In this document: piece by piece, positions 1 through 64,000 of the stretch
Layout: every line of letters starts with the position of its first letter
How positions within the stretch are numbered: position 1 is the first letter of the stretch
Assembly (NCBI GenBank): GCA_944376495.1
Contig: CALWCW010000066.1
Coordinates: 3,299-67,298 of the forward strand
Direction of reading: 5' to 3'
Source: an uncultured Clostridia bacterium
GTDB taxonomy: Bacteria > Bacillota > Clostridia > Christensenellales > UBA1242
DNA length: 64,000 nt
The notes under the pieces: model-generated
Database searches by the model: none
What the model saw: only the letters and a program-made list of their open reading frames with translations
What the model was told of the DNA's origin: nothing
Program-made: the position numbers and the translations under genes

Positions 1-219
1 TTAGCACGTGTGCAAGCGGACAAAGTTAAAGAAGTCATAATGGCAACCAATCCAGATGTCGAAGGCGATGCAACAGCAATGTATATAGCAAAATTATTAA
101 AACCGCTTGGAGTTCGAGTTACAAGAATCGCTCAAGGAATATCTATGGGTAGTGATTTGGAATATGCAGACGAGATGACTTTAGCAAAGGCATTAGAAGG
201 CAGGCGAGATATTGACTAA
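1..219 (+). CDS. recR: Recombination protein RecR, C-terminal part (5' end lies outside the window)
   Basis: Frame 1 is open from base 1. Toprim-type C-terminus [45 protein letters not shown] is typical of RecR. Confidence 0.85.
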
Positions 220-240
220 AATTATTATAGGTTTAGAGTG

Positions 241-436
241 AAAATAAAATGATTAATTATTAAATTAATTATTTTAAAATTTTAAAAATAATTTACAATA
301 ATATTTATAAATAAATTAAAAAATATAAATAAAAATAAAATTAATTTTATTAAAAAAATAAAAAATAATAATTAATAATAAATAATTAATTAATTTTCAA
401 AAAAAACAAAATATTTAATATATAAATAAAAATACT
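241..436. other. Almost pure A+T spacer (recR-argS)
   Basis: About 196 bp with only a handful of G/C. Low-complexity AATAATTAATTAAA-type words. Ends at the argS SD (AAGGAG). Confidence 0.9.
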
Positions 437-449
437 TTAAGGAGAAAAA

Positions 450-2219
450 ATGGTTATTGAAGAGATTGAAAAACTTTTAAATGAGGCTGGGAACAAAGCG
501 GGCTATAAAGACAATTTAGCCGTTTCATTTTCTAGCATACCTGAACTTTGTGACTATCAATGCAATGACGCCTTTTCTCTTGCTAAAAAATATGGTAAAA
601 ATCCCTTTAATATTGCTCAAGAAATTGTTGACAATATAGAAAAGAATGATTTTTTTGAATTTGAAGTTGTTCGTCCAGCCTTTATAAATGTGAAGTTGAC
701 AGATAAAAAACTGGGACAAGTTGCAAACTATTGTTTAAGCGATGAAATGGGCGGAGTTCAAAAACATAAAGTAAGTCAACGTATTGTTTTAGATTATGGT
801 GGAGCAAATGTCGCAAAATCACTTCATGCTGGTCATTTACGTTCTCCTATTATTGGCGAAAGCCTTAAAAGACTATATAAATTTTTAGGAGATGAAGTTA
901 TTGCAGACGTTCATCTTGGAGATTGGGGACTTCAGATGGGACTTACCGAACTTCAACTTTACTATGATGGGGTCCTTGATTATTATTTTAAAAATAAGGG
1001 GGGCATGCCAAGCATAACTCTTGAAATGCTGAACGAAGCCTATCCTAAAGCAAGTGCAAGAAAAGATAGTGACGAAGAATTTAAGAAAGAAGCTGACACT
1101 TGGACTTTAAAAATTCAAAATAAAGAAGAGCCTTACTACGAAATCTATAAAAAGATGAGAGAGGTTTCTGTTAAAGAAATTAAAAGACAGTATGGTGAAC
1201 TAGGAGCAACATTTGATTTATGGCTTGGTGAGAGTGATGCGGAGGGCTATATTGATAAAGCCATAAAAATTATTGAGGACAAAGGACTTGCAAAAATAAG
1301 TAATGATGCTCTTGTGGTTGAAGTTGCACAAGAAGGAGAAAATATTCCTATTACAAATGAAAACGGCGAAGTGATTAGATTTAAAAACCCAATGCCACCT
1401 GCAATGCTAAAAAAATATAATGGGGCTTCACTCTATGCGACCACTGATATTGCAACAATTCTTATGAGAAATGAAACCCTCGGAAAGATTGATAGAATTG
1501 AGTATATCACCGACCAAAGACAGAAAATGCACTTTACGCAGGTTTTTCGAGTTTGCAAAATGGCAGGCATTTCTCCAGAAAATCAACAACTATTGCATAT
1601 GAGTTATGGGACAATGAATGGAAAAGATGGCAAACCTTTTAAAACACGCTCTGGCGACACTGTAAAACTTGACGACATTATTAATCTTTTGATTGAACGT
1701 GCCAGTGAAAAGTTGAAAGCAAATAATGTGGAACAGTCAAGAGAAACTGCACTTATGATTGGTGTTGCAGCAATGAAGTTTGGTGATTTATCAAACAGCA
1801 TAAGCAAAGATTATGTTTTTGATTTAGATAGATTTTTATCTTTTGAAGGAAAAACAGGACCATATCTTCAATACACAACAGTCCGTATTAATTCTATCTT
1901 AAACAAAATTAAGGAAAGCGGTTGGGAAGGAAGTAACGAATTTTTAATTTCCTCGATTGAAGAGCGACAGATTATTAAATATATCTTAAAATTAATATCG
2001 GCTTACGAAATTTGCTATAAAGAAAAATCCTTAAATACCCTCTGCACAGCTGTTTATGAACTTGCAAGCAACTTTTCAACTTTTTATAATAATCATAATG
2101 TTATAAACGAAAAAGATTATAAAGTAAAATCAAGCTATGTTCTACTTTTAAAACTCGTTCGGAAGGAAATCGTAAACGCACTTTACGTGCTTGGAATTGA
2201 AATTCCTAAAAAAATGTAA
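450..2219 (+). CDS. argS: Arginine--tRNA ligase
   Basis: 589-aa ORF with SD AAGGAG upstream. Class I HIGH-type motif (SLHAGHLRS), KMSK-like region (FKTRSGDTVKL) and anticodon-binding C-terminus. Confidence 0.93.
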   Translation: MVIEEIEKLLNEAGNKAGYKDNLAVSFSSIPELCDYQCNDAFSLAKKYGKNPFNIAQEIVDNIEKNDFFEFEVVRPAFINVKLTDKKLGQVANYCLSDEMGGVQKHKVSQRIVLDYGGANVAKSLHAGHLRSPIIGESLKRLYKFLGDEVIADVHLGDWGLQMGLTELQLYYDGVLDYYFKNKGGMPSITLEMLNEAYPKASARKDSDEEFKKEADTWTLKIQNKEEPYYEIYKKMREVSVKEIKRQYGELGATFDLWLGESDAEGYIDKAIKIIEDKGLAKISNDALVVEVAQEGENIPITNENGEVIRFKNPMPPAMLKKYNGASLYATTDIATILMRNETLGKIDRIEYITDQRQKMHFTQVFRVCKMAGISPENQQLLHMSYGTMNGKDGKPFKTRSGDTVKLDDIINLLIERASEKLKANNVEQSRETALMIGVAAMKFGDLSNSISKDYVFDLDRFLSFEGKTGPYLQYTTVRINSILNKIKESGWEGSNEFLISSIEERQIIKYILKLISAYEICYKEKSLNTLCTAVYELASNFSTFYNNHNVINEKDYKVKSSYVLLLKLVRKEIVNALYVLGIEIPKKM

Positions 2220-2239
2220 AAAAAATTTTAAAAAGGGTA

Positions 2240-2268
2240 TTTACAATTTGAAAAAAATATGCTATTAT
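2240..2268 (+). promoter_or_regulatory. Sigma-A-type promoter TTTACA-17-TATTAT for the 56-aa ORF
   Basis: -35 at 2240-2245, 17-nt spacer, -10 at 2263-2268. GGAGG SD at 2284-2288. Confidence 0.55.
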
Positions 2269-2291
2269 AAAGTAAAGTTAATGGAGGACTT

Positions 2292-2462
2292 ATGAGTAAT
2301 GAAATTAAACCAAGAATAAAATCTGAACAAATTTTAAAATATTATGATGCCCTTTTGGCAGGTAGAATAGTCGCAAGAAAAAGTGACCTCGAAAAAAATT
2401 TAATTAAAGCAAAAGCACAAACATCAAATCATATTGATGATGAAATGTCTATGGGAATGTAA
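2292..2462 (+). CDS. Small hypothetical protein (56 aa), below the ORF-track length cutoff
   Basis: ATG at 2292 lies 3 nt after GGAGG. It has its own promoter and is followed by a T-run. Sequence MSNEIKPRIKSEQILKYYDALLAGRIVARKSDLEKNLIKAKAQTSNHIDDEMSMGM. Confidence 0.5.
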   Translation: MSNEIKPRIKSEQILKYYDALLAGRIVARKSDLEKNLIKAKAQTSNHIDDEMSMGM

Positions 2463-2600
2463 AAGGAAGTTTTATGCTTTCTTTTTTTATTATAAATTAA
2501 AATATTGACAATTTTAATGTTTTCTTTTGTGTATATTTTAGTTTATTTTATTAAATAAATTACAATTATCTAAAAATATCTATTATTTTATAAATTACAT

Positions 2601-2676
2601 CTAGGAAGCAAAAATTTTGACAAGTCAAAATTTGGGTTTGCTATCGCAAACAGCACATGAATGTGCGGCTTCCTAG
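2601..2676. repeat. Cloverleaf-like nested-palindrome element, copy 1 (possible structured RNA)
   Basis: Closing stem CTAGGAAGC/GCTTCCTAG encloses three hairpins: AAATTTTGAC-aa-GTCAAAATTT, GTTTGC-tatc-GCAAAC and GCACA-tgaa-TGTGC. Followed by TTGTTTTTTT. Confidence 0.7.
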
Positions 2677-2783
2677 TTGTTTTTTTAAAGCTCTATATAA
2701 AAATAACACAATAAAATAAAGTTAACTAATATATTATAATCAAGAACCTTAAATTTTTTTGATTTTGATTCGGTACAAGACAA

Positions 2784-2812
2784 TTGACATTGTCAAACAA
2801 GTATGTTATAAT
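2784..2812 (+). promoter_or_regulatory. Consensus promoter TTGACA-17-TATAAT, 8 nt before the ATG (leaderless architecture)
   Basis: -35 at 2784-2789, embedded in the palindrome TTGACA-T-TGTCAA. -10 at 2807-2812. No SD in 2813-2820 (TTTTTTAT). Confidence 0.7.
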
Positions 2813-2820
2813 TTTTTTAT

Positions 2821-4557
2821 ATGGAGCAAACATTAGAAAAGTTTAAATCTCATTTGTTTAAAGTCTGTGAGGATGATTGCCTTCGTAAACTTGCACTTGA
2901 TTTTTATGAAGATTTTAGTAAGTTCTATAAGGGGCAAGTTTTTGTGCGTGAAAATTTTGAAACAATTGAGATTGATGGGGAAATTTATGAACAGGATATA
3001 GTAAAAGATTTATTTGCTGATAAAGACGAGGTTACGGCGGAAGAAATTTTCACTTATAATTTTATTAACTTTGTTGAAAAATTGGAGTTCTTTGAGAAAC
3101 AAAACCATGTTGCTGGGGTTGTTAATGCAATCAAAAAACGTATTTTATTATATAAACCAAATTCTAAACAATTTTTTAATTATATTGTTGATAAGACAAA
3201 AGACACTCCTCCTTTATTTTCAATATTTTCAGAGAGCAAATTAAATAAAGGTGTAGAACTTTCTAAAAATCAAATTGCTGAATATAAAGCAATAGCAAAA
3301 AAATATGATATTGACATGGAAGCACAAATTCAAGCGTTACGCAAGAATCCTGAAAAAATTATTAAAGAAACTTTTTATCATGAGTTTTGTCATCTATTTG
3401 AAGTGAGAAAATTTAAAAATGGCAAGTATTTAAAAAATAACATGTCCAGTAGAATAGTCGAATTAAAAAATAAGAGAAGAAAAAAATGTATGTCAGGAGT
3501 GACATCTATTGATGAAAATTTGAAAGTTAAAGAAAAATTTATTAAAGATAATGCTTGTCTTATAGGCTCAAATGCGTTATCTGAAATTTTGAATGAAGAA
3601 CTAAATCAAAATGTTTTAAGAAGATTTTCAACAAAAGATGTTTCTGGCCTATATCAATCTACCGCTTCAAAAAAACAGATGAATAGTGGGTCAACTTATA
3701 GAATTAATTATGATTTTGCAACATTGTTTAAATGTGTAATTTTTGATGAAGATATGAAAAACTTGAGATTTAATGCAAGTCATATGATTAAATGTTTTAA
3801 TCAATTTCAAATAAGTGAAGAACTTTTGTCAAAATGTATAGAAGATATAAAAACAAATCTAATAAATATTAATTATGATATTTATTTTCGAGTTCAAAAT
3901 GTTTTAGATAATTTGAAAAGTGGCAAAAATACTAGTTTTGAAATTATTAATATTTTATCTGGTGTTTTCGAAAATGCAAAAAATATGGATGATACTTTTG
4001 TCTTTTATACCAAACTTTCACCTTATTTAATCGAATTTAAAGAAAATATTCAAGCTTTATATATGGATGTCATAAAATCTTCAGTCATTCAAAAGTTAAA
4101 TGATGACCAGTTTGTTAAAGATGATGAATTTTACAAACAACTTAATCAAACTTTGGAAAACATAGATAATTTTCTTATTTATCCCGTTGAAAATATTGAA
4201 GAAAATTACTTTGATGAAAATGGAAAGAAAGAACGGAAAAATCATTCTTCTTTGAATTTATATTCGCTTGATAAATGTGTTGAAAAATTTAAAAACAAAC
4301 TTGAAAATCATAAACAAATAAAAATTTTCCATGAATTATTTCATTTGATTAAACAACATGTTGAAAATTTGCCAGATGAAGAGAGGGAGAGGGTATTATC
4401 TCATTTGACTTTCTTTGAAAAACAAGATTCTATAGATAAAAAATATGATGCTCTTCAACTATTTTTAACATTTGATGAAATTTATAATGAAAGGTCCTTT
4501 CATTTATCGCAACAAACAAACAGGCAATTAGATGATAGCGAAAAGGATTTATTTTAA
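2821..4557 (+). CDS. Hypothetical 578-aa protein with a single HExxH (zincin-like) motif
   Basis: Long uninterrupted ORF. Motif ETFYHEFCHLFEV near residue 187. No signal peptide or TM segment. K/N/E-rich and helical-looking. Confidence 0.75.
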   Translation: MEQTLEKFKSHLFKVCEDDCLRKLALDFYEDFSKFYKGQVFVRENFETIEIDGEIYEQDIVKDLFADKDEVTAEEIFTYNFINFVEKLEFFEKQNHVAGVVNAIKKRILLYKPNSKQFFNYIVDKTKDTPPLFSIFSESKLNKGVELSKNQIAEYKAIAKKYDIDMEAQIQALRKNPEKIIKETFYHEFCHLFEVRKFKNGKYLKNNMSSRIVELKNKRRKKCMSGVTSIDENLKVKEKFIKDNACLIGSNALSEILNEELNQNVLRRFSTKDVSGLYQSTASKKQMNSGSTYRINYDFATLFKCVIFDEDMKNLRFNASHMIKCFNQFQISEELLSKCIEDIKTNLININYDIYFRVQNVLDNLKSGKNTSFEIINILSGVFENAKNMDDTFVFYTKLSPYLIEFKENIQALYMDVIKSSVIQKLNDDQFVKDDEFYKQLNQTLENIDNFLIYPVENIEENYFDENGKKERKNHSSLNLYSLDKCVEKFKNKLENHKQIKIFHELFHLIKQHVENLPDEERERVLSHLTFFEKQDSIDKKYDALQLFLTFDEIYNERSFHLSQQTNRQLDDSEKDLF

Positions 4558-4593
4558 AATTTGTTTTTTACAAATTGATAATAAAGAGGCGTT

Positions 4594-4809
4594 ATGAGAA
4601 TTAAAAAGGATTTAAAAGAATTTTTACCTTGGAATAAAGGGAAATTTAAAAAGGTAGAAACAATGCTTGCAAAAGAATTTAGCGGACAGGAAAATTTGAT
4701 TGGGAAATCAAGTATTTATTGGGCACGTAAAAAGAAACTTCTTAAAGAACTTTACAACATTGACTGGAAAACTCCTCAAGAGTTAAATCCAGATACAATT
4801 TTTGATTAA
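4594..4809 (+). CDS. Hypothetical 71-aa basic protein
   Basis: SD AAAGAGG lies 5 nt upstream. Sits 36 nt after the 578-aa gene and is followed by a terminator. Confidence 0.55.
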   Translation: MRIKKDLKEFLPWNKGKFKKVETMLAKEFSGQENLIGKSSIYWARKKKLLKELYNIDWKTPQELNPDTIFD

Positions 4810-4817
4810 GCAAAGTG

Positions 4818-4850
4818 AGCACATCAATTTTTTCGGTGTGCTTTTATTTT
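4818..4850 (+). terminator. Rho-independent terminator
   Basis: AGCACATC / GGTGTGCT 8-bp stem (one G-U pair) followed by TTTTATTTT. Confidence 0.6.
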
Positions 4851-4922
4851 ATTGAAAAAATTTTAAAATTTGTTTTGTGTTTTAGAATTAAAAATATATA
4901 ATATATTTGTTAGGAGTTTAAA

Positions 4923-5642
4923 ATGTTTCTTAATTATATTTTACCGCTTATTATTAGCATCATATTTATTGTCCTTTTTGTGACTATCTGCACAATAAAA
5001 CTCAAAAATGCTCCAGAAAGCAAAAAACTTGTTCCTGTGCAGGTGGTATTTTGGGTTTTAGTTGCTTTAGAATTTGCAAAAATTTTCTATTTGATAGCTC
5101 AAAATGGTTCATATCAGCCAAGTCGTTATCCAATTGTTTTTTGTTCGCTGGTTTTCTTCGCATATCCTCTTTTTTGTTTTAAAAAGAACAGATTTTCAGA
5201 GGTGGCAAAAGGATTTTCAGTTATTCCTGCTATGATTATATTCGTTTTGTTCGTTGCGATTCAATGGCAGTTTAATATGTCGTTAATTCAGGGACATAGT
5301 TATTTGTTCCATGCGGCAATGCTTGCAGTTTCAATCTACTTATTGACGGCAAAAATCTACAAATTTGAGTTTAAGAAATTCTATTCGTTATTTCTAGTCT
5401 TGTCAGGTTATATTGTTTTTTCAACAGTTTTAAGTTTATTCATTGGCGGAGATATTTCTTATTTTGGACCTAATAGCTCTTATCTTGGAATAATCTACAA
5501 TAATTTTGGTTATGCGGTTGGCAACTTGCTTGTTATTATGCTGTTCTTTGTGCTTTGTTTTGCGGTTTATGGAATTATTGGGCTATGCCAACGGAAAAAG
5601 AAAAAAGTTGTAACGAATGAAAGTGGGGAGGTGAAACAATGA
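4923..5642 (+). CDS. Polytopic integral membrane protein (hypothetical)
   Basis: SD AGGAG. About 7 hydrophobic segments. Stop overlaps the next start (ATGA). Confidence 0.75.
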   Translation: MFLNYILPLIISIIFIVLFVTICTIKLKNAPESKKLVPVQVVFWVLVALEFAKIFYLIAQNGSYQPSRYPIVFCSLVFFAYPLFCFKKNRFSEVAKGFSVIPAMIIFVLFVAIQWQFNMSLIQGHSYLFHAAMLAVSIYLLTAKIYKFEFKKFYSLFLVLSGYIVFSTVLSLFIGGDISYFGPNSSYLGIIYNNFGYAVGNLLVIMLFFVLCFAVYGIIGLCQRKKKKVVTNESGEVKQ

Positions 5643-6427
5643 TTTTTGATATTTTAGCATTACTACTTGTATGTATTTTCTTCCCTGTTATTGTTTATTC
5701 GGGAATTAAAATTTATAAACCAAAAAGCTATAAAGGATTAATTATTGGATTATCAATCGCATTCTTATGTATGGAATTATTAAGATTTTTCTACAATGCA
5801 AGCTTGTATGACGGAGGTGTAACTCCAGCCGACGATATTAAATATTCATTCATTACCATACTTGTAATTGTCTGTATGTTTGCAACATTTAGTTCAGGAA
5901 AAGTAAGAAAGTTAAGTAGAGGTTTATTTTGCCTAACAAGTTTAATCCCTGTTGTTCTGGCAATAACGAACTCTAGCATTTATACAAATGTTTTAGATAC
6001 TTATGCTGTGACAAAGGCTTTATATTTTTTAGAAGCAGGTATTGTTTTGACAATTGCGTTGCTATATGTAATTCAAGATAAAACGGAGTTCTCTCCATGG
6101 CAAATTCTTTGGTCAATTATTCTATTTGTAATTTTTGTTGGACTAGACCTTCTTGTCATTTTCTTCTGGAGAACAGAAGCGATTATAGATACTACTTGGT
6201 ATATTGGAATGGCGGTTTCTGTTGTGACAATTCCTCTTGTTTATGGAGTAAACGTGCTTGTAAATAAGTTAATCAAAAAGAAATCGGAGCAAGTTGTAAA
6301 TGGTCAAGCAGAAAAAGAGTTGAGTGCTGATGCAGAAAGAATTGAAGAAGATATGCCCGCTAACTCTAATAATAATGAAGAAGAGATTATAAAACAAGAA
6401 GAGAATATAGAAAAAGAAAAAAAATAA
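5639..6427 (+). CDS. Polytopic integral membrane protein (hypothetical) with acidic/K-rich C-terminal tail
   Basis: Translationally coupled to the previous gene. About 7 hydrophobic segments. Tail EEDMPANSNNNEEEIIKQEENIEKEKK. Confidence 0.75.
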   Translation: MIFDILALLLVCIFFPVIVYSGIKIYKPKSYKGLIIGLSIAFLCMELLRFFYNASLYDGGVTPADDIKYSFITILVIVCMFATFSSGKVRKLSRGLFCLTSLIPVVLAITNSSIYTNVLDTYAVTKALYFLEAGIVLTIALLYVIQDKTEFSPWQILWSIILFVIFVGLDLLVIFFWRTEAIIDTTWYIGMAVSVVTIPLVYGVNVLVNKLIKKKSEQVVNGQAEKELSADAERIEEDMPANSNNNEEEIIKQEENIEKEKK

Positions 6428-6442
6428 TAAAAACAAATTATT

Positions 6443-6468
6443 AAAAAGCACCACAGAGGTGTTTTTTA
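6443..6468 (+). terminator. Rho-independent terminator
   Basis: AAAAAGCACC-acaga-GGTGTTTTTT. Confidence 0.65.
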
Positions 6469-6480
6469 ATTGTAAAAAAA

Positions 6481-6628
6481 TCAAAATAAAAAGTTTAAAA
6501 TTATTAAATAATTAAAAAATAATTAATTAAAAATAATAAAAATAATTATATTTTTAATAAAAATTAATTTTATTTATTATTAAAAAAATAAAAAAATTAT
6601 AATCTTATTTTTATATTAAATAATTTTT
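6481..6628. other. Almost pure A+T spacer
   Basis: About 150 bp, nearly devoid of G/C, ending at the GGAGG SD of the Y-family polymerase gene. Confidence 0.9.
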
Positions 6629-6637
6629 GGAGGAAAA

Positions 6638-7903
6638 ATGGACAAAAAGAGATGTTATTTTGTAATAGACATGAAATCATTTTTTGCATCTGTTGAATGT
6701 GCCGAGCGCAGTCTTGACCCAATGACTACAAAACTTGTAGTTGCTGACCAGTCTAGAACAGAAGCCACTATTTGTCTTGCAGTTTCACCAGCATTAAAGG
6801 CTTTAGGTATTAAAAATAGATGCAGACTTTTTGAAATTCCAAAGAATATAGAGTATATTGTTGCTCCTCCAAGAATGAAAAAATATATTGAATATGCGGC
6901 AGACATTTATGCAATTTATCTAAAATACATTGACAAAAACGATATTCATACTTACTCAATTGACGAGTCAATTATAGATGTCACTGATTATTTAAAATTA
7001 TATCAAATTAGGGCTAAAGATTTCGCAAAAAAACTTATGAATGAAATTTATGAAACATTGCATATTCCCTCAAGTGCTGGAATTGGAACAAATATGTATC
7101 TCGCTAAAATAGCCCTTGACCTTACAGCTAAACACTCTCCCGACAGAATTGGTTGGCTTACAGAAGAAAAATTTATAAAAACTCTTTGGAATCATAAACC
7201 GCTTACTGATTTTTGGCAAATTTCAAGTGGAATATCATCAAGGCTTGCAAAATATGGAATATTTGACATGGAGGGCATTGCAAAGGCAAATGAAGATATT
7301 TTATATAAAGAGTTTGGAATTAATGCCGAACTTTTAATTGATCATGCGTGGGGAAAAGAAAGTTGTTTGATGAGTGATATAAAATCATATAAAGGAAAAT
7401 CAAAATCAATTTCTTCATCTCAAATTTTACCAGAAAACTATGACTTTGAAAACGCAAAACTTGTTATGCGTGAAATGATTCAAAATGGATGCTATCAACT
7501 TTTCAGACAGGGTTACGTTACATCGCTTTTACATCTTTTTATAGGCTATGGTGATGATAGGTCGCAAGCAAAAGGTAGCATTAGAATGCCAGTTACAACA
7601 AATCTTTTTTCTTTTATTGTCAAATATATGGAAAAACTTTTTGACGACATAGTAGATAAGAAAAAACCAATTAGAAAAATTGGCTACGACTTTGCAGAAC
7701 TTAAAACTTCCGAATATGAGCAATATGATTTATTTACAGACCTTAAGGAAATAGAAAAAGAAAAGCAACTTGTCACAAGTATTTTAGAAATACAAGATAA
7801 ATATGGGAAAAATTTTATATTGAAAGGAGAAGATTTGACAGAAAAAGCAACTCAACGTGAAAGAAATTCACAAATAGGAGGACATAAAAGTGGAGAGAAT
7901 TAA
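6638..7903 (+). CDS. Y-family (translesion) DNA polymerase, UvrX/DinB-like
   Basis: N-terminal motif YFVIDMKSFFASVECAERSLDP (D-x-x-x-F-[FY]-A-x-x-E) and overall IMS-family layout. 421 aa. Confidence 0.85.
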   Translation: MDKKRCYFVIDMKSFFASVECAERSLDPMTTKLVVADQSRTEATICLAVSPALKALGIKNRCRLFEIPKNIEYIVAPPRMKKYIEYAADIYAIYLKYIDKNDIHTYSIDESIIDVTDYLKLYQIRAKDFAKKLMNEIYETLHIPSSAGIGTNMYLAKIALDLTAKHSPDRIGWLTEEKFIKTLWNHKPLTDFWQISSGISSRLAKYGIFDMEGIAKANEDILYKEFGINAELLIDHAWGKESCLMSDIKSYKGKSKSISSSQILPENYDFENAKLVMREMIQNGCYQLFRQGYVTSLLHLFIGYGDDRSQAKGSIRMPVTTNLFSFIVKYMEKLFDDIVDKKKPIRKIGYDFAELKTSEYEQYDLFTDLKEIEKEKQLVTSILEIQDKYGKNFILKGEDLTEKATQRERNSQIGGHKSGEN

Positions 7904-7904
7904 A

Positions 7905-8231
7905 ATGCCAAGAAGTGAAAGAGCAAAACAATTTGCTCCTTTTGATGCCTTAAAAGGCTTGCATGATGCCTTAAGGCTTAAAGAGTATGAACACGATGCA
8001 GTTCAAAAAGGAGAGATAAGCGAGGAAGAGGCTTTGAAGATTTCAAATACATTGTCTCAAATAAAAAGGGGAGATATTGTTCAAGTGAAATATTATTCAG
8101 ATGGTCACTATCATGACGTAAAAGGAAGATGCGAACTACTTTTGGATGAAAATATTTTGAAATTAGATAAAATAAATATTCCTATAATGGAAATACTTGA
8201 TATTATGTTAATGAAAAATCAACAAGATTAA
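7905..8231 (+). CDS. YolD-like protein (accessory partner of Y-family polymerases in Firmicutes)
   Basis: Motif RAKQFAPFDALKGL. Sits immediately downstream of the polymerase, as in uvrX-yolD pairs. An alternative GTG start at 7890 lies 8 nt after AGGAGG. Confidence 0.7.
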   Translation: MPRSERAKQFAPFDALKGLHDALRLKEYEHDAVQKGEISEEEALKISNTLSQIKRGDIVQVKYYSDGHYHDVKGRCELLLDENILKLDKINIPIMEILDIMLMKNQQD

Positions 8232-8302
8232 TTCTTTTGTTCTTTCTGTAGAATTTAAATACAAAATTAACGATACTTAAAATAAAACTTTAAAACATTT
8301 TC

Positions 8303-8331
8303 TTGACAAAATTAAATATTTGTTAAATAAT
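8303..8331 (+). promoter_or_regulatory. Promoter TTGACA-17-AATAAT, 6 nt before the ATG (leaderless architecture)
   Basis: -35 at 8303-8308 and -10 at 8326-8331. No SD in TATTAC before the ATG at 8338. Confidence 0.55.
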
Positions 8332-8337
8332 TATTAC

Positions 8338-8943
8338 ATGAGCATATTACTTTCTTTTTTAATTGGCTTATCAATGCTTTTTTCTTATTCAGTTGGTGGC
8401 GAAGGGGTGATTATAGCATCACATTGCTATCTTTTTTCATCTCCGTCTTTTGAAAGTGAAAAAATTATGAATGATGATAGCGAACTAATTTTATATCATA
8501 ATGATAAAGTGACTATTTTGCAAGAAGATGGAGATTTTTTACTTATTAGGACTGAAGAATATGATAAAGAAGGTTATGTTTATAAATATTATGTTACGTC
8601 AAATTCTTCGCAAGATGTTTATCCTGTTTTTAATGCGACAATAAGAAATGATACAACCATCTATGATTTAGACCAAAAACCAACCGAATGGACAGCAAAG
8701 GCAGGAAGTCGAGTTTATATCTACGGCGGATTTAATGAAAATGGAATGACCGCTATTCAAGTGGTGCTTGAAGATGGCAGTTTGTATAATGGTCTTGTTA
8801 ATTCTGAAGATTTAAGTCCAGACGGAATAAGTTCGACTTTGATAATAGGTATTTCTGTTATTGCAGCGGCGGTTACAATAATTTTATCAATTGTCTTTTT
8901 GAAAAAGACAAAGAAGAAAAAAGCAAAAAAAATTCAAAATTAA
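8338..8943 (+). CDS. Secreted, C-terminally membrane-anchored protein with SH3b-like repeats (hypothetical)
   Basis: N-terminal signal-like MSILLSFLIGLSMLFSYS. GYVYKYYV-type SH3b signature. C-terminal TM segment plus KKTKKKKAKK tail. I prefer ATG 8338 to the track's TTG 8320. Confidence 0.65.
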   Translation: MSILLSFLIGLSMLFSYSVGGEGVIIASHCYLFSSPSFESEKIMNDDSELILYHNDKVTILQEDGDFLLIRTEEYDKEGYVYKYYVTSNSSQDVYPVFNATIRNDTTIYDLDQKPTEWTAKAGSRVYIYGGFNENGMTAIQVVLEDGSLYNGLVNSEDLSPDGISSTLIIGISVIAAAVTIILSIVFLKKTKKKKAKKIQN

Positions 8944-9032
8944 ATTTAATAACTTTACCATTTAAGAAAAACTTTTTAATTAAACTCAGTTTGATTATTA
9001 TAATTTTTGGCAGTAAATATTGTAATATAAAA

Positions 9033-9063
9033 AACTCTTTAGTAAACTTTGAACTAAGGAGTT
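9033..9063 (+). promoter_or_regulatory. SD-sequestering hairpin ahead of the coiled-coil gene
   Basis: AACTCTTTAG (9033-9042) pairs with CTAAGGAGTT (9054-9063): 10 bp with one G-U pair and an 11-nt loop. The 3' arm contains the AAGGAG SD for the ATG at 9067. Confidence 0.5.
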
Positions 9064-9066
9064 TTT

Positions 9067-10341
9067 ATGAATAACATTTTTAGTGATTTAGAAAAATTAA
9101 AAAGAGAAATATGGCACTTGCGGGAGAGTATAAGGGCACTATCTAGTGTAAATTTAACTTCCTTACAGGCAAAAGTCAATGAACATGACAGCCAATTTCA
9201 GCAATTATCAACGGCTTTAGACTCTCAAAATCAACTTTTGCAATCTACGTCTAATTTAGTCAATTCACATGAAACATCAATTGAAAATTTAAATGAAGAT
9301 TATCAAACACTATCAGGGAATTTGACCTCGCTGGACGGAACGGTATCATCACACACGCAGTCAATTTCAAGCATCAACTCAAGTATTACCGAATTGCAAA
9401 ACAAAGATGACGATATAGATGAAGAACTTGCATTGCATTATTCAAGAATAACAAGTAATACAAATTCAATTAATTCAATAGGCGATGATATTGATAGTTT
9501 ATCAAGTAGTTATAGTCAATTGGTTGAAGCATCTAACACGTTATACAACACTTTAGGAGATTTACAAGATGATGTAGAAGAAAACTTTGGTAATATTACG
9601 ACATTGACTGGGAATATAAGCACCATAAATACTAATTTGCAAACATTGTCGGAAGATTTGACTTCGCTGGATGGAACAGTATCATCACACACGCAGTCAA
9701 TTTCAACCATTAACTCAAGTATTACCGATTTGCAAAATAAAGATGATGATATAGACGAAGAACTAGCGTTGCATTATACCAGAATAACAAGCAATACAAA
9801 CTCCTTCAATTCTTTAAATAGCACGGTGGGTTCTTTAACAAGCAGTTATTCAGAATTGGTTACCGCTGTAAACACTTTAGATTTATCATTAAATAGTGTT
9901 GAAAATTCAATTACTGGCATTGAGGAAGATATAGGCGATATACAAGAGGCTCTTCCAGAAACAATTGTTCTTTATGATAAAGACAGCACCGATTCAAATA
10001 TCAATTTGGGTTATACGAATGGTGCATTAGGAAGAACGACTTTAACTATTGATTTGTCGTCATATGAGAAATTAAGTATTTATGCAAGTTTGAATGGGTT
10101 TTCTGCTCAAACAACTATTTATCTTAAGAATAGAACTCTTACTGACCATGTCATTTTTTCTGCCGCTGATAATTTTACATCACTTCATTTTTTGAAAGTA
10201 AATATTCCATCTTCTTTAGATAAAGTAGAAGTTAAAAATATGGGTGTCTATACTTATGATTCCACTACTGGTAATGTAAGTTTTCAATATTCTTCAAGAA
10301 AAGCAGGATATTTTATTTATAGAATTGAAGGAATGAAATAA
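9067..10341 (+). CDS. Coiled-coil repeat protein with a beta-rich C-terminal domain (tail-fibre-like; hypothetical)
   Basis: 424 aa, S/T/N/L-rich with a heptad-like N-terminal 300 aa. Internal 112-aa duplication. C-terminal 130 aa are rich in aromatic and beta-type residues. No signal peptide. Confidence 0.75.
   Translation: MNNIFSDLEKLKREIWHLRESIRALSSVNLTSLQAKVNEHDSQFQQLSTALDSQNQLLQSTSNLVNSHETSIENLNEDYQTLSGNLTSLDGTVSSHTQSISSINSSITELQNKDDDIDEELALHYSRITSNTNSINSIGDDIDSLSSSYSQLVEASNTLYNTLGDLQDDVEENFGNITTLTGNISTINTNLQTLSEDLTSLDGTVSSHTQSISTINSSITDLQNKDDDIDEELALHYTRITSNTNSFNSLNSTVGSLTSSYSELVTAVNTLDLSLNSVENSITGIEEDIGDIQEALPETIVLYDKDSTDSNINLGYTNGALGRTTLTIDLSSYEKLSIYASLNGFSAQTTIYLKNRTLTDHVIFSAADNFTSLHFLKVNIPSSLDKVEVKNMGVYTYDSTTGNVSFQYSSRKAGYFIYRIEGMK
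9321..9464 (+). repeat. Intragenic direct repeat, unit 1
   Basis: About 90% identical (by eye) to 9657-9800, offset exactly 336 nt (112 codons). Encodes LTSLDGTVSSHTQSIS.INSSIT.LQNKDDDIDEELALHY.RITSNTNS. Confidence 0.9.
9657..9800 (+). repeat. Intragenic direct repeat, unit 2
   Basis: Partner of 9321-9464. Substitutions are spread over all four bases. Confidence 0.9.
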
Positions 10342-10562
10342 TTGTTGATATAATAATAATTTTATTTTAATAAATTCTTAAAAATTATTGAAATTTAATA
10401 TATTTATTTTATTTTTTAATATATTTATTAAATTATTTAATTTAGGTAAAATAATTTATTTTTTAATTTTATTTAGTTAAATTAATTTAATTTTATTTAA
10501 TTATATAATCCCTTTTCTTTTAATTGTTTAGAAAAATTATAAAATTGTTAATTTACTTAATT
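10342..10562. other. A+T-dominated spacer between convergent genes
   Basis: About 220 bp of T/A-rich low-complexity sequence between the stop at 10341 (+) and the stop at 10563 (-). No convincing G/C-containing terminator hairpin. Confidence 0.85.
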
Positions 10563-11483
10563 TTAGTCAAATCGCAATCCTTTTAAAACGGGTTGACGCA
10601 TCCCTCCATCTTTTGTCAACATCATATATTGCACAGTGCAGATTAGATTGGGATTTATCCATATAATGTCCTTATCTTTTAATTGCTCAAATAGTGGTTT
10701 CTTAATTTTATTTATACTAGCAAAGTCTAGTAGTAAGTTTTTTTCTTCTTTTGACATAGTTGCATTTACATTTCCTCTATATTGAAGATTTCCTTGTTTG
10801 TCAAAATCGCCTAAAATTAAATCTTTTATTTTTCCATTGTCATCCAATTTGAATCCGCATACTATAAAATCTTCGTCAAGAAGATTTTTTATTTTTATCC
10901 AATTTTTACTCCGCTTTCCTAGTTCATAAACGGAATCTTTTTTCTTGGCAACAATTCCTTCCAAATTTAATTTTTTTGTTTGATTAAAAAGTTCAATTCC
11001 TTTTTCTTCAATATAACGACTTATGCTCAAAAGTTCGTTTTCTTTAATAGTCTTTTTTAATAATTCTTTTCTTTCAAGCAATGGCTTATTTATGAGTTCT
11101 CTATCTTTTAAAAATAATATGTCGTAAGCAACAAAATGAACTTTTGTTTTTTCGCTTTCAATTTCGATTCGAAATTTATCTGTTAAAAGGCTTCGTTTTT
11201 GTAAGGCAAAAAAATCGGGTGTACCGTTTTTGCTTATAACAACCAGTTCACCATCAATTATACACTTCTCTTTAGCTTGCTTGTGAATATTGTTGAGTTC
11301 GGGATAAACAGAAGTGACGTCTTTATTTCTTTTGTTACGCAAAATGGTTTTATCATTATCTAAATATGCAACGCATCTTATACCATCAAGTTTAAGTTCG
11401 TAAATATAATCTTTGTCATTAAAGGGGAGTTTTTCACTTTCAAGAAGCATCGGTGAAATATTTTTCTTATCAAACAAATTCAT
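10563..11483 (-). CDS. ligD: ATP-dependent DNA ligase (LigD ligase domain only)
   Basis: Adenylation motif YELKLDGIRCVAY (KxDG). 306 aa with no polymerase or nuclease domain. Start lies 1 nt after the ku stop. Confidence 0.85.
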   Translation of the reverse strand: MNLFDKKNISPMLLESEKLPFNDKDYIYELKLDGIRCVAYLDNDKTILRNKRNKDVTSVYPELNNIHKQAKEKCIIDGELVVISKNGTPDFFALQKRSLLTDKFRIEIESEKTKVHFVAYDILFLKDRELINKPLLERKELLKKTIKENELLSISRYIEEKGIELFNQTKKLNLEGIVAKKKDSVYELGKRSKNWIKIKNLLDEDFIVCGFKLDDNGKIKDLILGDFDKQGNLQYRGNVNATMSKEEKNLLLDFASINKIKKPLFEQLKDKDIIWINPNLICTVQYMMLTKDGGMRQPVLKGLRFD

Positions 11484-11484
11484 C

Positions 11485-12276
11485 TTATGCCTTCTTTTTT
11501 ATTTTGACAACTTTATCAAGATTTTGAACCGAAGCCTGTAAAGCATCCATAAGGTCAGTGATTTTAATCGTTTTGTCATCATCAACTTGTTTTATTTGTT
11601 TTCCTTTTGCTTTATCTTTAATAGCCTGTTTGACACGAGCGTTATATTCATCTTTGTAATCAGCGGGGTTAAAATTTCCGCTCATACCTTTTATAATCTC
11701 TTTTGCTAAAGTAACCTCTTGCTTTGAAATATCTTGCTTGATTTCACCTGTTGGACTATGTTGAACTTCTTCATCAAAAAATAATTTGCTTAATAAAAGG
11801 TTGTCATCTCGCACCCAAAGAGCAATTACGCATTCGCTAGACCCTAGCATAGTTTTTGCAATTCCAACTTTATTTTCCTTTTTTAAAACTTCCTTTAAAA
11901 GATAGAAGGCTTTTTCAGCACCCTTACTCTCTGGAACAACATAGTAAGTTTTGTCATAATAAATAGGATTGATTTCTTCAAGCGATACAAATTTGTCAAT
12001 AATAATATTTTTATCTTTTTTGCTTTTAAGCCTTTCAAGTTCTTCATCTTCAAATATAACATATTGCCCTTTTTCTATCTCATATGCTTTCACAATATCT
12101 TCATTTTTTAAAACTTTGTCATTACAATCAACGCAAGTTTTCTTGTATTGGACTCTTGATTTTGTTTTTTTATCAAGCATATTAAATCCTATATCATTGT
12201 TCTTAATGGTATTGTGAAGGGTTATAGGAATATAAACAAGCCCAAAGCCTATTGAAGTCTTGTAACTATAAGCCAT
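11485..12276 (-). CDS. ku: Non-homologous end-joining protein Ku
   Basis: N-terminus MAYSYKTSIGFGLVYIPITLH is typical of bacterial Ku. SD AAAGGAG precedes the ATG at 12276, so the track start 12312 is rejected. Confidence 0.85.
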   Translation of the reverse strand: MAYSYKTSIGFGLVYIPITLHNTIKNNDIGFNMLDKKTKSRVQYKKTCVDCNDKVLKNEDIVKAYEIEKGQYVIFEDEELERLKSKKDKNIIIDKFVSLEEINPIYYDKTYYVVPESKGAEKAFYLLKEVLKKENKVGIAKTMLGSSECVIALWVRDDNLLLSKLFFDEEVQHSPTGEIKQDISKQEVTLAKEIIKGMSGNFNPADYKDEYNARVKQAIKDKAKGKQIKQVDDDKTIKITDLMDALQASVQNLDKVVKIKKKA

Positions 12277-12312
12277 AAAAATCTCCTTTATTTTAGTATG
12301 TCGTTTTAACAA

Positions 12313-12425
12313 ACAATTTAAACATATAAAAATAAAGTTTAAAATTAAATTAAAATAATAAAAATTACAAATAAAATAATAAAAAATTTTTAAAATATAT
12401 AAATAATTTTTAAAAATAGTAAAAA
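12313..12425. other. Almost pure A+T spacer
   Basis: About 110 bp, nearly G/C-free, upstream of ku on the minus strand. Confidence 0.85.
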
Positions 12426-12482
12426 ATAAGTCCCTATTTTAAACCATATGGGTCTTATTGGGACTTATAATATTGAATAATT

Positions 12483-12998
12483 TTATTCTAAAGTTTTTAA
12501 GAATTGTTCATAATGTCTTGATTTTGCTTCAAATATTCCACCAGCAATAGCAGTTGGGATTGCACTTATAGCACATATTGTTGGTGCATTACTTGTGCTA
12601 CTGTTATAGGCTTCAAGAAATTCAGGTTCATAATTTGTTATATAGTCATGGACATCATAGTCTTCGTTCATTACTCTTTTAGATTGTGCATAATATTCAT
12701 CTAAACTAATTTCTTTGTTGTCATATTTTACATCAAGTTCTTCAAGTCTTTGTTCTTTCCATTGCTGATTAAATTCTTCATATCTTGTTTGAGAAATGAC
12801 ATCGTCTTGTTTGACTGATTCATTATAAGCTATAGCCGCTGATGTTCCAAGTAACCCCAACGTGCCTAGCAAAAGAGTTATTCCTAATCCTAAATGTATA
12901 TTTTTAATTAAGGTATAGTTTTTCTTGTCTTTAAGTAATGCTTCATTTTCTTCCATATTTTCTATTTTCTTCTTGTTCATGTAATATCTTAATGTCAT
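12483..12998 (-). CDS. Hypothetical two-TM membrane protein (paralogue of 13016-13711)
   Basis: SD AAAGGAG. One TM segment near residue 35, a Y/Q/N/E-rich middle region and a second hydrophobic segment near the C-terminus. Confidence 0.65.
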   Translation of the reverse strand: MTLRYYMNKKKIENMEENEALLKDKKNYTLIKNIHLGLGITLLLGTLGLLGTSAAIAYNESVKQDDVISQTRYEEFNQQWKEQRLEELDVKYDNKEISLDEYYAQSKRVMNEDYDVHDYITNYEPEFLEAYNSSTSNAPTICAISAIPTAIAGGIFEAKSRHYEQFLKTLE

Positions 12999-13015
12999 TT
13001 AATTCTCCTTTTACT

Positions 13016-13711
13016 TTACTCATTTTTATTTTCGTCTATAGATTGATTTTTGTTTTTATTGCTTTCTTTATCACCAAAGTAATCATCCAAAAAAATATTA
13101 TAAAATTCATCATTTTCATCAATATGTGATGGTGATTTTTCATGAATAAATCCATATTTGTCTTGCTCAAAGAAATCATAGTTTGTTTCATGTTCTTGTC
13201 TTAAAGCGCGGTATTTTTGATATTCTTTTTCAGCACTTGTGCCATAGAAGAAGGTTAGATACAGTGCACAGAAACCTGCTATTGCAACGGCTGATGAAAT
13301 TTTATAGGTTCTTTCGCACTTTAAAATAAGGTTATTGTAATAATCTTGTTGTTCACTTGTTCCGTATGTTGAAATATATCCATCAATACTTGCATCTTGT
13401 ATGTTAGAGGTTTTTGCCTGATATTGCGAATATGAAATTTCACCTTCTTTGTATTGATTGTAAAATTTTTGCGTTTGTTCATTTTTGTAGGCTCGGTTAT
13501 ATTGATAATAGCCTGTTTCGTTTAAAAGTTCATTCCTTTTGTCAGAAAAATTATTAAGGTTAGTGCCAAAAGCATATATTCCACCGACAATACCAATCCA
13601 ACTTAATGCGTGACCAACCAAAAGTGAAATCATTTTTATTTTATTTCTTTTTTCACTTTTGAGTAGTGCTTGGTATTCAAAATCTTGTTTTAATAATTCT
13701 TCTTTTATCAT
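13016..13711 (-). CDS. Hypothetical two-TM membrane protein (paralogue of 12483-12998)
   Basis: ATG at 13711 preceded by AGGAAG. Same TM / Y-Q-N-rich / TM layout plus an acidic, N/K-rich tail. The track extension to 13879 lacks any start signal. Confidence 0.65.
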   Translation of the reverse strand: MIKEELLKQDFEYQALLKSEKRNKIKMISLLVGHALSWIGIVGGIYAFGTNLNNFSDKRNELLNETGYYQYNRAYKNEQTQKFYNQYKEGEISYSQYQAKTSNIQDASIDGYISTYGTSEQQDYYNNLILKCERTYKISSAVAIAGFCALYLTFFYGTSAEKEYQKYRALRQEHETNYDFFEQDKYGFIHEKSPSHIDENDEFYNIFLDDYFGDKESNKNKNQSIDENKNE

Positions 13712-13733
13712 GTTTCTTCCTTTTTGCTCTATA

Positions 13734-13762
13734 ATTTTATCACAGCACAAAAGGATTGTCAA
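13734..13762 (-). promoter_or_regulatory. Promoter TTGACA-17-TAAAAT
   Basis: Minus strand: -35 at 13762-13757 and -10 at 13739-13734. A leader of about 16 nt carries the SD. Confidence 0.55.
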
Positions 13763-13933
13763 TACCCATTTTAATATATTTATTTTGATAATTATATAAA
13801 TTGTTCCTAAAAACGTAAGTGATGATTTTGTAAAAAAGTTTTGTTTTATAATCTTATAATAAAAAAGAAACAGTATCAAATTAACTGTTTCTTCTTGAAT
13901 TATGTAAGATAATTAAAAGTTTTATATTTTTAA

Positions 13934-14476
13934 TTAAAATTCTTCCACAAGAATTTCAAAGTAAGCTTCTGGGTGATTGCAAACAGGGCAAACTTTAGGT
14001 GGTTCGTTTCCTACGTAAACATGTCCACAATTTCTGCAAACCCAAATTTTCTTATCTGTTTTTTTGAATACTTTGCCTTCTCTTACAAGCTGTGCAAGTT
14101 TATTATATCTTTCCTCATGGCGTTTTTCAATTTCACCAACAGCTGCGAATTTATATGCAATGTCATCGAACCCTTCTTCTTTTGCCTCTTGAGCCATTCT
14201 TGCATACATATCAGTCCATTCGCCATGTTCACCAGCAGCAGCATCAACTAAATTTTCAAGTGTTGAAGGAACGTCGCCTCCATGAAGTTCTTTGAACCAC
14301 ATTTTTGCGTGTTCTTTTTCATTATTAGCAGTTTCTTCAAAAATTGCTGCTATTTGTTCATAACCATCTTTTTTTGCTTTTGAAGCATAATATGTATATT
14401 TATTTCTTGCTTGGCTTTCACCAGCAAATGCTTCCATTAAATTTTTTTCTGTTTTAGTCCCTTTTAAGTCTTTCAT
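13934..14476 (-). CDS. rbr: Rubrerythrin
   Basis: Ferritin-like diiron N-domain (EAFAGESQARNKY..., ...EKEHAKMW) plus C-terminal rubredoxin-like CRNCGH...CPVCNHP. Confidence 0.9.
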   Translation of the reverse strand: MKDLKGTKTEKNLMEAFAGESQARNKYTYYASKAKKDGYEQIAAIFEETANNEKEHAKMWFKELHGGDVPSTLENLVDAAAGEHGEWTDMYARMAQEAKEEGFDDIAYKFAAVGEIEKRHEERYNKLAQLVREGKVFKKTDKKIWVCRNCGHVYVGNEPPKVCPVCNHPEAYFEILVEEF

Positions 14477-14721
14477 TTCTTTACCTCCGAGAGTGATTAT
14501 AGCATAAATTTGTGTTTTGACAAAGTAAAATTATGTTTATTAATAAGGATTTTTATTAAAAATTAAATCAATCCTTAGTTAATTCAAAAATTACTTGAAA
14601 ATTAAATCTTATTGTTGTAGAATAAATTAGATTAATCTATAAGTGGGAATTTATTATGTTAATCTAATATAGTAACTATTTTTATAGTTATAATACATAA
14701 TAAATATGAAAAGAGGGGATT

Positions 14722-15723
14722 ATGATAAAATCAATTTATAAAAAAATATTTAAACTGGCTGACAAAAATATTGTAAAAAAATGTTTAAAGACAAACTACA
14801 AAATATCAAAATTTGTGACAGATAAAGTTGATTTTGTTTATGGTAAGGACATTAAACGAAATCGCTTTGATTTATATTATCCTAAAAATAACAATCAAAA
14901 ATTGCCGACAATTTTAAATGTTCATGGTGGAGGTTATGTTGCAGGGTCAAAAGAGAATGAGATTGAATATTGTTGCAAACTTGCCGAACTTGGCTTCTGC
15001 GTAATTAATATGGAATATACCTTATCTGAACAAGAGGGATTTCCAAAACCTGTTTATGAAGTTTTTGACCTATTTAATTATATTGAAAATAATAATGAGA
15101 TAAGTTCTCATATTGACTATGACAAATTTTTTCTTGCTGGAGATAGTGCGGGAGGCCATATTGTTAGTTCGGTTGCTAATATACAATGTAACGATGAGAT
15201 AAAAAAATGCTTCGGAGTGGAAGGAGGACCAGAAATAAAAGGACTTATTTTAAATAGTCCAGTTTTTGGTGCTTTTAGGTTTGGAAATCTTCCATTCATT
15301 AAAAGAGATTTTGAAAAAATTGTTTTTGGAAAGTATGTTGGAAGCGAGTTGCAAAACTATTGTCATAACCTAGATATTCTTACAGATAAGTTTCCTCCTG
15401 TAATAATATTTTCTGCTAGCAATGACTTTATTAAAATTCATGCTAATATGTTTTGTAAAAAGGCGAAGGAACTAGGACTTAATGTTCAAAGTTATACCTT
15501 TGTAACTGGAAAACATTTAGGTCATGATTTTGTAATTTACAATTTAAGCGATAAAGAAGGAATTTTTGCTTTAGAAAAAATTAAAACTTTTGTAAATGAT
15601 GTTATTGATGGAAATTTAAAGCAAGGTGTGTTTTGTGAAAAAATCAATTTATCTAAAGTGGAAAGATTAGAGAAAAGAAATAAAAAAAGAGAGGATAAAA
15701 ATTTTTCAGAAAAAGAGGATTAG
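14722..15723 (+). CDS. Alpha/beta hydrolase (esterase/lipase, HSL-type)
   Basis: Oxyanion HGGGY and nucleophile elbow GDSAGG. K/E-rich C-terminal tail. Confidence 0.8.
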   Translation: MIKSIYKKIFKLADKNIVKKCLKTNYKISKFVTDKVDFVYGKDIKRNRFDLYYPKNNNQKLPTILNVHGGGYVAGSKENEIEYCCKLAELGFCVINMEYTLSEQEGFPKPVYEVFDLFNYIENNNEISSHIDYDKFFLAGDSAGGHIVSSVANIQCNDEIKKCFGVEGGPEIKGLILNSPVFGAFRFGNLPFIKRDFEKIVFGKYVGSELQNYCHNLDILTDKFPPVIIFSASNDFIKIHANMFCKKAKELGLNVQSYTFVTGKHLGHDFVIYNLSDKEGIFALEKIKTFVNDVIDGNLKQGVFCEKINLSKVERLEKRNKKREDKNFSEKED

Positions 15724-15822
15724 TAAAAAAAAATGTTTATTTATATTTTAAACGTTAATGATTTTTTATTTGTTTTTTAATTAAAAGTTAAAATATCAAA
15801 TCAAAGACTTGTTTATTAATCT

Positions 15823-16542
15823 TTATTTTATAAGGGCTAAAATGTTTTTAAATTTTTGTTTATCTTGTTTTTTATATGTTATATAAAAATTCATTGTCGC
15901 ATCATCATCAAGAATTGGCAAACTTATTCTATTAATTTCCGCACGAACTGGTAAAGTCAAGTTTGTTGAAAAATTAGGAATGGTTGAAGCATTTATAATT
16001 TCGTATAGGTTTTCCATTGCTTGAGGGAAAAATTTAGATTTAGGGAGATTTTTGGCTACGATTTTGTCCCAAATTCCTAAATTTTCAGCCACCAAAAAAG
16101 ATTGTCCATCAATTTCTTTAAAATGAACACCATTTTTCATCCCAGATAAAAAATGCGATTTAGGAATTGTTATGTATAAATTTTCTGTAAAAGCAAATTT
16201 TGATTCAAGTGTAGGGTCTAAAACTTCATTAGAAGTAAAGATAAAATCATAATTGTTATTTTTTAGTCCATAAATTAAATCATTTTCTTCTTCAATCTTA
16301 CTTTTAATTGTCTTAACGGGAAACATTGAATAAAAAAGGTTGCCATATTTAATCATTGGTCCTGGTGCAACTGAACCAATTGATAAATTCGTCTTTTGAT
16401 TATAAAAAGCAATTACTCTTTCACGCATATATTCTTCAGCATCAATAACATTAATGGCTTGGCGGACAAGTTCATGCCCGACATCGTTTAAAGATAATTT
16501 ATTTTTTGTTCTGTCAAAAATAGGAACGGAAATATGAAGTTT
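15823..16542 (-). pseudogene. LysR-family regulator, 5'-truncated (HTH lost)
   Basis: The substrate-binding domain is intact. The frame stays open upstream of the track start and reads ...[26 protein letters not shown], the end of a LysR HTH/linker. It then hits a stop at 16549-16551 with no start codon. Confidence 0.75.
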
Positions 16543-16838
16543 TGGTTGCTATTGGGAAAAAATATAACAAATCATCTGCTCAAGTAATTTTACGTTGGCT
16601 TATTCAACGTGGAGTGATTGTCGTTTGCAAATCAACGCATTTAGAAAGAATACAAGAAAACTTTAATGTTTTTGATTTTGAATTGACAGAAGAAGATATG
16701 AAACAAATTAAACAACTTGATAAAGAGGAGAGTCTTTTCTTTAATCATCAAGATCCTAAAATGGTGGAATGGTTTGACCAAATTGTGATGGTTCGTAGAA
16801 CTAATAATGACGCAAGTAAAGAAAAGAAATCTTGGTAG
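16536..16838 (+). pseudogene. Aldo/keto reductase, C-terminal about 100 aa only
   Basis: [55 protein letters not shown] matches the AKR C-terminus. The N-terminal roughly two-thirds is absent. In-frame stop at 16521-16523. Confidence 0.75.
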
Positions 16839-16886
16839 AAACAAATCTATATAAAAAACCTAATCAATCTATTTGAATCAAGCGAA

Positions 16887-16945
16887 AAAATACCTTAACT
16901 TATTTATCCCTACAGGTTAATTTAGTTAAGGTATTTTTATTTATT
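16887..16945 (+). terminator. Long-stem terminator
   Basis: AAAATACCTTAACT / AGTTAAGGTATTTT 14-bp stem with a 23-nt loop, followed by TTTTTATTT. Confidence 0.6.
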
Positions 16946-17207
16946 CTTAATTGTAAAATTTAAAAAACAACTGCTTTTGTCACCAATGATTTATTATATA
17001 ATTTGTATTAGATTTTAAAAAATTTTATTATCAATTTACTAAAAATATTATAAATTTATCAGTTTTTTAGATATTTTTAGTAAATTTTTGTATTTTTTGT
17101 AATTTTTTTCGTAAAAATTTTAAAATTAAAATCCTTTTATTAAAAATTTGTGTGTGATTTTTAGATTTTAATTTCTAAATAGTAGTTTTTTGTGAGATTA
17201 TTATTTT

Positions 17208-18128
17208 TTAATTTACTAAAAATCCTTGAATTATATAATCTTCTGCTTCTTTTTGTGTTAACCCTAATGTCATGAGTTTTATAAGTTCATCTCCTGCAAT
17301 CTTTCCTATTGCGGCTTCGTGAACTAATGAGGCATTATTGTCAATCGCATCAATTTTTGGAATAGAAATAATTCTTGCTTTGTCTAGTAAAATTCCATCA
17401 CATTCAACATGACCAAAACATTCATTTTTACCAATGAGGTCTGACTTAAATTCTTGATAAGAGTTGTCTTTTGCAACGCTATGGCTTACAACCTCCACCG
17501 AAGAATGTTCTCCTATTAAATCAACTTTGAATTGAGTTTTGGCTGTTTGATTTTCTGTAGTTAAAATATTTTCATGTATGATTAATTTCGCCTTATCTTC
17601 AAGTTTTGCGTATGTTTTTCTTAAAGAGAGAGTGACTCCGCTAAGTTGAGAGGTTTCAAGTTCCATCACGCTATTTTCTTTTTGATAAATTCTAGTCACA
17701 GGATTTAAAATCTTTCCTCCGCTTCCTTCTCCCTCTCCAATATGTCTTTCAATATATTTAACTTTGCTATTTTTCCCAATATGAAAACTATGAATGCCAT
17801 TATGCGAACTTGTATTACACGTTTTATTATGGATTCCGCAACCTGCAACGATTACAACGTCACAATTTTCGCCAATATAAAAGTCATTATAAACTAAATC
17901 ATTAAGTCCACCAACGGTTATAATAACAGGAATATGAATACTTTTGTTTTTAACATTTGGATGAACAATTATATCTATTCCGCTTTTATTCTTTTTGGGA
18001 ACAATATCTATATCTTTAGTTGATTGTCTTTCCACTGCTTGTCCATTTTTACGCAAGTTGAATGCTCCGCTTGGGATAGAGTGTAGGTCGGCAATTTTTT
18101 CAAGTAATTTTTTCTCTATATTATTCAT
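17208..18128 (-). CDS. SufB/SufD-family Fe-S cluster assembly protein
   Basis: Beta-helix-type repeats and C-terminal ...ASLVHEAAIGKIAGDELIKLMTLGLTQKEAEDYIIQGF. ATG at 18128 preceded by GAGGTG. Overlaps the sufC stop by 8 nt. Confidence 0.75.
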   Translation of the reverse strand: MNNIEKKLLEKIADLHSIPSGAFNLRKNGQAVERQSTKDIDIVPKKNKSGIDIIVHPNVKNKSIHIPVIITVGGLNDLVYNDFYIGENCDVVIVAGCGIHNKTCNTSSHNGIHSFHIGKNSKVKYIERHIGEGEGSGGKILNPVTRIYQKENSVMELETSQLSGVTLSLRKTYAKLEDKAKLIIHENILTTENQTAKTQFKVDLIGEHSSVEVVSHSVAKDNSYQEFKSDLIGKNECFGHVECDGILLDKARIISIPKIDAIDNNASLVHEAAIGKIAGDELIKLMTLGLTQKEAEDYIIQGFLVN

Positions 18129-18825
18129 TTTCACCTCGCAATCTTCCGCATTTGTCATTTTCTAGCATTGGTGCTATATCATTTAGTTTTCCTTGTGCTA
18201 ATATCTCTCCATTCTTCAATAAGATTATTTCATCGGCAATTTCTAATATTTTTTTCTGATGACTTACAATAATATTCGTTGCGTTTTTTAGTGACGAAAA
18301 AATTTTGATAAGATTGTCAAAACTCCATAGGTCAATCCCAGCCTCTGGTTCGTCAAAAATATTTAGTTTTGCATTTCTAGCAATAGCCATTGCAAGTTCT
18401 ATTCTCTTAAGTTCTCCGCCTGAAAGTTTGTCGTCAATAGGGCGGTCAAGATAGTCTTTTGCACATAACCCAACAGTTGATAAAAAATCACAATGATTAT
18501 TGAGTTTATTTTTTTCACCGCTTGCAAGGTCTAAAAGTTCTCTTACTTTTATGCCTTTAAATGTAACAGGTTGTTGAAAAGCATAACTTATGCCTTTTCT
18601 TGCTCTTTCATCAATCGTTAGGGCTGTCAAATCCTCATTATCAAAAAAGATTTCTCCACTTGTTTGTTTTAAAATGCCCATTATGATTTTAACAAGTGTA
18701 GATTTACCACTGCCATTAGGCCCAGTTATAACATATATTTTTTCGTCTTCAAATTTTAGATTTATATCTTTTAAAATGTCATTATTCTCTTTGACACTAT
18801 AACTTAATTTTTTTATTTCTAACAT
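18121..18825 (-). CDS. sufC: Fe-S cluster assembly ATPase SufC-like (ABC ATPase)
   Basis: Walker A GPNGSGKST, signature LSGGELKR, Walker B NIFDEPEAGID. Paired with a SufB/D-family gene. Confidence 0.75.
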   Translation of the reverse strand: MLEIKKLSYSVKENNDILKDINLKFEDEKIYVITGPNGSGKSTLVKIIMGILKQTSGEIFFDNEDLTALTIDERARKGISYAFQQPVTFKGIKVRELLDLASGEKNKLNNHCDFLSTVGLCAKDYLDRPIDDKLSGGELKRIELAMAIARNAKLNIFDEPEAGIDLWSFDNLIKIFSSLKNATNIIVSHQKKILEIADEIILLKNGEILAQGKLNDIAPMLENDKCGRLRGENE

Positions 18826-18831
18826 GCTTGT

Positions 18832-18860
18832 ATTATATCAAAAGCAAATTCTTTTGTCAA
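18832..18860 (-). promoter_or_regulatory. Consensus promoter TTGACA-17-TATAAT, 6 nt before the sufC ATG (leaderless architecture)
   Basis: Minus strand: -35 at 18860-18855 and -10 at 18837-18832, then ACAAGC and the ATG at 18825. No SD. Confidence 0.7.
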
Positions 18861-19060
18861 ACAAGAAAGAATATGTTTGTTTGATAATAAAAAGGTTAAA
18901 CTAAAAAAGAAATTGCACTTTTGTTCTATTTGACAATTATAAAGCACCTTATTTTATGTTGATTTTCAAGGTGCTTAAATTAATAAATGATTTATTTAAA
19001 AATAAATTTAATTATTAAAAAAATTATTTTTATAATTATTTGATAAATTCATGAACTTTA

Positions 19061-20668
19061 TTATAATCCAAAAATTTTTCCTTTATCGTCGATTTTCATT
19101 TGTTCACTATTTGGATTTTTCCCAAGTCCTGGCATTAAAGATATGTTGCCAGCAATTGCAACAATAAAACCCGCTCCATTTTTTAATTCTAAATCTTTGA
19201 TGTGAAAGGTGAAATTTTGAGGACAACCTATTAATTTCATATCATCTGACAGAGAATACTGTGTTTTAGCAATAATTACGGGATAGTGTGGGGCTATTTC
19301 GTTTAATAGGGCTATTTTTGCTTGTGCAGAAGGGTAGTATTCAATATTTGATGCTCCATAGATTTTTTTAACTATTTTTTCTATCTTCTCTTCTAAAGAA
19401 TCTTCTAGATTGTAGCAAAATTCAAGTTTGCTAGGTTTTTTTGAGGTTAATTTTAAAACTTCCTTTGCAAGTTCAATGCAACCCTCGCCTCCTTGCAAGA
19501 AAGGACTACATTCCAGACATGATATTCCAAGATTTTGACATAGATTTTTTATTTCATCAAATTCATCTTGTTTGTCGTCAGGGAATTTATTAACTGCAAC
19601 TATAACTTCTTTATTAAACACATTTTTAATGTTTTCTATGTGTTTTTGTAAATTGGCAAAACCTTCATTAATTTTTTTATTTTCGCTATGATTTTTAAAG
19701 GCTTTTACAGTTGCAACTATGACTACTGCATTAGGATTTAAGTTAGCTAAACGACATTTTAAATCAAAAAACTTTTCACCGCCTAAATCGGCACCAAAGC
19801 CTGCTTCAGTAATGCAATAATCGCCCAAAGAAAGAGCGGTCAAAGTCGCTATAATTGAATTGCATCCGTGCGCAATGTTGGCAAAAGGCCCGCCATGAAC
19901 AATTGCTGGAGTTCCCTTCAAAGTTTGAACAAGATTAGGCTTTATTGCATCTTTAAGAAGAATTGTTATTGCATCTTGTGCGTGTATATCTTTTGCAAAA
20001 ATAGGTTTATTATCATAGTTATAAGCGACTAAAATATTTTCTAGTCTATTTTTTAAATCCTCAAGTGACGAACTTAAACATAATATTGCCATTATTTCAC
20101 TAGCCGCTGTAATATCAAATTTTTCTTTTCGCACGACATTTCTTTTAAGAGGTTCTTCATTGATGGTTATTTCTCTTAACGCTCTATCATTAACATCCAA
20201 ACACCTATGAAAAACAATTTTTTCTGGATTGATATTTAATTCATTCCCTTGAAAAATATGATTATCAATTAATGCACAAAGAAGGTTGTTCGCACTTGTT
20301 ATTGCGTGAAAATCTCCCGTGAAATGCAAGTTAATATTGTCACTAGGCTCAATTGTCGCCTTACCTCCTCCAGTTGCACCGCCTTTTATTCCAAATACTG
20401 GGCCAAGAGATGGCTCACGCAACGCGAGAACTGCCTTTTTTCCGAGTAACGAAAGAGCATCGGCAAGACCAATTGAAACGGTAGTTTTTCCTTCTCCAGA
20501 AGGAGTTGGATTGATTGAAGTTACTAAAATAAGTTTTCCTCTTGGAGAAAAATTAATTTTGTTAATTTTTGCCATATATTTGCCATAAAGGTCAATATCA
20601 TCTTCAGTTAAATTAAGTTTTTGGGCAATTTTTGATATGTTCAATATCTCTGCATTTTGATTGTTCAT
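19061..20668 (-). CDS. fhs: Formate--tetrahydrofolate ligase
   Basis: Full-length FTHFS similarity (..TPSGEGKTTVSIGL.., ..VHGGPFANIAHG..). ATG at 20668 preceded by AAGGAG. Confidence 0.93.
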   Translation of the reverse strand: MNNQNAEILNISKIAQKLNLTEDDIDLYGKYMAKINKINFSPRGKLILVTSINPTPSGEGKTTVSIGLADALSLLGKKAVLALREPSLGPVFGIKGGATGGGKATIEPSDNINLHFTGDFHAITSANNLLCALIDNHIFQGNELNINPEKIVFHRCLDVNDRALREITINEEPLKRNVVRKEKFDITAASEIMAILCLSSSLEDLKNRLENILVAYNYDNKPIFAKDIHAQDAITILLKDAIKPNLVQTLKGTPAIVHGGPFANIAHGCNSIIATLTALSLGDYCITEAGFGADLGGEKFFDLKCRLANLNPNAVVIVATVKAFKNHSENKKINEGFANLQKHIENIKNVFNKEVIVAVNKFPDDKQDEFDEIKNLCQNLGISCLECSPFLQGGEGCIELAKEVLKLTSKKPSKLEFCYNLEDSLEEKIEKIVKKIYGASNIEYYPSAQAKIALLNEIAPHYPVIIAKTQYSLSDDMKLIGCPQNFTFHIKDLELKNGAGFIVAIAGNISLMPGLGKNPNSEQMKIDDKGKIFGL

Positions 20669-20897
20669 TAATACTCCTTTTTCACTTTTTAAGTATATCA
20701 CATTTTTATATCAAAAAGCATATATTTTAACGTCTTTTTTTTAAAAATGAAAACTATATTTGTTAATAAAAAAGAAAATAATAAATTTAATTAATTTTTT
20801 AAAAAAGATTGACATATAATTAAAATAGGTAAGGTATAAAATAAAAATAAGAAAAGTTTGTTTTTAAGCAAGTTTTTCATTTTTAAAGGAGGGGAAT

Positions 20898-21131
20898 ATG
20901 AGCAGTTTCGTTAAGGCTATGGATAGTATGCCAATGATTGTTAAAATTATTTTAGCATTACCAGTTCTTGACATTATCTGGAATATTTATCGTGTTGTAA
21001 GATCTGCAGCAAAGAAAAGTGTTCTTGGTATAATTCTTGGTGTTGTTTTAATCATAGTTGGTATCCCATTTATGTGGCTTGTTGATATTATTAGTATCAT
21101 CGTTTGCAACAAAGTTTTGTGGATTGATTAA
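20898..21131 (+). CDS. Small two-TM membrane protein (hypothetical)
   Basis: SD AGGAGG. 77 aa with two hydrophobic helices. Terminator follows. Confidence 0.6.
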   Translation: MSSFVKAMDSMPMIVKIILALPVLDIIWNIYRVVRSAAKKSVLGIILGVVLIIVGIPFMWLVDIISIIVCNKVLWID

Positions 21132-21140
21132 GAGTAAAAG

Positions 21141-21168
21141 AAAAACGTCTTATTTAGGCGTTTTTTTG
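21141..21168 (+). terminator. Rho-independent terminator
   Basis: AAAAACGTC-ttattta-GGCGTTTTTTT. Confidence 0.7.
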
Positions 21169-21225
21169 TTGTAAATTTTTTAAAATGTGTTATACTATAA
21201 ATATAGTATTTTGATTGGAGGAATT

Positions 21226-21897
21226 ATGGCAATTTTAGATAGGCTTTTTGGTCGTGGAACAAATTATGATGATGACTTTTATGATGAAGACGATGAAGAC
21301 GATGACGAAGAAAGTGAAGATGACGAAGACGATGAAAACCCTTTTGGCGATGATGACGAAAATGAAGATGGATTTAGCGGGGATCCAGACCTTAATGACC
21401 CTAACAACCCTGATAACCTTTTAAATTTTAATGAGGAAGAAACATTTGACGAAGAAGATGATGATAAAGATAAGGATGATGAGGGAAACGATAAAGACGA
21501 TAAGAAAAAGAAAAAAAAGAAAAAAGATGATAAGGGTGATAAAGGCAATAATAAGAAAGACGTTGAAGGGAAGGGAAAGGTTAAAGTTCAACATGCAAAT
21601 GCAAGAGTGCCAAAATCAATTATTAGAAAAAATGCTTTATCATATGAATGTCTCCCAAATCCAGAAGGAACGTGTCCATTTTGTCATCAATTTACAATTG
21701 TTAAAAGTATGAGAATGGGGGATAAATTGCTAGTTACTTTGCCAATTTTAGTTGTTGCTCGTAATAATGTTAATACATTTTATTGCATGAATCCAAGATG
21801 TAAGAAAAACTGGAAATCGGGTTGGTGTTTTAGAGCCGCAGGCGAACGCTTTATTGGTGCAAAGCTTCCAACTAAAAGAATGTTTAATAAAGATTAA
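21226..21897 (+). CDS. Polyampholyte (D/E block then K block) protein with a C-terminal zinc-ribbon-like domain (hypothetical)
   Basis: ATG at 21226 after GGAGG. Residues about 12-100 are almost only D/E/N/G/F/P, followed by KKKKKKKKDDKGDKGNNKK. C-terminus carries CPFCHQF...YCMNPRCKKNW (CxxC...CxxxxC). Confidence 0.7.
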   Translation: MAILDRLFGRGTNYDDDFYDEDDEDDDEESEDDEDDENPFGDDDENEDGFSGDPDLNDPNNPDNLLNFNEEETFDEEDDDKDKDDEGNDKDDKKKKKKKKDDKGDKGNNKKDVEGKGKVKVQHANARVPKSIIRKNALSYECLPNPEGTCPFCHQFTIVKSMRMGDKLLVTLPILVVARNNVNTFYCMNPRCKKNWKSGWCFRAAGERFIGAKLPTKRMFNKD

Positions 21898-22080
21898 AAA
21901 TAAGAATTTTTACTAGATTAAATGACGGGGTAGTCTATTTATATCAAAACGTTAACCTATGATAATTTATATAAATAAAATATTTTTATTTTGCTGATGA
22001 AAAATAAAATTTAATTGTTTAAGTTATGTATTTGAAAATATTTAATGACGCATTATTGAATAATTAGAAATTAAATTTGA

Positions 22081-22115
22081 AAAAAATATCCATTTTTATT
22101 TGGATATTTTTTTTT
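22081..22115. terminator. Bidirectional-looking hairpin (A-run / stem / T-run)
   Basis: AAAAAATATCCA-tttttatt-TGGATATTTTTTTTT. The 3' arm overlaps the -35 (TTGGAT) of the ppdK promoter (TATAAT at 22123-22128). Confidence 0.6.
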
Positions 22116-22159
22116 GATGTTTTATAATATGAACGGACAAAAAATAAAAGGAGATTTCT

Positions 22160-24787
22160 ATGAAAAAATTTGTTTACTTATTCAAAGAGGCTGACGGCAA
22201 GAATAAAGCCCTCTTTGGTGGCAAAGGTGCAAACCTTGCTGAAATGACCAGTCTTGGAATGCCTGTTCCACAAGGTTTTACAATTACTACTGAAGCCTGC
22301 ACACAGTATTATCAAGATGGCAGAAAAATTAATGATGAAATTTTGGCTCAAATTGAAGAAAAACTTCAAGAACTTGAATCAATCACAGGGAAAAAGTTTG
22401 GAGATAAAAACAATCCACTTCTTGTATCTGTTCGTTCAGGGGCTAGAGTTTCAATGCCTGGTATGATGGATACTATTTTAAACCTTGGTCTTAATGATGA
22501 GGTTGTTGAAGGACTTGCAACTTTAACAAACAATCCTCGTTTTGCTTACGACTCTTATAGAAGATTTATTCAAATGTTCAGTGATGTTGTTATGCAACAA
22601 GAAAAATCTAAATATGAAAGAATTCTTGACAAGGTTAAGGAAGAAAAAGGTGTTCAATTTGATAAAGACCTTTCTGCTAATGACCTTAAAGAAATCGTTC
22701 AAATGTTTAAGGACCTATACTTAAAAGCACAAGGCGAAGAGTTCCCACAAGAACCAAAGAAACAATTAATTGAAGCTGTAAAAGCAGTATTTCGTTCTTG
22801 GGACAATGACAGAGCAAATGTCTATAGAAGAATGCACGACATTCCTTATGAATGGGGAACTGCTGTCAATGTTCAATCAATGGTTTTCGGAAACATGGGC
22901 GAAACTTCAGGAACAGGCGTTGCCTTCTCTCGTAACCCTGCAACAGGTGAAAATAAACTCTATGGTGAATATCTAATGAATGCACAAGGTGAAGACGTTG
23001 TTGCTGGTATTAGAACTCCTCTTCCAATTTCTACTTTAGAAGAACAAAATCCTGAAGTTTATAAACAATTTGCAGAAATTGCAAAGACTCTTGAAAGACA
23101 TAATAAAGATATGCAAGATATGGAATTTACTATTGAAAATGGCAAACTCTATATGCTTCAAACTAGAAATGGAAAAAGAACTGCTAAAGCTGCTTTAAAA
23201 GTCGCTGTTGACCTTGTAAGCGAAGGACTTATCACTGAACAAGAAGCATTAATGATGCTTGATCCAAAACAATTAGATGCACTTTTGCACCCACAATTTA
23301 ACGACGCAAGTCTTAAAAAAGCAACTCCTATTGCTGAAGCATTGCCAGCATCTCCTGGTGCTGCTTGCGGTAAAATTTGCTTTACAGCAGAAAAAGCAAA
23401 AGAGATGGGAGCAAACGGAGAAAAGGTTGTTTTAGTTCGTTTAGAAACTTCTCCAGAAGATATTGAAGGTATGGCTGCAAGTCAAGGTATTTTGACTGCT
23501 CGTGGTGGTATGACTTCTCACGCAGCCGTTGTTGCTCGTGGTATGGGAACTGCTTGCGTTGCAGGTTGCAGTGCGATCAAATTTGCAGAAGATGAAAAAT
23601 CATTTTCTGTTAACGGAAAAACTTATGTTGAGGGAGATGTTATCTCTTTTGATGGTTCAACAGGAAAGGTTTATGATGGAGAAATTCAAACAGAACCTGC
23701 AAAAATTTCTGGTGAATTTGCAACAATTATGCAATGGGCTGATAAATATCGCGCATTGAAAGTTAGAACAAATGCTGATAATCCAAAAGACGCTAAAAAT
23801 GCTTTCAATTTTGGTGCAGAGGGTGTTGGTCTTTGCAGAACAGAACATATGTTCTTTGAAGCCGATAGAATCCCAGCAGTTCGAGAAATGATTGTTTCTT
23901 CTACTGTTGAAGAAAGAAAGAAAGCACTTGCTAAACTTCTTCCAATGCAAAGAAAAGACTTTATCGGAATTTATGAGGCTATGGAAGGACTTCCTGTTAC
24001 AATTCGTTTCCTTGACCCACCTCTTCACGAATTCTTACCTCATGAAGATAGTGAAATAAAAGCACTTGCAAAAGAAATGGGAATCTCTTTTGATAGATTA
24101 AAACAAACTGTGGCAGACCTTCATGAATTCAACCCAATGATGGGACACAGAGGTCTTAGACTTGCTGTTACTTATCCTGAAATTGCTGAAATGCAAACTC
24201 AAGCAGTTATTGAAGCGGCAATCACTGTAAATCAAGAAAAGGGTTATAATATCGTTCCTGAAATTATGATTCCTCTTACTTGCGATTGGAAAGAGTTTAA
24301 GTATGTTCGTGATATTGTCGCAAATAAGGCTGATGAAATCATCGCTGAAAAAGGTGTTAAACTCACATATAAAATTGGAACTATGATTGAAATTCCTCGT
24401 GCCGCTCTTACAGCTGACGAAATCGCAAAATATGCTGAATTTTTCTCATTTGGAACTAACGACTTGACTCAAATGACGTATGGATTTAGCCGTGATGATG
24501 CTGGTAAATTCTTGGATGTTTACTATGCTAAAAAGATTTTTGAAAGCGACCCATTTGCAAGACTTGACCAAAATGGTGTTGGTAAACTTGTAAAAATGGC
24601 TTGTGATTTAGGAAAATCAACTCGTCCTGATATTAAACTTGGTATCTGTGGTGAACATGGTGGCGACCCATCATCTGTTGAGTTCTGCCATAATAGCGGA
24701 CTTACTTATGTTTCTTGCTCACCATACAGAGTTCCTATCGCAAGACTTGCTGCCGCTCAAGCAAATATAAAAAATCCTAGACAATAA
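22160..24787 (+). CDS. ppdK: Pyruvate, phosphate dikinase
   Basis: 875 aa. N-terminal ATP-grasp (GGKGANLAEM), phosphohistidine region GGMTSHAAVVARGMG, and a PEP-utilising C-terminal domain. Confidence 0.95.
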   Translation: MKKFVYLFKEADGKNKALFGGKGANLAEMTSLGMPVPQGFTITTEACTQYYQDGRKINDEILAQIEEKLQELESITGKKFGDKNNPLLVSVRSGARVSMPGMMDTILNLGLNDEVVEGLATLTNNPRFAYDSYRRFIQMFSDVVMQQEKSKYERILDKVKEEKGVQFDKDLSANDLKEIVQMFKDLYLKAQGEEFPQEPKKQLIEAVKAVFRSWDNDRANVYRRMHDIPYEWGTAVNVQSMVFGNMGETSGTGVAFSRNPATGENKLYGEYLMNAQGEDVVAGIRTPLPISTLEEQNPEVYKQFAEIAKTLERHNKDMQDMEFTIENGKLYMLQTRNGKRTAKAALKVAVDLVSEGLITEQEALMMLDPKQLDALLHPQFNDASLKKATPIAEALPASPGAACGKICFTAEKAKEMGANGEKVVLVRLETSPEDIEGMAASQGILTARGGMTSHAAVVARGMGTACVAGCSAIKFAEDEKSFSVNGKTYVEGDVISFDGSTGKVYDGEIQTEPAKISGEFATIMQWADKYRALKVRTNADNPKDAKNAFNFGAEGVGLCRTEHMFFEADRIPAVREMIVSSTVEERKKALAKLLPMQRKDFIGIYEAMEGLPVTIRFLDPPLHEFLPHEDSEIKALAKEMGISFDRLKQTVADLHEFNPMMGHRGLRLAVTYPEIAEMQTQAVIEAAITVNQEKGYNIVPEIMIPLTCDWKEFKYVRDIVANKADEIIAEKGVKLTYKIGTMIEIPRAALTADEIAKYAEFFSFGTNDLTQMTYGFSRDDAGKFLDVYYAKKIFESDPFARLDQNGVGKLVKMACDLGKSTRPDIKLGICGEHGGDPSSVEFCHNSGLTYVSCSPYRVPIARLAAAQANIKNPRQ

Positions 24788-24900
24788 TCAAAATTATATA
24801 AAAAATATTAAAATTTTAGTTTTAGAATATTTAGTAAAAATAAAATTAAATAATATTTTAAAAAATCATTTATTTTAAATTGTTTTAAAGAATTTAAGTA
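24788..24900. other. A+T-dominated spacer
   Basis: About 110 bp of low-complexity A/T between the ppdK stop and its terminator hairpin. Confidence 0.8.
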
Positions 24901-24904
24901 AAAT

Positions 24905-24931
24905 CAGGTTTCGTTAAGAGACCTGTTTTTT
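24905..24931 (+). terminator. Rho-independent terminator (ppdK)
   Basis: CAGGTTTC-gttaa-GAGACCTG followed by TTTTTT. Confidence 0.7.
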
Positions 24932-25157
24932 GTTTTACCTTTAAATTATAACTTCTTAAATTTAGTATATTTGTAAAAAAAGTATTTACTTAAATTATAG
25001 AATATTATCATCAAAATCGGAGATTATTCAAGGTTCTTATTTTGCCAGAAAACAATTCTTTAAAATTCCATAATTTATTTATATGTTAATGTTAAATCAA
25101 TTAAACATTATTTAGATTTTTTAATTAATAAAAAAGTATATTTTTTCATATTTTTTC

Positions 25158-25186
25158 TTGACTTTATTTTTTCTTAATGCTAAAAT
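25158..25186 (+). promoter_or_regulatory. Promoter TTGACT-17-TAAAAT of the T-box leader
   Basis: -35 at 25158-25163 and -10 at 25181-25186. Confidence 0.65.
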
Positions 25187-25192
25187 GTAGGC

Positions 25193-25398
25193 ATTAAGAC
25201 GTTGAGAAAGTAAGTAGTTTTATTATAAGCTTTCAGAGAGACAGTGGTTGGTGAAAACTGTTAAGTTTTATAAAATGAAAGACAACTTTTGAGTTTTAAA
25301 AATATTTTCTTAATGAGTGGTCATTTTGACAAATTAGGTGGCACCGCGGATAAAAATTATTCGTCCTAATGCAAATATTTTTGCGTTAGGACTTTTTG
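25193..25398 (+). promoter_or_regulatory. T-box leader (tRNA-sensing riboswitch), specifier GAC (Asp)
   Basis: AGAGA box (25235-25240 region). Specifier-loop context GAAAGACAA with GAC at 25281-25283. T-box sequence AAATTAGGTGGCACCGCGG at 25331-25349. Terminator GTCCTAATGCAA/TTGCGTTAGGAC plus TTTTT at 25363-25397. Confidence 0.85.
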
Positions 25399-25484
25399 TT
25401 TACATTAATTAAATTATCAAATTTTGATTTTTGTCAATAAAAAATCCTAAAAGTAAAACAAAATTTGATATAAAGGAGAAAAAT

Positions 25485-27218
25485 ATGATTTTTGAAAATG
25501 AATATAGGACTATTGATTGTGGTAGTTTAAGAATTTCAGATGTTGGAAGCACTCAAAGGCTTGCTGGTTTTGTTGATACCATAAGAAAATTAGGTGGAAT
25601 TACATTTGGAGTTTTAAGAGATTTCTATGGCAAGACGCAAATTATTTTGCCTGAAAATTTAGATTTAGAATTAAATCGAGAAGACGTTGTCACTGTTTCT
25701 GGGCAAGTTCGAGAACGTTCAAGCAAAAATCCAGCAATGGCAACTGGCGATATAGAACTTGTTGTTGAAAGTATTGAAATTTTAGGCAAATGCGAACATG
25801 TCCTTCCTTTTGAAATTAAAACGAGTGAAAGTGTTAATGAAGACTTAAGACTTAAGTATAGATATTTAGATTTAAGAGCCGATTACAATAAGGAGATGTT
25901 AAAATTACGAAGTGACTTAATGCACTATGTTCGCAATTTTATGCACGATTTGGGATTTTTGGAAGTTCAAACTCCAATTTTGACCGCATCAAGTCCAGAG
26001 GGGGCAAGGGATTTCCTGGTTCCTTCAAGATTAAATAAAGGCAAATTTTATGCACTTCCTCAAGCACCTCAACAATTTAAACAACTTCTTATGACAAGCG
26101 GGGTTGATAAATACTTTCAAATAGCACCTTGCTTCAGAGATGAAGATGCAAGAGCCGACCGCTCTCCAACAGAATTTTATCAAATAGATATGGAAATGGC
26201 ATTTGCAACTCAAGAAGAAGTTTTTAAGGTTGTTGAACAATTGTATGCTGGAATTTTCGAAAAGTTTGCTGGCAAAAGACCTGCAACACCATTTAAACGT
26301 TTGACTTTCGAGGAAGCGATGAGAGATTATTGCTCTGATAAACCAGATATGAGAAATCCTTTAAAAGTTAGTGATGTAACAGACATATTTGCAAATTCAT
26401 CTTTCAATGCGTTTAAAGATAATGTTATAAAAGCAATTAAAGTTGATTGCAAAGATAAAGGCAGAAAATTCTATGATAGTTTGACAGAATTTTTAAAATC
26501 AAGAGAAGCAAAAGGGCTTGCCTATGTTCGTGTCAATGAGGCAGGCGAGTTTGAAACTGGAATTTCAAAATTCATAACAGATGATGAAAAGAAACTTTTG
26601 AAAGAGCGAATGGAATACAAAGAAGGCGAAACAATTTTCTTTGTCGCAGATGAAAAAGACAGGGTCATAAAATTTGCAGACCTTTTAAGACAAGAACTTG
26701 GAAAACGACTTGAACTTATTGATTTGGATGATTATAGTTTTGTTTGGATTGTCGATTTTCCTTTCTATGAACTTGATGATGAAGGAAACATTTGTTTTTC
26801 ACATAATCCTTTCAGTTTACCACAAGAAAGCATTGAAGAGGTTAAGAAAAATCCTCTTTCTGCCAAAGCATATCAATATGACCTTGTCATAAATGGCTAT
26901 GAAAGTTTATCTGGTGCTGTTAGAAATCATAGACCAGACTACATGGTAGAACTATTTAAAATTGCAGGGTATGATAAATCAGTGGTAGAAAATAAATTCC
27001 CAGCACTTTATAATGCCTTCTCTTATGGTGCACCTCCACACTGCGGAATGGGTGCGGGATTTGATAGGCTTATGATGCTTCTTACTCACAATGAGTTTAT
27101 AAGAGATGTCATAGCTTTCCCTATGAACAAAAATGGTTGCGACCCACTCACAAATGCACCAAATGTTGTTGATGAAAAACTATTAAGAGATGTTCATATA
27201 AAATTGATTGATGATTAA
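25485..27218 (+). CDS. aspS: Aspartate--tRNA ligase
   Basis: ATG at 25485 after AAAGGAG. Bacterial-length class IIb enzyme with OB-fold N-terminus, motif 2 FRDEDARADR and motif 3 GAGFDRL. Confidence 0.93.
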   Translation: MIFENEYRTIDCGSLRISDVGSTQRLAGFVDTIRKLGGITFGVLRDFYGKTQIILPENLDLELNREDVVTVSGQVRERSSKNPAMATGDIELVVESIEILGKCEHVLPFEIKTSESVNEDLRLKYRYLDLRADYNKEMLKLRSDLMHYVRNFMHDLGFLEVQTPILTASSPEGARDFLVPSRLNKGKFYALPQAPQQFKQLLMTSGVDKYFQIAPCFRDEDARADRSPTEFYQIDMEMAFATQEEVFKVVEQLYAGIFEKFAGKRPATPFKRLTFEEAMRDYCSDKPDMRNPLKVSDVTDIFANSSFNAFKDNVIKAIKVDCKDKGRKFYDSLTEFLKSREAKGLAYVRVNEAGEFETGISKFITDDEKKLLKERMEYKEGETIFFVADEKDRVIKFADLLRQELGKRLELIDLDDYSFVWIVDFPFYELDDEGNICFSHNPFSLPQESIEEVKKNPLSAKAYQYDLVINGYESLSGAVRNHRPDYMVELFKIAGYDKSVVENKFPALYNAFSYGAPPHCGMGAGFDRLMMLLTHNEFIRDVIAFPMNKNGCDPLTNAPNVVDEKLLRDVHIKLIDD

Positions 27219-27430
27219 ATAATAACAAAAAAAATAAATAATTAATTAAAATAAATAATTAATTAAAATAAAAAATGATTAAAATTAAAAATAAATAATT
27301 GATTAATAATTTAATTAATAATTAATAAAAATTATAAAAATGCTTAAAAATTAAATTAAAAATAATTATTTAATAAAAACAAATTAAAATTTGAAAAAAA
27401 ATAAATATTATTAATTTATTGAAAATAATT
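27219..27430. other. Almost pure A+T spacer (aspS-asnS)
   Basis: About 210 bp with about 8 G/C by my count. Contains the tandem word ATAAATAATTAATTAAAA twice. No hairpin terminator. Confidence 0.9.
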
Positions 27431-27442
27431 AAAGGAGTGATT

Positions 27443-28831
27443 ATGAAAAGAACAGAAATAAGAGATTTATATAGGACATATCAAGATTTTAAAGATAAAG
27501 AAATTATAGTATGCGGTTGGGCAAGAACTATTCGAGATTCAAAAAATATCGCCTTTATTGAACTCAATGATGGGGCATTTAAAAGTGTTCAAATTGTTGT
27601 TGAAAGAGATAAAATTGAAAATTACGAGCAAGTTGTCAAAGAGAACGTTGGCACTTCATTTGAAATTCAAGGTCGTGTTATTCTTACTCCAAACGCACAA
27701 CAACCTTTTGAAATAAATGCTAGTGTTGTTCAAATTTTAGGTTCATGCGACCTTGATTATCCTCTTCAAAAGAAACGTCATACTATTGAATTTTTAAGGA
27801 CTATTCCAACTATAAGGGCAAGAGGAAATCTTTTTAACGCAGTTTTCAGGATTCGTTCTGTCGCATCATTTGCGATTCATAAATTTTTCAATGAGAGAAA
27901 CTTTGTCTATGTTCATACTCCAATAATCACTTCAAACGACTGTGAAGGGGCAGGTGAAATGTTCCAAGTGACGACATTAGACCTTGATAAGCCACCAATG
28001 AAAGACGGAAAAGTTGATTATAGTCAAGATTTCTTTGGGAAGAAAGTTTCGCTCACTGTTTCTGGACAACTTCATGAAGAAACTTTAACTCATGCTTTTG
28101 GGAAAACCTATACCTTTGGACCAACTTTTAGGGCTGAAAATTCAAATACATCTCGTCATGCTGCTGAGTTTTGGATGATGGAGCCAGAAATGTGCTTTTG
28201 CGATTTAGAAGAACTTATGGATAACGAAGAAGAAATGGTCAAATATGTCATTTCATACGTTATGCAAGAGTGTCACGATGAACTTGAATTTTTAAATAAA
28301 TTTGTTGACACTGGACTTATTGAAAGACTTCAAAATGTTGTTCAAAATGAGTTTGTTAGACTTGATTATACGCAGGCTATTGAAATTTTGAAAAAAGTGA
28401 AAGACAGATTTGTATTTCCAGTTGAATGGGGAGTTGATTTGCAGTCTGAACATGAACGTTATCTTACCGAAGAAGTATATAAAAAACCTGTATTTTTAAA
28501 GAACTACCCAAAAGATATCAAGGCATTTTATATGCGTCAAAATGATGACGGGAAAACTGTTGCGGCAGTTGATATGCTTGTCCCAGGTATTGGCGAACTA
28601 TGTGGCGGAAGTCAAAGAGAGGAACGTCTTGAAAAATTAAAGACAAGAATAAATGAATTAGGACTTAAAGAAGAAGATTATTCTTGGTATCTTGACACTA
28701 GACGTTATGGAACCAACATTCATTCTGGATATGGACTCGGTTTTGAAAGACTTGTAATGTATTTGACAGGTATTTCAAACATAAGAGATGTTGAATTTTT
28801 CCCAAGAACTGTAGGTTCTATACAAGGATAA
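27443..28831 (+). CDS. asnS: Asparagine--tRNA ligase
   Basis: ATG at 27443 after AAAGGAG. Class IIb with motif 2 FRAENSNTSRHAAEFWMME and motif 3 GYGLGFERL. Confidence 0.92.
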   Translation: MKRTEIRDLYRTYQDFKDKEIIVCGWARTIRDSKNIAFIELNDGAFKSVQIVVERDKIENYEQVVKENVGTSFEIQGRVILTPNAQQPFEINASVVQILGSCDLDYPLQKKRHTIEFLRTIPTIRARGNLFNAVFRIRSVASFAIHKFFNERNFVYVHTPIITSNDCEGAGEMFQVTTLDLDKPPMKDGKVDYSQDFFGKKVSLTVSGQLHEETLTHAFGKTYTFGPTFRAENSNTSRHAAEFWMMEPEMCFCDLEELMDNEEEMVKYVISYVMQECHDELEFLNKFVDTGLIERLQNVVQNEFVRLDYTQAIEILKKVKDRFVFPVEWGVDLQSEHERYLTEEVYKKPVFLKNYPKDIKAFYMRQNDDGKTVAAVDMLVPGIGELCGGSQREERLEKLKTRINELGLKEEDYSWYLDTRRYGTNIHSGYGLGFERLVMYLTGISNIRDVEFFPRTVGSIQG

Positions 28832-28882
28832 AAAATTTTAATAAATTTGAAATTGAACAAATAAAAATCTTAAAAAAAATAA

Positions 28883-28920
28883 AAAAGATGATAAAATTAT
28901 GAATATCATCTTTTTTATTT
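28883..28920 (+). terminator. Rho-independent terminator (asnS)
   Basis: AAAAGATGAT-12 nt-ATCATCTTTT followed by TTATTT. Confidence 0.65.
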
Positions 28921-29012
28921 ATTTTATTTTTATTAATTTTTGTGTTAAGAATTTATTTTTAATTATTTTTTTATAATTATTTTTTTTATAATTATTTTTT
29001 TATTTAAAATAA

Positions 29013-29435
29013 TTATTTTTCTAAATCGTGAATAATGAAGTCGTTTAAATGGTCAGGGGTTATAATGCTATGTAAATCATGTGAGCGAACTCCAACAAAA
29101 GCACCAAACGAACTTTTTACAAAACCAACATAATTATTTTTTTGAATCGATTTATAATAGTTTGAAAGTTCTCCGTATTTTTGACGTATCTGTTCGGCTG
29201 AAATAAAATTCCCTATTAAATATTTTTTTCTATAGATAGGTTCTGATTGCAAGTTTATTATATTATTGCCTATTTTACTATTTTTCTCTAGTTGGTCAAA
29301 TAAAATAATCTGAAAGGTTGTTTCTGGAATTTGAACCTTTTTATTATTTTTAAACTCTACAACGTTAGTTTGAATAACATCTTGAGATGGCACAAATTGA
29401 TTGTTTTGGTAATAACCTGCGTAAAATAATCTCAT
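29013..29435 (-). CDS. Hypothetical 140-aa protein
   Basis: ORF only. No SD. Lies 30 nt downstream of the 88-aa ORF. Confidence 0.5.
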   Translation of the reverse strand: MRLFYAGYYQNNQFVPSQDVIQTNVVEFKNNKKVQIPETTFQIILFDQLEKNSKIGNNIINLQSEPIYRKKYLIGNFISAEQIRQKYGELSNYYKSIQKNNYVGFVKSSFGAFVGVRSHDLHSIITPDHLNDFIIHDLEK

Positions 29436-29465
29436 ATTATGAGTTATTGAAGTTTTTGTAATAAC

Positions 29466-29732
29466 TTAGCCAAAAGTTAATTCATCCTTTAATTTCATTG
29501 CATTTAATTTTTTTGTTTTAGGGTCTATAGAAAATTTTGTTTGATTGAATTTTTGACTTGAAAGAATGAATTTTTTATTTTTATATATAACTATTTCTTT
29601 AATTTTATCATACAGAAAAAGACCTATTGCATCTTTAGGAATTTTTACACATTTAATATCATTCTTTTTAATTCTTTTTATTATGCTTTTTTGATTTGGA
29701 AATTGAAATAGAACATAATGATATATCTTCAT
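29466..29732 (-). CDS. Hypothetical 88-aa basic protein
   Basis: ORF with a weak SD (AAGGA, 9-nt spacing). Confidence 0.5.
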   Translation of the reverse strand: MKIYHYVLFQFPNQKSIIKRIKKNDIKCVKIPKDAIGLFLYDKIKEIVIYKNKKFILSSQKFNQTKFSIDPKTKKLNAMKLKDELTFG

Positions 29733-29969
29733 AAACTCAATCCTTTTTTATTATTTTACTATGATAAACAACAAAAGTCAATATCTTTTAAAGATTTATG
29801 ATGTGTAAATTATTTTATTATATCTCTAAATAAAAATCAATATTATTTGACATATTTTTTGTCATTATGTCAAATTTCTACATTTTTGTCTTTGCGAGAG
29901 TAATAAGTTTAAGTTTATAATGATTTAGACAACTTATTATTTTTATACAATAATAAAAAGGTGATTATT

Positions 29970-32249
29970 ATGAACATTAAGCTTAAATATGCGTTATTAT
30001 TCTTGGGCTACAGTATTCTATTTTTTGTCTTATCAAGGGCAAGCATTTATAACATTATTTTTCCTTTTGCCTTTTCAATGCTTTTTGCTCTTGCTTGGGC
30101 AGAACAAAAGGTTTGGCTTTTATTACCAGCATACTTAATAGGGACAATAGCAAACAATTATTCTTTTGAGGGGATTATATCTTCGCTCGTTACAATTTTT
30201 GTTTTAGCGTTCCCTTACTATTTACATTTGGTCATTAAAAAACCAATGAAAAAGGTAGAACTTTTTATTTATGCTGGATTTAGTCAAGTTGCATATTTAA
30301 TCTTTAGCATTCTTGCAAATCTAAATCCAATAAGTTATATTGGCACAATCTTGGTAGGACTTATTTTTCTATATTTATCAATCAGCCTTTTTGAATCATT
30401 GCTTTCAAGAGGATTAAGTTATAAACTCACAACCTTTGAAATGGTTTGCGGCTCTATTATTCTAATGGCTTTTAGTTGCGGACTTGCCACTTGTGATATT
30501 TATGGTTTTTCATTTTTAAAACTTATTGTTTCATTTTTAATATTAACAATTTCATATTCTTCAAGTATCAGCAATACTCTTCTTTTTAGTGCTATCACGG
30601 GGCTAGGAACGTTACTAGGAAATAATAATGCTATTTTTGTTGCGCCTTTTATTATATGGACTTTAGCGGTTATAATGTTTAGAACTCGTAACCGAATTTT
30701 TCCAGCACTGGCATTAGTAATAAGTGAGTTAATCATAAATTATTATTTTGATTTGTATTATACGCAGGAATTTTTAAACTTTATACCAATAATTTTAAGC
30801 GGAGTGATATTTGTGATTTTACCAACCCAATTTTATAATGAAATTTCTGTCCTTCTTTCTAGTAATAATGAACGCCTTGCAATGAAAAATGTTGTTAATC
30901 GAAATCGCGAACTTTTATATAGACGTCTCAATAATCTTTCAGAAGTGTTTTTTGAAATGAATCATGTCTTTCGTAAATTAATCAAAACGGGAATGAGTGA
31001 AGAAGAAATTAAAGATATGCTTTATGAAGAATTAAAAAATACTATTTGCAAGGGTTGTAGTGAACAAAAACATTGCCATAGAACCTTTAGTGAAGATACT
31101 AAAAAAATATTTAAAGAATTGATTACTATTGCTTTTGAGCGGGGAAAGATAACATTGCTTGATTTTCCAAGTTATCTTTCCTCAAGATGTGCAAAAACAA
31201 ACTATCTTATCAATGAAATCAACACGCTTACAAAGCAATATAAATCTTATTCACAACTTGTTGGCAATGTAGATACAAGTAAACTTTTAATTTCAGACCA
31301 ACTCGCCGGCATTTCCGGGATTATGAAATCGCTGGCCAGTGAAGTTGAAACTCAAGTTTCATTTGATTCATCACGAGAAAATAAAATTATTGACGAATTA
31401 TCAACAAACAATATCATTTGTTCTGATGTCGTGGTCTATGAACAAGATGCAAAAACTATGATGGCATCAATGGTGGTTCGAGAAGAGGATGTTTCTAAAT
31501 TAAAAATGCAACAAATTGTTTCAAAAATTTGTGGTAATAAAATGACTATTTTTGAAACTTTTCCTTCTACAAAAGCGGGAATGATTAATGTGAGTTTGAA
31601 AACTGCACCAAGATTTGATTGTCTTTTTGGTCTTTCTTCTCATGCAAAAAGTGGAAATACTATTTCTGGCGATTGTCATTGTATCGAAAGGCTTGACGGC
31701 GAAAAATTTATGTTTGCTATATGTGATGGTATGGGAAGTGGCGAACAGGCAGGACAAAAATCTGAAACTGCAATTAGTTTAATTGAAAACTTTTATAAAG
31801 CGGGGTTTGATAATGAAATCATATTGTCATCTGTCAACAAACTTTTAAATCTAGAAAGTGATGACGTCTTTTCAACAATTGACATTTGTATTGTCGATTT
31901 AAAAAACGGTATTGCAGACTTTGTTAAAATGGGGAGTGCATCTTCTTTTATTCGTGGGCAAGAGGGTTGCAAAATTTTAGAGTGTTCAGCACTTCCAATG
32001 GGAATATTACAAGATGTTTCACCGCTTACTAAAAAAGTAGTTTTATGCGAAAAAGATTTTATAATTTTATGTTCTGATGGTATTAATGATACCTTTGGTA
32101 GTGATGGCGAGATGAAAGATTTCTTACTTACAATAAAAACCGCAAATCCTCAAGAATTTGCTGATAAAATACTAGAAAAGGCTCTTGCTAATAATAATGG
32201 TTATGCCGTTGATGATATGACTTGTCTTGTTATTAAGATTTTTAATTAA
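29970..32249 (+). CDS. spoIIE: Stage II sporulation protein E (membrane PP2C phosphatase)
   Basis: About 10 N-terminal TM segments, a central region, and a C-terminal PP2C domain (..FAICDGMGSGEQA.., ..DDMTCLVIKI). ATG at 29970 after AAGGTGA. Confidence 0.88.
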   Translation: MNIKLKYALLFLGYSILFFVLSRASIYNIIFPFAFSMLFALAWAEQKVWLLLPAYLIGTIANNYSFEGIISSLVTIFVLAFPYYLHLVIKKPMKKVELFIYAGFSQVAYLIFSILANLNPISYIGTILVGLIFLYLSISLFESLLSRGLSYKLTTFEMVCGSIILMAFSCGLATCDIYGFSFLKLIVSFLILTISYSSSISNTLLFSAITGLGTLLGNNNAIFVAPFIIWTLAVIMFRTRNRIFPALALVISELIINYYFDLYYTQEFLNFIPIILSGVIFVILPTQFYNEISVLLSSNNERLAMKNVVNRNRELLYRRLNNLSEVFFEMNHVFRKLIKTGMSEEEIKDMLYEELKNTICKGCSEQKHCHRTFSEDTKKIFKELITIAFERGKITLLDFPSYLSSRCAKTNYLINEINTLTKQYKSYSQLVGNVDTSKLLISDQLAGISGIMKSLASEVETQVSFDSSRENKIIDELSTNNIICSDVVVYEQDAKTMMASMVVREEDVSKLKMQQIVSKICGNKMTIFETFPSTKAGMINVSLKTAPRFDCLFGLSSHAKSGNTISGDCHCIERLDGEKFMFAICDGMGSGEQAGQKSETAISLIENFYKAGFDNEIILSSVNKLLNLESDDVFSTIDICIVDLKNGIADFVKMGSASSFIRGQEGCKILECSALPMGILQDVSPLTKKVVLCEKDFIILCSDGINDTFGSDGEMKDFLLTIKTANPQEFADKILEKALANNNGYAVDDMTCLVIKIFN

Positions 32250-32334
32250 TAGATTATATTGATTAAAAATATTGTAAAATAATTTTAAAAAAAATATAAT
32301 TATTTAGATTTTTAATATTTTTAACATTAATTAT

Positions 32335-32363
32335 TTGCAACAAAATATTATATATTGTATAAT
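32335..32363 (+). promoter_or_regulatory. Promoter TTGCAA-17-TATAAT directly abutting element copy 2
   Basis: -35 at 32335-32340 and -10 at 32358-32363. The closing stem of the element starts at 32365. Confidence 0.65.
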
Positions 32364-32364
32364 T

Positions 32365-32454
32365 GGGTGAGAAAATCAAATTTTGAACTTTGTTCAAAAT
32401 TTTAATAATGCTGACGCATTATTGCGTGCGTGGAAGCACGCGATTTTCTCACCC
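32365..32454. repeat. Cloverleaf-like nested-palindrome element, copy 2 (possible 5' leader structure of tilS)
   Basis: Closing stem GGGTGAGAAAATC/GATTTTCTCACCC (13 bp) encloses AAATTTTGAAC-ttt-GTTCAAAATTT, AATAATGC-tgac-GCATTATT and GCGTGC-gtggaa-GCACGC. Confidence 0.7.
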
Positions 32455-32486
32455 TTTCAACGTAAAGAGAAAACAAGGAGAGAGAA

Positions 32487-33821
32487 ATGCTTAACTGTGA
32501 GAAGTTTATAACTGATAATGGTTTATTTAAAAGCGGTGAAATTATAGGAGTTGGATGTAGTGGTGGCAGTGATTCAATGGCACTACTGCATTATTTAAGC
32601 GAAAATCAAGAAAAATTTGACATAGAAGTGGTTGCAATTCATATTGACCATGAAATTCGTGAAAATAGTTATCAAGATGCAGACTTTGTCAAGGAAAAGG
32701 CAAAAGAATTTGGCGTAAGGTTTTATAAGTTTAGAGTAGATGTTCCAAAACTTGCAAAAGAAAAAGGCATTGGGATTGAAATGGCTGCTAGAGAGGCTCG
32801 CTATAATATTTTCAAATCACTTTTAAATAAAGGAATTATTGATAAAATTGCACTGGCTCATCATGTTTCTGACCAAGCAGAAACTGTCCTTATGCACATT
32901 TTTAGAGGCTCGGGTATAGCTGGTGCAAGGGGAATGAGTGCAATTAGCGAAAATATGTATGTTCGTCCATTTTTAAATACCACAAAAGATGAAATTTTGG
33001 ATTATTTAAATGAAAATCATATAGACTATTGCGAGGATGAAACAAACATAGATACAGATTATAATCGAAATTTTGTTAGACATGTGCTTATGAAAGAAAT
33101 AAAAACTCGTTGGCCTAATGCTGAATTAGCAATTGCAAATTTTGCGAAGGCAGTAAAAGATGATGATGACTATATCAATAAACAAATTTACGCAGATGCA
33201 ATTATGAGCGAAGATAAAACTGTAAAAATACCTTTGTCTTATTTCCTATATGATAACGCACTTGTCAGCCGAACTATATTTAAAGCATTAAAATCTATAG
33301 GCATAGAAAAAGATATTGAAAGAAAACATCTTGAGGCTATTAAAGAACTTGCTATAAATGGAGAAAATGGGAAAAGAATATATCTGCCTTTTGAAGCCAT
33401 TGCAATAAAAGAATATGATTATTTAACAATATATAATAGGCATAAAGAAGAAGTTACTTTTAACGAAGAATTTAAAACGGGCGAATTTAATGTTGCTTAT
33501 AAAGGGGTTTTAATTGTAAAACGGGTTAAAGACTTTAATCTTCAAGAAGGGCAACTATTGATAGATTATAGAAAAGTTCCTAAAGATGCAAAATGGCGAT
33601 TTAGACAAGATGGAGATGTGTTTACGAAATTTGGTGGCGGAACTAAAAAATTAAAATCATATATGATTGATAAAAAAATACCTTCTAGAATAAGAGATTT
33701 CATTCCTGTCCTTGCAAGTGGGAACGAAATATTTGCAATTGCAGGAGTAGAAATATCGGATAAAGTTAAAGTTGAAGATGTCCCGACGGCATATCTAGTT
33801 GACTTTAAATTAAATAAATAA
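32487..33821 (+). CDS. tilS: tRNA(Ile)-lysidine synthase
   Basis: PP-loop VGCSGGSDSMAL, a TilS substrate-binding middle and C-terminal domain. SD AAGGAGAG. Sits downstream of spoIIE, as in Bacillus-type synteny. Confidence 0.9.
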   Translation: MLNCEKFITDNGLFKSGEIIGVGCSGGSDSMALLHYLSENQEKFDIEVVAIHIDHEIRENSYQDADFVKEKAKEFGVRFYKFRVDVPKLAKEKGIGIEMAAREARYNIFKSLLNKGIIDKIALAHHVSDQAETVLMHIFRGSGIAGARGMSAISENMYVRPFLNTTKDEILDYLNENHIDYCEDETNIDTDYNRNFVRHVLMKEIKTRWPNAELAIANFAKAVKDDDDYINKQIYADAIMSEDKTVKIPLSYFLYDNALVSRTIFKALKSIGIEKDIERKHLEAIKELAINGENGKRIYLPFEAIAIKEYDYLTIYNRHKEEVTFNEEFKTGEFNVAYKGVLIVKRVKDFNLQEGQLLIDYRKVPKDAKWRFRQDGDVFTKFGGGTKKLKSYMIDKKIPSRIRDFIPVLASGNEIFAIAGVEISDKVKVEDVPTAYLVDFKLNK

Positions 33822-33969
33822 TTACTACGAAATAGTTTTTTTTGATTTCAATATATTCCATAAAAAATTATTAACTTAAAAATTAATTTGCAAATATAAA
33901 TCCACAAATTATTTGTGGATTTTTTATAAATTTAATTTTTATATATAAAGCATTAATTATTTTATAAAC

Positions 33970-33998
33970 TTGACGTTTAAATTATTTTATATTATAAT
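33970..33998 (+). promoter_or_regulatory. Promoter TTGACG-17-TATAAT, about 210 nt upstream of tRNA-Leu
   Basis: -35 at 33970-33975 and -10 at 33993-33998. Confidence 0.6.
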
Positions 33999-34216
33999 AA
34001 TAAAGAATAGAGAAAAACATAAAAAGCAAATGATACAAATTTCGGAACAATAGAAAAATGCTCATCCAAAACAATGCAAGACTATTAATAAGGTTACAAA
34101 AGTAATTAAAAACACTATGGCAATGTGGGATTCTGAGCGATTTTTAATTGATTGGGTGTAAAGTGACAGACATACAAGGTTCTGAAACTTGTGTAAATAA
34201 AATTAAAAATAAAAAT

Positions 34217-34300
34217 GCGGAAGTGGCGAAATGGCAGACGCGCAAGTTTCAGGTGCTTGTGAGTAAAATCATGTGGGTTCGACTCCCATCTTCCGCACCA
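34217..34300 (+). tRNA. tRNA-Leu (anticodon CAG), type II with long variable arm, CCA encoded
   Basis: Acceptor GCGGAAG/CTTCCGC. Anticodon stem CAAGT/GCTTG with loop TTCAGGT. Variable arm TGAGTAAAATCATGT. T-arm GTGGG-TTCGACT-CCCAT. 3' ACCA. Confidence 0.9.
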
Positions 34301-34363
34301 AAATAAAAAATAATTTAATTAAAAACAAATAATCAAAGAAAAATTTTGATAAATGGAGGAAAA

Positions 34364-34834
34364 ATGATAAAACTTGTTGGGAAAGATTTTACAATTGATT
34401 ATTATATTGAAAACATTTACTGTCTAGATAATTTTTCTGCGTTTAGTGTTGAGATTGATGGAGTTGTATATAAAACAATTGAACATGCGTTTCAAACATT
34501 AAAATTTTTAGAAACAGCACCTGAAGTTGCAAAAATAATAAAAAATTGCAAATCTCCATTTGAGGCACGATTATTAGCACATCAATATAAACCAATGCGA
34601 AGAAAAGATTGGGGTGAGATAAAGTATAAAGTTATGGAGATGTTATTGACGCAAAAAGTTTTACAAAACCATTATGTTAAAGAAAAACTTATAAACACAA
34701 ATCCTTATACCATCATTGAAGATTGCGGGGAAGATGATGATAAAGATTGGGGTTGTGGTTTAGATGGGACAGGAGAAAACCATTTAGGCAAAATATGGAT
34801 GAAAATACGTAACAACTTAAAAGATAATTCTTAA
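34364..34834 (+). CDS. NADAR-family (YbiA-like) protein
   Basis: Signature VYKTIEHAFQTLKF and ...DKDWGCGLDGTGENHLGKIWMKIR. ATG at 34364 after GGAGGA. Confidence 0.75.
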   Translation: MIKLVGKDFTIDYYIENIYCLDNFSAFSVEIDGVVYKTIEHAFQTLKFLETAPEVAKIIKNCKSPFEARLLAHQYKPMRRKDWGEIKYKVMEMLLTQKVLQNHYVKEKLINTNPYTIIEDCGEDDDKDWGCGLDGTGENHLGKIWMKIRNNLKDNS

Positions 34835-34923
34835 AAGAATATAGTTCCATGCCAACTTGGAGTTGTAATCTATTTAACGACTACTTTATCACTTGTTGAA
34901 TTAAGGGTGTATAATTTGAGACG

Positions 34924-34958
34924 AAGAGAGAAGTTAAATACAAACTTCTTTTTTTTGT
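34924..34958 (+). terminator. Rho-independent terminator
   Basis: AAGAGAGAAGTT-aaataca-AACTTCTTTTTT followed by TTGTTTT. Confidence 0.7.
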
Positions 34959-35028
34959 TTTACTAATTTTGTATGAAAGATTTTGCCTTTATAAAATAAT
35001 ATAGTATATTATATCATAAGGAGTTTTT

Positions 35029-35664
35029 ATGAGAGAAATTGATTTTGAAACATGGAACCGCAAGGATATTTTTAATTTATACTATCAATATGACATACCA
35101 CAAATTTCGCTATGCACACCTTTAGAGGTGTCTAGAGTATATGAATTTGCAAAATCAAAAAATTTGTCTTTTTATTTTTGCATTTGTCACATTTTCTATA
35201 CTGCACTTTTAAAATTTGAAGAATTTATGATACGTTCAATCAATGGTAAAATTGTTGTTGAAGATGGAGAATTTGCGAATATTTGTGCAACTAAACAGGG
35301 TGAAGAAATTTTTAAGATAATAAATTGCAAGTATTACTCAAATATTGAAAAATTTTGCAATGAAATGAATAACAAATTACAAACTCAAACCTCGTTTATT
35401 GAACCCTTTCCTCTTGATGCAAGAAAAAGTCAAGTTATTGCCTATATTTCCTGCACACCCTGGTTTGAGTTTTCACATATAACGCACCCTCAAGATGTCC
35501 AACGAAACTCCTTTGTGCCTCATATTAGTTTTGACAAAATGAAAATAAACGAAAAAGGTGAGCGTTGGCTCAATGTTTCTATTCAAGTAAATCATGCTGC
35601 TATCGATGGCTTTTTAATTGCTAAACTATTGGATGAAGTTAAATCAATAATAAATCATTTATAA
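35029..35664 (+). CDS. Chloramphenicol-acetyltransferase-family (type A CAT-like) protein
   Basis: N-terminus IDFETWNRKDIFNLYYQYDIPQISL and catalytic-region VNHAAIDGF (CAT has HHAVCDG). 211 aa. Confidence 0.7.
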   Translation: MREIDFETWNRKDIFNLYYQYDIPQISLCTPLEVSRVYEFAKSKNLSFYFCICHIFYTALLKFEEFMIRSINGKIVVEDGEFANICATKQGEEIFKIINCKYYSNIEKFCNEMNNKLQTQTSFIEPFPLDARKSQVIAYISCTPWFEFSHITHPQDVQRNSFVPHISFDKMKINEKGERWLNVSIQVNHAAIDGFLIAKLLDEVKSIINHL

Positions 35665-35689
35665 AATAAGTTTGGTTAATTGCATATAG

Positions 35690-35929
35690 TTTACAGCATT
35701 TTACATACACACTAGTAAAGAAGAATATTTTACAGATGAAGTTCCCCATAATTTGTCTGTTAAAATGATTGTAATTGATGAGAAAGCGTATAAACTAGGT
35801 TACGACAATAGTGATGATTCAGATTACTTTGACCTTTGTGACATAGTTCATAGATATTGTTCAATGTTTTCTTTACCTAGCAAACTTTTGGAGCAAGTTT
35901 TATCTAATAAACTATTTGAAAAATGTTAA
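35690..35929 (+). pseudogene. Possible gene remnant (open frame without a credible start; internal ATG 35765 would give 54 aa)
   Basis: The frame is open from the TAG at 35687-35689 to the TAA at 35927-35929. No SD or promoter. It lies in an otherwise empty 370-bp gap. Confidence 0.25.
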
Positions 35930-36000
35930 AATCAAAATTTAAATAAATCACGGCTAGAGAAGGTAGAACTATAAAAATCGGCAAAGATTTTATAATAAAC

Positions 36001-36029
36001 TTGACGAACTATTTGTTTTGGTTTATAAT
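36001..36029 (+). promoter_or_regulatory. Consensus-like promoter TTGACG-17-TATAAT, 6 nt before the ATG (leaderless architecture)
   Basis: -35 at 36001-36006 and -10 at 36024-36029, then TTAATC and the ATG at 36036. No SD. Confidence 0.7.
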
Positions 36030-36035
36030 TTAATC

Positions 36036-36494
36036 ATGGAGTTAAAAAATTTTGGACAACTTAAAAAAGAAGAACTTGAACAAATTATAGATATTCACTA
36101 TAACTATTGGTGCAAATTTAATCCTAGTATGATTAGAGAAAATACTGAAAACAAGTTTAAAAATCTCTATACTTTAAATCAAATACCTATTGGAATTGCT
36201 CTTTTTGATAAGAATAATTTGGTGGTCTTTTGTGTTATCAAAAAAGAGAATTTAAAAAAATATCCTCAATTTTTCCCTTGGATTTCTGATTTAATGATTT
36301 TTGAGGAGTATAGAAATAAAGGTTATGGAACATATTTGGTCAAAAACATTGTCAAGATGCTCAAAAACAAGGGTTTTGAAAAAGTTTATGTCTGGACGGA
36401 CCAAGCACCTAATTTCTACAAAAAATTGGGATTTAAATTTTTGCAAAAGATAGAAAAAAATGAAGGCGGTGAGGGGGAACTTTATGTTATTTAA
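36036..36494 (+). CDS. GNAT-family N-acetyltransferase
   Basis: Acetyl-CoA motif region IFEEYRNKGYGTYLVKNIVKMLKNKGF (R/Q-x-x-G-x-G/A). Confidence 0.8.
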   Translation: MELKNFGQLKKEELEQIIDIHYNYWCKFNPSMIRENTENKFKNLYTLNQIPIGIALFDKNNLVVFCVIKKENLKKYPQFFPWISDLMIFEEYRNKGYGTYLVKNIVKMLKNKGFEKVYVWTDQAPNFYKKLGFKFLQKIEKNEGGEGELYVI

Positions 36495-36560
36495 TTTAAT
36501 TAAAAATTAAATGTCAAAATATTAATTAAAAGAAAAATTAAAAGTGCAAAGGAATTGATT

Positions 36561-37097
36561 ATGGAAATTTATGTAATGCGACACGGAAGAACCTTTTGGA
36601 ATGAACAAGGTATCACGCAGGGTCGGACAAATAATGAGTTAAGTGATTTTGGTAAAGAGTTTACTGAAAAGGTGGCAGAAAATTTCAAGGATGTAAAAAT
36701 AGATGTGATTTTCACTTCACCACTAAAACGCACTATGCAAACTAGCGAAATTATAAACCAATATCATAATGTTAAAATAGTAAAAGATGAAAGAATTATT
36801 GAAATAGATGAAGGGATTTTCACAGGAACAAGATTTATTGATTTAACTGACGAAGAAAAAGTTTTGAAGAAAGCATATTCGCAAAGTTGCAACATTGAAA
36901 GTCCTCTTAATGTTTTTTCTCGTGTTAAAGATTTTGTTAATTGGTTAAAAGTTCAACCTTATAATAGTGTCTTGGTTGTATCACATGGTATTATTGTATC
37001 ATATCTTGAACATATATTATCCAATAAAAACGCAGAATTTGTTCAACCGCTAGAAACGTTTGATAATGCAGAAATAAAGCATTTTAATTCGAATTAA
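36561..37097 (+). CDS. Histidine phosphatase family protein (phosphoglycerate-mutase-like)
   Basis: RHG motif IYVMRHGRTFWN and a second catalytic His in VVSHGIIV. Confidence 0.8.
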   Translation: MEIYVMRHGRTFWNEQGITQGRTNNELSDFGKEFTEKVAENFKDVKIDVIFTSPLKRTMQTSEIINQYHNVKIVKDERIIEIDEGIFTGTRFIDLTDEEKVLKKAYSQSCNIESPLNVFSRVKDFVNWLKVQPYNSVLVVSHGIIVSYLEHILSNKNAEFVQPLETFDNAEIKHFNSN

Positions 37098-37186
37098 TTT
37101 ACAAAAAAGAGTTAGTGAAAAATTAAAAAATAAAATAATACAAAAATTTTAACTAATTATAAGTATAACAACAAATATTTTAAACA

Positions 37187-37225
37187 AAAGGGCTTAGTTT
37201 TTTGAAAAGTCCTTTTTATTTTTCC
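37187..37225 (+). terminator. Rho-independent terminator
   Basis: AAAGGGCTT-11 nt-AAGTCCTTT followed by TTATTTTT. Confidence 0.65.
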
Positions 37226-37281
37226 GTATCACTAAACAAGATAAAATTTAATATAGTGTTTTATGGAGAAATATTTTACAA

Positions 37282-37818
37282 ATGACTTTTGAGTTTATAC
37301 TTGCCCAAATTTTTGGTTTTGTAGCATTAATTTTAGTCTGTATATCTTATAGTTTCAATAATAAGAAAGTGTTTTTATTATATCAAATTGCATCAAACAT
37401 TTTTTATGCAATGTCCTTTTTGACTTTGGGCGTTTTAGTGGGTGGATTTAATACTCTAATTTCAATTACAAGAGTGACTTGTTTATTCTTTTTTGAAAAA
37501 GCCGACAAAACACCGCCTCATTTCGTTTATTTTATTTTTGCTCTTACATATTTTATATCAGGAAGTTTATTTTTTCAGTCAACACTTGATATAATGGCAA
37601 TAATAAGTTATGAAATTTTTAATCTTGCAATGTTTAACAAAAATATTTCAAAACTTCGATTTATGATGATTTTACCAAACTTCATGATTGCAATATATAA
37701 TCTATTAAGCAAGACTTATACAAATGCTATTTTAGATTTTATTGAAATAACGGTTTTGATTGTATCAATCATAAGATTTAAAAACTATGAAATGAAAAAA
37801 ATGAAATTTTTGATATAA
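37282..37818 (+). CDS. YgjV-family inner membrane protein
   Basis: 178 aa with about 5-6 TM segments. N-terminus ILAQIFGFVALILVCISYSFNNKKVFLLYQ resembles YgjV-type proteins. Confidence 0.6.
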   Translation: MTFEFILAQIFGFVALILVCISYSFNNKKVFLLYQIASNIFYAMSFLTLGVLVGGFNTLISITRVTCLFFFEKADKTPPHFVYFIFALTYFISGSLFFQSTLDIMAIISYEIFNLAMFNKNISKLRFMMILPNFMIAIYNLLSKTYTNAILDFIEITVLIVSIIRFKNYEMKKMKFLI

Positions 37819-37926
37819 TTTCAAAAATACTAGGTTTTTATAGCAAAAAAAATATATTTTTGTCTTTCTTTGTAGGCAATAAATAATTTTGAGTTTTCTT
37901 CACATCTTAAATGCGAGGAGGATTAT

Positions 37927-38715
37927 ATGAAGAGATTACTGACAACTTTTTTTGCTTTTACATTATTACTTGTAGGACTTTTTATAGTTCAAGATGCACC
38001 AAAGAAACCAATAGGAGCGAAACAATTTTCTTCTTCCGCTCAAGAGGTTATTGAATATACTGATGAGAGCGGGCTTTCTGGTGATAGTGAAATTGCTGTT
38101 AAGACTGGCGATGAAATTAAAAATGAGGATGTTCAAATATGTGTGATTGGGAATGCCACTAAAAGTGTCGCTCCAGATAAGGCTCATATTACGGCAGTAG
38201 TTCAAACGCTTGACATGGACATGGTAAAATCAAAAGATGATAATTTTGAAATTTTTAATAAATGTATTGATGTTTTAGTTAAAGCAGGGATTGCTAAAGA
38301 GAACATTGTGCTTGATAGTTATATTTCTTATCCAAGTTATGACTATAATGGCGGAAAAACTCTTGTTGGTTATTACTCAATAAGCACTTTTTCGTTTGAT
38401 GTTGAAAATTTATCTGACATGAAAAAATATATCGACACAGCAACTGAAAACGGAGTGACAAGCATCAGAAATATCGAGTATTCACTTTCAAATATAGATG
38501 AAGTTTATTCGGAAGTTTTAAATAATGCTTATCAAAATGCTGTAGCAAAAGCAAAAAATATAAGCGGGAGAGATGATTTGCAAGTTAAAAAATTAAAAGA
38601 AGAATATGTTTACTCTTGCACAACTTTATATAAAACCTATTCAGAAGGACTTGATAACAACAATATGATTGGCAATATTGATGTTCAGGCTCGTGTTGTT
38701 GTTGAATTTGAATAA
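37927..38715 (+). CDS. SIMPL-domain (DUF541) secreted protein
   Basis: Signal peptide. I.V.G.A...V.PD.A-type start of the SIMPL fold (ICVIGNATKSVAPDKAHITAVV). SD GAGGAGG. Confidence 0.65.
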   Translation: MKRLLTTFFAFTLLLVGLFIVQDAPKKPIGAKQFSSSAQEVIEYTDESGLSGDSEIAVKTGDEIKNEDVQICVIGNATKSVAPDKAHITAVVQTLDMDMVKSKDDNFEIFNKCIDVLVKAGIAKENIVLDSYISYPSYDYNGGKTLVGYYSISTFSFDVENLSDMKKYIDTATENGVTSIRNIEYSLSNIDEVYSEVLNNAYQNAVAKAKNISGRDDLQVKKLKEEYVYSCTTLYKTYSEGLDNNNMIGNIDVQARVVVEFE

Positions 38716-38764
38716 AAATTTGTAATTTATTTTATTTCAATTTTAATTAAAAAAATATTTTATA

Positions 38765-38803
38765 AAAAGACAAAAAAGAAAAATCTAATTTGTCTTTTTT
38801 TAT
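38765..38803 (+). terminator. Rho-independent terminator
   Basis: AAAAGACAAA-14 nt-TTTGTCTTTTTTT. Confidence 0.7.
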
Positions 38804-38899
38804 TTAGAGTGAGCAGAATATTGCGAATACGACAAATTATTTTTTATTTAATTAATTTTTATAAATTTTTAGTAAGTAAATGTTTTTTATTAAATTAAA

Positions 38900-38928
38900 T
38901 TGACAAATTATTTATTATATATTATACT
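38900..38928 (+). promoter_or_regulatory. Promoter TTGACA-17-TATACT, 8 nt before the helD ATG (leaderless architecture)
   Basis: -35 at 38900-38905 and -10 at 38923-38928, then AAATTATT and the ATG at 38937. No SD. Confidence 0.65.
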
Positions 38929-38936
38929 AAATTATT

Positions 38937-40973
38937 ATGATTATTGATGAAGAAAGAAAAAAATATTGTGAAATCAAAGACAAACTTGTTTCATACAGGC
39001 AACATCTAGAGGACGAAAAAGAACTGATAGATAAAGTCAAAGATAACGATATTCAATATATGCTTCAAGAAATCAATGCAAGGCAAATCTATCAATATGA
39101 AAAAAATAAATTGCGTCCTTATTTTGCAAAGATTATTTTTTGCAAAGATGACCAAATTGAACCAGAAATTGTTTATATAGGAAGAATTGGGTTTGCAAAT
39201 TTAGATGATGATATAATAATTGACTGGCGTGCTCCAATTTCTGACCTTTATTATAATTCAAGGCTTGGAAGTGCAAGTTATAAGACAGAAGAAAATTTTG
39301 TGATTAGCGGTGAACTTACGCTAAAACGTCAAATAAATTTTGAAAATGGTGAAATCATATCTGTTTATGATTTAGATAACTCAATAAGTGGTGATGAATT
39401 TTTGCAACCTTATTTAAATGCTTCAGCAGATAACAGACTTAAAAACATTATAGCAACAATTCAAGAGGAGCAAGATAAAATAATTAGAATGCCACTTGGA
39501 GATAATCTAATCGTTCAAGGAGTTGCAGGAAGCGGGAAAACCACCGTTGCATTACATAGGCTTTCGTATTTAATTTACAACAACAGAAAAAGTATTAAGC
39601 CAGATAAGTATTTCATTATCTCGCCAAACATGATATTTAAAAGTTATATTTCATCTTTGCTCGAAGAACTTGATGCAGACCAAGTGAATAGTTCAAGCAT
39701 GGAAGATATCATAAATGTTTTTATCAATAAAGAATATAGGATTTTAAACAAACATGAAATGCACGATATTCTTGAGCAAAAAGGCGAAAATGACGACTTT
39801 TTAAGGTTTAAGGGAAGCGAAGAGTTTGTTCAAGTAATTGATAAATTTATTGAGGACTATGAAAAAGAGTTCTCTTGTCAAGACTTTTTGGTTAAAGGTA
39901 TAAAAATTTTAGATAAATCGGTTTTATATGATAAATATATTCACAATAAAAAAAGCACTATCGAAAATTCAGTTTTCGTTTGGGCTAATGCAATGGACTC
40001 ATTTGTCAAAGATAATGAGGAGATTGAAGAGCATATCAAAAATCTTTATGTTACAGATAAAATTTCTTTTAATCAAAAAATTGAAATTGAAAGAGAACTT
40101 CAAAAAAGTATAAAGGGGAAGATTTTTAAATTTTATAAAAAGAAATCTTTAATGGAACTTTATAAAAAATGTATAAACCAAATTGAAAGATATACCGATT
40201 ATAAATATAGCAAGATTTTGAAAAAATATACCCTTGATAATTTGAATAAAAACATAATCTCTTATGATGACATTGGTGCGCTTATATACCTTTATACAAA
40301 GGTGTTCAATCAAAACGAATTTGAAGATATAAAACTTGTTGCAATTGATGAAGCACAAGACCTATCATTTCTAACATTTAAAGCCTTAAAAGAACTATTT
40401 AAACAGGCAAACTTTTCAATTTTTGGAGATATGGCACAAGGAATTTATGGCTATCAATCTATTAATAAGTGGTCAGAAATTGCCTCGATATATGATAGCC
40501 CAAAATTTCTTCATTTAAATAAGAGTTATAGAACGACAATAGAGATTACTTCTTTTGCAAATGAAACATTGAAAAAAATGGATTATCAACTTGCGGACAA
40601 CGTTATTAGGCATGGAGAAAAAGTGCGACAAATTGAAACAATGCAAGTTAAAGATATGATTTTGCAAGAGATAGAACAATCCAAGAAAAAGGGTTTCAAA
40701 TCTTGTGCCGTAATTTGCAAAGATAAAAATGAACTTTATAAGGCAAATGAACTTCTTAAAGGCATTGTAAAAATGCAAGAAGAAAACGATTCAGATTATG
40801 ATGACAACCAAACAGTTTTATTGACACTTGAATCTGCAAAAGGTCTTGAGTTTGATTTTGTCATAATTTATGATAGTGGAAGTTATGAAGATAACTTGCT
40901 TGATAATAAAAGATATTATGTGGCTCAAACTCGTGCATTGCATGAACTTGTCATAATAAATCAAAAAAAATAA
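38937..40973 (+). CDS. helD: HelD-type (helicase IV-like) UvrD-family ATPase
   Basis: HelD N-terminal signature IIDWRAPISDLYY, Walker A GVAGSGKTT, Walker B AIDEAQD, and a UvrD C-terminal domain (ESAKGLEFDFVII). Confidence 0.85.
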   Translation: MIIDEERKKYCEIKDKLVSYRQHLEDEKELIDKVKDNDIQYMLQEINARQIYQYEKNKLRPYFAKIIFCKDDQIEPEIVYIGRIGFANLDDDIIIDWRAPISDLYYNSRLGSASYKTEENFVISGELTLKRQINFENGEIISVYDLDNSISGDEFLQPYLNASADNRLKNIIATIQEEQDKIIRMPLGDNLIVQGVAGSGKTTVALHRLSYLIYNNRKSIKPDKYFIISPNMIFKSYISSLLEELDADQVNSSSMEDIINVFINKEYRILNKHEMHDILEQKGENDDFLRFKGSEEFVQVIDKFIEDYEKEFSCQDFLVKGIKILDKSVLYDKYIHNKKSTIENSVFVWANAMDSFVKDNEEIEEHIKNLYVTDKISFNQKIEIERELQKSIKGKIFKFYKKKSLMELYKKCINQIERYTDYKYSKILKKYTLDNLNKNIISYDDIGALIYLYTKVFNQNEFEDIKLVAIDEAQDLSFLTFKALKELFKQANFSIFGDMAQGIYGYQSINKWSEIASIYDSPKFLHLNKSYRTTIEITSFANETLKKMDYQLADNVIRHGEKVRQIETMQVKDMILQEIEQSKKKGFKSCAVICKDKNELYKANELLKGIVKMQEENDSDYDDNQTVLLTLESAKGLEFDFVIIYDSGSYEDNLLDNKRYYVAQTRALHELVIINQKK

Positions 40974-41145
40974 AATATAAAATTGAAAAAATAAAAATAT
41001 TTAAGGAAATAAAATAAAAAAATAATAAAATAAATTTTAAAAACAATAATAAATTATAATAAAAAATAAATAAAAATTTTAAAAATTATTTTATTAATTA
41101 AAAATATAAACTTAAACTAAAACTAAATTAATTAAAAATTTAATT
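40974..41145. other. Almost pure A+T spacer (helD to methyltransferase)
   Basis: About 170 bp, A-rich on the plus strand with very few G/C. No hairpin terminator. Confidence 0.9.
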
Positions 41146-41154
41146 GGAGAATGA

Positions 41155-41940
41155 ATGGACAAAAATTTAATTAATTATGGTCAGCATTATATGATTGACG
41201 AAACTATTTTTGATAAACTGATTGAAGAGAGTGAATTAAAGCCAAATGACATTGTTTTAGAAATTGGTGCTGGCGATGGAAGGTTGACAAAGAAACTATG
41301 CTCAAAATGTCAAAAAGTCATTTCTTTTGAAATTGACAGGCGAAATAAAGTTGAATTAGAAAAGTTAAATTTAAAAAATGTCATATTTTACTTTTGTAAC
41401 TTTCTAGATTTTAGTTTTCCTCTTTCTTTTAACAAAATTATTGCTTCTTTGCCTTATCAAATAACCGAACCTTTTATTGAAAAAATATCAAGACTAGATT
41501 TTGAGAGTGCGACCTTAATTGTAGGGAAAAAATTTGCAGAAGGTTGTGACAAGAAAAGACTCACGAAAAATGCTATTTATACCAATTGCTATTTTAATGT
41601 TTCATATATACAAGATGTTTCTCCAGATAAATTTAACCCACCACCAAAGGTTTATTCTTCTATTATCAAACTTGTGAAAAAAAGTAAAAACGAGTTGTTG
41701 GAAGAAAAAAGTTTCTTTATTTTTAAACAACTTTTTGAGCAAAGAGATAAGAAACTTAAAAATGCCTTAAAAGAAAGTCTTATAAGATATTATCAAGAAA
41801 AGGGTGAGGTTTTAACGCAAAAAGAAAGCAAAGCCAAGATATCTCAAATTTTTACTGATGAAGAACTTGACCTCTATATTGAAAATTTTACAAATCAACA
41901 ATATGAAAATCTTTGGAAGAAGGTGGATAAGTTAAACTAA
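41155..41940 (+). CDS. rRNA adenine N6-methyltransferase family protein (KsgA/Erm-like, divergent)
   Basis: GQHYMID (compare GQNFL), SAM motif EIGAGDGRLT, and ASLPYQITEP (compare NLPYxIxTP). 261 aa. Confidence 0.7.
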   Translation: MDKNLINYGQHYMIDETIFDKLIEESELKPNDIVLEIGAGDGRLTKKLCSKCQKVISFEIDRRNKVELEKLNLKNVIFYFCNFLDFSFPLSFNKIIASLPYQITEPFIEKISRLDFESATLIVGKKFAEGCDKKRLTKNAIYTNCYFNVSYIQDVSPDKFNPPPKVYSSIIKLVKKSKNELLEEKSFFIFKQLFEQRDKKLKNALKESLIRYYQEKGEVLTQKESKAKISQIFTDEELDLYIENFTNQQYENLWKKVDKLN

Positions 41941-42059
41941 ACATTTACTTCTAATATATTTTATTTTATATGATGTTAATAAAAATTTTAAACATCTTAA
42001 AAAATACTTGTTAATAAATCAATCTTTTTTATGAATTATATTTAATGATTTAAAAGAGA

Positions 42060-42088
42060 TTGATTTTTTTTGTAATATTTTATATAAT
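42060..42088 (+). promoter_or_regulatory. Promoter TTGATT-17-TATAAT, 7 nt before the lepA ATG (leaderless architecture)
   Basis: -35 at 42060-42065 and -10 at 42083-42088, then CTTTGTT and the ATG at 42096. No SD. Confidence 0.65.
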
Positions 42089-42095
42089 CTTTGTT

Positions 42096-43904
42096 ATGGA
42101 AAGAATTAAAAGAATAAGAAATTTTTGTATAGTTGCTCATATTGACCACGGCAAGTCAACTCTTGCTGACAGGCTTATTGAAAGCACGGGAACGCTTGCT
42201 AAACGTGATATGCAAGCACAGATATTAGATAATATGGATTTAGAACGTGAAAAGGGAATTACAATAAAGTTGACACCAACTAGGATGAATTACACATTTG
42301 AAGGAGAGGAATACGAACTCAATTTGATTGATACTCCAGGTCATGTTGATTTTACTTATGAGGTTTCACGTTCTTTAGCGGCTTGTGAGGGTGCGATTTT
42401 AATTGTTGATGCTTCTCAAGGGGTTGAGGCTCAAACTCTTGCCAACGCTTATCTTGCCATTGACAACAATCTTGAAATACTTCCAGTTATAAACAAGATT
42501 GACCTTCCAAGTGCAAGACCTGAAGAGGTTAAAAAAGAGATTGAAGATGTCGTTGGAATACCAGCAATGCATGCACCATGTATATCAGCAAAAGATGGGA
42601 CAAATATTGATGAAGTTCTTAAAATGATTGTCAAAGAGTTTCCTTCTCCAAAGGGTGACGAAAATGGACTTTTAAAATGTTTGATTTTTGATAGTTACTA
42701 TGACAATTTTAAAGGTGCTATTTGTCTTATACGTGTTTTTGACGGAACTATTAAGGTTGGAGATAAAATCAAGATGATGCAAACAGGCAAAACATACGAA
42801 GTGACCGAAGTCGGCATTTTTGTACCTAACGAAAAAACTGTTGATAAACTTGAAGCGGGTGACGTTGGTTATATTGCAGGTTCTATTAAAAATATTTCTG
42901 ATATTGAGGTGGGTGACACAATAACAAGTGCAGATAATCCTATTACAGAGGCTTTACCAGGCTATAAAAAAGTTCAACCAGTTGTTTTTTGTGGGGTCTT
43001 TCCAGTTGACGGAGCAAAATATAACGAACTTAAAGATGCTCTTGAAAAATTAAAATTAAATGATGCTTCTCTTGATTTTATGCCTGAAGTTTCTCAAGCA
43101 TTGGGATTTGGTTTTAGATGTGGCTTTTTAGGTCTTTTACATCTTGAAATCATAACAGCACGCATAGAGAGAGAATATAACCTTGATATTATTACAACAG
43201 CACCAAGTGTGCATTATCATGTTCATAAGACGAATGGTGAAATGCTTGAAATTTCCAATCCTTCTTCACTTCCAAATCCAGTTGAAATTGATTATATTGA
43301 AGAACCTGTTGTCAAAAGTAGTATTTTTGCTCCACCTGAATATGTCGGTGCGATTATGGAACTTTGTCAAGAAAAACGAGGAGTTTATAAAGGTTTAACT
43401 TATCTAGATTCAAACAGGGTTCGAGTAGATTATACTTTGCCACTTGGAGAAATAGTCTTTGATTTTTTTGATAGTTTAAAGTCAAGAACAAAGGGTTATG
43501 CAAGTTTTGACTATGAACTTGCAGGTTACAGCAGAAGTGACCTAGTTAAAGTTGATATTCTTCTCAATGGCGAAAAATGTGATGCACTTTCAATCATAGT
43601 TCATAAAGATAAGGCATATTCAAGAGGTCGAGCACTAACTGAAAAACTCAAAAAAATCATTCCACGCCAACTTTTTGAAGTTCCAATTCAAGCCGCTATA
43701 GGCACTAAAGTTATTGCAAGAGAAACAATTTCGGCTATGAGAAAAGATGTCCTAGCAAAATGTTATGGCGGAGATATAACAAGAAAACGTAAACTACTTG
43801 AAAAACAAAAGGAAGGGAAAAAACGTATGAGAAAAATAGGTTCTGTTGAAATTCCTTCCGAGGCTTTTATGTCAATATTAAAACTTGATGATGAGGACAA
43901 ATAA
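42096..43904 (+). CDS. lepA: Elongation factor 4 (LepA)
   Basis: N-terminus [27 protein letters not shown] plus the LepA-specific C-terminal domain. The track TTG start at 42060 coincides with the -35 box and is rejected. Confidence 0.93.
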
Positions 43905-45011
43905 ATGACAGGAATTTATATCCATATTCCTTTTTGTGAAAGCAAATGCGTTTATTGTGCCTTTTCTTCTTTTGTGAATAGAGAAAAAGAAAACGACTAT
44001 TTTAGTCATTTAAAAAAAGAAATAGAAAATACGTCAAAAAGCATAAAAGACAACGTTAAAAAGGTGGATTCAATATATTTTGGTGGCGGAACTCCAAGTG
44101 TTGTAAGTTCAAACAAAATTAAAGACATTTTAGATTGTATAAAGAAAAATTTTGTTATTAATGAGGACTGCGAAATAACAATAGAGGCAAATCCAAATTC
44201 TTTAGATAAGCAAAAACTTGCTGAATATAAAAAAATGGGAATAAATCGTCTTTCTATTGGCATTCAAAGTTTATATGATGAAGAACTAAATTTTTTGGGT
44301 AGAAAACATAATAGAAATATGGCTATAGAGGCAATAAAAAGTGGAAAAAACTCTGGATTTGAAAATATTTCCGTTGATTTGCTTATAGGAATAAAAGGTC
44401 AAACTAAAAATAGGTTTGTTTGTGAACTTAATGAACTTATAAGTTTGGGCATTAAACATTTTTCATGCTATATGCTTCAAGTTGAAGAAGGAACAAAACT
44501 TTATAATATTGTTAAAGAAAATGAAAAAGAAATTCTTGATGAAGATGAGTGCGTTAAAATTTATGAAGAGTGCGTAAGAACTCTTGAAGAGAATGGGTTT
44601 GTAAGGTATGAGATTTCAAACTTTGCCTTAAAAGGTTATGAAAGCAGGCATAATCTCAAATATTGGTCAGGAGAAAATTATATTGGATTTGGGTTGTCAG
44701 CACATTCTTATATTGACGGAACTAGATTTGCAAATTCTAATAATTTTGAAGGTTATTTTGCTGGAGAAAAATCACTTTGTGAGAAATTATCTGATAGTCA
44801 AAGAATAGAAGAGTTGATTATGCTTGGACTGCGTTGTCGGCTTGGAGTTGACAATCAAAAATTAAAACAACTTGGTTATGATTTAACTCAAAATGAAGAT
44901 TTTAAAAATTTTGTAAGAGATTGTGTTTTAATAAAAGAAGGCGAAATTATCAAATTAAATCCTCAATATTATGGCGTCAGCAATTTCATTATAACCCGAC
45001 TTTTACCATGA
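43905..45011 (+). CDS. hemW: Radical SAM family heme chaperone HemW (HemN-like)
   Basis: CxxxCxxC (CESKCVYCAF). Follows lepA with no intergenic nucleotide between the lepA stop and its ATG (conserved lepA-hemW synteny). Confidence 0.85.
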   Translation: MTGIYIHIPFCESKCVYCAFSSFVNREKENDYFSHLKKEIENTSKSIKDNVKKVDSIYFGGGTPSVVSSNKIKDILDCIKKNFVINEDCEITIEANPNSLDKQKLAEYKKMGINRLSIGIQSLYDEELNFLGRKHNRNMAIEAIKSGKNSGFENISVDLLIGIKGQTKNRFVCELNELISLGIKHFSCYMLQVEEGTKLYNIVKENEKEILDEDECVKIYEECVRTLEENGFVRYEISNFALKGYESRHNLKYWSGENYIGFGLSAHSYIDGTRFANSNNFEGYFAGEKSLCEKLSDSQRIEELIMLGLRCRLGVDNQKLKQLGYDLTQNEDFKNFVRDCVLIKEGEIIKLNPQYYGVSNFIITRLLP

Positions 45012-45112
45012 GTTTTTTCAATTGTTATATTGGTAAATTAATGTAAAGATATATTTTTGAATTAGAAGCGAAATTAATATTTTAAATTTTTTTAAGATTT
45101 TTCTATAATTAC

Positions 45113-45141
45113 TTGCAAAATTATAAAAGTTGTGTTATAAT
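45113..45141 (+). promoter_or_regulatory. Promoter TTGCAA-17-TATAAT (ylxM-ffh operon)
   Basis: -35 at 45113-45118 and -10 at 45136-45141. Followed by the 10-bp hairpin TTTTGTAAAG/CTTTACAAAA at 45145-45172. Confidence 0.65.
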
Positions 45142-45180
45142 CAATTTTGTAAAGTAAATTTGCTTTACAAAAAGGGCTTT

Positions 45181-45456
45181 ATGAAAGTTGAAGAAAGTTT
45201 GTATTACAATAAATTGTTTGATAGTTACGGAAAGCTTTTAAGCAAAGGTCAGCAAGAGATTATGTCTGCTTATCTAATTGATGATTTGACTGTTAGTGAA
45301 ATTGCACAAAATATGCTTATTTCACGTCAAGCGGTTTTAGATAGCATAAGAAAAGCAGAGATTAAACTTGAAAAACTTGAAAGTGAACTTGAGTTTGTCA
45401 AAAAGATTGAAAAACTTGAAGAGGAAATTGAAAGACTGAAAAATAAAATTAATTAG
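45181..45456 (+). CDS. ylxM: YlxM/UPF0122 helix-turn-helix protein
   Basis: Sigma-70 region-4-like LTVSEIAQNMLISRQAVLDSIRKAE. Conserved position upstream of ffh. Confidence 0.8.
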   Translation: MKVEESLYYNKLFDSYGKLLSKGQQEIMSAYLIDDLTVSEIAQNMLISRQAVLDSIRKAEIKLEKLESELEFVKKIEKLEEEIERLKNKIN

Positions 45457-45465
45457 GAGATTAAA

Positions 45466-46779
45466 ATGGCATTATTTTCATCGCTATCTGAAAAATTTAA
45501 TCACATATTTTCAAAGCTTACTAAACGAGGAAGATTGACTGAACTTGAAATTAAAGAGGCTATGCGAGAAGTTCGCATCGCATTACTTGAAGCAGATGTC
45601 AACTATTTGGTTGCGAAAGATTTTGTCAAAAACGTTTCTGAAAAAGCGGTTGGAGATGAAGTTTTAAAAAGTTTAACTCCGGCTCAACAAGTCATTAAAA
45701 TCGTAAAAGATGAACTTGTCACACTTATGTCATCAAACAATCAAAAACTTGCCGTTTCGCCTTCTCCTCCAACAGTGATTATGATGTGTGGACTTCAAGG
45801 TGCGGGAAAAACGACAATGTGTGCAAAACTTGCGTCACATTTAAAAAAATCTGGCAAAAAACCTTTGCTTGTGGCTTGCGACATCTATAGACCTGCAGCG
45901 ATTGAGCAACTTCAAGTTGTTGGGAAACAAGCAAACACCGAAGTTTTTGAAAAGGGGACACAAAACCCTGTGAAAACTGCAAAACAAGCCATTGACCATG
46001 CACTAAAACAAGGTTATGATACAGTTATTATTGATACAGCCGGAAGACTTCATATAAATGAAGAACTGATGAATGAACTTAAAAACATCAAAAAAGAGGT
46101 CAATCCGTCTGAAATACTTTTGGTTGTAGATGCTATGACTGGTCAAGATGCAGTTACTGTTGCACAATCATTTAATGATGCCCTTGACATTACGGGTGTT
46201 ATTCTTACAAAACTTGATGGTGACACAAGAGGCGGTGCAGCACTTTCTATTAAAGCAATAACTGGAAAGCCTATCAAATTTACGGGCGTTGGCGAGAAGA
46301 TTGGTGATATTGAACCATTCTATCCAGACCGAATTGCAAGCAGAATTTTAGGCATGGGCGATGTTCTTTCACTTATTGAAAAGGCTCAAGAGGCTGTCAG
46401 TGAAGAACAAGCCAAAGAAATGGAAAAGAAGTTTAGAGAAAATTCATTTACCTTTGATGATTATTTAGCACAAATAGAAAGCGTTAAAAAAATGGGAAAT
46501 ATAAAAGATATTTTGTCCATGATTCCAGGAATTAGCGGGAAAATAAAAAATCTTGATATTGATGAAAATCAAATGCAAGTCAATAAGGCAATAATTCAAT
46601 CTATGACTCCAAAGGAAAGAAAAAATCCAGAAATTATTAAGGCTAGTCGTAGGCAAAGAATTGCAAAAGGAAGTGGAACTTCTATTCAACAAGTAAATCA
46701 ACTTTTAAAGCAATTTGAGCAATCAAAAGAACTTATGAAACAGCTCAAAAATGGAAAGTTTAGAAAAGGACTTTTTTAA
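45466..46779 (+). CDS. ffh: Signal recognition particle protein Ffh
   Basis: NG domain (GLQGAGKTT, DTAGR, TKLDGD) and a methionine-rich M domain. Confidence 0.95.
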   Translation: MALFSSLSEKFNHIFSKLTKRGRLTELEIKEAMREVRIALLEADVNYLVAKDFVKNVSEKAVGDEVLKSLTPAQQVIKIVKDELVTLMSSNNQKLAVSPSPPTVIMMCGLQGAGKTTMCAKLASHLKKSGKKPLLVACDIYRPAAIEQLQVVGKQANTEVFEKGTQNPVKTAKQAIDHALKQGYDTVIIDTAGRLHINEELMNELKNIKKEVNPSEILLVVDAMTGQDAVTVAQSFNDALDITGVILTKLDGDTRGGAALSIKAITGKPIKFTGVGEKIGDIEPFYPDRIASRILGMGDVLSLIEKAQEAVSEEQAKEMEKKFRENSFTFDDYLAQIESVKKMGNIKDILSMIPGISGKIKNLDIDENQMQVNKAIIQSMTPKERKNPEIIKASRRQRIAKGSGTSIQQVNQLLKQFEQSKELMKQLKNGKFRKGLF

Positions 46780-46931
46780 TAATGGTATATCGTTGCAAAC
46801 GGCAACTATATATATGGCAAAATATTAACGCATTTTGTCAATGTCATATCTTAATTAATTATAAACAAATTAACTTTTGCTAAAATTAATTAAGTAGGCA
46901 AAATTAACACAAATTTATAAAGGAGGAAAAA

Positions 46932-47180
46932 ATGGCAGTTAAAATCAGACTTACAAGAAAGGGTGATAAAAAATCTCCATTCTACAGAGTTGTAGTTGCT
47001 GATTCAAGAGCTCCAAGAGATGGAAGATTTATCGACATTATTGGAACTTATAATCCACTTACTGACCCTGCAGAAATCAAGATTGATGCTGAAAAAGCTA
47101 AAACATGGCTTAAGAATGGTGCATTACCAACTGATACAGCAAAACAACTTCTTGTAAAAAGCGGAATAATTGAAAAATAA
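46932..47180 (+). CDS. rpsP: 30S ribosomal protein S16
   Basis: [44 protein letters not shown]. Confidence 0.95.
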
Positions 47181-47209
47181 TCACTTTTTTAAAAAGGAGC
47201 AAATTTTTA

Positions 47210-47440
47210 ATGAAAGAACTTTTAGAATATATTGTTAAAAGTTTAGTTATAGATGAAGATGCAGTTAAAGTGACTGAAACTGAAGAAAATGATGAAACTG
47301 TTTATCATGTATTTGTAAGTGAAGATGACATGGGACGTGTTATTGGCAAGTCTGGGAAAGTCGCTTCAAGCATTAGGGCTATAATTAAATCTATTTCATC
47401 TCGCAATCACAAAAAAGTGTTTGTGAAGTTTGGTGAATAA
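47210..47440 (+). CDS. KH-domain RNA-binding protein (YlqC-like)
   Basis: VIGKSGKVASSIRAI (GxxG KH motif). Conserved rpsP-KH-rimM position. Confidence 0.85.
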   Translation: MKELLEYIVKSLVIDEDAVKVTETEENDETVYHVFVSEDDMGRVIGKSGKVASSIRAIIKSISSRNHKKVFVKFGE

Positions 47441-47442
47441 CA

Positions 47443-47928
47443 ATGTTAGAAATTGCAAAGATATTAAAACCGCAAGGAATAAAGGGCGAAGTTAAAGCAT
47501 TGCCTTTGACAAATGTCCTTGCTGTTTTTAATTCTATCAAAGATTGTATGATAGAAAATAAAACCTTTAATATTGCCCATGTTTCCATTAGGCAAGGTTT
47601 TTTGTATATTAAATTTAATGAAATAAACACAAGAAATGATGCAGAGATGTTAAGAGATAAAAAGATTAAAGTTGATAAATCAGTTTTAGAAAACGCAAAA
47701 CAAGAAGATGAGTTTTTGATTGATGACCTTCTTGGTATGGTTCTTCACGATGAAAATGGAAATATAGTTGGTCAAATTGTCGATGTTATCAATTATGGTG
47801 CAAGCGATATTTTTATTATAGAGCATGAAAATAGAAAATATCAAGTTCCATATGTTGATGAGGTTTTTATTAACGAAAATGGTCGATTGGTGGTCAATAG
47901 CGAAAAACTTAAAGAGGTCATGATATGA
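47443..47928 (+). CDS. rimM: 16S rRNA processing protein RimM
   Basis: N-terminus IAKILKPQGIKGEVK and a PRC-barrel C-terminus. Synteny supports the call. Confidence 0.88.
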   Translation: MLEIAKILKPQGIKGEVKALPLTNVLAVFNSIKDCMIENKTFNIAHVSIRQGFLYIKFNEINTRNDAEMLRDKKIKVDKSVLENAKQEDEFLIDDLLGMVLHDENGNIVGQIVDVINYGASDIFIIEHENRKYQVPYVDEVFINENGRLVVNSEKLKEVMI

Positions 47929-48590
47929 TAATAGATATTTTGACCTTATTTCCTGAAGCATTTTCTTATCTTGACAATAGTATTTTGAAGCGAGCAAAAG
48001 AAAGTGGACTCTTAGAGATAAATATTCACGATATTAGAGATTTTTCTTTAGATAAACACAAGAAATGTGATGACTATCCTTTTGGCGGTGGTGCAGGAAT
48101 GCTTATGAGTGTTCAGCCTATATATGATGCAGTTAATAACGTTTTAACTGACCACTCAAAAATAGTTATGCCAAGTCCTAGCGGAGAAAAATTGAGCGTT
48201 ACCCTCGCTCAAGAACTTTCTAAAGAAGAACATCTCATCTTTATTTGTGGGCATTATGAAGGAATTGACCATAGAGTAAACGAAATTTTTAATCCTCTTG
48301 AAGTTTCAATTGGTGATTATGTTCTGACAGGCGGAGAACTGCCTGCAATGGTCATTATAGACACTATCTCAAGATTTATTGAAGGAGTGATAAGCAGTGA
48401 AAGTTTAAGCGAAGAGAGTTTTTCAAATGGACTGCTTGAATATCCTCAATATACACGTCCGGCAAATTTTATGGGATATAAAGTCCCGGATGTTTTACTT
48501 TCTGGCAATCATGCCGAGGTTGATAATTGGAGGAAAGAACAATCTTTAAAAAAGACTATGGAAAAACGACCAGATTTATTAAAAAAATAA
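47925..48590 (+). CDS. trmD: tRNA (guanine37-N1)-methyltransferase TrmD
   Basis: IDILTLFPE..., ...DDYPFGGGAGMLM..., ...GDYVLTGGELPAMV. Overlaps the rimM stop. Confidence 0.93.
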   Translation: MIIDILTLFPEAFSYLDNSILKRAKESGLLEINIHDIRDFSLDKHKKCDDYPFGGGAGMLMSVQPIYDAVNNVLTDHSKIVMPSPSGEKLSVTLAQELSKEEHLIFICGHYEGIDHRVNEIFNPLEVSIGDYVLTGGELPAMVIIDTISRFIEGVISSESLSEESFSNGLLEYPQYTRPANFMGYKVPDVLLSGNHAEVDNWRKEQSLKKTMEKRPDLLKK

Positions 48591-48785
48591 ATTTATTAAT
48601 TTAAAAAATTTATTAATAAAATAAAAAATATTATTTTTATTTAATTTATTTAATTATTCATTTTTTCATTTTTTTAATATTATTTAATTTTATTTTATTA
48701 ATTAAAAATATTTTATTAAATTTATTTTTATTAATATTATTTTTAAAATTTTAATATTTAATTATTTTATTATTTATTTTTATAG
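48591..48785. other. Almost pure A+T spacer (T-rich on the plus strand) at the position where rplS is normally found
   Basis: About 195 bp with very few G/C between trmD and rbgA. Confidence 0.9.
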
Positions 48786-48801
48786 ATGAGAAGGATGATT
48801 T

Positions 48802-49638
48802 ATGAGTGAAGAGTTGACAAATCAAAAGATTAACTGGTTTCCGGGACATATGTCTAAAACTTTGAAAGAAATCAAAAAGTTGCTTTCAAATGTAGATGTC
48901 GTTTGTTATGTCTTGGACAGTAGAGCACCTATTTCATCTATCAATCCCAGCCTAAATAAACTTGTTAATGATAAACCAATTTTATATATCTTTAATAAAA
49001 TTGATATGGCAGATGAGAAAAGAGTCAAAGAATTAGCAAAAGATTATAAGGGCGATAAAAAAGATTATGTTTTATTAAACAGCACTTTGTCAGGTGGAAG
49101 TAAGATTATAAAGCAGAAAATAAACAATTTGGCAAAAGATAAAATCGAAAAATTCAATAAAAAAGGAATTAGGACTATAATTAGGGCTATCGTTATTGGA
49201 GTGCCAAATTCTGGGAAAAGCACACTCGTTAATAATTTGTGTGGAAAAGCAAAAGCAATAACTGGAAATAGACCAGGGGTTACTAAACAGACTCAATGGC
49301 TTAACATTGGTGACAACATCGAACTTTGCGACACGCCGGGAACTTTATATCCTAATTTAGAAAATCAAGATATTGCTGAAAAATTGCTTTTTATTGGAAG
49401 TGTTAAAGATGAAATCATTATTGATAATTATTTGCTTGCTCAAAAACTTTTGCAACTTTTAAAAGAAAAATATCCGCAAAATGTTAAAAATAGATATGGT
49501 GATGATGCAACTTTAGATAGCATAGCAAAAAAACGGGGATTTATATTAAGTAAAGATGAATTTGATTATGAAAGGACTGCAAATGCTATATTTGATGATT
49601 TTAGAAAGGGACGATTTGGAAGGGTGACATTAGACTAA
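48802..49638 (+). CDS. rbgA: Ribosome biogenesis GTPase A (YlqF/RbgA)
   Basis: Circularly permuted GTPase: INWFPGHMSK..., NKIDM, GVPNSGKST, DTPG. Confidence 0.88.
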   Translation: MSEELTNQKINWFPGHMSKTLKEIKKLLSNVDVVCYVLDSRAPISSINPSLNKLVNDKPILYIFNKIDMADEKRVKELAKDYKGDKKDYVLLNSTLSGGSKIIKQKINNLAKDKIEKFNKKGIRTIIRAIVIGVPNSGKSTLVNNLCGKAKAITGNRPGVTKQTQWLNIGDNIELCDTPGTLYPNLENQDIAEKLLFIGSVKDEIIIDNYLLAQKLLQLLKEKYPQNVKNRYGDDATLDSIAKKRGFILSKDEFDYERTANAIFDDFRKGRFGRVTLD

Positions 49639-49982
49639 TGTTAAAGACAAATAAAATTAATGGTGATAAGGGTGAAATTTTAAGTTCTCAATATTTGACT
49701 AAAAAGGGTTATAAAATATTAGAAACCAATTTTAAAAACAAAATTGGCGAAATTGACATTATTGCTTTTAAAAATGGCTGCTATGTTTTTATTGAAGTAA
49801 AAAAAAGAGAAACAAAACTTTTTGGACGTCCTTGTGAGGCGGTTGACTATAAAAAACAGCAAAAGATAAGGAAAGTTGCTTTGTCTTATTTAAAATTTAA
49901 AAAACTTTTAGATGTAGAGTGTCGATTTGATGTTATAGAAATTTTAGGAGATGATATAAATCACATAGAAAATTGCTTTTAA
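49638..49982 (+). CDS. YraN-family (UPF0102) endonuclease-like protein
   Basis: GEIDIIA...FIEVKKR core motif. 114 aa. Start overlaps the rbgA stop. Confidence 0.8.
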   Translation: MLKTNKINGDKGEILSSQYLTKKGYKILETNFKNKIGEIDIIAFKNGCYVFIEVKKRETKLFGRPCEAVDYKKQQKIRKVALSYLKFKKLLDVECRFDVIEILGDDINHIENCF

Positions 49983-50132
49983 TATTGAGTTTAAATGCTT
50001 TTGTGTTAAGAAAAATTAAAATTGAAAATACCTTTTTGTTTTCGTTTTTTATTTAATATTTATAATATGTTTTTCATTAATATTGTTTAATTTTACACCT
50101 TTTAGGGTATAACTAATAAGAGGTGTTTTATT

Positions 50133-50639
50133 ATGCGAAAGTTTAGGTTTATTTTAATTTTTGTTTTGCTTTTTTGTAGTTTTACATTTTTTGCGTGCGA
50201 AGATGCAACAACTCTTAATTGTGCTTCAATAAGTGAAATAACTCAAGCCGGAAGTGAAAATTATGGTGTTAAAGTTAATTTTTATAATGATTCAAGATTG
50301 AAAGGGAAAGGAGTTGATGTTCAAATAAAGTTTAACAAACTCGGAGATATAACTATTTGGGAAGAAAACCACGATAGAGGCATTTATACGATTGACGATA
50401 TAGATGAGTGGCAGTCAATGACAAGTATAATAGCACTTTTAAATGAAATGGAAGGTCAAGAAAAATTTATGAAGTTTGAACAGGCAAGCGCTAAGACATA
50501 TCTATTTAACTTTGATAAATCAATTGAAATCACCATGAGAGTAGTGGCAGGGGACATAGAGGATAATATTGAAAATAATGGCGAAATTTTGGTGGGGAGC
50601 GAACCAATCTCCAAACAATTCACATTAAAAATAAAATAA
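50133..50639 (+). CDS. Putative lipoprotein (hypothetical)
   Basis: Signal peptide MRKFRFILIFVLLFCSFTFFAC with Cys after the hydrophobic core. SD AGAGGTG. Confidence 0.55.
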   Translation: MRKFRFILIFVLLFCSFTFFACEDATTLNCASISEITQAGSENYGVKVNFYNDSRLKGKGVDVQIKFNKLGDITIWEENHDRGIYTIDDIDEWQSMTSIIALLNEMEGQEKFMKFEQASAKTYLFNFDKSIEITMRVVAGDIEDNIENNGEILVGSEPISKQFTLKIK

Positions 50640-50668
50640 AAGCGAAAATTTGCTTTTATTTTTTTTAA
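50638..50668 (+). terminator. Rho-independent terminator
   Basis: AAAAGC-gaaaattt-GCTTTT followed by ATTTTTTTT. Confidence 0.6.
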
Positions 50669-50698
50669 CTTTATAGTATCATATTATAAGGAGAAATT

Positions 50699-51346
50699 AT
50701 GATAAGAGTCAATAATTTGTATTTGAGATACACTCGAGAATTTTATGCACTTTTTAATATAAATATGGAAATTGAAGATGGAGAGAGCGTGGCATTTGTT
50801 GGAGAGGATGAAAGCGGAAAAACTAGTTTACTGCGTATTTTTGCAAAACTTGAAAAACTTACAAAAGGTGAGATTTATATTAAAGATATTCCTATAGAAA
50901 AAGTCAATTATAAAGAAGATATAAGTGCTGGATATGTTCCATCAAAACCAGTTTTCTTTGAAAAAAAATCAGTTTATGAGAATTTAAAATACATTTTAAA
51001 AGTTTGGGGTTACAGCGAAAACGAAATTGAAAGCAAGATTAATGATGCAATAATTGAATACTCTCTTGAAAAAATCAAAGATACTAAAGTCAAAGATTTG
51101 ACTCTTGATGAGAAATATATTCTTTCTCTTATTAGATTGACGTTTAGAGAACTTGACTTGCTCATGGTTGACAATATATTTGATAAAATGAATGAAACTG
51201 TTTTTGAAGTTGCATCAAAATTAATAAAGTCTTTACAAAAAAAGAATACCACTTTGATAGTAGCAACAACTAAAGAATCAGTGGCAAACATGTTCTGCAA
51301 ACGAAAAATTTATTTTAAAGACGGCTCTATTGTTGATAAATTATAG
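50699..51346 (+). CDS. ABC-ATPase-like protein with degenerate catalytic motifs
   Basis: Walker A GEDESGKTS is present. The signature reads LTLDEK instead of LSGGQ, Walker B reads LLMVDN (no catalytic Glu), and no H-loop His is evident. No permease gene is adjacent. Confidence 0.65.
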   Translation: MIRVNNLYLRYTREFYALFNINMEIEDGESVAFVGEDESGKTSLLRIFAKLEKLTKGEIYIKDIPIEKVNYKEDISAGYVPSKPVFFEKKSVYENLKYILKVWGYSENEIESKINDAIIEYSLEKIKDTKVKDLTLDEKYILSLIRLTFRELDLLMVDNIFDKMNETVFEVASKLIKSLQKKNTTLIVATTKESVANMFCKRKIYFKDGSIVDKL

Positions 51347-51400
51347 TGTGTGATGATAAAATTTTAATAAATGTAAAAATTTAAATTTGAATATATAAAC

Positions 51401-51835
51401 CTACAAAATAAGTTCATCTTTTGGTGAACTTATTTTTTCTTTCTTATTACCGTCATCTTTATTTGAAGATTGAGAAAAAATTTGAGAAAGTGAAGAAAGG
51501 TTTGAATTTTTACCTAGCAAAGATAAAAGCATTGGCAAAAGGTTTTGGTTTTGTCCTGAAAATAAATTATTTAATGATGAGAAAGGATTGTCGTTTTGAG
51601 TATTTTGATTTGCTTGACTATTTTCATTAAATTTGCTTTGTTCCGAATAGTGTATGTCATTATTTTGACTTTGCTCCGAGTGAGAACCATTTGAAAAACC
51701 TTGCGTTTGAGAATATGCTTCACTTGGGTAACTTGAAAAAGCGGGATTTTGCGAAAGATTTTGTCCCGAATTTGAATTATTGTTCTGGTTATTGTTAAAC
51801 AATTTTGCAAACATCTCAAGCAAAGAATTATCCAT
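51401..51835 (-). CDS. Q/N/S-rich low-complexity protein (hypothetical)
   Basis: 144-aa ORF. Central 100 aa are dominated by Q, N and S. Short hydrophobic patch LLPMLLSLLG. No SD; a possible weak leaderless promoter TTCACC-18-TATAAA lies 5 nt before the ATG. Confidence 0.5.
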   Translation of the reverse strand: MDNSLLEMFAKLFNNNQNNNSNSGQNLSQNPAFSSYPSEAYSQTQGFSNGSHSEQSQNNDIHYSEQSKFNENSQANQNTQNDNPFSSLNNLFSGQNQNLLPMLLSLLGKNSNLSSLSQIFSQSSNKDDGNKKEKISSPKDELIL

Positions 51836-51963
51836 ATCTTTTTATATTCAAAACATGATAAAAAGGTGAATTATAAAAAACAAATTAAAGATTAAATGGT
51901 TTTTTAAATAAAAATTTTGTAAAAATAAATGCATTTTTTTCATATATTGAATTAGGAGAATTT

Positions 51964-52233
51964 ATGGCAAAATTATCTGATTTTAAATCTAAAAATGAAG
52001 AACAAAAAAAAGATAGATATGTGAGCGAAAATGACTTGCAAAATATTTATAATCACTACAAAGATATGTCGCAAGATGACCTTTCAAAAGAACTTTTCAG
52101 CGAAGTTGCAAGACAAAAGAGTCAAGGAACATTTGATTATGACAGACTGAACTTTATGATAGATTCAATTCGGCCATCTTTAACTAATGAACAATATGTA
52201 AATATGAAAAGGATGCTTGATAGTTTAAAATGA
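51964..52233 (+). CDS. Hypothetical 89-aa protein, translationally coupled to the S8 protease
   Basis: SD AGGAGA. Stop overlaps the next start (ATGA). Confidence 0.6.
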   Translation: MAKLSDFKSKNEEQKKDRYVSENDLQNIYNHYKDMSQDDLSKELFSEVARQKSQGTFDYDRLNFMIDSIRPSLTNEQYVNMKRMLDSLK

Positions 52234-53372
52234 AATACAATAAAATAGATAAAATGCTTTTACAAATTGTTTCATTTTTGGAAACTGATAAAAAATGGGA
52301 TTGCATTGTTAAAGCAAATGATTACATAAGGTTGAAAAATATTTTTAAAAATAAAATTATTCACGTTTTAAATGAATATCCTTTTATTAAATCTTTTAGA
52401 GTTAAAGCAAGCAAAAAAGAGATTGCACTTCTTTCAAATATGAGTCAAGTTCAATTTATTTCTTCGGTCAGCAAGGCCTCTGTTTTAATGAATATTTCAA
52501 AAAAAATATTAGGAATTGAAAGTTCAAGTTTGACGGGGAAGGGCTTAACGGTTGCATTTATTGATACTGGTATTTATGAGCATCCAGATTTTGTTGTCGG
52601 TGAAAAGCGCATAATTTTTTTTAAGGATTTTATCAATAACAAAGAAAAATGCTATGATGATAACGGGCATGGCACTTTTGTAAGTGGTGTTTGCTCTGGC
52701 AATGGTGCGATGTCGGGAGGGAAGTTCTCTGGTATTGCTCCGCAATCAAACATTATAAGTCTTAAAGCACTTAATGGTCTAGGTGAGGCGTCTGCAGATA
52801 AAATTTTAGATGCTATGGAATGGGTATTTAATAATTATAAAAAGTATAACATTAGAGTGGTTTGTATGAGTTTTGGCAGTGAACCGCTTGGCTATAATGA
52901 TCCTATTATGGCGGGTGCTGAAGCGTTGTGGCAAGAAGGTATTGTCGTTGTGGCAGCAGCGGGGAATAGTGGTCCAGAATTTCAAACAATCAAAAGTCCA
53001 GGTGTTTCAAGTAAAATAATAACGGTAGGCGGGTTTAATGATAATCGTATAGATTTAGATAATTTTGATGAACATTTTTTTGAGGTCGCAGAATTTTCTT
53101 CTAGGGGACCAGCGTTTAAAAGGTTCAAACCAGATTTAGTCGCTCCTTCAGTTGACATAGTATCTTGTGGACGAGATAAACCTTACACAACTTTAAGCGG
53201 AACTTCTGTCGCAACTCCTATGATTGCAGGATGTGCTTTGATTCTTTTAGAAAAAGAGCCTTATCTTTCTCCCAATGAGGTAAAACGCACATTGCTAGGA
53301 AATTGTCATGCAATTTGCTATAATAAAAACCTTGAGGGGTATGGTTATCCTGTTATAAATAAGTTAATTTAA
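52230..53372 (+). CDS. Subtilisin-like serine protease (peptidase S8) with an N-terminal propeptide-like region
   Basis: Catalytic triad contexts VAFIDTGI (Asp), HGTFVSG (His) and SGTSVATPMIAG (Ser). Confidence 0.85.
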   Translation: MKYNKIDKMLLQIVSFLETDKKWDCIVKANDYIRLKNIFKNKIIHVLNEYPFIKSFRVKASKKEIALLSNMSQVQFISSVSKASVLMNISKKILGIESSSLTGKGLTVAFIDTGIYEHPDFVVGEKRIIFFKDFINNKEKCYDDNGHGTFVSGVCSGNGAMSGGKFSGIAPQSNIISLKALNGLGEASADKILDAMEWVFNNYKKYNIRVVCMSFGSEPLGYNDPIMAGAEALWQEGIVVVAAAGNSGPEFQTIKSPGVSSKIITVGGFNDNRIDLDNFDEHFFEVAEFSSRGPAFKRFKPDLVAPSVDIVSCGRDKPYTTLSGTSVATPMIAGCALILLEKEPYLSPNEVKRTLLGNCHAICYNKNLEGYGYPVINKLI

Positions 53373-53535
53373 TAAAATTGAAAAAAGTAAATACGCAGTC
53401 ATTTTTTGACCATTGCCTCAATCGTTACTCTATTGTTATATTAATTTGTAAACTCTAAAACGCATAGCATTTTTTAAATTTATAAAATATCACATTAAAT
53501 ATAATAACATTTTGTATAATTTAAAATAAAAAAAT

Positions 53536-53568
53536 AAAAAATAGCCAAGTAAAGTTGGCTGATTTTTT
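53536..53568. terminator. Bidirectional terminator between convergent genes
   Basis: AAAAAAT-AGCCAA-gtaaag-TTGGCT-GATTTTTT. Confidence 0.7.
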
Positions 53569-53592
53569 GCTTATAAATTGTAAACTTATTGG

Positions 53593-53922
53593 TTAATTTA
53601 ACTCTATTGAAACTTCTGTAAATTGATTGATGTTTTTGCAAGCAGTTTTTTTGTTTGCAAGTTTGATTAATTTTCTTCCTGTTAAAGCTTTTTTAGTTGA
53701 AATTTTTTGAATGTTGAATTTTTGAGTATCATACTCTTTTAAATCAGCAAATGAAAGATATTTTCCTTCTTCCGACTTAAATAAATAGATTAAATTATTT
53801 TTAGATTTTGTTGAATAAACTTCTGAAAATTTCAATTTCTTTAAAGATTTCAACTTTGCTTTTGTTTCTCTTTGTTTTTCCTTATACAAGACATAATCAT
53901 ACAATACATTTTTAAATTCCAT
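53593..53922 (-). CDS. Hypothetical 109-aa basic protein
   Basis: SD AAAGGAGAA. ORF only. Confidence 0.55.
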   Translation of the reverse strand: MEFKNVLYDYVLYKEKQRETKAKLKSLKKLKFSEVYSTKSKNNLIYLFKSEEGKYLSFADLKEYDTQKFNIQKISTKKALTGRKLIKLANKKTACKNINQFTEVSIELN

Positions 53923-54153
53923 AAATATTCTCCTTTTATTTTTCTTTTCTATTTTAGCGTCACAATTATAACACTTTAAATTTTATTGTCAATAGACTTT
54001 TCAAAAATTTCTTAAAAAATTTATAAAAATTTTTACATTTTTTTATGAATAATATATTTTAAGTGTTATGATTATTTTTATATAAATATTTATTAATTTA
54101 TTTGGAAATAAATGTCTAATGTTGTAAAATATTGTTATATTAAAGGATAAATT

Positions 54154-54813
54154 ATGAAAAACTTTTTTAGTGAATTTAAGAAATTTATAAGTCGAGGAAA
54201 TATTCTTGATATGGCTGTCGGTGTCATCATCGGTGCTGCTTTTAGTGCAATTGTCACTTCTTTAGTAAATAAAATTTTAATGCCTATCGTCAATCTTGCT
54301 GTTTATGCCTGCACAGGGGGAAATGGTATATCATTAATCACCGTTTTGAATGGCGAGGAATATATGATTACAGACTCAACAGGTGCTAATGTTATAAACC
54401 CAGCATGTATTTATATTGATTGGGGAGATTTTATTCAAGCAGTTGTAAACTTTATAATTGTCGCTTTAGTAATTTTTACTATTATTAGAATTATCATGAA
54501 GAGTAAGGGCTTTTTAAAGAATATGGAAACTAAAGCAATGAAAGGCAAACTTACAAGAGCTCAAAGAAAAGATTGCAAAGCAAAAGGTATTAATATTAAA
54601 GATAAAGAGGCTGTGAAAGCATATTTAGAAGAACAGGCTCAAAAGAAAGCAGACGAAGAGGCAAAGAAAAAAGAACAGGAAGAACTTGAAAAGCAAAATT
54701 CTACAAACTATATTTTAAAAGAAATTCGTGACCTTTTAAAAGAAAATAAAACTGAAGAGGCTGTGCAAGTTCTAGAACAAACTCAAGATAGTCAAGAAAA
54801 CAAAAATAGATGA
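54154..54813 (+). CDS. mscL: Large-conductance mechanosensitive channel MscL, with enlarged loop and long charged C-terminal extension
   Basis: N-terminus FKKFISRGNILDMAVGVIIGAAFSAIVTSLVNKILMPIV. 219 aa, which is longer than the MscL proteins I know. Confidence 0.85.
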   Translation: MKNFFSEFKKFISRGNILDMAVGVIIGAAFSAIVTSLVNKILMPIVNLAVYACTGGNGISLITVLNGEEYMITDSTGANVINPACIYIDWGDFIQAVVNFIIVALVIFTIIRIIMKSKGFLKNMETKAMKGKLTRAQRKDCKAKGINIKDKEAVKAYLEEQAQKKADEEAKKKEQEELEKQNSTNYILKEIRDLLKENKTEEAVQVLEQTQDSQENKNR

Positions 54814-54915
54814 TTTAGATTAAATCAATATAAGGATTTTATCGCAAAGCATATTATCATTAAATTATAATAATAAAGGTTGTTTATTTACAAGCAAAAT
54901 ATTTTAGGAGATACA

Positions 54916-55317
54916 ATGAGAACAAGTGCAAGAGCCATTATTTTTATAGATGGCAAATTATTGACGATGTTTAGAAGGAAAAGAAAAGATAACATTGTTA
55001 AAGAATATTATGTTATTCCAGGCGGTGGACAAAATGAGGGAGAGGCACTTGAAAATACCGTTAAAAGAGAATTGAGCGAAGAAATGGAGTTAAATATAGA
55101 AGTCGGAGATTTTCTTGGAAAACGTAAAACTGCAGAAACCGAAGAATATTATTTCTTTTGCAAAGTTAAAAGTGGTGTGCCAAAGTTGAGTGGTGAAGAA
55201 CTAGAACGCATGACTGAAGATAATTTTTACGAACCTAGGCTTGTTGATATACAAGATTTAGACAAAATTGATATTAGCGGAAAAGATTTTATTAATAAAG
55301 CATTGCAGTTAAATTAA
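54916..55317 (+). CDS. NUDIX hydrolase
   Basis: Nudix box GGGQNEGEALENTVKRELSEEMEL. ATG at 54916 after AGGAGA. Confidence 0.82.
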   Translation: MRTSARAIIFIDGKLLTMFRRKRKDNIVKEYYVIPGGGQNEGEALENTVKRELSEEMELNIEVGDFLGKRKTAETEEYYFFCKVKSGVPKLSGEELERMTEDNFYEPRLVDIQDLDKIDISGKDFINKALQLN

Positions 55318-55331
55318 GCAATGTTTTTATT

Positions 55332-56552
55332 TTACTGTTTTATGGTAATTTTCGATGTGGAGAAAAAAAATGATAGATAGGGAGAAGGAGATTTTCCTAA
55401 TATTAAATTGACAAGATTTTTTGCTCCATATATTGAATAGACTATTCCATTTGCTCCATAACCTAAATTATAAAATAAATTTTTAATTCTTTCATCTTCG
55501 CCGATAACCGAAAGGTTGTTTTTTGTTGTCGAAAAAACTCCACAAAATTTATAGTCAATATTGACATATTCTAATTGTGAAAACATTTCTATTGCATATT
55601 GTTTTAGCATTTGATATTTTTTTACTGCATCCTTATCTTTTATAAAATCACCTTTAAATAAGATATCTTCACCGCCAATTATAAGTCGGTTATTAGGAGA
55701 AAGACGCAAATAATGATAGGGGTCAGAATTATCTTGCAATAGTTCTCCATTCCATAACTTCTTTTTTAATGGTTCAGTAACGATTGTATAACTAATATAT
55801 TTTTCACACAATTTTTTATTAGTGAAAAGCAAACTATTATAGCCAGTGCAACAGATTAAATATTTACAATTAATCTTGACACCATAGTTTGTTATTATTT
55901 CAAACATATCATCTTTTTTTATTACTTGTTTAGCCTCTGTATTTTCAAAAATTTTTATTTTATTTTTTATGTAATCTATCAATTGTTTTTCAAAAAGGTA
56001 AGGATTAAATTCGGCTCCACCATTTTTAGCAAGCAATCCTGTTTTTAAAGAAAATGGGAAAGGGTTATGTATTTCATCTACATAATAAACAGGGAATTTG
56101 TTGTTTTTACGAAATTCAAACTCTCTAATAATCTCCTTTTTATCTCCTTTTTTAGTTGAAAATATTAGGGTATCTCTTTTATTATATTGACACTTATTGC
56201 CTAATTTTCTAATTATCAAATCTATATCTTTAAGAGCATTTAAACCAACTCTGTAAATGTTTACGACATCTTCTTTGGTGAAAAATCTTTTCAAATCATT
56301 TGCATGGTCATCTAATTGATATTCTAATAGAGCGGTAGCACAACTTGTATTTAAAAAGCCTAAACGATTTTTATCGATTAAAATAGTGTCTAAATTATTT
56401 TCGGCAAAATAATAGGCAGTTATTGCTCCATCAATACCTCCGCCAACAATTAGACAATCACAACTAATGTCATAATCAAGATATGGAAAACTTTGTATTT
56501 TTTCTGTCACATCACAAAAATATGGCTTTCCTTTAACATATTCTTTAATCAT
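55332..56552 (-). CDS. FAD-dependent oxidoreductase (DAO-like)
   Basis: N-terminal dinucleotide fold CLIVGGGIDGAITAYYF. 406 aa. SD AAGGAGA. Confidence 0.75.
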   Translation of the reverse strand: MIKEYVKGKPYFCDVTEKIQSFPYLDYDISCDCLIVGGGIDGAITAYYFAENNLDTILIDKNRLGFLNTSCATALLEYQLDDHANDLKRFFTKEDVVNIYRVGLNALKDIDLIIRKLGNKCQYNKRDTLIFSTKKGDKKEIIREFEFRKNNKFPVYYVDEIHNPFPFSLKTGLLAKNGGAEFNPYLFEKQLIDYIKNKIKIFENTEAKQVIKKDDMFEIITNYGVKINCKYLICCTGYNSLLFTNKKLCEKYISYTIVTEPLKKKLWNGELLQDNSDPYHYLRLSPNNRLIIGGEDILFKGDFIKDKDAVKKYQMLKQYAIEMFSQLEYVNIDYKFCGVFSTTKNNLSVIGEDERIKNLFYNLGYGANGIVYSIYGAKNLVNLILGKSPSPYLSFFFSTSKITIKQ

Positions 56553-56823
56553 ATATCTCCTTTTTTATCTTTTAAATAGTTAATTGTATTAGGCAATAAA
56601 TAATATTTATACATTTTTTATTCTTTCTCAAATATGAAAAAATATTTCAAAATGTATATTAATAATTGTTTCTATTCATTTTTAGTTTTTACATAATAGT
56701 TAAATTAATTTAAAATTACAAAGATAAAACATTACTATAATTTTGTCGAATTTAACTAAAAAATCTTTGCAAAATTGGACAATTTATGGTAAGATTTAAA
56801 TTGATGAGAATAAAGGAGAGATT

Positions 56824-58377
56824 ATGCAAATTGCAATAACTGGTATCACTGGTAATATGGGACAGGCGGTTTTAAAACATATTATTGATATTAAAGAAAT
56901 AGACAATATAAAACTTCTTGTTTTAGAAGATGATAAAAGAATAAAAAAAATATTAAAAAAATATGCTAAATATAAAGATAAATTGAATGTTATGCTTGGT
57001 AATCTTAAGGATTTTAATAAGTGTGAGGAACTTGTTAAGGGCTGTAGTTACGTCATTAACCTTGCTGCAGTTATTCCGCCTCATTCAGACCAAGAACCTA
57101 AAAAAGCAATTGAATGTAACGAAATAGGAGTTAACAATTTAGTAACAGCCATTGAAAAGATAAAATTTAAACAACCAAGATTCATACATATTTCAACTGT
57201 CGCTTTATATGGCAATAGAAATCACAAACATCCATGGGGCAGGGTCGGTGACCCGTTGCTTGTAAGCCCATTTGATATTTATTCAGTTACAAAGATGAGA
57301 GGCGAGTTTAGGGTTTTAGAATCTGAAATTGAAAATTTTGTCGTGTTAAGACAAACCGCAATGCTTCATGAGAATATGTTAAATGACAATATGAGTGATG
57401 GACTTATGTTTCATACTTGTTTCAATGCACCACTTGACTGGGTAACTGCTAATAATAGTGGTCTTTTAATTGCAAACATTTTAAAAAGAGATATAACAGA
57501 AGATTTATCAAAAGTCTTTTGGAGAAAGTGTTTTAATATATCTGGAGGCGAAAGAAATTGCGTCACAGGTTATGACACATTAAACGATGGTTTTGCAATA
57601 ATTGGTGGAAGCGTTAAAGACTTTTTTAAGCCAAACTATAATGCAACAAGAAATTTTCATGGTGTGTGGTTTTATGATGGCGAAAAGTTGAATGATTTAT
57701 TTAATTATCAAAGCGAATCGGTTGATTTCTTTTGGAGAGACTTTGCAAAAAATCATTCTTATTTAAAGGCAGGTAAAATTGTTCCTAAATCTTTAATTAG
57801 TAAGTTTGCTATACAAAGATTGTTTAAAAGTGAAAATTCGCCAAAATATTGGTTAAAAAATCACGATGATGCAAAAGTTATGGCTTATTTTAAAGGTTAT
57901 GAAAATTATGATAAAATTGGTGAAGATTGGTCTAATTTTGACCTTTTAATTGAAAATAGAGCGGATGGACAAGAAGTGGATTACAAGGCTTTAAAAGATA
58001 AATCAAATGCTAAACTTATTGATTATAAGTTCGACTATACAAAAAATGATGATGAAATTGATATAGATGACTTGAAAGCAGTTGCTAAAGCACATGGTGG
58101 TAAACTTTTAACTCAAGCATATAATAAAGGTGATATGAGAAGCAAGCTTGAATGGCAAACAAGCGAAGGCGATAGATTTTTCGCAAATGCCTATACTGTG
58201 TTAAGAGCAGGACACTGGATGAACGATACTTATAAGAAATATTGCTGGAATTTTGATAAACTTGCAAAACAAGATGAGATTTATGCTCAAATATGGTTTG
58301 ATTCTCATGATGAAGATGAAAATCAATATTATTATTTTGATGAAAATTTTAATGCTCATGCAGAGAAGAGGGATTAG
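56824..58377 (+). CDS. NAD(P)-dependent epimerase/dehydratase-family (extended SDR) protein with an uncharacterised 200-aa C-terminal domain
   Basis: Rossmann ITGITGNMGQ and catalytic YSVTK (YxxxK). W/Y-rich C-terminal extension. Confidence 0.7.
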   Translation: MQIAITGITGNMGQAVLKHIIDIKEIDNIKLLVLEDDKRIKKILKKYAKYKDKLNVMLGNLKDFNKCEELVKGCSYVINLAAVIPPHSDQEPKKAIECNEIGVNNLVTAIEKIKFKQPRFIHISTVALYGNRNHKHPWGRVGDPLLVSPFDIYSVTKMRGEFRVLESEIENFVVLRQTAMLHENMLNDNMSDGLMFHTCFNAPLDWVTANNSGLLIANILKRDITEDLSKVFWRKCFNISGGERNCVTGYDTLNDGFAIIGGSVKDFFKPNYNATRNFHGVWFYDGEKLNDLFNYQSESVDFFWRDFAKNHSYLKAGKIVPKSLISKFAIQRLFKSENSPKYWLKNHDDAKVMAYFKGYENYDKIGEDWSNFDLLIENRADGQEVDYKALKDKSNAKLIDYKFDYTKNDDEIDIDDLKAVAKAHGGKLLTQAYNKGDMRSKLEWQTSEGDRFFANAYTVLRAGHWMNDTYKKYCWNFDKLAKQDEIYAQIWFDSHDEDENQYYYFDENFNAHAEKRD

Positions 58378-58381
58378 TTAA

Positions 58382-59251
58382 ATGAAATTTTTAATATGCT
58401 ATTTTTCTGGGACTGGAAACACTAAAAAAATTGTTGATAAATATAAAGAAGAATTAGAATTAAAGAAAGTTGAGGTAGATACAAAAAAGATTGAGGAAGA
58501 GTTAAATTTTGATATTAATGAATATGATGTGCTTATGATTGCTTATCCTGTTCACGCATTTAATGCTCCGTCTATCGTTCTAGATTTTGCGAAAAAACTT
58601 TCAAAAACTGAAAAACAAAAACGCCTTATCATTATAAAGACCTCGGGCGAGCCTTTGGCTTTGAACAATATTTCTTCTCAAAAACTTGTAAAAATTTTAA
58701 AAAAGAAAAATTATATTTTGACTAATGAATATCATTATGTTATGCCTTATAACATAATCTTTAGGCACAGCGATAATATGGCATATAAAATGTGGAATAC
58801 AGCCCAAAATGTTATACCTATTGATTGTAAGGAAATTCTTAAAAATAAAGAAAATAAATTAAAAAAGGTCTTTATGGGAAATGTTCTTCTTTGGCTTTTC
58901 CAAATTGAGCATTGGGGTGGTAGATTTAATGGCAAAAGATATAAAGTTAACGAAAAATGTATTAAATGTCAAAAATGCGTCCGAAATTGTCCAACAAATA
59001 ATATAAAAATTGAGAACGGCGAATTCAAGTTTGGAAAGAATTGTTTGATGTGCATGAGATGTTCTTTTCTATGCCCAACAAATTCTATTAAAATAGGTCT
59101 TTTTGAGAAATGGAAGGTCAACGGTGAATATAATTTTGACAATTACAATGAAAATGAAGAACAAAACCATAAAAAATATTGCAAAAAGTCCTATAATAAA
59201 TACTTTAAACGTTGTGAAGATAAAATAAAAAAAGATAAGGAAGTAATTTAA
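58382..59251 (+). CDS. Flavodoxin-like / 2x[4Fe-4S] ferredoxin fusion protein (EFR1-type)
   Basis: Flavodoxin-like ICYFSGTGNT. Two Cys clusters CIKCQKCVRNCP and CLMCMRCSFLCP. Confidence 0.75.
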   Translation: MKFLICYFSGTGNTKKIVDKYKEELELKKVEVDTKKIEEELNFDINEYDVLMIAYPVHAFNAPSIVLDFAKKLSKTEKQKRLIIIKTSGEPLALNNISSQKLVKILKKKNYILTNEYHYVMPYNIIFRHSDNMAYKMWNTAQNVIPIDCKEILKNKENKLKKVFMGNVLLWLFQIEHWGGRFNGKRYKVNEKCIKCQKCVRNCPTNNIKIENGEFKFGKNCLMCMRCSFLCPTNSIKIGLFEKWKVNGEYNFDNYNENEEQNHKKYCKKSYNKYFKRCEDKIKKDKEVI

Positions 59252-59267
59252 AATTTCCTTATTTTTT
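59237..59267 (+). terminator. Rho-independent terminator overlapping the stop codon
   Basis: AAGGAAG-taatttaaaa-TTTCCTT followed by ATTTTTT. Confidence 0.6.
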
Positions 59268-59352
59268 ATATTTTTTTATAATTTTATTTATAAATGTTTA
59301 ATAAAATAAACACTAGAAAAATTATTAATGATTTTATAAAATTATATTTTTA

Positions 59353-60330
59353 TTATGATTTTTTGTCATTATTTAGATTTTTTTCATTTGTATTTTCTTT
59401 ATTTATAATATCTTTAAATATTTTATAACTGACTTGTTTCGGAATGCCAACGCTTTTGTCTTCTTGAACCTCTTTTGTTTTTTCTTTTTCTTCATTTTTG
59501 TCAGTTTTATGATTTATTGAGTTATTCTTTATTTCGTTATCTGTATCTGTTTCTTCACTATAGTTTATAAGAAGAGGCTTTTCTTCGCTTTTCTGTGCTT
59601 GTTTATTTTTGTTCGTTAGTTTTGCACCTAAATTTACAACAAATTTTTCAATTTGGGATTGATATTTGTAACTGACATAAAATAAAACTAAGCAAATTAT
59701 AATAAGAACTATCCAAACAGGAATACCCCATCCGCTATACGGTATTAACTGTCCGCTTCCCAAAAAGCAGGTTGTGGCTATTGTTATAGGCCTTGTGATA
59801 AGGTTGGTGATTATAAAAAATCGATAACTCATATTGACTGTCCCTGCGACAATACATAAAATATCATCTGGGAATAATGGTAAAAGCATCATTAAAAAGT
59901 AAACGAATTTTCCTTGCCTTAATTTCTCTTCCCATTTTAACGTAGTCTTTTCTCCAGCAACCCAAACAACCAATCTTCTGCCAATCTTTTTGCCTAAAAA
60001 GAAGGCAAACAAACTTCCTGAAAAAACTGCAAGAAAACTTATACCCAAAGTTATCCAAGGACCAAATAGTAAGGTTCCTGCGACTGTTGTGACAGCTGCA
60101 GGTATTGGAATTAAGGTTGTTTGTAAAAATTGAATAATAAAAAATATTATATAACTATATGCTCCAAAACTTAATATAACATCTTTTAATTTTTCCGCAC
60201 TATCAATTTTTTCAAGTGTTCCAGTAAGTTCTAGGGGAAGGTATATTGCAAGAAATATTAAAATTAAAGCAACTATAATAATAGTGAGTTTTATTATTTT
60301 TTGTTTGGTTTCTTGTTTTATTTTTGCCAT
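59353..60330 (-). CDS. TVP38/TMEM64 (DedA-superfamily) membrane protein with an N/K/E-rich C-terminal extension
   Basis: Multiple TM segments and the LLPLFPDDILCIVAG motif typical of the family. About 90-aa low-complexity tail. Confidence 0.78.
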   Translation of the reverse strand: MAKIKQETKQKIIKLTIIIVALILIFLAIYLPLELTGTLEKIDSAEKLKDVILSFGAYSYIIFFIIQFLQTTLIPIPAAVTTVAGTLLFGPWITLGISFLAVFSGSLFAFFLGKKIGRRLVVWVAGEKTTLKWEEKLRQGKFVYFLMMLLPLFPDDILCIVAGTVNMSYRFFIITNLITRPITIATTCFLGSGQLIPYSGWGIPVWIVLIIICLVLFYVSYKYQSQIEKFVVNLGAKLTNKNKQAQKSEEKPLLINYSEETDTDNEIKNNSINHKTDKNEEKEKTKEVQEDKSVGIPKQVSYKIFKDIINKENTNEKNLNNDKKS

Positions 60331-60336
60331 ATTAAT

Positions 60337-60366
60337 ATTATAGCATATTTATTGAAAAGATTGCAA
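60337..60366 (-). promoter_or_regulatory. Promoter TTGCAA-18-TATAAT, 6 nt before the ATG (leaderless architecture)
   Basis: Minus strand: -35 at 60366-60361 and -10 at 60342-60337, then ATTAAT and the ATG at 60330. No SD. Confidence 0.65.
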
Positions 60367-60403
60367 GGTGTTTATGTTTGATTTTGTTACTTTTCAATAA
60401 AAA

Positions 60404-60493
60404 GGGCTAGGAAGCATTTTGAACTTCGTTCAAAATAGAAAAGGCTTTGCTTTTTCTGCCTTAAACTTTAAGTTTAAGGCAGCTTCCTAGCCC
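60404..60493. repeat. Cloverleaf-like nested-palindrome element, copy 3
   Basis: Closing stem GGGCTAGGAAGC/GCTTCCTAGCCC (12 bp) encloses ATTTTGAAC-ttc-GTTCAAAAT, AGAAAAGG-ctttg-CTTTTTCT and GCCTTAAAC-tttaa-GTTTAAGGC. Confidence 0.7.
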
Positions 60494-60582
60494 GCCACAT
60501 AATTTAAACATAATGTCAATTTTTATCAACTCATTGTTTTTTAACTAATTGATGTTTTTAATTAAATAAACAAAAATGGATT

Positions 60583-61530
60583 TTAAATATTTTTAATACC
60601 ATACTGTTTTAATAGTAAATTATATTCTTTTGGACAGCGAAGTTTATATGCGAAATACTTAAAAGAGGTTTTATAAATATCTTCCCAAGCCTTAACTTGA
60701 GGCAAGTATTGCTTATATAAACCAACTTGCTCCAAATAATTTCTTATAATGAGCATACTTCTTAATGAACTTTCAAGTTGCTTTAAGAATTTTTCTTTAC
60801 TTTTAAAAGCAAACGACTGGTTGTCATGAACGCAATAATGCAGTTGAGTTCCGTGAACATTTACGACATTATTTGCATTTGATAAAAAGACTATTGAATA
60901 AACATTGTCCTCACCACTTAAAAGACCTTCTGCACTTTTAGCAATTTCTTCTAAATATGGCTTACATTTTTCAAATAATGAACGAGAAATCATTTTGTTC
61001 CACACATACAAATAGTCTTGTTTTATTTGTTGATTTTCACAAAGATATTTAAAAAACTCTCCATTTTTGAAATTAATATTTTGTTTTAGAAGAAAGGAGA
61101 AGGGTTTTAAAATTTGTTTATTTTTCACGTCTGTTTTTAAAAAATCAGAGAAACAAACATCAGCATTTGAAGAAATCATCTTATTGACAACTGTTTCATA
61201 GTAATTATTTTCCACATAGTCGTCACTATCAAGAAATGCAATATAATCACCAGTGCAAGCACAAAGAGCGGTCCATCTTGCAAGATAAAGACTTTTATTT
61301 TTTTCATGATTGATAAGAGTGGCATTCTTCATTTTTTTGACAGCCTTTTGAAGTATCTTTTGACAACTATCAGTTGATGCGTCATTGACAAAAATAATCT
61401 CTAAATTATCATATGTCTGCTTTTTTAAAGAGTCTATGCAGTTTTGAAGATAGTTTTCAACGTTATAAACTGGAACCAAAACCGACACTTTATGATTGTT
61501 TGATTTTTTTCCTTTCTTTTTAAATAACAT
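60583..61530 (-). CDS. Family 2 glycosyltransferase
   Basis: VSVLVPVYNVENYLQNCIDSLKKQTYDNLEIIFVNDASTD and the DxD region LDSDD. Confidence 0.85.
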   Translation of the reverse strand: MLFKKKGKKSNNHKVSVLVPVYNVENYLQNCIDSLKKQTYDNLEIIFVNDASTDSCQKILQKAVKKMKNATLINHEKNKSLYLARWTALCACTGDYIAFLDSDDYVENNYYETVVNKMISSNADVCFSDFLKTDVKNKQILKPFSFLLKQNINFKNGEFFKYLCENQQIKQDYLYVWNKMISRSLFEKCKPYLEEIAKSAEGLLSGEDNVYSIVFLSNANNVVNVHGTQLHYCVHDNQSFAFKSKEKFLKQLESSLRSMLIIRNYLEQVGLYKQYLPQVKAWEDIYKTSFKYFAYKLRCPKEYNLLLKQYGIKNI

Positions 61531-61757
61531 TTTTTCACCTTTAGCAAAATTATAGCATATTAAAAAAAAATTTAAAAATACAAATCAGTTTTTTTGAAGA
61601 ATATAAAATTAATTTTATATTATAATATAAATAAAAACGGATAATATTTAATAATTACCTAACAATTAATTATAAACTTGAGTTTTAACTGAAATATTCT
61701 TTTTATTTATTTGACAATTATATTTCAAAATGATATTTTATTATTAAGGAGAAAATT

Positions 61758-63773
61758 ATGAGAAGGTTAAGGTTATCTTTAATATGTATGGTTGCACTTG
61801 GAGTTGTTGGCTATATTTTAGGTGCTGTCATAGCCTACTTAAATACTCAAGACATTGTTGAAGCACTAACAAATAACATTGCCTTTATTGCTCTAGGCAT
61901 AGGTGCTGCGGGCGGATTATGTATCGGACTTGTTACTAAAATTAAAGACAATACGGGAAGAAATCAAGGTGAAGATTCTCAAGGAAATAAAACTGATATT
62001 GCTTATGATTCAAAATTTATTTCACAAGCAAGGTTAAAGTCTGACCCCGAACTTGTTTATACTACTTGGACAAATCTTCCATCTGTCAAAAAAACAGGGT
62101 TCGTTTTTAGAAATAAACAGGTTGGATCACATTTTGAAATTAATATGAAGCCTGAAACTCACGCACTAGTTTTAGGTACTACTGGAACTGGTAAAACTCA
62201 AATTCTTGCTAACCCAACAATAAGAATTTTGGCTCACTCTGGTCAAAAACCAAGTCTTGTCATGACAGACCCTAAAGGCGAACTTTATGCAGATAATGCA
62301 GAGGTTTTAAAAGAGGAAGGGTATAACATTGTCGTTTTAAACTTAAATGACCCCTATGCTTCTTCTATGTGGAACCCAATGGAAATTGCTTATAAGGTTT
62401 ATGAGAGGGCAGGAAATCTTACAAAAGAAGTTAAAAAATTTAGTAATTGCACGCCTGAAGATATGGGTTATAGAAAAATTGACCCAGATAGATTAAATGG
62501 TGCGACTTATGGTGATACGTGGTATGGCTTTGAAGGAAAGGCATTCCCAAATAATGATTTATTAAAATTGGAACTTGAAGCAAGAAAAATTCAACTTGAA
62601 GATGAGGCTCGAAGTGACTTAAGAAATATTGCTTTGTCATTAATCCCTGAAGATCCTAACTGCAAGGATACTACATGGCCTAACGGTTGCCGTGACCTTA
62701 TAACTGGTATTATGTATGCTATGCTTGAGGACTCTAGAGATCCAAGACTTGGCATGACTGTTAATAAATTCAACTTTTTCAATTTATATAAAATTTCAAT
62801 GCTTAAAGACCCAGCAGGTGAGAGAGATAGCGCACTTAAAACTCTTACAAAGTATTCAGAAGGTCGTGACCCTATTCATAGCAATGTCCACAACCTTATG
62901 GCAACAGTATGTCTTGCAAGTCCAGTGACTCAACGTTCTTTCCTTGCAACTCTTGGTTCGTCTGTTGGTAAAACTCTAGGTGATGATGGTATTCTTTATA
63001 TGACCAGCGGAACTGATGTTGACTTTGAACAAATACCAGAAAAACCAACCGCATTTTTCATTAGAATCCCAGACCACAAAACTGAAAGACATCCTCTTGG
63101 TGTGCTTTGTATAAGCCAACTTTACAAGGTTTTGGTTGATGTTGCAAATAAAACTGTTAATCCAAAAACTAAAAAGACAGGACAACTTAAACGACCTGTA
63201 TATTTCATCCTTGATGAGTTTGGTAATATGCCAGCCGTTCCAGGATTTGGAACAATGGTTACAGTTTCTCGTTCAAGAAATATTTTCTTTGAAATTATTT
63301 TGCAATCATATAAACAACTTGATATCAAGTATGGACCTGATGAAGCACAAAATATTCGTGGTAACTTCCAAATGGAAGTATTCCTAGGTTCAGAGGACCC
63401 TTCAACAATTCAAGCATTCTCTGAAGCCTGCGGTGAAACAACTGTATTCCATAAAGAAGAATCTTCTTCAAGAAATACAAGAACTCCAGAGCAGGGTGAA
63501 AATATATCTACCTCAACTCAAAGAACACGCAGACCACTTCTTGATAAACAAGAACTGCGTCAACTTGAACGCTGGACTGTTATTGCAAAGATTTTCAGAA
63601 AAGAAATTATGAAAGATGTTATGACTCCATTCTTCCAAACTAAATGTATGGTGAAAAAATCGGCTCCTGAAATGGCTTCTATTTCTAAAATCTTGAATGT
63701 TGAAGAAATTTATTACGATGTAAATAAACGAAATGCAATCGTTCTTAACCCAAGAAGTCGTTTTGATGAATAA
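61758..63773 (+). CDS. Type IV secretion coupling protein (VirD4/TraG/TraD family ATPase)
   Basis: Two N-terminal TM helices, Walker A GTTGTGKT, Walker B YFILDEFGNMP. 671 aa. Confidence 0.8.
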   Translation: MRRLRLSLICMVALGVVGYILGAVIAYLNTQDIVEALTNNIAFIALGIGAAGGLCIGLVTKIKDNTGRNQGEDSQGNKTDIAYDSKFISQARLKSDPELVYTTWTNLPSVKKTGFVFRNKQVGSHFEINMKPETHALVLGTTGTGKTQILANPTIRILAHSGQKPSLVMTDPKGELYADNAEVLKEEGYNIVVLNLNDPYASSMWNPMEIAYKVYERAGNLTKEVKKFSNCTPEDMGYRKIDPDRLNGATYGDTWYGFEGKAFPNNDLLKLELEARKIQLEDEARSDLRNIALSLIPEDPNCKDTTWPNGCRDLITGIMYAMLEDSRDPRLGMTVNKFNFFNLYKISMLKDPAGERDSALKTLTKYSEGRDPIHSNVHNLMATVCLASPVTQRSFLATLGSSVGKTLGDDGILYMTSGTDVDFEQIPEKPTAFFIRIPDHKTERHPLGVLCISQLYKVLVDVANKTVNPKTKKTGQLKRPVYFILDEFGNMPAVPGFGTMVTVSRSRNIFFEIILQSYKQLDIKYGPDEAQNIRGNFQMEVFLGSEDPSTIQAFSEACGETTVFHKEESSSRNTRTPEQGENISTSTQRTRRPLLDKQELRQLERWTVIAKIFRKEIMKDVMTPFFQTKCMVKKSAPEMASISKILNVEEIYYDVNKRNAIVLNPRSRFDE

Positions 63774-63832
63774 AGGGAGTTAAAACTTAATTGTTTGTTG
63801 CATTTTCAAATTAATTAAATAAAACAAATATA

Positions 63833-63875
63833 AAGTTATATAAAGATTATTTTTCTTATATAACTTTTTATTTTA
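63833..63875 (+). terminator. Rho-independent terminator
   Basis: AAGTTATATAAAG / CTTATATAACTT stem (one bulge) followed by TTTATTTT. Confidence 0.6.
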
Positions 63876-63939
63876 TATTCTTTATTTTTCTTGTGTTTTA
63901 AAAAATTTTTATGATATAATAAAAATTGATGGAGGAATT

Positions 63940-64000
63940 ATGAAAAAATTAGTATTTTATCGTTGTGCTGTATGCGGAAACGTAGCAATAAAATTAGTTG
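63940..64000 (+). CDS. Desulfoferrodoxin/desulforedoxin-like N-terminus (3' end outside the window)
   Basis: GGAGG SD. MKKLVFYRCAVCGNVAIKLV matches the Y-x-C-x-x-C-G-N-x-V start of Dfx-type proteins. Only 20 codons are visible. Confidence 0.5.
   Translation, partial: MKKLVFYRCAVCGNVAIKLV

What the first reader, a model, noticed from the sequence alone, without database searches (positions are those of the whole stretch)
2240..4850. Self-contained uncharacterised cassette: 56-aa protein, cloverleaf element, leaderless 578-aa HExxH protein, 71-aa basic protein
Between argS and a pair of membrane-protein genes lies a module with its own signals. These are a promoter, SD and 56-aa ORF (2292-2462); element copy 1; a perfect consensus promoter whose -35 box is half of the palindrome TTGACA-T-TGTCAA (2784-2796, a possible operator); a 578-aa ORF whose only recognisable feature is one HExxH motif (YHEFCHLFE); a 71-aa basic ORF; and a terminator. 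The large protein has no signal peptide or TM segment. A large cytoplasmic zincin-like protein with small partners is the kind of layout seen in toxin-immunity, anti-phage or effector cassettes. I cannot assign it to any described system, so that reading is speculation.
Basis: partly seen in the sequence, partly recalled or inferred. Interest (0 to 1): 0.55.

Follow-up and report, generated by a model that had tools for sequence, protein, structure and literature searches.

The report
Orphan HExxH enzyme with conserved small partner
The region holds a real two-gene operon found only in uncultured low-GC Clostridia: a large soluble protein with an invariant metal-binding HExxH motif and no known relatives, plus a tiny, very conserved partner protein. 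The neighbouring 56-aa gene and the cloverleaf are local extras, and nothing supports a toxin or anti-phage role.

Summary
Only two of them form a conserved unit: the 578-aa ORF (2821-4557) and the 71-aa ORF (4594-4809).

- **Large protein.** It belongs to a sparse family, about 59 clusters at 50% identity among 1.84 billion representatives. H187, E188, H191, G249, E255 and Y293 are invariant. It has no Pfam, NCBIfam, PHROG, PADLOC or PDB match. Confident AlphaFold models (pLDDT 86) have no Foldseek neighbour.
- **Pairing.** In all 9 species-level loci examined, a 69-71-aa homologue lies next to the large gene, often with overlapping stop and start codons. In one MAG the small gene is upstream of three tandem large paralogues. 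The small protein is always the more conserved (58% against 34% mean identity).
- **Small protein family.** It carries a widespread, unannotated C-terminal mini-domain, WxxPxELNPxxx[FY][DE]-COOH. Elsewhere this domain sits beside an unrelated HExxH protein, sits in an Hsp70/kinase-AAA operon, or is fused to a Kunitz domain.
- **Not part of the module.** The 56-aa ORF is species-specific. The cloverleaf is a dispersed repeat with three copies in the window. Leaderless initiation is a habit of this genome, not of the family.
- **Context.** Neighbours are housekeeping genes, and there are no phage, plasmid or defence hits.

Best reading: a new metallohydrolase, probably a gluzincin-like protease, with a dedicated regulatory small subunit. 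The toxin-immunity reading is unsupported.

The parts
2821..4557 (+). Large subunit gene. It encodes a 578-aa soluble acidic protein, the founding member here of an unannotated HExxH family. Residues 1-310 form the N-terminal domain that carries the motif. Residues 311-578 form an all-helical C-terminal domain ending in an acidic/aromatic tail (..EKDLF).
   Evidence: ORF. Family of 59 representatives. Invariant residues. AF2 models with pLDDT 86.6 and 86.3. No Pfam, NCBIfam, PHROG, PADLOC, PDB or Foldseek match.
3379..3393 (+). Codons for H187-E188-F-C-H191, the invariant HExxH. It lies inside predicted helix 177-194.
3583..3585 (+). Codon for E255, invariant within the SEIxNE motif in predicted helix 235-265. 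It is the candidate third metal ligand (inferred).
3697..3699 (+). Codon for Y293, invariant. It is a candidate catalytic or transition-state residue (inferred).
4594..4809 (+). Small subunit gene. It encodes a 71-aa basic protein (pI 9.7) with the C-terminal mini-domain YWARKKKLLKELYNIDWKTPQELNPDTIFD-COOH. An AAGAGG Shine-Dalgarno sequence lies at 4584-4589.
2784..2812 (+). Promoter of the operon: TTGACA-17-(TG)TATAAT, 12/12 matches. The ATG at 2821 lies 8 nt after the -10 box and has no Shine-Dalgarno sequence, so the mRNA is probably leaderless (inferred). The -35 box is half of the palindrome 2784-2796.
4812..4850 (+). Modest terminator-like hairpin with a U-rich tail after the small gene.
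   Evidence: -12.1 kcal/mol, z -2.4. Not called by the consensus scan.
2292..2462 (+). 56-aa ORF with its own Shine-Dalgarno sequence and a promoter-like site (2240-2268). It is species-specific and not part of the conserved module. Whether it is a real gene is unresolved.
   Evidence: identical on 52 contigs of one species; no homologue in any other locus.
2601..2676 (.). Cloverleaf element copy 1: a 9-bp outer stem plus three hairpins, then a T-run. It is one of three copies in the window and is not cassette-specific.
   Evidence: No Rfam match.

Best explanation
The conserved unit is a bicistronic operon, 2784-4850. It encodes a two-component cytoplasmic metallohydrolase restricted to a lineage of uncultured low-GC Clostridia.

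**Large subunit.** The 578-aa subunit carries a gluzincin-like active site made of H187, E188, H191, E255 and Y293. The site sits in a ~310-residue N-terminal domain, which is followed by a helical C-terminal domain.

**Small subunit.** The 71-aa subunit is made in fixed proportion through operon linkage and, in most species, translational coupling. It binds the large subunit as a regulatory, targeting or inhibitory partner. Its strictly C-terminal, invariant-length tail ...WKTPxELNPxxx[FY][DE]-COOH is the likely docking determinant. That tail may occupy the active-site cleft or a dedicated pocket.

**Expression.** In this species the operon is driven by a perfect sigma-70-type promoter and is probably translated from a leaderless mRNA.

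**Shown:** the gene pair, its conservation, its adjacency in both gene orders, the invariant residues, the relative evolutionary rates, the absence of known homologues or fold neighbours, and the housekeeping context.

**Inferred:** metal binding, peptidase chemistry, physical interaction, the role of the C-terminal tail, and leaderless initiation.

The biological role is unknown. I lean towards a lineage-specific regulatory or quality-control protease rather than a weapon.
For: - **Real family.** Full HMMER over 1.84 billion representatives gives 59 hits, 46 of them at E<=1e-10, mostly 500-650 aa.
- **Invariant residues.** H187, E188, H191, G249, E255 and Y293 are invariant in 43 sequences with 21% mean column identity, and again in 45 sequences.
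- **Helix placement.** AF2 puts HExxH in helix 177-194 and E255 in the next long helix, 235-265, after an N-terminal beta-sheet. This is the element order of gluzincins.
- **Weak family hits point one way.** Four of the sub-threshold Pfam hits, each from a single family member, are to HExxH metallopeptidase families: SprT-like, WLM, PhageMetallopep and Peptidase_M48. They sit among 31 otherwise unrelated one-member hits.
- **Adjacency.** The small gene is adjacent in 9 of 9 species-level loci: the window, L003, L005-L009, L106 and L108. The stop and start codons overlap in five of them (ATGA in four, a 10-nt overlap in L005), and gaps are 2-36 nt in the three others where the small gene follows the large one.
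- **Adjacency survives reordering.** In L003 the small gene lies upstream of three tandem paralogues.
- **Relative rates.** The small protein is more conserved than the large one in 28 of 28 comparisons, 58% against 34%.
- **C-terminal tail.** 118 of 120 small-family proteins end exactly 5 residues after WxxPxxLNP, and 117 end in [FY][DE].
- **Second HExxH partner.** A more distant small-family member sits immediately upstream of an unrelated 659-aa HELLH...EEG protein.
- **Protease-inhibitor fusion.** Some secreted family members fuse the mini-domain to a Kunitz/BPTI protease-inhibitor domain.
- **Complementary charge.** pI is 5.9 for the large protein and 9.7 for the small one.
- **Context.** Neighbours are housekeeping genes and there are no mobile-element, phage or plasmid links.
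Against: - No known zincin appears among the Foldseek hits for either the full-length model or the 1-310 domain model. The best E-values are 0.4 and 1.3, and there are no BFVD hits. The zincin fold is therefore not demonstrated.
- I could not inspect model coordinates, so I could not check that H187, H191 and E255 come together in space.
- HExxH proteins are not always hydrolases. Alpha-KG-dependent HExxH hydroxylases exist (PMC12636437).
- Physical interaction between the two proteins is untested.
- Other small-family members are standalone (L024), lie next to a 316-aa protein without HExxH (L022), or sit in an Hsp70/kinase-AAA operon (L027). The mini-domain is therefore not exclusively a partner of HExxH enzymes.
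- A small partner that is this highly conserved is unusual for a simple protease inhibitor.
Confidence: 0.45

Rival explanations
1. Toxin-immunity, toxin-antitoxin or anti-phage module. The large zincin is a toxic effector held in check by the small protein, which acts as antitoxin, immunity protein or sensor.
For: - The layout is two genes with a small partner.
- The chromosomal position differs between species.
- L003 has a tandem triplication of the large gene.
- The cassette GC (23-27%) is slightly below the window mean of 29%.
- A small-family member (46% identical) lies between an Hsp70-like protein and a fusion of a PD-T4-6-like kinase with an IetA-like AAA ATPase. Both of those families are defence-associated.
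Against: - There are no PADLOC hits for either protein.
- There are no PHROG, phage, plasmid or IMG/VR relatives.
- Neighbours are housekeeping genes, with no integrase, transposase or defence genes.
- The small partner is much more conserved than the large protein. This is the reverse of the rapid co-diversification usual for immunity proteins and antitoxins.
- One small gene sits beside three diverged large paralogues in L003.
- The promoter is an unregulated-looking perfect consensus.
- The small protein has no recognisable DNA-binding antitoxin domain.
Confidence: 0.15
2. Enzyme-substrate pair. The small protein is the substrate or precursor, and the large HExxH enzyme processes or modifies it, either by proteolytic maturation or by alpha-KG/Fe-dependent oxidation as in RiPP pathways.
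For: - A small gene is tightly linked to a large HExxH enzyme in both gene orders.
- The extreme C-terminus of the small protein is conserved.
- There is precedent for non-hydrolytic HExxH enzymes acting on adjacent precursor peptides and recognising a C-terminal tetrapeptide (PMC12636437).
Against: - NCBIfam, which I believe includes the alpha-KG HExxH model TIGR04267 (IPR026337 is the family named in PMC12636437), gave no hit at E<=1.
- No conserved transporter, leader peptidase or other tailoring genes lie nearby.
- The small protein behaves as a folded domain. It is reused as a C-terminal module of many larger proteins, including secreted ones.
- It has no hypervariable core, unlike RiPP precursors.
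Confidence: 0.15
3. The HExxH is a structural or metal-sensing site in a non-catalytic scaffold or regulator. The pair would then be, for example, a chaperone- or translation-associated adaptor complex rather than an enzyme.
For: - There is no fold match to any hydrolase.
- The C-terminal half is all-helical and repeat-like.
- Small-family members occur inside a dnaK operon (between grpE and hrcA, L018) and next to an Hsp70-like gene (L027).
- Several large-gene loci abut tRNA-related genes: argS here, a tRNA-synt_2 gene in L108, and a gene with a PF01171 (ATP_bind_3, the TilS-type domain) hit in L005.
Against: - The invariant set H-E-x-x-H plus E plus Y is the classic catalytic constellation of gluzincins. 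The Glu of HExxH, the general base, is invariant, which a purely structural metal site would not need.
- The chaperone and tRNA neighbourhood links are post hoc and few.
Confidence: 0.1

Closest known systems
Gluzincin metallopeptidases (MEROPS clan MA; minimal zincins such as SprT-like/WLM and the M48 family)
   Same: - HExxH lies within a helix.
- An invariant Glu lies on the following long helix, 64 residues downstream. From my own knowledge, M48-type enzymes have comparably long spacing.
- There is an invariant Tyr.
- A beta-sheet precedes the active-site helix.
- Sub-threshold Pfam hits to SprT-like (E 0.011), WLM, PhageMetallopep and M48 fall around the motif.
   Different: - No family reaches its Pfam cut-off (16 bits against 25.6 for SprT-like).
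- There is no third His as in SprT/WLM (from my own knowledge).
- Foldseek finds no zincin for the full-length model or the domain model.
- The protein is about 580 aa, with a large helical C-terminal domain and a ~65-residue variable insert before the active-site helix.
Bicistronic protease plus small cognate protein operons, e.g. protealysin-emfourin and ImmA/IrrE (M78) with its partner (recalled from knowledge, not tested here)
   Same: A metalloprotease-like gene is tightly linked to a small partner gene in one operon, and the partner is presumed to bind or regulate the enzyme.
   Different: - There is no sequence or profile similarity to M4, M78 or their partners.
- The partner here is not an HTH repressor.
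- The partner is more conserved than the enzyme.
- The partner belongs to a mini-domain family also found alone and fused to other domains.
Alpha-KG-dependent HExxH hydroxylases of RiPP clusters (IPR026337; PflC/PosC/BpmH/ChlH; PMC12636437)
   Same: An HExxH protein is encoded next to a small protein or peptide. In those systems the enzyme recognises a conserved C-terminal motif of the peptide.
   Different: - There is no NCBIfam hit.
- There is no RiPP-type cluster context.
- The small protein is a conserved folded domain, not a precursor with a variable core.
Type II toxin-antitoxin and polymorphic toxin-immunity pairs
   Same: Two-gene architecture with a small second gene, and variable chromosomal location.
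   Different: - There are no matches in PADLOC.
- The conservation pattern is reversed.
- There is no mobile-element context.
- L003 has one small gene for three large paralogues.

Membership tests
Zincin / gluzincin metallopeptidase (clan MA) | HExxH motif on an alpha-helix, conserved across the family | tested here: met
   H187, E188 and H191 are invariant in 43 and in 45 sequences. They lie in predicted helix 177-194.
Zincin / gluzincin metallopeptidase (clan MA) | Third metal ligand (Glu) on a downstream helix packed against the active-site helix | tested here: inconclusive
   E255 is invariant and lies in helix 235-265.
Zincin / gluzincin metallopeptidase (clan MA) | Structural similarity to a solved zincin catalytic domain | tested here: not met
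Zincin / gluzincin metallopeptidase (clan MA) | Significant profile match to a Pfam or MEROPS peptidase family | tested here: not met
   Only sub-threshold hits: SprT-like at E 0.011 (16 bits against a 25.6-bit cut-off), and WLM, M48 and PhageMetallopep in one member each. The profile search against PDB sequences found nothing relevant.
Zincin / gluzincin metallopeptidase (clan MA) | Metal-dependent peptidase activity | not testable with these tools
   Needs biochemistry.
Alpha-KG-dependent HExxH hydroxylases (IPR026337/TIGR04267) | Match to the family model | tested here: not met
   The NCBIfam scan at E<=1 found no family for the 578-aa protein. The family definition is taken from PMC12636437.
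Known anti-phage defence systems (PADLOC-DB v2) | Match of any component to a defence-system protein model | tested here: not met
   0 families for the 578-aa, 71-aa and 56-aa proteins at E<=1.
Toxin-antitoxin / toxin-immunity pair | Association with mobile elements or defence islands, and a fast-evolving small partner matched one-to-one with the toxin | tested here: not met
   Neighbours are housekeeping genes. There are no phage or plasmid hits. The small partner is more conserved than the large protein in 28 of 28 pairs. One small gene sits beside three large paralogues in L003.
Toxin-antitoxin / toxin-immunity pair | Toxicity of the large protein, relieved by the small one | not testable with these tools
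   Needs expression experiments.
Any Rfam RNA family (for the cloverleaf at 2601-2676) | Covariance-model match | tested here: not met
   There was no hit at the gathering threshold in the window. No hit overlapped 2601-2676 at E<=10.

The most novel reading that the evidence does not exclude
The ~40-residue mini-domain ending in WxxPxELNPxxx[FY][DE]-COOH is a previously unrecognised, widespread docking or inhibitory module. It is absent from Pfam and found in loci with G+C from 28% to 68%. Its free C-terminus would plug into otherwise unrelated large enzymes. The evidence for such partners is two non-homologous HExxH families with no PDB fold neighbour for the one modelled, a kinase-AAA defence-like protein, and Kunitz fusions. 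The window's operon would then be the founding example of a new class of small-partner-gated metalloenzymes, possibly a new conflict or stress system in uncultured Clostridia.
Probability: 0.2. Interest if true: 0.7.

Novelty: new variant of a known kind. Interest (0 to 1): 0.45.

Why it matters
If the reading is right, this defines two new protein families.

- **A ~580-aa HExxH...E...Y enzyme.** Its confidently predicted fold has no neighbour in the PDB or in BFVD.
- **A small partner.** It carries a widespread but unannotated C-terminal mini-domain.

Together they would add a new metallohydrolase architecture with a dedicated small subunit. They would also give a functional handle on the mini-domain wherever else it occurs, including in secreted Kunitz fusions and in an Hsp70/kinase-AAA operon.

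The practical value is modest. The hosts are uncultured gut- or environment-associated Clostridia, and there is no sign of a role in defence, virulence or mobile DNA. For genome annotation, the result corrects the idea of a three-gene cassette to a two-gene operon.

Tried and rejected
- **Word-indexed homology searches.** Searches with the 578-aa protein and with its 43-sequence profile returned only the same-species cluster. Low-complexity K/N/I-rich words probably swamped the index. The full HMMER scan was needed.
- **The search for related loci with the 43-sequence alignment.** It failed because no stretch was conserved enough. A 12-sequence alignment found only 2 loci among GTDB species genomes.
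- **Family libraries.** Pfam, NCBIfam, PHROGs and PADLOC gave nothing significant for any of the three proteins.
- **PDB sequence-profile searches.** The large family hit only a spurious ribosomal L19 HExxH-like stretch. The small family hit nothing.
- **Foldseek.** The full-length model against PDB and BFVD, and a separately predicted 1-310 domain model against PDB, gave no meaningful hits.
- **The 659-aa HELLH protein that follows a distant small-family gene.** I tested whether it is a remote homologue of the 578-aa family. hmmsearch and hhalign align only the HExxH motif (one search failed internally).
- **Operator idea for TTGACATTGTCAA.** No recurrence above chance.
- **Cloverleaf as part of the module.** A cloverleaf of the same architecture but unrelated sequence lies about 110 nt upstream of the homologue in L007. 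None was found at the seven other species' loci, so I treat the L007 case as probable coincidence.
- **Contig breaks as evidence of repetitiveness.** Several metagenome contigs start just downstream of the cloverleaf. This could reflect a repeat or poor coverage of a very AT-rich, hairpin-forming stretch, so I did not use it as evidence.
- **Leaderless initiation as a family trait.** Rejected. Four of the five homologues inspected show a Shine-Dalgarno-like sequence and the fifth a transcribed leader. Other genes in this window show the same leaderless-type layout.
- **Mobile-element association.** tblastn against phages and plasmids, and an IMG/VR scan, found no match.


Full report
**Observation**

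The window is 29% G+C. The region reads as follows.

- argS lies at 450-2219, with Pfam tRNA-synt_1d, DALR and N-terminal domain hits.
- A 56-aa ORF lies at 2292-2462. GGAGG sits 4 nt upstream of it, and a TTTACA-17-TATTAT promoter-like site lies at 2240-2268.
- A 360-nt AT-rich spacer follows and contains a cloverleaf at 2601-2676. The cloverleaf has a 9-bp outer stem enclosing three hairpins, folds at -35.4 kcal/mol with z = -6.15, and is followed by a T-run.
- A 12/12 consensus promoter, TTGACA-17-TGnTATAAT, lies at 2784-2812. Its -35 hexamer is half of the exact palindrome TTGACATTGTCAA.
- A 578-aa ORF lies at 2821-4557. Its ATG is 8 nt after the -10 box and has no Shine-Dalgarno sequence.
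- A 71-aa basic ORF lies at 4594-4809 with an AAGAGG Shine-Dalgarno sequence.
- A modest hairpin with a U-tail follows.
- Two membrane-protein genes come next, one of them TMEM164-like.

The terminator is weaker than implied: the consensus scan did not call it. The palindrome is a one-off, with near matches at chance level.

**The large protein**

The word-indexed protein search found only the same-species cluster. A full HMMER scan of 1.84 billion cluster representatives found 59 relatives, 46 of them at E<=1e-10 and most 500-650 aa long.

In an alignment of 43 members with 21% mean column identity, six residues are invariant: H187, E188, H191, G249, E255 and Y293. N258, Q58, D59, E75 and G99 are nearly invariant. 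The HExxH is therefore under strong constraint. Together with a downstream Glu in the SEIxNE motif and a Tyr, it forms the residue set expected of a gluzincin-type active site.

No library places the family.
- Pfam gives only sub-threshold hits around the motif. SprT-like scores E 0.011 for this protein, and WLM, M48 and PhageMetallopep each hit one other member.
- NCBIfam, PHROGs and PADLOC give nothing.
- A profile search of PDB sequences gives nothing relevant.

AlphaFold2 with the family alignment gives a confident model: pLDDT 86.6 and pTM 0.86. The separately modelled N-terminal domain (residues 1-310) scores pLDDT 86.3. HExxH lies in helix 177-194 and E255 in helix 235-265, after an N-terminal beta-sheet. 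This is the element order of gluzincins.

Foldseek nevertheless finds no neighbour at E<=0.001 in the PDB, for either model, or in BFVD. The zincin fold is therefore plausible but not demonstrated. By this test the overall fold is new.

The protein is soluble and acidic, with no TM segment or signal peptide.

**The small protein and the pairing**

At every other locus I could retrieve with a family member, a 69-71-aa homologue of the 71-aa ORF is adjacent. These loci are L005-L009, L106/L107 and L108/L109. The stop and start codons overlap in five of them: ATGA in four, and a 10-nt overlap in L005.

In the MAG locus L003 the small gene lies upstream of three tandem, diverged paralogues of the large gene. 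Adjacency that survives gene reordering argues for a functional link.

The small protein is more conserved than the large one in all 28 pairwise comparisons, at 58% against 34% mean identity.

A profile search with the small proteins found 126 clusters, all unnamed and without Pfam domains. A metagenome scan added 80 loci with G+C from 28% to 68%.

The conserved core is a ~40-residue C-terminal module, G.CH.YW.rKK.LLk..Y.IdWktPAELNP.i.FD. In 118 of 120 proteins the chain ends exactly five residues after WxxPxxLNP, and in 117 it ends in [FY][DE]. The free C-terminus itself therefore looks functionally important.

This module appears in several other settings.
- **Alone.** L024, labelled Epulopiscium sp. 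by a source.
- **Next to a 316-aa protein without HExxH.** L022.
- **Upstream of an unrelated HExxH protein.** A 659-aa HELLH...EEG protein inserted between grpE and hrcA in L018. hmmsearch and hhalign align nothing beyond the motif.
- **In a defence-like operon.** Between an Hsp70-like protein and a fusion of a PD-T4-6-like kinase with an IetA-like AAA ATPase, in L027.
- **Fused to longer proteins.** These include secreted proteins with a Kunitz/BPTI domain.

None of these proteins matches Pfam over the module, the PDB or PHROGs.

**What is not part of the module**

- **The 56-aa ORF.** It is identical on 52 contigs of this one species. It has no homologue in any other locus that carries the pair. 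Whether it is a real gene remains open.
- **The cloverleaf.** It has two more copies in the window, at 32365-32454 and 60404-60493. Both lie in unrelated intergenic regions and share the architecture and a similar first hairpin. A cloverleaf of the same architecture but unrelated, G+C-rich sequence lies about 110 nt upstream of the homologue in L007. None is present at the seven other species' loci. I treat it as a dispersed structured repeat. It may act here as a terminator or insulator after the argS/56-aa unit.
- **The leaderless layout.** Four of the five homologues inspected show a Shine-Dalgarno-like sequence and the fifth a transcribed leader. At least three other genes in this window have TATAAT or TATACT 6-8 nt before an ATG that lacks a Shine-Dalgarno sequence. 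It is a habit of this genome, not a property of the family.

**Context**

Neighbours of the pair differ between species and are ordinary chromosomal genes.
- In this window: recR and argS upstream; a Y-family polymerase with YolD, and Ku with an ATP-dependent DNA ligase, downstream.
- In L005: a gene with a PF01171 (ATP_bind_3, the TilS-type domain) hit.
- In L007: genes with DnaB_2 and IstB_IS21 domain hits.
- In L108: a tRNA-synt_2 gene.
- In L106: NUDIX and NTPase genes.

No integrase, transposase or defence gene is adjacent. There are no tblastn hits in 50,697 phage or 72,556 plasmid records, and none in IMG/VR. The cassette is slightly more AT-rich than its surroundings, which is weak evidence at best.

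Homologues come only from metagenomes and MAGs. Source labels are 'Clostridia bacterium', 'uncultured Clostridia bacterium' and 'uncultured Christensenella sp.'.

**Interpretation**

The best-supported reading is a two-gene operon for a new metallohydrolase, probably a gluzincin-like peptidase, with a dedicated small subunit.

I propose that the small protein binds the large one. Its conserved C-terminal tail may dock in the active-site cleft or in a pocket, acting as a regulator, an inhibitor or a targeting factor. This step is inference. It rests on five observations:
- the obligatory linkage of the two genes;
- the strict C-terminal placement of the motif;
- the recurrence of the module beside a second, unrelated HExxH protein;
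- the Kunitz fusions;
- the complementary charge of the two proteins.

**Rivals**

- **Toxin-immunity or defence.** The evidence against is the reversed conservation pattern, the one-small-to-three-large arrangement in L003, the housekeeping context and the lack of any defence, phage or plasmid signal. The L027 operon and the paralogue expansion keep it alive at low probability.
- **Enzyme-substrate (RiPP-like) pair.** Alpha-KG-dependent HExxH enzymes provide a precedent (PMC12636437). Against it are the lack of a family match, the lack of cluster context, and the domain-like behaviour of the small protein.
- **Non-catalytic scaffold.** This is hard to square with the invariant general-base Glu.

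**Verdict**

It is a lineage-restricted chromosomal operon of unknown role, not a demonstrable conflict cassette.

Interest is moderate (0.45). The most interesting thread is the widespread, unannotated C-terminal mini-domain and its possible role as a docking or gating element for large enzymes.

Noticed in passing
window 2601-2676, 32365-32454, 60404-60493; L007 7798-7892: These are dispersed 'cloverleaf' elements. Each has an outer stem of 9-12 bp enclosing three tight hairpins with 3-6-nt loops and junctions of 0-2 nt. All are intergenic. Three of the four are more G+C-rich than the surrounding AT-rich DNA. The sequences are largely unrelated except for a first hairpin of the type (A)TTTTGA(A)C...G(T)TCAAAA(T). 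Both strands fold equally well. A T-run follows on the + strand for copy 1 and on the - strand for copy 3. There is no Rfam match. The same architecture occurs in a second species (L007) with a different sequence. They could be a REP/MITE-like structured repeat or a family of complex terminators.
   Followed up: partly
L003 3993-9797 (uncultured Clostridia MAG CALEWH010000004.1): One small-partner gene (3993-4277) is followed by three tandem, diverged paralogues of the large HExxH protein (591, 638 and 598 aa). All three end in ...DSNGADRI or ...DDGADRL.
   Followed up: partly
L018/L019/L020/L021, L045, L049 (small gene 6001-6243 and 659-aa gene 6258-8237 in L018): An 80-aa member of the small-protein family and an unrelated 659-aa HELLH...EEG protein are inserted, in the opposite orientation, between grpE and hrcA of the dnaK operon.
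   Followed up: partly
L027-L029 (human-gut contigs), genes 1189-3723, 3956-4216, 4230-6014: This operon encodes an 844-aa Hsp70-like protein, an 86-aa small-family protein, and a 594-aa fusion of a PD-T4-6-like Ser/Thr kinase with an IetA-like AAA ATPase. It looks like an undescribed defence or conflict system that uses the same mini-domain.
   Followed up: partly
L035, L044 and similar high-GC metagenome loci: These secreted proteins combine a signal peptide, a Kunitz/BPTI domain (Pfam E 3e-10) and the C-terminal WxxPAELNPxxxFD mini-domain.
   Followed up: partly
window 18121-18825(-), 38937-40973(+), 59353-60330(-): Other genes have TATAAT or TATACT 6-8 nt upstream of an ATG that lacks a Shine-Dalgarno sequence. 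Leaderless mRNAs therefore seem to be common in this genome.
   Followed up: no
C-termini of the large proteins (window 4540-4554; L007, L008 and others): Many family members end in a short acidic-plus-aromatic tail after a long C-terminal helix: ..EKDLF, ..REDLF, ..VEDIF, ..EDDIW, ..YGEWE. The significance is unknown.
   Followed up: no
window 25193-25371 and 34217-34297: A T-box leader (Rfam, 102.7 bits) lies upstream of the ORF at 25431-27218. There is one tRNA gene.
   Followed up: no
window 6638-8231 and 10563-12312: A Y-family polymerase (IMS) is followed by a YolD-like gene. Nearby are an ATP-dependent DNA ligase (DNA_ligase_A_M/A_C domains) and Ku, a non-homologous end-joining pair. 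The domain assignments are read from the same-species contig L001.
   Followed up: no
L001, L002, L016, L017 (same species): Four independent metagenome contigs begin 106-128 nt upstream of the 578-aa gene, just downstream of the cloverleaf. This could be an assembly break at a repeat, or a coverage drop in very AT-rich, hairpin-forming DNA.
   Followed up: no

Follow-up and report, generated by a model that had tools for sequence, protein, structure and literature searches.

The intergenic sites described here belong to a lineage-restricted family of small, non-coding interspersed repeats found in uncultured, low-GC, spore-forming gut Clostridia. Three copies, the subject of a preliminary description, lie within the 64-kb stretch of DNA that was analyzed (the window), and at least 11 further copies were identified in related MAGs. 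Since a closing helix encloses three hairpins joined by linkers of only 0-2 nt, a single strand of the element folds into an almost perfect four-way junction. Copies followed in place persist while their sequence drifts to saturation, with every arm still complementary. No description of such elements was found in full-text searches of the literature, and the family is considered undescribed; in kind, the elements most resemble the small structured repeats within bacterial transcripts that are represented by REP, BOX and MITE sequences. A dispersed repeat of this type that is co-transcribed and acts as a barrier to nucleases or, if followed by a U-run, as a terminator is the reading favored here, tentatively and with slightly less than even confidence.

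Structure of the three window copies

The features of the three window copies, with H1 to H3 denoting the inner hairpins in order, are as follows.

2601-2676, + strand: copy 1, a complete four-way junction (fold, motif scans, covariance model [CM] E 3e-3)
2601-2609 / 2668-2676: copy 1 closing stem, CTAGGAAGC/GCTTCCTAG
2612-2633 (H1), 2636-2651 (H2), 2653-2666 (H3): copy 1 arms, with linkers AA, GG, A and G
2677-2686, + strand: T-run TTGTTTTTTT, directly 3' of the copy 1 closing stem
32335-32363, + strand: tilS promoter TTGCAA-17-TATAAT, kept in relatives without the element
32365-32454, + strand: copy 2, a four-way junction with which the predicted tilS transcript begins at its 5' end
32365-32377 / 32442-32454: copy 2 closing stem, GGGTGAGAAAATC/GATTTTCTCACCC
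32378-32402 (H1), 32404-32423 (H2), 32424-32441 (H3): copy 2 arms
60396-60403, - strand: T-run TTTTTATT, 3' of copy 3 as read on the - strand
60404-60493, family orientation (H1 first) on the + strand: copy 3, a four-way junction
60404-60415 / 60482-60493: copy 3 closing stem, GGGCTAGGAAGC/GCTTCCTAGCCC
60416-60436 (H1), 60437-60457 (H2, one G.T pair on the + strand), 60458-60480 (H3): copy 3 arms

The sequences and coordinates of the preliminary description were recovered at all three sites, exactly so for copies 2 and 3; for copy 1, linkers of 1-2 nt had been omitted even though a range of 0-2 nt was given. In full, copy 1 reads CTAGGAAGC-aa-AAATTTTGAC-aa-GTCAAAATTT-gg-GTTTGC-tatc-GCAAAC-a-GCACA-tgaa-TGTGC-g-GCTTCCTAG and is followed by TTGTTTTTTT. 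The second hairpin of copy 3 is longer than first described, reaching AGAAAAGGC/GCTTTTTCT with one G.T pair, and a lone A is located directly 5' of the 3' closing strand.

The four-way architecture claimed for the three sites is real, as judged from MFE and centroid folds, shuffled sequences and scans of the window. With RNAfold, the junction was both the MFE and the centroid structure on either strand of all three copies, with energies of about -34.4, -47.7 and -52.0 kcal/mol for copies 1, 2 and 3, respectively. The corresponding z-scores were -6.4, -10.7 and -8.7 and none of the shuffles folded as well (0/200). DNA parameters led to the identical four-way fold, and across all family copies the junction is the MFE and centroid structure both as RNA and as DNA (z from -6 to -13). 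Scans of the 64-kb window for a perfect closing stem around at least three hairpins returned three strong cases only. Similarly, a CM made from copy 3 alone and run with filters off identified the other two copies, at E 2e-6 for copy 2 and E 3e-3 for copy 1, with the next window match at E > 0.1. A weak candidate at 18245-18363 lies within a coding region and was rejected as a further copy. The possibility that the inner hairpins were captured from elsewhere was set aside as none has a second copy in the window.

A search of the whole window against Rfam 15 at the gathering threshold gave no match overlapping the elements, and in E-value mode every match to the four elements submitted was far below its family threshold. 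Neither ARAGORN nor the Rfam tRNA model detected the elements, the only tRNA of the window being tRNA-Leu (34217-34300). The R/L boxes and extrahelical bases of attC sites are absent as well, and the earlier view holds that the family is unrecognized and falls outside the tRNAs, riboswitches, ribozymes and attC sites.

A dispersed family defined by its junction

MAFFT was unable to align the family, even with N-padded rows, and a CM search with default filters missed every member of different sequence; as a result, searches were made with filters off and a structural alignment of our own was used. Under these conditions, a single-sequence CM finds members of unrelated primary sequence, with E-values of 1e-11 (L270), 7e-9 (L262a), 2e-6 (L268), 3e-5 (L092), 9e-5 (L262b) and 3e-3 (copy 1). 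There are weaker members too, AT-rich and degenerate, and degeneration is seen in L092 7652-7744 and in H3 of L107b. What had been presented as a set of three copies is in fact a dispersed repeat family with several subfamilies: the window has three copies in 64 kb, locus L262 alone has about four in 14.7 kb, and L092, L107 and L268 have two each.

The elements measure about 71-98 nt and are confined to intergenic DNA. A closing helix of 7-15 bp surrounds three hairpins with arms of 9-13, 5-11 and 5-13 bp, loops of 3-6 nt and linkers of 0-2 nt. Hairpin 1 had been described as conserved, which is the case within one subfamily but not family-wide. The signature common to the whole family is instead the junction, in which the closing helix ends in 5'-AAGY/RCTT-3' and H1 starts with an A-run and then TTTTG. 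In the loops and linkers, no nucleotide is conserved across members. Copies 1 and 3 have their closing stem and hairpin 1 in common, as L262 4738 and L268 7176 have their closing stem; within both pairs the arm lengths change symmetrically, and copies with common ends have unrelated interiors.

A 1.9 Mb set comprised the window, a few relatives and further loci that are for the most part unrelated; among these further loci, equally perfect low-GC junctions were present only in the Clostridia MAG loci L092 and L115 and the phage contig L011. A GTDB scan with the hairpin 1 pattern (ATTTTGAAC-N3-GTTCAAAAT) matched 102 loci, about 25 of them Clostridia MAG loci. L115 has a family copy at the match itself; in the L092 and L107 stretches further copies were found later, with degenerate ones at the pattern matches. 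The same pattern matched 107 loci in JGI metagenomes with no true member among them, and 49 loci in viral contigs, none of them a member, L011 and L047 having nested hairpins of similar appearance only. With a relaxed pattern for viral contigs (GGAAGY...TTTTGA...TCAAAA), the matches listed were all due to chance, and blastn of copy 3 against plasmid and phage collections returned nothing relevant. A weak match to staphylococcal lnu(A) plasmids (E 0.9) was considered as a single-strand origin and dismissed as chance, having no fold (z -1.2), while L264 13105-13197 was dismissed as a copy, being a gap between two convergent tRNA-like ends.

The recurrence of hairpin 1 bears on whether the elements are double-stranded DNA sites that serve as operators or form cruciforms and are bound by a dimeric regulator or by a nucleoid protein specific for junctions. 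Hairpin 1 is a perfect dyad, the pattern recurs in the Clostridia loci noted above, and copy 2 abuts a promoter. In copy 1, however, the hairpin is TTTTGAC-AA-GTCAAAA, 16 bp as opposed to 19 bp with a different half-site spacing, and in other members hairpin 1 is swapped for unrelated sequences; thus, no single dimer would be able to bind them all. The strand asymmetry of G.U pairs, presented below, also favors one folded strand. The operators of LexA (Cheo box), Rex, ArgR/AhrC and CodY have spacings unlike that of hairpin 1. Operators of these types and of the CRP/FNR type were rejected since the spacing in copy 1 differs from that in copies 2 and 3 and the sequence is not kept elsewhere. Overall, a double-stranded site is considered very unlikely.

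Pairing through sequence turnover

The structural alignment covers 10 members and 373 aligned pair cells. Of these cells, 371 are paired, compared to 55 +/- 2% after column shuffles and 32-50% with slid partners, and double changes are present in 44 of the 50 pair columns. The initial observation on three sites that arms differ in sequence yet stay complementary is therefore extended to the family. Stems are approximately 97% Watson-Crick with 3% G.U and 0.5% mismatch. The H1-first orientation has 12 G.U pairs and the reverse has two, which indicates that one strand is the folded strand. Over the same span, the forward-strand fold is stronger by 7 kcal/mol in L262a and 11 kcal/mol in L262b, or up to 19 kcal/mol in L262b if a G.U-extended closing stem is counted.

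The ybaB-recR series (L262, L268 and L270) presents the element at the same site in three species, in an intercistronic position within dnaX-ybaB-recR. ArgS is 79-83% identical between these species; since third-codon positions are just 41-51% identical, synonymous sites were taken as saturated. Identity between the elements themselves is 47-65%, but their pairing is intact, with 37-41 Watson-Crick pairs, 0-4 G.U pairs and zero mismatches. A hand alignment of L262b and L268 contains five compensatory double changes and one G.U intermediate with no disruption. A comparison of L115 with L107a gives a change of GTGC/GCAC to ATGC/GCAT.

Complementarity that is nearly absolute, with very few G.U intermediates, might also arise in functionless, neutral nested palindromes if intrastrand template switching during replication (quasipalindrome correction) restored the pairing. 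The symmetric change of arm lengths in copies with a common closing stem, the uniqueness of the inner hairpins within the window and the degenerate copies (L092 7652-7744, H3 of L107b) are in line with such a process. The 12:2 strand asymmetry of G.U pairs, in contrast, is unexpected from symmetric correction and a GC-skew bias of about 0.57 still gives P ~0.02. Furthermore, the full four-part architecture is kept at one site in three species past synonymous saturation, the junction signature and size range are conserved, and the placement of T-runs depends on context. On balance, neutral palindromes appear quite unlikely.

Gain, loss and orientation of copies

Copies have been gained and lost between genera, and one orientation is kept with respect to local gene and replication direction. 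The element is absent from the spoIIE-tilS site in L271-L276 and from the ybaB-recR site in the window strain, L264, L266, L267 and L407. Copy 2 is identical in eight conspecific strains (95-99% nucleotide identity) and absent from sister genera; as read from these sequences, it is a lineage-specific insertion into a conserved promoter and predicted 5'UTR. The preliminary description had held that divergent sequence argues against a recently copied repeat. This was too strong given the common ends and H1 of copies 1 and 3, the insertion of copy 2 and the existence of degenerate copies. It had also named strain-variable insertions with duplicated flanks as the finding that would make the sites MITEs. 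Presence does vary, although between genera, and copy 2 is fixed within its species without flank duplication.

No direct repeat was observed at the flanks of any copy read, and the flanks often extend the inverted repeat. The elements are less than 300 bp, non-coding and multi-copy, have terminal inverted repeats, and are present or absent at orthologous sites. Since presence varies between genera, copy 2 is fixed within its species and no flank is duplicated, the family is MITE-like in behavior and falls short of the MITE definition. The copy at L262 12099-12191 comes after argS and a small ORF, like copy 1, and has the GTTTGC/GCAAAC arm in common with it. The two were not accepted as orthologous: L270 and L407, which are closer to L262, are without the element there, so that an independent insertion is equally likely.

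All three window copies, copy 3 included, are aligned with the positive-GC-skew strand, and copies at other loci follow the majority gene direction in every case. A fairly unlikely explanation is a mobile element of single-stranded DNA. The junction would form on the lagging-strand template or on transferred single strands. It would be recognized, excised and inserted without target duplication by an enzyme specific for structure, for example an HUH/Y1 transposase or other recombinase, any effects in RNA being by-products. An element of this kind would resemble IS200/IS605-derived elements, REP/RAYT, or folded attC/attP sites. It would suit the perfect Watson-Crick stems, the fold that is stable with DNA parameters, the flanks without duplication, the uniform orientation (notwithstanding that copy 3 is antisense to its neighbors), the differing presence between genera and the degenerate copies. 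Copy 2 and possibly L092a are just past a -10 box, where open complexes melt the DNA, and L262a has been retained in a probably untranscribed gap between terminators. Against a mobile element, the window ORFs that were scanned and the genes beside the copies include no transposase, HUH or recombinase gene, and the left flank has no conserved target tetranucleotide. Known Y1 substrates are imperfect subterminal hairpins and not a closed junction. In addition, the copies are stable over the long term, being identical within a species and orthologous across three species, and the pattern of T-runs matches transcript context.

A retron, attC sites, IS200/IS605 ends and the oriT of a nearby TraG-like gene were each rejected, there being no adjoining RT, integrase, Y1 transposase or relaxase. 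No RT gene lies beside any copy, and the sole RT seen (L276 2497-3993) has no element nearby.

Gene context and a proposed role in RNA

The ArgS gene (450-2219) and a 56-aa ORF (2292-2462) are located ahead of copy 1, as initially described, and a 12/12 consensus promoter of the next gene is found at 2784-2812, downstream of the T-run. Together with TTGTTTTTTT directly 3' of it, copy 1 is built like an intrinsic terminator and could plausibly end transcription of argS and the small ORF, in agreement with an earlier suggestion. Copy 2 starts after a single T that follows the last base of the tilS promoter -10 box, and its downstream flank, TTTCAACG, has no U-run. Copy 3 is flanked by the stop of a GT2 gene (60583-61530, - strand) and a DedA/VTT promoter (60366-60337, - strand). 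Its family orientation (+) is antisense to both neighbors, which puts its G.U pair on the untranscribed strand. From the predicted genes, the placement of copy 3 is the position of a terminator for a - strand transcript. The combination of stem and U-run is thus present at copy 1 (+) and copy 3 (-); the terminator scanner does not score branched stems. T-runs are also present 3' of L107b and L115, and none is present 3' of copy 2 or the three ybaB-recR copies. Promoter-like hexamers precede copy 2, L092a and, weakly, copy 1, with L092a possibly just 3' of a -10 box. L262a lies between two canonical convergent terminators and is among the most perfect copies.

Each copy is a nested palindrome whose closing helix constitutes a terminal inverted repeat. 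In the favored reading of a structured repeat that acts in RNA, context suggests that the elements are co-transcribed with their neighbors. The selected entity would be the folded RNA, compact and very stable, which may block exonucleases and insulate cistrons; where a U-run occurs 3' of the closing helix, the helix would serve as an intrinsic terminator. Under this interpretation, the argS/small-ORF transcript would stop at copy 1 and be protected by it, and the tilS mRNA would have copy 2 as a cap at its 5' end. Copy 3 would terminate the glycosyltransferase gene on the opposite strand. We infer that copy 2, just 3' of the tilS -10 box, and the intercistronic ybaB-recR copies are in transcribed contexts, in support of a role in RNA. 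Several observations run counter to it. Little transcription is expected at L262a between its convergent terminators, and the family strand of copy 3 is antisense to both neighbors. The stems are far more perfect than those of typical selected RNAs, and homogenization of palindromes at the DNA level fits at least as well. Uniform orientation with GC skew is equally expected of a replication-coupled single-stranded DNA element. Finally, a nuclease barrier is a generic proposal that leaves the need for four arms rather than one unexplained.

Discrete, independently transcribed sRNAs of approximately 90 nt, acting in trans or binding a dedicated protein, are highly improbable. The promoter-like hexamers, the T-runs after copy 1 and L115, and a compact, stable fold of the kind that could accumulate are compatible with such RNAs. 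The promoter at copy 2, however, is that of tilS and is present in relatives without the element, most copies are missing a promoter or a terminator, and several copies are intercistronic. Since loops and linkers are unconserved and the arms fully paired, there would be no seed or binding pocket. Mimicry of tRNA for the autoregulation of ArgRS or TilS was also rejected, given that other copies are beside unrelated genes and no loop is conserved.

An unlikely alternative is that the junction itself is read by a dedicated system that recognizes structure and not sequence, whether a new type of single-stranded DNA mobile element or RNA junctions of a new class that would be bound by protein and would punctuate operons in these Clostridia. 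In the DNA version, the closing helix with the AAGY / A-run-TTTTG junction would be the handle for the enzyme, and the two free arms would be remade each generation, for example by snap-back synthesis. If true, this would account for three features that the favored reading leaves unexplained: inner arms that number exactly three, interiors that are hypervariable among copies with the same ends, and pairs that are still nearly all Watson-Crick after saturation.

Comparison with known structured repeats

REP, BOX, ERIC and Correia repeats shape mRNA stability, termination and genome plasticity. To our knowledge, nearly all small structured repeats have been described in cultured Proteobacteria and streptococci. 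The hosts of the present family are uncultured gut Clostridia, and its design is unusually clean, a linker-poor four-way junction that outlasts complete sequence turnover. It offers a sharp natural test of what maintains such folds: selection on RNA, use as single-stranded DNA or palindrome correction. Housekeeping genes (tilS, recR, argS) have copies in their promoters, 5'UTRs and operon spacers. These copies are also relevant to annotation, as they would otherwise be overlooked in expression predictions for these MAGs. Should the element have its own enzyme or binding protein, it would represent a new structure-specific system.

In pneumococci, the repeats BOX, RUP and SPRITE fold tightly and are co-transcribed, and the ends of BOX pair around variable inner modules (Croucher et al. 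2011, PMC3049150). Like them, the elements are short, AT-rich, multi-copy intergenic repeats of Firmicutes with ends that pair to close the fold, predicted co-transcription with an effect on neighboring genes, and rare new insertions. In BOX as in these elements, the inner hairpins can differ while the closing duplex stays intact, a likeness in the logic of the build, and SPRITE is terminator-like, as are copies 1 and 3. Unlike BOX, the element is a compact four-way junction 71-98 nt long, in which the number of inner hairpins is fixed at three, linkers are 0-2 nt and approximately 97% of the pairs are Watson-Crick. Its inner hairpins are unique rather than copies of one boxB module. The orientation bias seems much stronger than the ~61% reported for BOX, RUP and SPRITE (PMC3049150), and the family is without a known IS of matching ends.

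REP, BIME and REPIN sequences are likewise extragenic palindromes in many copies, and their roles in mRNA 3'-end protection, attenuation and termination are similar to those proposed above. They are thought to move as single-stranded DNA without target duplication, the absence of duplication being the point of likeness. REPs are single imperfect hairpins of 20-40 nt with a GTAG or CGTC head (PMC3733652). The present element differs as a closed four-way nested palindrome of 71-98 nt with the signature AAGY/RCTT and no GTAG/CGTC head, and no RAYT gene was found in the window or the loci examined.

Integron attC sites, with their branched variable terminal structures, and other folded single-stranded DNA recombination sites such as the CTX-phage attP are similar in that structure is kept, sequence is free and one strand folds. 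Unlike attC, the elements have no R/L boxes, extrahelical bases, cassette array or nearby integrase; their stems are perfect and not purposely imperfect, and the copies are solitary among housekeeping genes. The t-elements and tRNA-like processing signals of plant mitochondria and mascRNA also place a cloverleaf-like fold in untranslated or intercistronic regions of mRNA, but here the arms have lengths unlike those of a tRNA, with a closing stem of 7-15 bp, and D/T-loop features are absent.

With MITEs such as Correia, ERIC and bcr1, the family has in common terminal inverted repeats, small size, intergenic location, a tightly folded transcript, lineage-variable presence and an ability to supply terminators or processing sites. 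It differs from them in that there is no target-site duplication, no related autonomous IS was seen, and it is the structure, not the sequence, that persists between copies with common ends.

Three four-way junctions in the window

Three sites in the window, listed below with their surroundings, each form a four-way junction far beyond chance expectation. Their sequences are those of the preliminary description, where only the 1–2-nt linkers of copy 1 had been omitted.

Copies 1–3 and their neighbours in the window
450–2219, ArgS, upstream of copy 1
2292–2462, conserved 56-aa ORF between ArgS and copy 1
2601–2676, copy 1; closing stem CTAGGAAGC/GCTTCCTAG; hairpins 2612–2633, 2636–2651 and 2653–2666
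2784–2812, consensus promoter downstream of copy 1, serving an uncharacterised 578-aa gene
29961–32249, spoIIE, upstream of copy 2
32365–32454, copy 2; closing stem GGGTGAGAAAATC/GATTTTCTCACCC
32487–33821, tilS, downstream of copy 2
60366–60337, − strand, promoter of a DedA/VTT-domain gene, with copy 3 upstream of it
60404–60493, copy 3; closing stem GGGCTAGGAAGC/GCTTCCTAGCCC
60583–61530, − strand, family-2 glycosyltransferase gene, with copy 3 downstream of it

The four-way junction was both the MFE and the centroid structure for both strands of each copy in RNA folding, with energies of −34.4, −47.7 and −52.0 kcal/mol for copies 1, 2 and 3 (z = −6.4, −10.7 and −8.7); none of 200 shuffles folded as well, and DNA parameters gave the same fold. 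Three independent scans of the 64 kb agreed that these are its only strong cases: a search for perfect closing stems enclosing at least three hairpins, sliding-window folding of both strands, and a covariance model run with filters off. The inner hairpins have no second occurrence within the window. Rfam and ARAGORN recognise nothing at the three sites, in keeping with the earlier view that they are neither a named ncRNA nor a tRNA.

The window has a G+C content of 29% and a GC skew that is positive almost throughout, so its + strand carries leading-strand sequence. A contig of the ENA metagenome assembly ERZ28614682 matches it. A single T lies between copy 2 and the −10 box of the promoter ahead of it, TTGCAA-17-TATAAT, and both neighbours of copy 3 are encoded on the − strand. 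Among the 38 window ORFs scanned, none was found to encode a transposase, integrase, reverse transcriptase or HUH protein. Spo0A and SpoIIE are present in relatives, and the few named homologues are from "Clostridia bacterium" MAGs.

Further copies in related genomes

The hairpin-1 pattern ATTTTGAACNNNGTTCAAAAT was scanned through public collections and matched 102 loci in one genome per GTDB species and 107 loci in JGI metagenomes. Only one match, in a Eubacteriales MAG (L115), lay in a complete family copy, and other copies were found on the stretches fetched around matches (L092, L107). Among the matches listed, viral contigs, plasmids and phages held no family member. What proved decisive were the loci surrounding homologues of ArgS and TilS in related MAGs (L262, with a 72% identical ArgS, L268 and L270).

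Copies outside the window
L115 2382–2455, closing stem GCAGGAAGT
L092 1806–1897
L092 7652–7744, degenerate copy
L107 17–87 and 7908–7992 (two copies, L107a and L107b)
L262 12099–12191 (L262a), after argS and its small ORF, −54.8 kcal/mol
L262 9294–9372 (L262b), between ybaB and recR; 9286–9380 when G·U pairs are included
L262 4738–4819, AT-rich
L268 9273–9366 and 7176–7251
L270 9235–9324

A covariance model built from copy 3 alone and run with filters off recovered members of unrelated primary sequence: L262a (E = 7e-9), L268 (2e-6), L092 (3e-5), L262b (9e-5), L270 (1e-11) and copy 1 (3e-3). Several related genomes carry no element over 16–34 kb of sequence: L264/L267, L266 plus L271, L274, L276 and L407.

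Architecture of the family

The parsed members have a closing helix of 7–15 bp and three hairpins of 9–13, 5–11 and 5–13 bp, with linkers of 0–2 nt and loops of 3–6 nt that lack conserved sequence. The sole sequence signature common to nearly all copies is the first junction, where the 5′ closing strand ends in AAGY, paired to RCTT, and hairpin 1 starts with an A-run followed by TTTTG. Examples are copy 1 (GGAAGC-AAAAATTTTGAC), L262b (TCAAGC-AAAAAATTTTGG), L268 (CCAAGCG-AAAAGTTTTTGG) and L115 (GGAAGT-AATTTTGAAC). Whole closing stems are common to subfamilies: copies 1 and 3 share CTAGGAAGC, with related stems in L115 (GCAGGAAGT) and L107a (ATAGGAAGT), while L262 4738 and L268 7176 share ACTATGTGATG, related to ACTATATGAAGT in L107b. 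Copies with a shared closing stem can differ wholly in the sequence and length of their inner hairpins. Immediately beyond a shared stem, the flanks often differ from copy to copy and are still complementary, such as GGG...CCC around copy 3 and GC...GC around L115.

Several other structures were encountered. At L262 13087–13165, a perfect long hairpin of 24 bp carries an inner one (−33.5 kcal/mol, z = −10.4). Part of it, ATCAAAAAATTTT, recalls the junction motif; the structure may be a two-armed variant of the family. L270 carries tandem copies, 145 nt apart, of another small element (3018–3085 and 3163–3230), a three-way junction with closing stem CAGACG and two inner hairpins. The phage contig L011 (IMG/VR 3300032038_006778) has dense perfect hairpins with 3-nt loops at 1140–1510, downstream of amidase and holin genes, including one five-way and one four-way junction as well as the hairpin TTTTGAAC-N3-GTTCAAAA; in style of design the region resembles the family, with unrelated sequence and a G+C of 50%. 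At L117 ~3770–3800 and L093 ~5808–5840, the hairpin-1 sequence and a conserved gene (end of the product, ...IEWE*) overlap at the stop codon (the site reads GGGAGTAATTTTGAAC...), and further hairpins follow without a closing stem. The hairpin AATTTTGAAC-N3-GTTCAAAATT of two Clostridia MAGs adjoins TTAGCAA/TAATTGC heptamer arrays and small CTCGC...GCGAG hairpins (L061 ~3345, L062 ~5163, L124 ~7343, L143 ~4639), a distinct repeat landscape that makes use of this hairpin again.

Constraint on the fold

In a structure-guided alignment of ten members, standard pairs occupy 371 of 373 cells (359 Watson-Crick, 12 G·U), compared to 55 ± 2% when 3′ partners were shuffled within columns and 32–50% when they were slid by 1–3 columns. 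Both sides have changed in 44 of the 50 pair columns. Since the alignment was fitted to the structure, these figures chiefly show that each member, taken by itself, is nearly perfect.

A stronger test is offered by the orthologous elements that separate ybaB from recR in L262, L268 and L270, which represent three species. ArgS is 79–83% identical among them, and third-codon identity is only 41–51% at conserved four-fold-type codons, a level we regard as saturated in a genome this rich in A+T. Identity between the elements is only 47–65%, and each retains 37–41 Watson-Crick pairs and 0–4 G·U pairs with no mismatches. A by-eye alignment of L262b and L268 contains five compensatory double substitutions, of which the closing stem and hairpin 1 have two each and hairpin 2 has one, along with one G·U intermediate. 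No change is disruptive, and the loops and linkers vary freely. Between L115 and L107a, GTGC/GCAC is replaced by ATGC/GCAT. Judged from these comparisons, it is the fold rather than the sequence that is maintained. The case is a solid and clean one of a previously unannotated family under real evolutionary constraint. Neutral palindromes, with their perfection kept by template-switch correction, are an improbable alternative source of such pairing.

Gain, loss and persistence

Comparison with relatives shows copy 2 to be an insertion. In relatives whose TilS is 74–80% identical, the promoter is retained together with a short leader, and the element is absent: L271 has TTGCAA-17-TATAAT followed by a leader estimated from the sequence at ~25 nt, while the window lineage has the 90-nt element one T after TATAAT. 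Copy 2 is identical in eight conspecific strains from different samples (one strain compared in full, L279, is 95–99% identical to the window), and an identical copy 1 is present on three further contigs. The ybaB-recR spacer holds no element in the window strain (47 nt), L264, L266 and L267 (1 nt each) or L407 (19 nt).

The preliminary description had considered strain-variable insertions with duplicated flanks. Presence does vary between genera, but the elements are fixed within species and no direct repeat flanks any copy read. Degeneration is seen in the L092 7652–7744 copy and in hairpin 3 of L107b. The family therefore behaves like a dispersed repeat that turns over slowly, with gains and losses between genera and fixation inside a species. 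Neither Rfam 15 nor full-text literature searches yielded a description of elements of this kind. The closest known are pneumococcal BOX elements and REP/MITE repeats; the family lacks the target-site duplication required by the MITE definition and differs in form from the REP definition.

Folding strand and possible roles

The strand that presents hairpin 1 as the 5′ arm (the forward strand) has 12 G·U pairs and 2 A·C mismatches, and the opposite strand has the reverse, with 2 G·U pairs (P ~0.007, one-sided, under symmetry; P ~0.02 if mutation is allowed to be biased to the extent of the GC skew). Forward folding is favored by 7 kcal/mol in L262a, 4 kcal/mol in copy 3 and 11 kcal/mol over the same span in L262b, or 19 kcal/mol counting its G·U-extended closing stem. 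Together, the G·U asymmetry and the energies show that one particular strand folds, evidence against a role of the duplex alone, be it an operator or a symmetric cruciform; a duplex protein-binding site is very unlikely.

The asymmetry fits RNA and single-stranded DNA alike. For all copies with judgeable surroundings, the forward strand points in the majority gene direction of the locus; at 10 of ~11 independent sites, one or more of the adjacent genes also run that way. The exception, copy 3, is antisense to both neighbours, yet follows the GC skew. Action as replication-oriented single-stranded DNA is considered rather unlikely. A discrete small RNA is the least probable of the readings considered here.

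A transcript-level role is favored mainly because the pattern of T-runs suits the context. A T-run follows the closing stem of copy 1 (TTGTTTTTTT), L115 (TTTTTATAG), L107b (TTTTT) and, on the − strand, which is that of its upstream gene, copy 3 (TTTTTATT). None follows copy 2, in a 5′ leader, or the three copies that lie between the ybaB and recR cistrons, a place where terminating the transcript would do harm. The position of L262a, still perfect between the canonical terminators of two convergent genes, counts against such a role.

Our tentative first choice, somewhat short of an even chance, is a family of structured repeats of REP/BOX/MITE-like type, transcribed together with the neighbouring genes, the folded RNA being selected as a compact, very stable module. 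By analogy with the functions established for REP, BIME, ERIC, Correia and BOX elements (summarised in PMC3049150), it may act as an exonuclease barrier at a 5′ end (copy 2), protect the transcript at a 3′ end (copy 1), insulate cistrons (ybaB-recR) or, where a U-run follows (copy 1, and copy 3 on the − strand), terminate transcription. This repeat model does not account for three features, which leave room for a more novel reading: non-Watson-Crick pairs are almost lacking, the inner arms always number three, and identical ends enclose hypervariable interiors.

Other features of the loci

Directly 5′ of spoIIE in the relative L276, an island (2497–7460) encodes a reverse transcriptase, a Rep-like protein of rolling-circle type and a large serine recombinase, with no four-way element nearby. 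A type II-A CRISPR locus follows argS at L270 12451–16661, with Cas9 in two overlapping ORFs (528 and 875 aa) that suggest a frameshift or assembly error. Every relative examined has a small ORF of 40–60 aa, without a Pfam match, ~70–80 nt after argS, which may be a conserved micro-protein or leader-like feature.

Small ORF after argS
Window 2292–2462 (+)
L262 11837–12019
L264 11838–11960
L266 11836–11970
L270 11838–11987
L407 6191–6352

Elsewhere in the window, a T-box leader (25193–25371, +; Rfam 102.7 bits) lies directly 5′ of an aspartyl/asparaginyl-tRNA synthetase-like gene (25431–27218). Adjoining Ku and ATP-dependent DNA ligase genes (10563–12312, −) form a non-homologous end-joining pair, near a DinB/ImpB-type polymerase (6638–7903). 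Two apparent gene fragments encode a LysR substrate-binding domain without its HTH part (15823–16428, −) and an aldo/keto reductase reduced to its C-terminal 60 residues (16542–16838, +). A TraG/VirD4-type type IV coupling protein (61758–63773, +) lies 1.3 kb from copy 3 and the GC skew falls over the last 8 kb; the window end may be the edge of an integrative conjugative element.

Follow-up and report, generated by a model that had tools for sequence, protein, structure and literature searches.

Near-consensus promoters set 6-8 nt before start codons suggest leaderless genes in an uncultured Clostridia bacterium

Genes and promoters in the window

The DNA analysed here, referred to as the window, is a 64-kb stretch from the genome of an uncultured Clostridia bacterium. 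Seven of its genes are preceded by a -35/-10 pair with a 17-18 nt spacer and a -10 hexamer that ends 6-8 nt before the ATG. The preliminary description of this DNA had proposed these seven arrangements, and all seven sequences match its account exactly. They are listed below with the span of promoter plus ATG, the architecture (numbers are nt between elements) and the promoter score out of 12, where TG marks an extended -10 element.

2821-4557, plus strand: orphan 578-aa gene; promoter and ATG 2784-2823; TTGACA (2784-2789)-17-TGtTATAAT (-10 at 2807-2812)-8-ATG (2821); 12/12, TG
8338-8943, plus strand: 201-aa membrane/SH3-like protein; promoter and ATG 8303-8340; TTGACA-17-AATAAT-6-ATG; 11/12
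18121-18825, minus strand: SufC-like ABC ATPase; promoter and ATG 18823-18860; TTGACA-17-TGaTATAAT-6-ATG; 12/12, TG
36036-36494, plus strand: GNAT acetyltransferase; promoter and ATG 36001-36038; TTGACG-17-TATAAT-6-ATG; 11/12
38937-40973, plus strand: HelD-like helicase; promoter and ATG 38900-38939; TTGACA-17-TATACT-8-ATG; 11/12
42096-43904, plus strand: lepA; promoter and ATG 42060-42098; TTGATT-17-TATAAT-7-ATG; 10/12
59353-60330, minus strand: DedA/VTT-domain membrane protein; promoter and ATG 60328-60366; TTGCAA-18-TGcTATAAT-6-ATG; 10/12, TG

A consensus promoter scan independently recovers the sites on both strands as far as position 60000, and the extended TGn -10 is seen at three of the seven (2821, 18825 and 60330). 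The SufC-like gene is the first of a two-gene SUF-like operon, whose second member, a SUFBD_core gene (17208-18128), is led by a Shine–Dalgarno (SD) sequence. ATG is the start codon at all seven sites, as well as at every extra case found in the flanks and in relatives. Leaderless translation requires AUG, and the use of ATG is here only weakly discriminating because nearly all genes in the window start with it.

A SpoIIE gene is present in the window, and the best matches of its LepA are Clostridia metagenome-assembled genomes (MAGs). On these grounds the host is an uncultured spore-former-type Clostridia MAG, and the frame of "Bacillus-type Firmicutes" in which the sites had been placed does not fit it.

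Absence of Shine–Dalgarno sequences

The claim that the seven genes have no SD is borne out by their anti-SD duplex energies, which range from +2.9 to -2.2 kcal/mol (+0.5 at 2821, +1.5 at 8338, -2.2 at 36036 and +2.2 at 60330). At the other 55 starts, the energy is -6 or lower in 38 cases and between -6 and -4 in 11. The promoter-at-ATG pattern occurs at seven of 13 SD-less starts versus none of 49 SD-bearing starts (hypergeometric P ~3.5e-6); the SD-less genes that have no such promoter include 29435, 51835 and 13879. The distances from the -10 of the best promoter to the ATG run 6, 6, 6, 6, 7, 8, 8, followed by a gap and then values of 18 nt or more, 18 nt being the least that could hold both a transcription start and an SD. 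Two modes of initiation thus appear side by side, as had been proposed, with the seven leaderless-type genes standing beside genes with a GGAGG-type SD.

Frequency of the pattern

Roughly one gene in ten had been estimated to carry the pattern, and the count of seven among 62 gene starts (~11%) agrees. Shuffled sequences would place it at 0.20 gene starts, with a maximum of three in 2000 shuffles; the expectation is 0.18 from all other ATGs and 0.38 from ATGs in AT-rich context (binomial P 6e-10 to 1e-7). Scanning gave 97 promoter-like matches with scores of 10/12 or more. In eight of them, the ATG of an ORF of 100 aa or longer lies at 6-8 nt, and in none does such an ATG lie at 0-5 or 9-14 nt. 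Across the whole window the pattern occurs 13 times, namely at the seven gene starts, at one in-frame intragenic position (52254) and at five other places, which precede ORFs of 1-52 codons. As a control, 80 lepA loci of other Firmicutes (~1.4 Mb, including clostridia of 25-30% GC) yielded only ~8 matches, roughly 20-fold fewer per kb than the window. The pattern is therefore a real, non-random signal and not an artefact of AT-richness.

By rough estimate, the seven genes make up 16% of transcription units (7 of ~43), and of 16 genes whose start has a strong promoter within 50 nt, seven show leaderless-type spacing. One more case lies outside the window, in 19 kb of adjoining sequence from this genome: a Dus gene with TTGCAA-17-TGcTAAAAT-8-ATG and no SD. 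This amounts to one in ~25 genes, a lower rate than in the window.

Some additional candidates were set aside. An eighth, weaker site had been suggested at 51835, and it does not hold up, as its TATAAA lacks the final (-7) T, the -35 is poor and the best score is 5-8/12. The intragenic match lies eight codons inside an S8 peptidase ORF, the called start of which (52230) overlaps the stop of the upstream gene; it is probably a chance match and possibly an internal promoter.

51835-51876, minus strand: rejected candidate before gene 51401-51835; SD-less, TATAAA, poor -35
52217-52256, plus strand: extra match inside the S8 peptidase ORF; TTGATA-18-TAAAAT-7-ATG (52254)

A GTG at 29961 was also considered as a leaderless start and rejected, since the real start is the ATG at 29970 behind a AAAGGTGAT SD, in agreement with the 759-aa spoIIE product called in the contig L099. 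The SD-less ORFs at 16428 and 16542 were discarded as functional starts, being truncated remnants of a LysR and an aldo/keto-reductase gene.

Assignment of the start codons

For lepA, helD and the SufC-like gene, the start codons had been described as fixed by conserved N-termini. This is upheld by profile alignments that begin at residues 1-5, by homologues of equal length and by the position of the start in relatives. The Pfam GTP_EFTU match starts at LepA residue 5, and position 1 of the NCBIfam SufC profile aligns to residue 2 of the SufC-like protein. Homologues of HelD and of the SufC-like protein are equal in length, with coverage of 99-100% and 100%, respectively.

The starts at 8338, 36036 and 60330 are plausible on the basis of concordant gene calls and credible N-termini. 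The external call for 8338 in contig L102 is identical, those for the GNAT gene in L099 and L101 yield the same 152-aa product, and the N-terminus of the DedA protein is basic and leads into a TM helix. At 2821 the start is a candidate: a homology search with the protein retrieved nothing from other species, and 41 codons downstream there is a second possible start, a GTG preceded by a weak SD (AAGGGG, dG -6.5). For the other six genes, no SD-preceded in-frame start is found within 60 codons.

Weighing the explanations

The seven genes are likely to be expressed from leaderless or near-leaderless mRNAs, a reading that sequence statistics and comparative evidence favour. Coincidence could in principle produce such sites, as words resembling TATAAT and TTGACA are common in DNA of 29% GC and some will adjoin an ATG; shuffled sequence gives ~110 promoter matches per 20 kb at a score of 9/12 or better, and five matches in the window itself stand before those very short ORFs. 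It is effectively refuted by the statistics, with seven gene starts observed against 0.2-0.4 expected (P 1e-7 or lower), no matches at neighbouring offsets or at SD-bearing starts, AT-rich control genomes nearly devoid of the pattern and a SufC-like site kept in orthologues of 71-92% identity, which leaves chance a negligible probability. It would be very surprising, too, if the start codons were mis-assigned, with the true starts lying upstream or downstream behind an SD and each promoter making a normal leadered mRNA. The weak-SD GTG of 2821, a gene whose N-terminus no homologue fixes, would suit such an error, as would the predicted N-termini of 8338 and 60330. However, six of the seven genes offer no SD-preceded start to move to, the LepA and SufC-like domains begin at residues 1-5, HelD and SufC-like homologues match in length and relatives begin at the aligned position, and independent gene calls concur. 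Further, a downstream start would leave unexplained the promoter's exact spacing of 6-8 nt to an in-frame ATG at the 5' end of the ORF.

A different proposal is that the genes are translated without an SD from leadered mRNAs, which would arise from upstream promoters or read-through and present an AT-rich, unstructured landing site to the ribosome, the promoter boxes being incidental or minor. Five of the seven genes do lie behind a co-directional gene, the SD-less genes 29435, 51835 and 13879 have no such promoter, and "leaderless" starts in C. phytofermentans usually had a second start site upstream (PMC5171806). Nevertheless, this proposal gives no reason for near-consensus hexamers that are 17-18 nt apart and keep a constant distance of 6-8 nt to the ATG, nor for the conservation of the boxes at the SufC-like gene. 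Upstream of the promoters of 2821 and 60330 there are also terminator-like structures with T-runs behind them. Low-GC Gram-positive ribosomes are, moreover, generally strongly SD-dependent, and 49 of the 55 other starts in the window bear an SD. Translation from leadered mRNAs is thus an unlikely account of the seven genes.

Under the leaderless reading, the housekeeping sigma-A RNA polymerase would transcribe the seven genes from their near-consensus promoters. With the -10 lying 6-8 nt upstream, transcription would be expected to start at the A of the ATG in the cases spaced by 6 or 7 nt, or 1-2 nt before it in those spaced by 8 nt, judged purely from promoter geometry; the latter two genes may carry a leader of 1-2 nt. 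Such mRNAs would have no room for an SD and would contain none, so that the ribosome, with initiator tRNA, would have to recognise the 5'-terminal AUG directly to begin translation, presumably in a 70S-type initiation. This SD-independent route is established in E. coli, mycobacteria, Deinococcus, streptococci and archaea. Elsewhere the genome uses ordinary initiation at GGAGG-type SDs, so both modes would coexist.

Conservation and turnover in relatives

Informative orthologues were available for the SufC-like gene, lepA and helD, and the comparison covers these three of the seven genes. In the SufC-like orthologues (92%, 73% and 71% identity), TTGACA-17/18-TGnTATAAT-N6-ATG is present throughout and an SD is absent, while spacers and flanks have diverged. 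The distance from promoter to ATG at this operon is evolutionarily conserved, and the operon seems fixed in the leaderless mode. Such conservation is not general because relatives are SD-led at the other two genes. In the closest species-level relative (L002, 81%), lepA begins with TTG behind a GGGAG SD, and its product, at 602 aa, is as long as that of the window. For helD, the first residue is unchanged in L098 (60%) and L106 (57%), where the orthologues follow an AAAGGAG SD. The mode of initiation thus turns over at an unchanged start. Further leaderless-type cases occur at other genes in the relatives L098, L106 and L109. The species itself recurs in the ENA BRZ_* and ONAT22 assemblies. 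Contigs of the same species (L001, L095-L097 and L099-L105) are ~98% identical and uninformative on conservation, and a metagenome scan with HelD returned only relatives of at most 37% identity, too distant to inform.

Comparison with known leaderless systems

Leaderless genes with promoters of this sort are a known kind, the "group C" of GeneMarkS-2. In Mycobacterium, Streptomyces and Deinococcus, the Pribnow box likewise lies 6-8 nt from the starts of operon-first genes, the published bacterial signature of leaderless transcription, and leaderless genes have no SD while internal and other genes are SD-led (PMC6028130). However, group C genes show a bare TAnnnT, as opposed to the full sigma-A consensus TTGACA-17-TGnTATAAT in the window, and leaderless genes head 25-50% of operons there versus ~11% of genes and ~16% of the ~43 estimated transcription units in these 64 kb. 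Further, the leaderless class takes in only 36 of 1064 Firmicutes (3.4%), besides 717 of 4930 human-microbiome species bins (PMC6028130, PMC8153819), whereas the host here is a low-GC Clostridia MAG.

The premise that leaderless initiation is rare in Bacillus-type Firmicutes proved overstated. By dRNA-seq, leaderless transcripts amount to 13% in Lactococcus lactis (PMC4829306) and to 8% in Streptococcus agalactiae (PMC4448216), and the predictions of Zheng et al. for Firmicutes reach 16.6% (PMC3160421). These two low-GC Firmicutes resemble the window, with its ~11%, in that their leaderless mRNAs all use AUG and mostly begin at its A, behind a TATAAT -10 often preceded by TG. They are, however, Bacilli (Lactobacillales) with experimentally mapped 5' ends, whereas the window is from Clostridia and its 5' ends are predicted; and the -35, often dispensable in Lactococcus, is good at all seven sites here.

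In the mapped Clostridia, leaderless transcripts are rare. Start-site maps give 2-3% leaderless transcripts in solventogenic clostridia (PMC9045289) and ~4% in C. phytofermentans (PMC5171806), so that the level in the window, a predicted fraction 3-5 times higher, is high for the class. These organisms share the class, the sigma-A promoter type and generally short 5' UTRs with the host, but leaderless transcripts of C. phytofermentans mostly keep a ribosome-binding site and a second upstream start site, whereas the window genes have lost the SD entirely.

The classical examples come from mobile elements. Lambda cI, transcribed from PRM, and tetR of Tn1721 have a 5'-terminal AUG with the -10 ~7 nt upstream and are translated independently of an SD. 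In contrast to these isolated regulatory genes, those of the window (lepA, helD, sufC-like, GNAT, DedA) are chromosomal and have housekeeping or accessory roles.

Implications

Leaderless mRNA is already well known, its mechanism of initiation is unchanged by the findings presented here, and it is little documented in Clostridia. If confirmed, the present cases would extend appreciable leaderless expression to this class, in which maps of cultured species stand at 2-4%. In gut MAGs of this kind, about a tenth of the genes would then be mis-handled by SD-based gene callers and rules for expression design. Further, lepA and helD, set beside their relatives, offer a small, clean example of turnover in initiation mode at an unchanged start codon.

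A broader reading can be put forward tentatively. The species and its relatives L098, L106 and L108-L110 might form a low-GC Clostridia lineage in which about one gene in ten is leaderless (perhaps ~40% of transcription units with a strong promoter), the leaderless sufC-like/SUFBD operon is anciently conserved, and genes such as lepA and helD switch frequently between the SD-led and leaderless modes at an unchanged start. If this is true, no "group C-like" clade would have been described in Clostridia before it, and the lineage would provide a natural series for how genes change their mode of initiation.

Promoters adjoining start codons

The window (GC content 27-33%, ~62 genes in 64 kb) comes from an uncultured member of Clostridia. 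Its LepA is 81% identical to that of L002, a contig from a MAG labelled Lachnospiraceae, and 72% identical to that of Candidatus Ornithoclostridium (Christensenellales in the NCBI taxonomy). Several ENA and Logan assemblies contain the same species, with ~98% nucleotide identity. The Bacillus-type frame adopted in the preliminary description does not fit this Clostridia member, which encodes SpoIIE (29970-32249); the sporulation genes YabP and YqfD are present at the locus of one relative. Seven genes have a promoter-like sequence directly before the start codon.

Promoter and start codon at the seven sites (position of the ATG, strand, gene, sequence from -35 to start)
2821, plus strand, orphan gene: TTGACA-17-TATAAT-8-ATG
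8338, plus strand: TTGACA-17-AATAAT-6-ATG
18825, minus strand, SufC-like gene: TTGACA-17-TATAAT-6-ATG
36036, plus strand, GNAT gene: TTGACG-17-TATAAT-6-ATG
38937, plus strand, HelD-like gene: TTGACA-17-TATACT-8-ATG
42096, plus strand, lepA: TTGATT-17-TATAAT-7-ATG
60330, minus strand, DedA gene: TTGCAA-18-TATAAT-6-ATG

The hexamers, spacers and -10-to-ATG distances originally described proved exact at all seven sites on re-reading the sequence. In an independent consensus scan several of these promoters rank among the very best matches of the window, with 12/12 for 2784-2812 and 18860-18832 and 11/12 for those at 8303, 36001 and 38900. The -10 element is of the extended TGn type at three sites (2821, 18825 and 60330).

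Multi-hairpin intergenic elements were observed at 2598-2690 (plus strand) and 60400-60495 (read on the minus strand), each 3' of a gene and shortly before a leaderless-type promoter (2821 and 60330, respectively). Both have a common 9-bp outer stem, CTAGGAAGC...GCTTCCTAG, enclosing two to three inner hairpins unrelated in sequence between the elements, and a T-run at the end. They match no Rfam family, were found in same-species loci only, and could be a repeated element or else complex terminators. Such terminator-like structures before the two promoters are consistent with independent transcription units.

Shine-Dalgarno status of the starts

For 62 start codons, pairing of positions -22 to -4 with the anti-SD ACCUCCUUU was evaluated as duplex energy, and an SD was considered absent above -4 kcal/mol. 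The seven sites gave +2.9 to -2.2 kcal/mol, confirming the claim that they have no SD. Among the other starts, 38 lie at -6 kcal/mol or lower (typically AGGAG or GGAGG) and 11 between -6 and -4; rimM (47443), with a dG of -3.3 just above the cut, retains a GGTGA SD-like element. The seven sites make up seven of the 13 SD-less starts, and all 49 starts with an SD lack a promoter at this 6-8 nt distance (hypergeometric P ~3.5e-6, our own calculation).

Two further SD-less starts, 16428 and 16542, belong to truncated pseudogene remnants, namely a LysR-type regulator reduced to its substrate domain with the HTH missing (15823-16428, minus strand) and the last ~60 profile positions of an aldo/keto reductase (16542-16838, plus strand). 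It looks as if one deletion took both N-termini and the common promoter region of this divergent pair, which explains the two SD-less 'starts'. The remaining four are 13879, 29435, 35765 (a doubtful 54-codon ORF) and 51835. The genes at 13879, 29435 and 51835 (all minus strand) are apparently intact and have neither SD nor leaderless-type promoter; at 29435 a CATAAT directly adjoins the ATG. The weak eighth candidate once proposed, 51835, is not supported.

At several SD-led genes, 14476 (minus), 61530 (minus) and 61758 (plus), no more than 18-19 nt separate the -10 from the ATG, as in TTGTCA-16-TGcTATAAT-cactctcGGAGGTaaagaa-ATG. Their predicted 5' UTRs of ~11-12 nt hold little beyond the SD, and leaders seem to be kept minimal throughout this genome.

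Alternative explanations

An apparent lack of SD could reflect wrong start codons, an explanation that is excluded for three genes, whose N-termini match profiles or aligned homologues. As the preliminary description had argued, conserved N-termini fix the starts of lepA, sufC and helD. The GTP_EFTU domain of LepA begins at residue 5, and the L002 protein, also 602 aa long, begins at the same point in the alignment, its start being a TTG behind a GGGAG SD. The HelD-like protein (NCBIfam HelD_BACSU, 342 bits, below cutoff) has more than 100 homologues of 668-702 aa at 99-100% coverage, and orthologues with 60% and 57% identity begin at the aligned Met (MSLEEERNKY vs MIIDEERKKY), behind AAAGGAG. 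Position 1 of the TIGR01978 profile aligns at residue 2 of the SufC-like ATPase, and its homologues have 233-239 aa at 100% coverage. Wrong starts are unlikely for the other genes: independent gene calls on sister contigs gave the same start at all seven, and six have no in-frame start behind an SD within 60 codons. The exception, 2821, is less secure: 41 codons further down there is a GTG with a weak SD, and homologues were found within the species only. Its product (2821-4557, plus strand) is a 578-aa orphan with an HEFCH (HExxH-like) motif, no Pfam or NCBIfam match, and no homologue outside its own species cluster among 5.8 billion proteins.

Chance placement of promoter-like words next to ATGs is excluded statistically by four tests. 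On the two strands together, 97 promoter-like matches score at least 10/12; eight of them have the ATG of an ORF of at least 100 aa at 6-8 nt (5/15 at 11/12 or better), and none has one at 0-5 or 9-14 nt. In 2000 shuffles of the 60 nt before each of the 62 starts, matches averaged 0.20 and never exceeded three, against seven observed; the pattern rate is 0.28% at 2114 other ATGs (binomial P 6e-10 for 7/62) and 0.61% at 327 ATGs in equally AT-rich context (P 1e-7). The pattern occurs 13 times in the whole window: seven are the gene starts of the seven sites, one (52254) is an in-frame ATG eight codons into an S8 peptidase gene, and five precede ORFs of 1-52 codons. When the best promoter scoring at least 10 within 200 nt of each start was taken, the -10-to-ATG distances were 6, 6, 6, 6, 7, 8 and 8, then 18, 18, 19, 23, 29, 31, 39, 42 and 48, then 98 or more; the gap from 8 to 18 nt is what one would predict if genes either lack a leader or require one of at least ~11 nt to hold an SD. 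Nor is the pattern an artefact of AT-richness. The same scan of 80 lepA-centred loci from other Firmicutes (~1.4 Mb), including C. perfringens and further genomes with 25-30% GC, gave ~8 matches; the 64-kb window alone has eight, ~20-fold more per kb.

Translation of leadered mRNAs from upstream promoters, independently of an SD, is improbable, as it leaves unexplained both the fixed 6-8 nt geometry and its conservation at the SufC-like gene. The best explanation is that the seven genes yield leaderless mRNAs, the two with 8 nt possibly having a leader of 1-2 nt. Where transcription starts and how the ribosome binds are both inferred from the sequence: the A of the ATG, 7th to 9th nucleotide downstream of the -10, would be the first base transcribed by sigma-A RNA polymerase, and the ribosome would need no SD pairing to recognise the 5'-terminal AUG.

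Conservation in relatives

The most telling comparison is that of the SufC-like gene, which opens an operon of two genes, the other encoding a SUFBD_core protein. This minimal SUF-like operon (17208-18825, minus strand) encodes an ATPase that stays below the TIGR01978 cutoff at 130 bits and a second protein of 306 aa, which the 'SUF-like minimal system SmsB' model matches weakly and in part; both genes are kept together in the relatives' contigs L108, L109 and L110. At these orthologous loci (92%, 73% and 71% protein identity, respectively; L110 has 37.6% GC), all three have TTGACA, a 17/18-nt spacer, TGnTATAAT, exactly 6 nt and ATG, with no SD before the gene (dG +0.6 to +2.2). The invariant alignment columns in the upstream region consist almost entirely of the two hexamers (-35 and -10), the TG and C-ATG, while the spacer, the discriminator and all sequence 5' of the -35 have diverged. 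Selection on the spacing between a functional promoter and its ATG should leave just such a footprint. In the nearest available relatives, lepA and helD have an SD before the start, which indicates that the initiation mode turns over gene by gene with the start codon unmoved. Further candidates in relatives sit at genes other than the window's seven.

Leaderless-type candidates in contigs of relatives
L106, 5464: TTGACT-17-TATACT-8-ATG
L106, 5014: TGcTAAAAT-7-ATG
L098, 15903: TTGACA-17-TATACT-6-ATG
L109, 4755: TTGAAA-17-TGaTATAAT-8-ATG

None was found in L002 or in the more distant L107 (47% HelD identity). Divergent murC-like (Mur ligase) and murB genes lie 61-73 nt apart in L106 (2592/2666) and L098 (8475/8537), one or both without SD; the two starts may be leaderless-type as well, sharing a compact region of divergent promoters. 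In the flanks of the window (19 kb, contigs L102 and L104 of the same genome), one of ~25 genes, Dus, has TTGCAA-17-TGcTAAAAT-8-ATG and no SD. Window and flanks together hold ~8 leaderless-type genes in 85 (~10%), and the original estimate of one in ten was accurate.

Other features of the window

The only tRNA, tRNA-Leu CAG (34217-34300), lies ~220 nt downstream of an 11/12 promoter, TTGACG-17-TATAAT (33970-33998, plus strand), with no annotation or Rfam match in between. A T-box leader (25193-25371, plus strand, 102.7 bits) sits between a TTGACT-17-TGnTAAAAT promoter (25158-25186) and a gene start at 25485. Ku and an ATP-dependent DNA ligase form an NHEJ gene pair (10563-12276, minus strand). 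A TraG/VirD4-type coupling protein (61758-63773, plus strand) is followed by RadC and GmrSD/HNH genes just outside the window (L104, 12183-16450); an integrated mobile element may have its edge here.

Comparison with known leaderless genes

Leaderless genes are already a well-described kind. The seven sites match the published bacterial geometry, with the Pribnow box lying 6-8 nt before the start codon (PMC6028130), and use AUG only, in line with the leaderless transcripts mapped in S. agalactiae (PMC4448216). The premise that such genes are rare in low-GC Firmicutes was overstated: by dRNA-seq, L. lactis has 13% leaderless transcripts (PMC4829306) and S. agalactiae 8% (PMC4448216). Zheng et al. 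predicted leaderless genes in 56 of 209 Firmicutes genomes (mean share 4.2%, range 2.4-16.6%), concentrated in Lactococcus-Streptococcus, Oenococcus-Leuconostoc and Mycoplasma (PMC3160421). Group C, the GeneMarkS-2 class of genomes with frequent leaderless transcription, holds 36 of 1064 Firmicutes (PMC6028130) and, according to GeneMark-HM, 717 of 4930 human-microbiome species bins (PMC8153819). For Clostridia, however, the ~10% share is high, as start-site maps gave only 2-3% (PMC9045289) and, in C. phytofermentans, ~4% with the RBS mostly retained (PMC5171806). No paper was found tying leaderless initiation to Christensenellales-like gut Clostridia.

The feature is real, statistically robust and partly conserved, and is best read as a set of leaderless transcription units. 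It is possible, though we hold this tentatively, that they mark a Clostridia clade with a group-C-like leaderless share, an anciently leaderless sufCB operon and rapid switching between SD-led and leaderless initiation.
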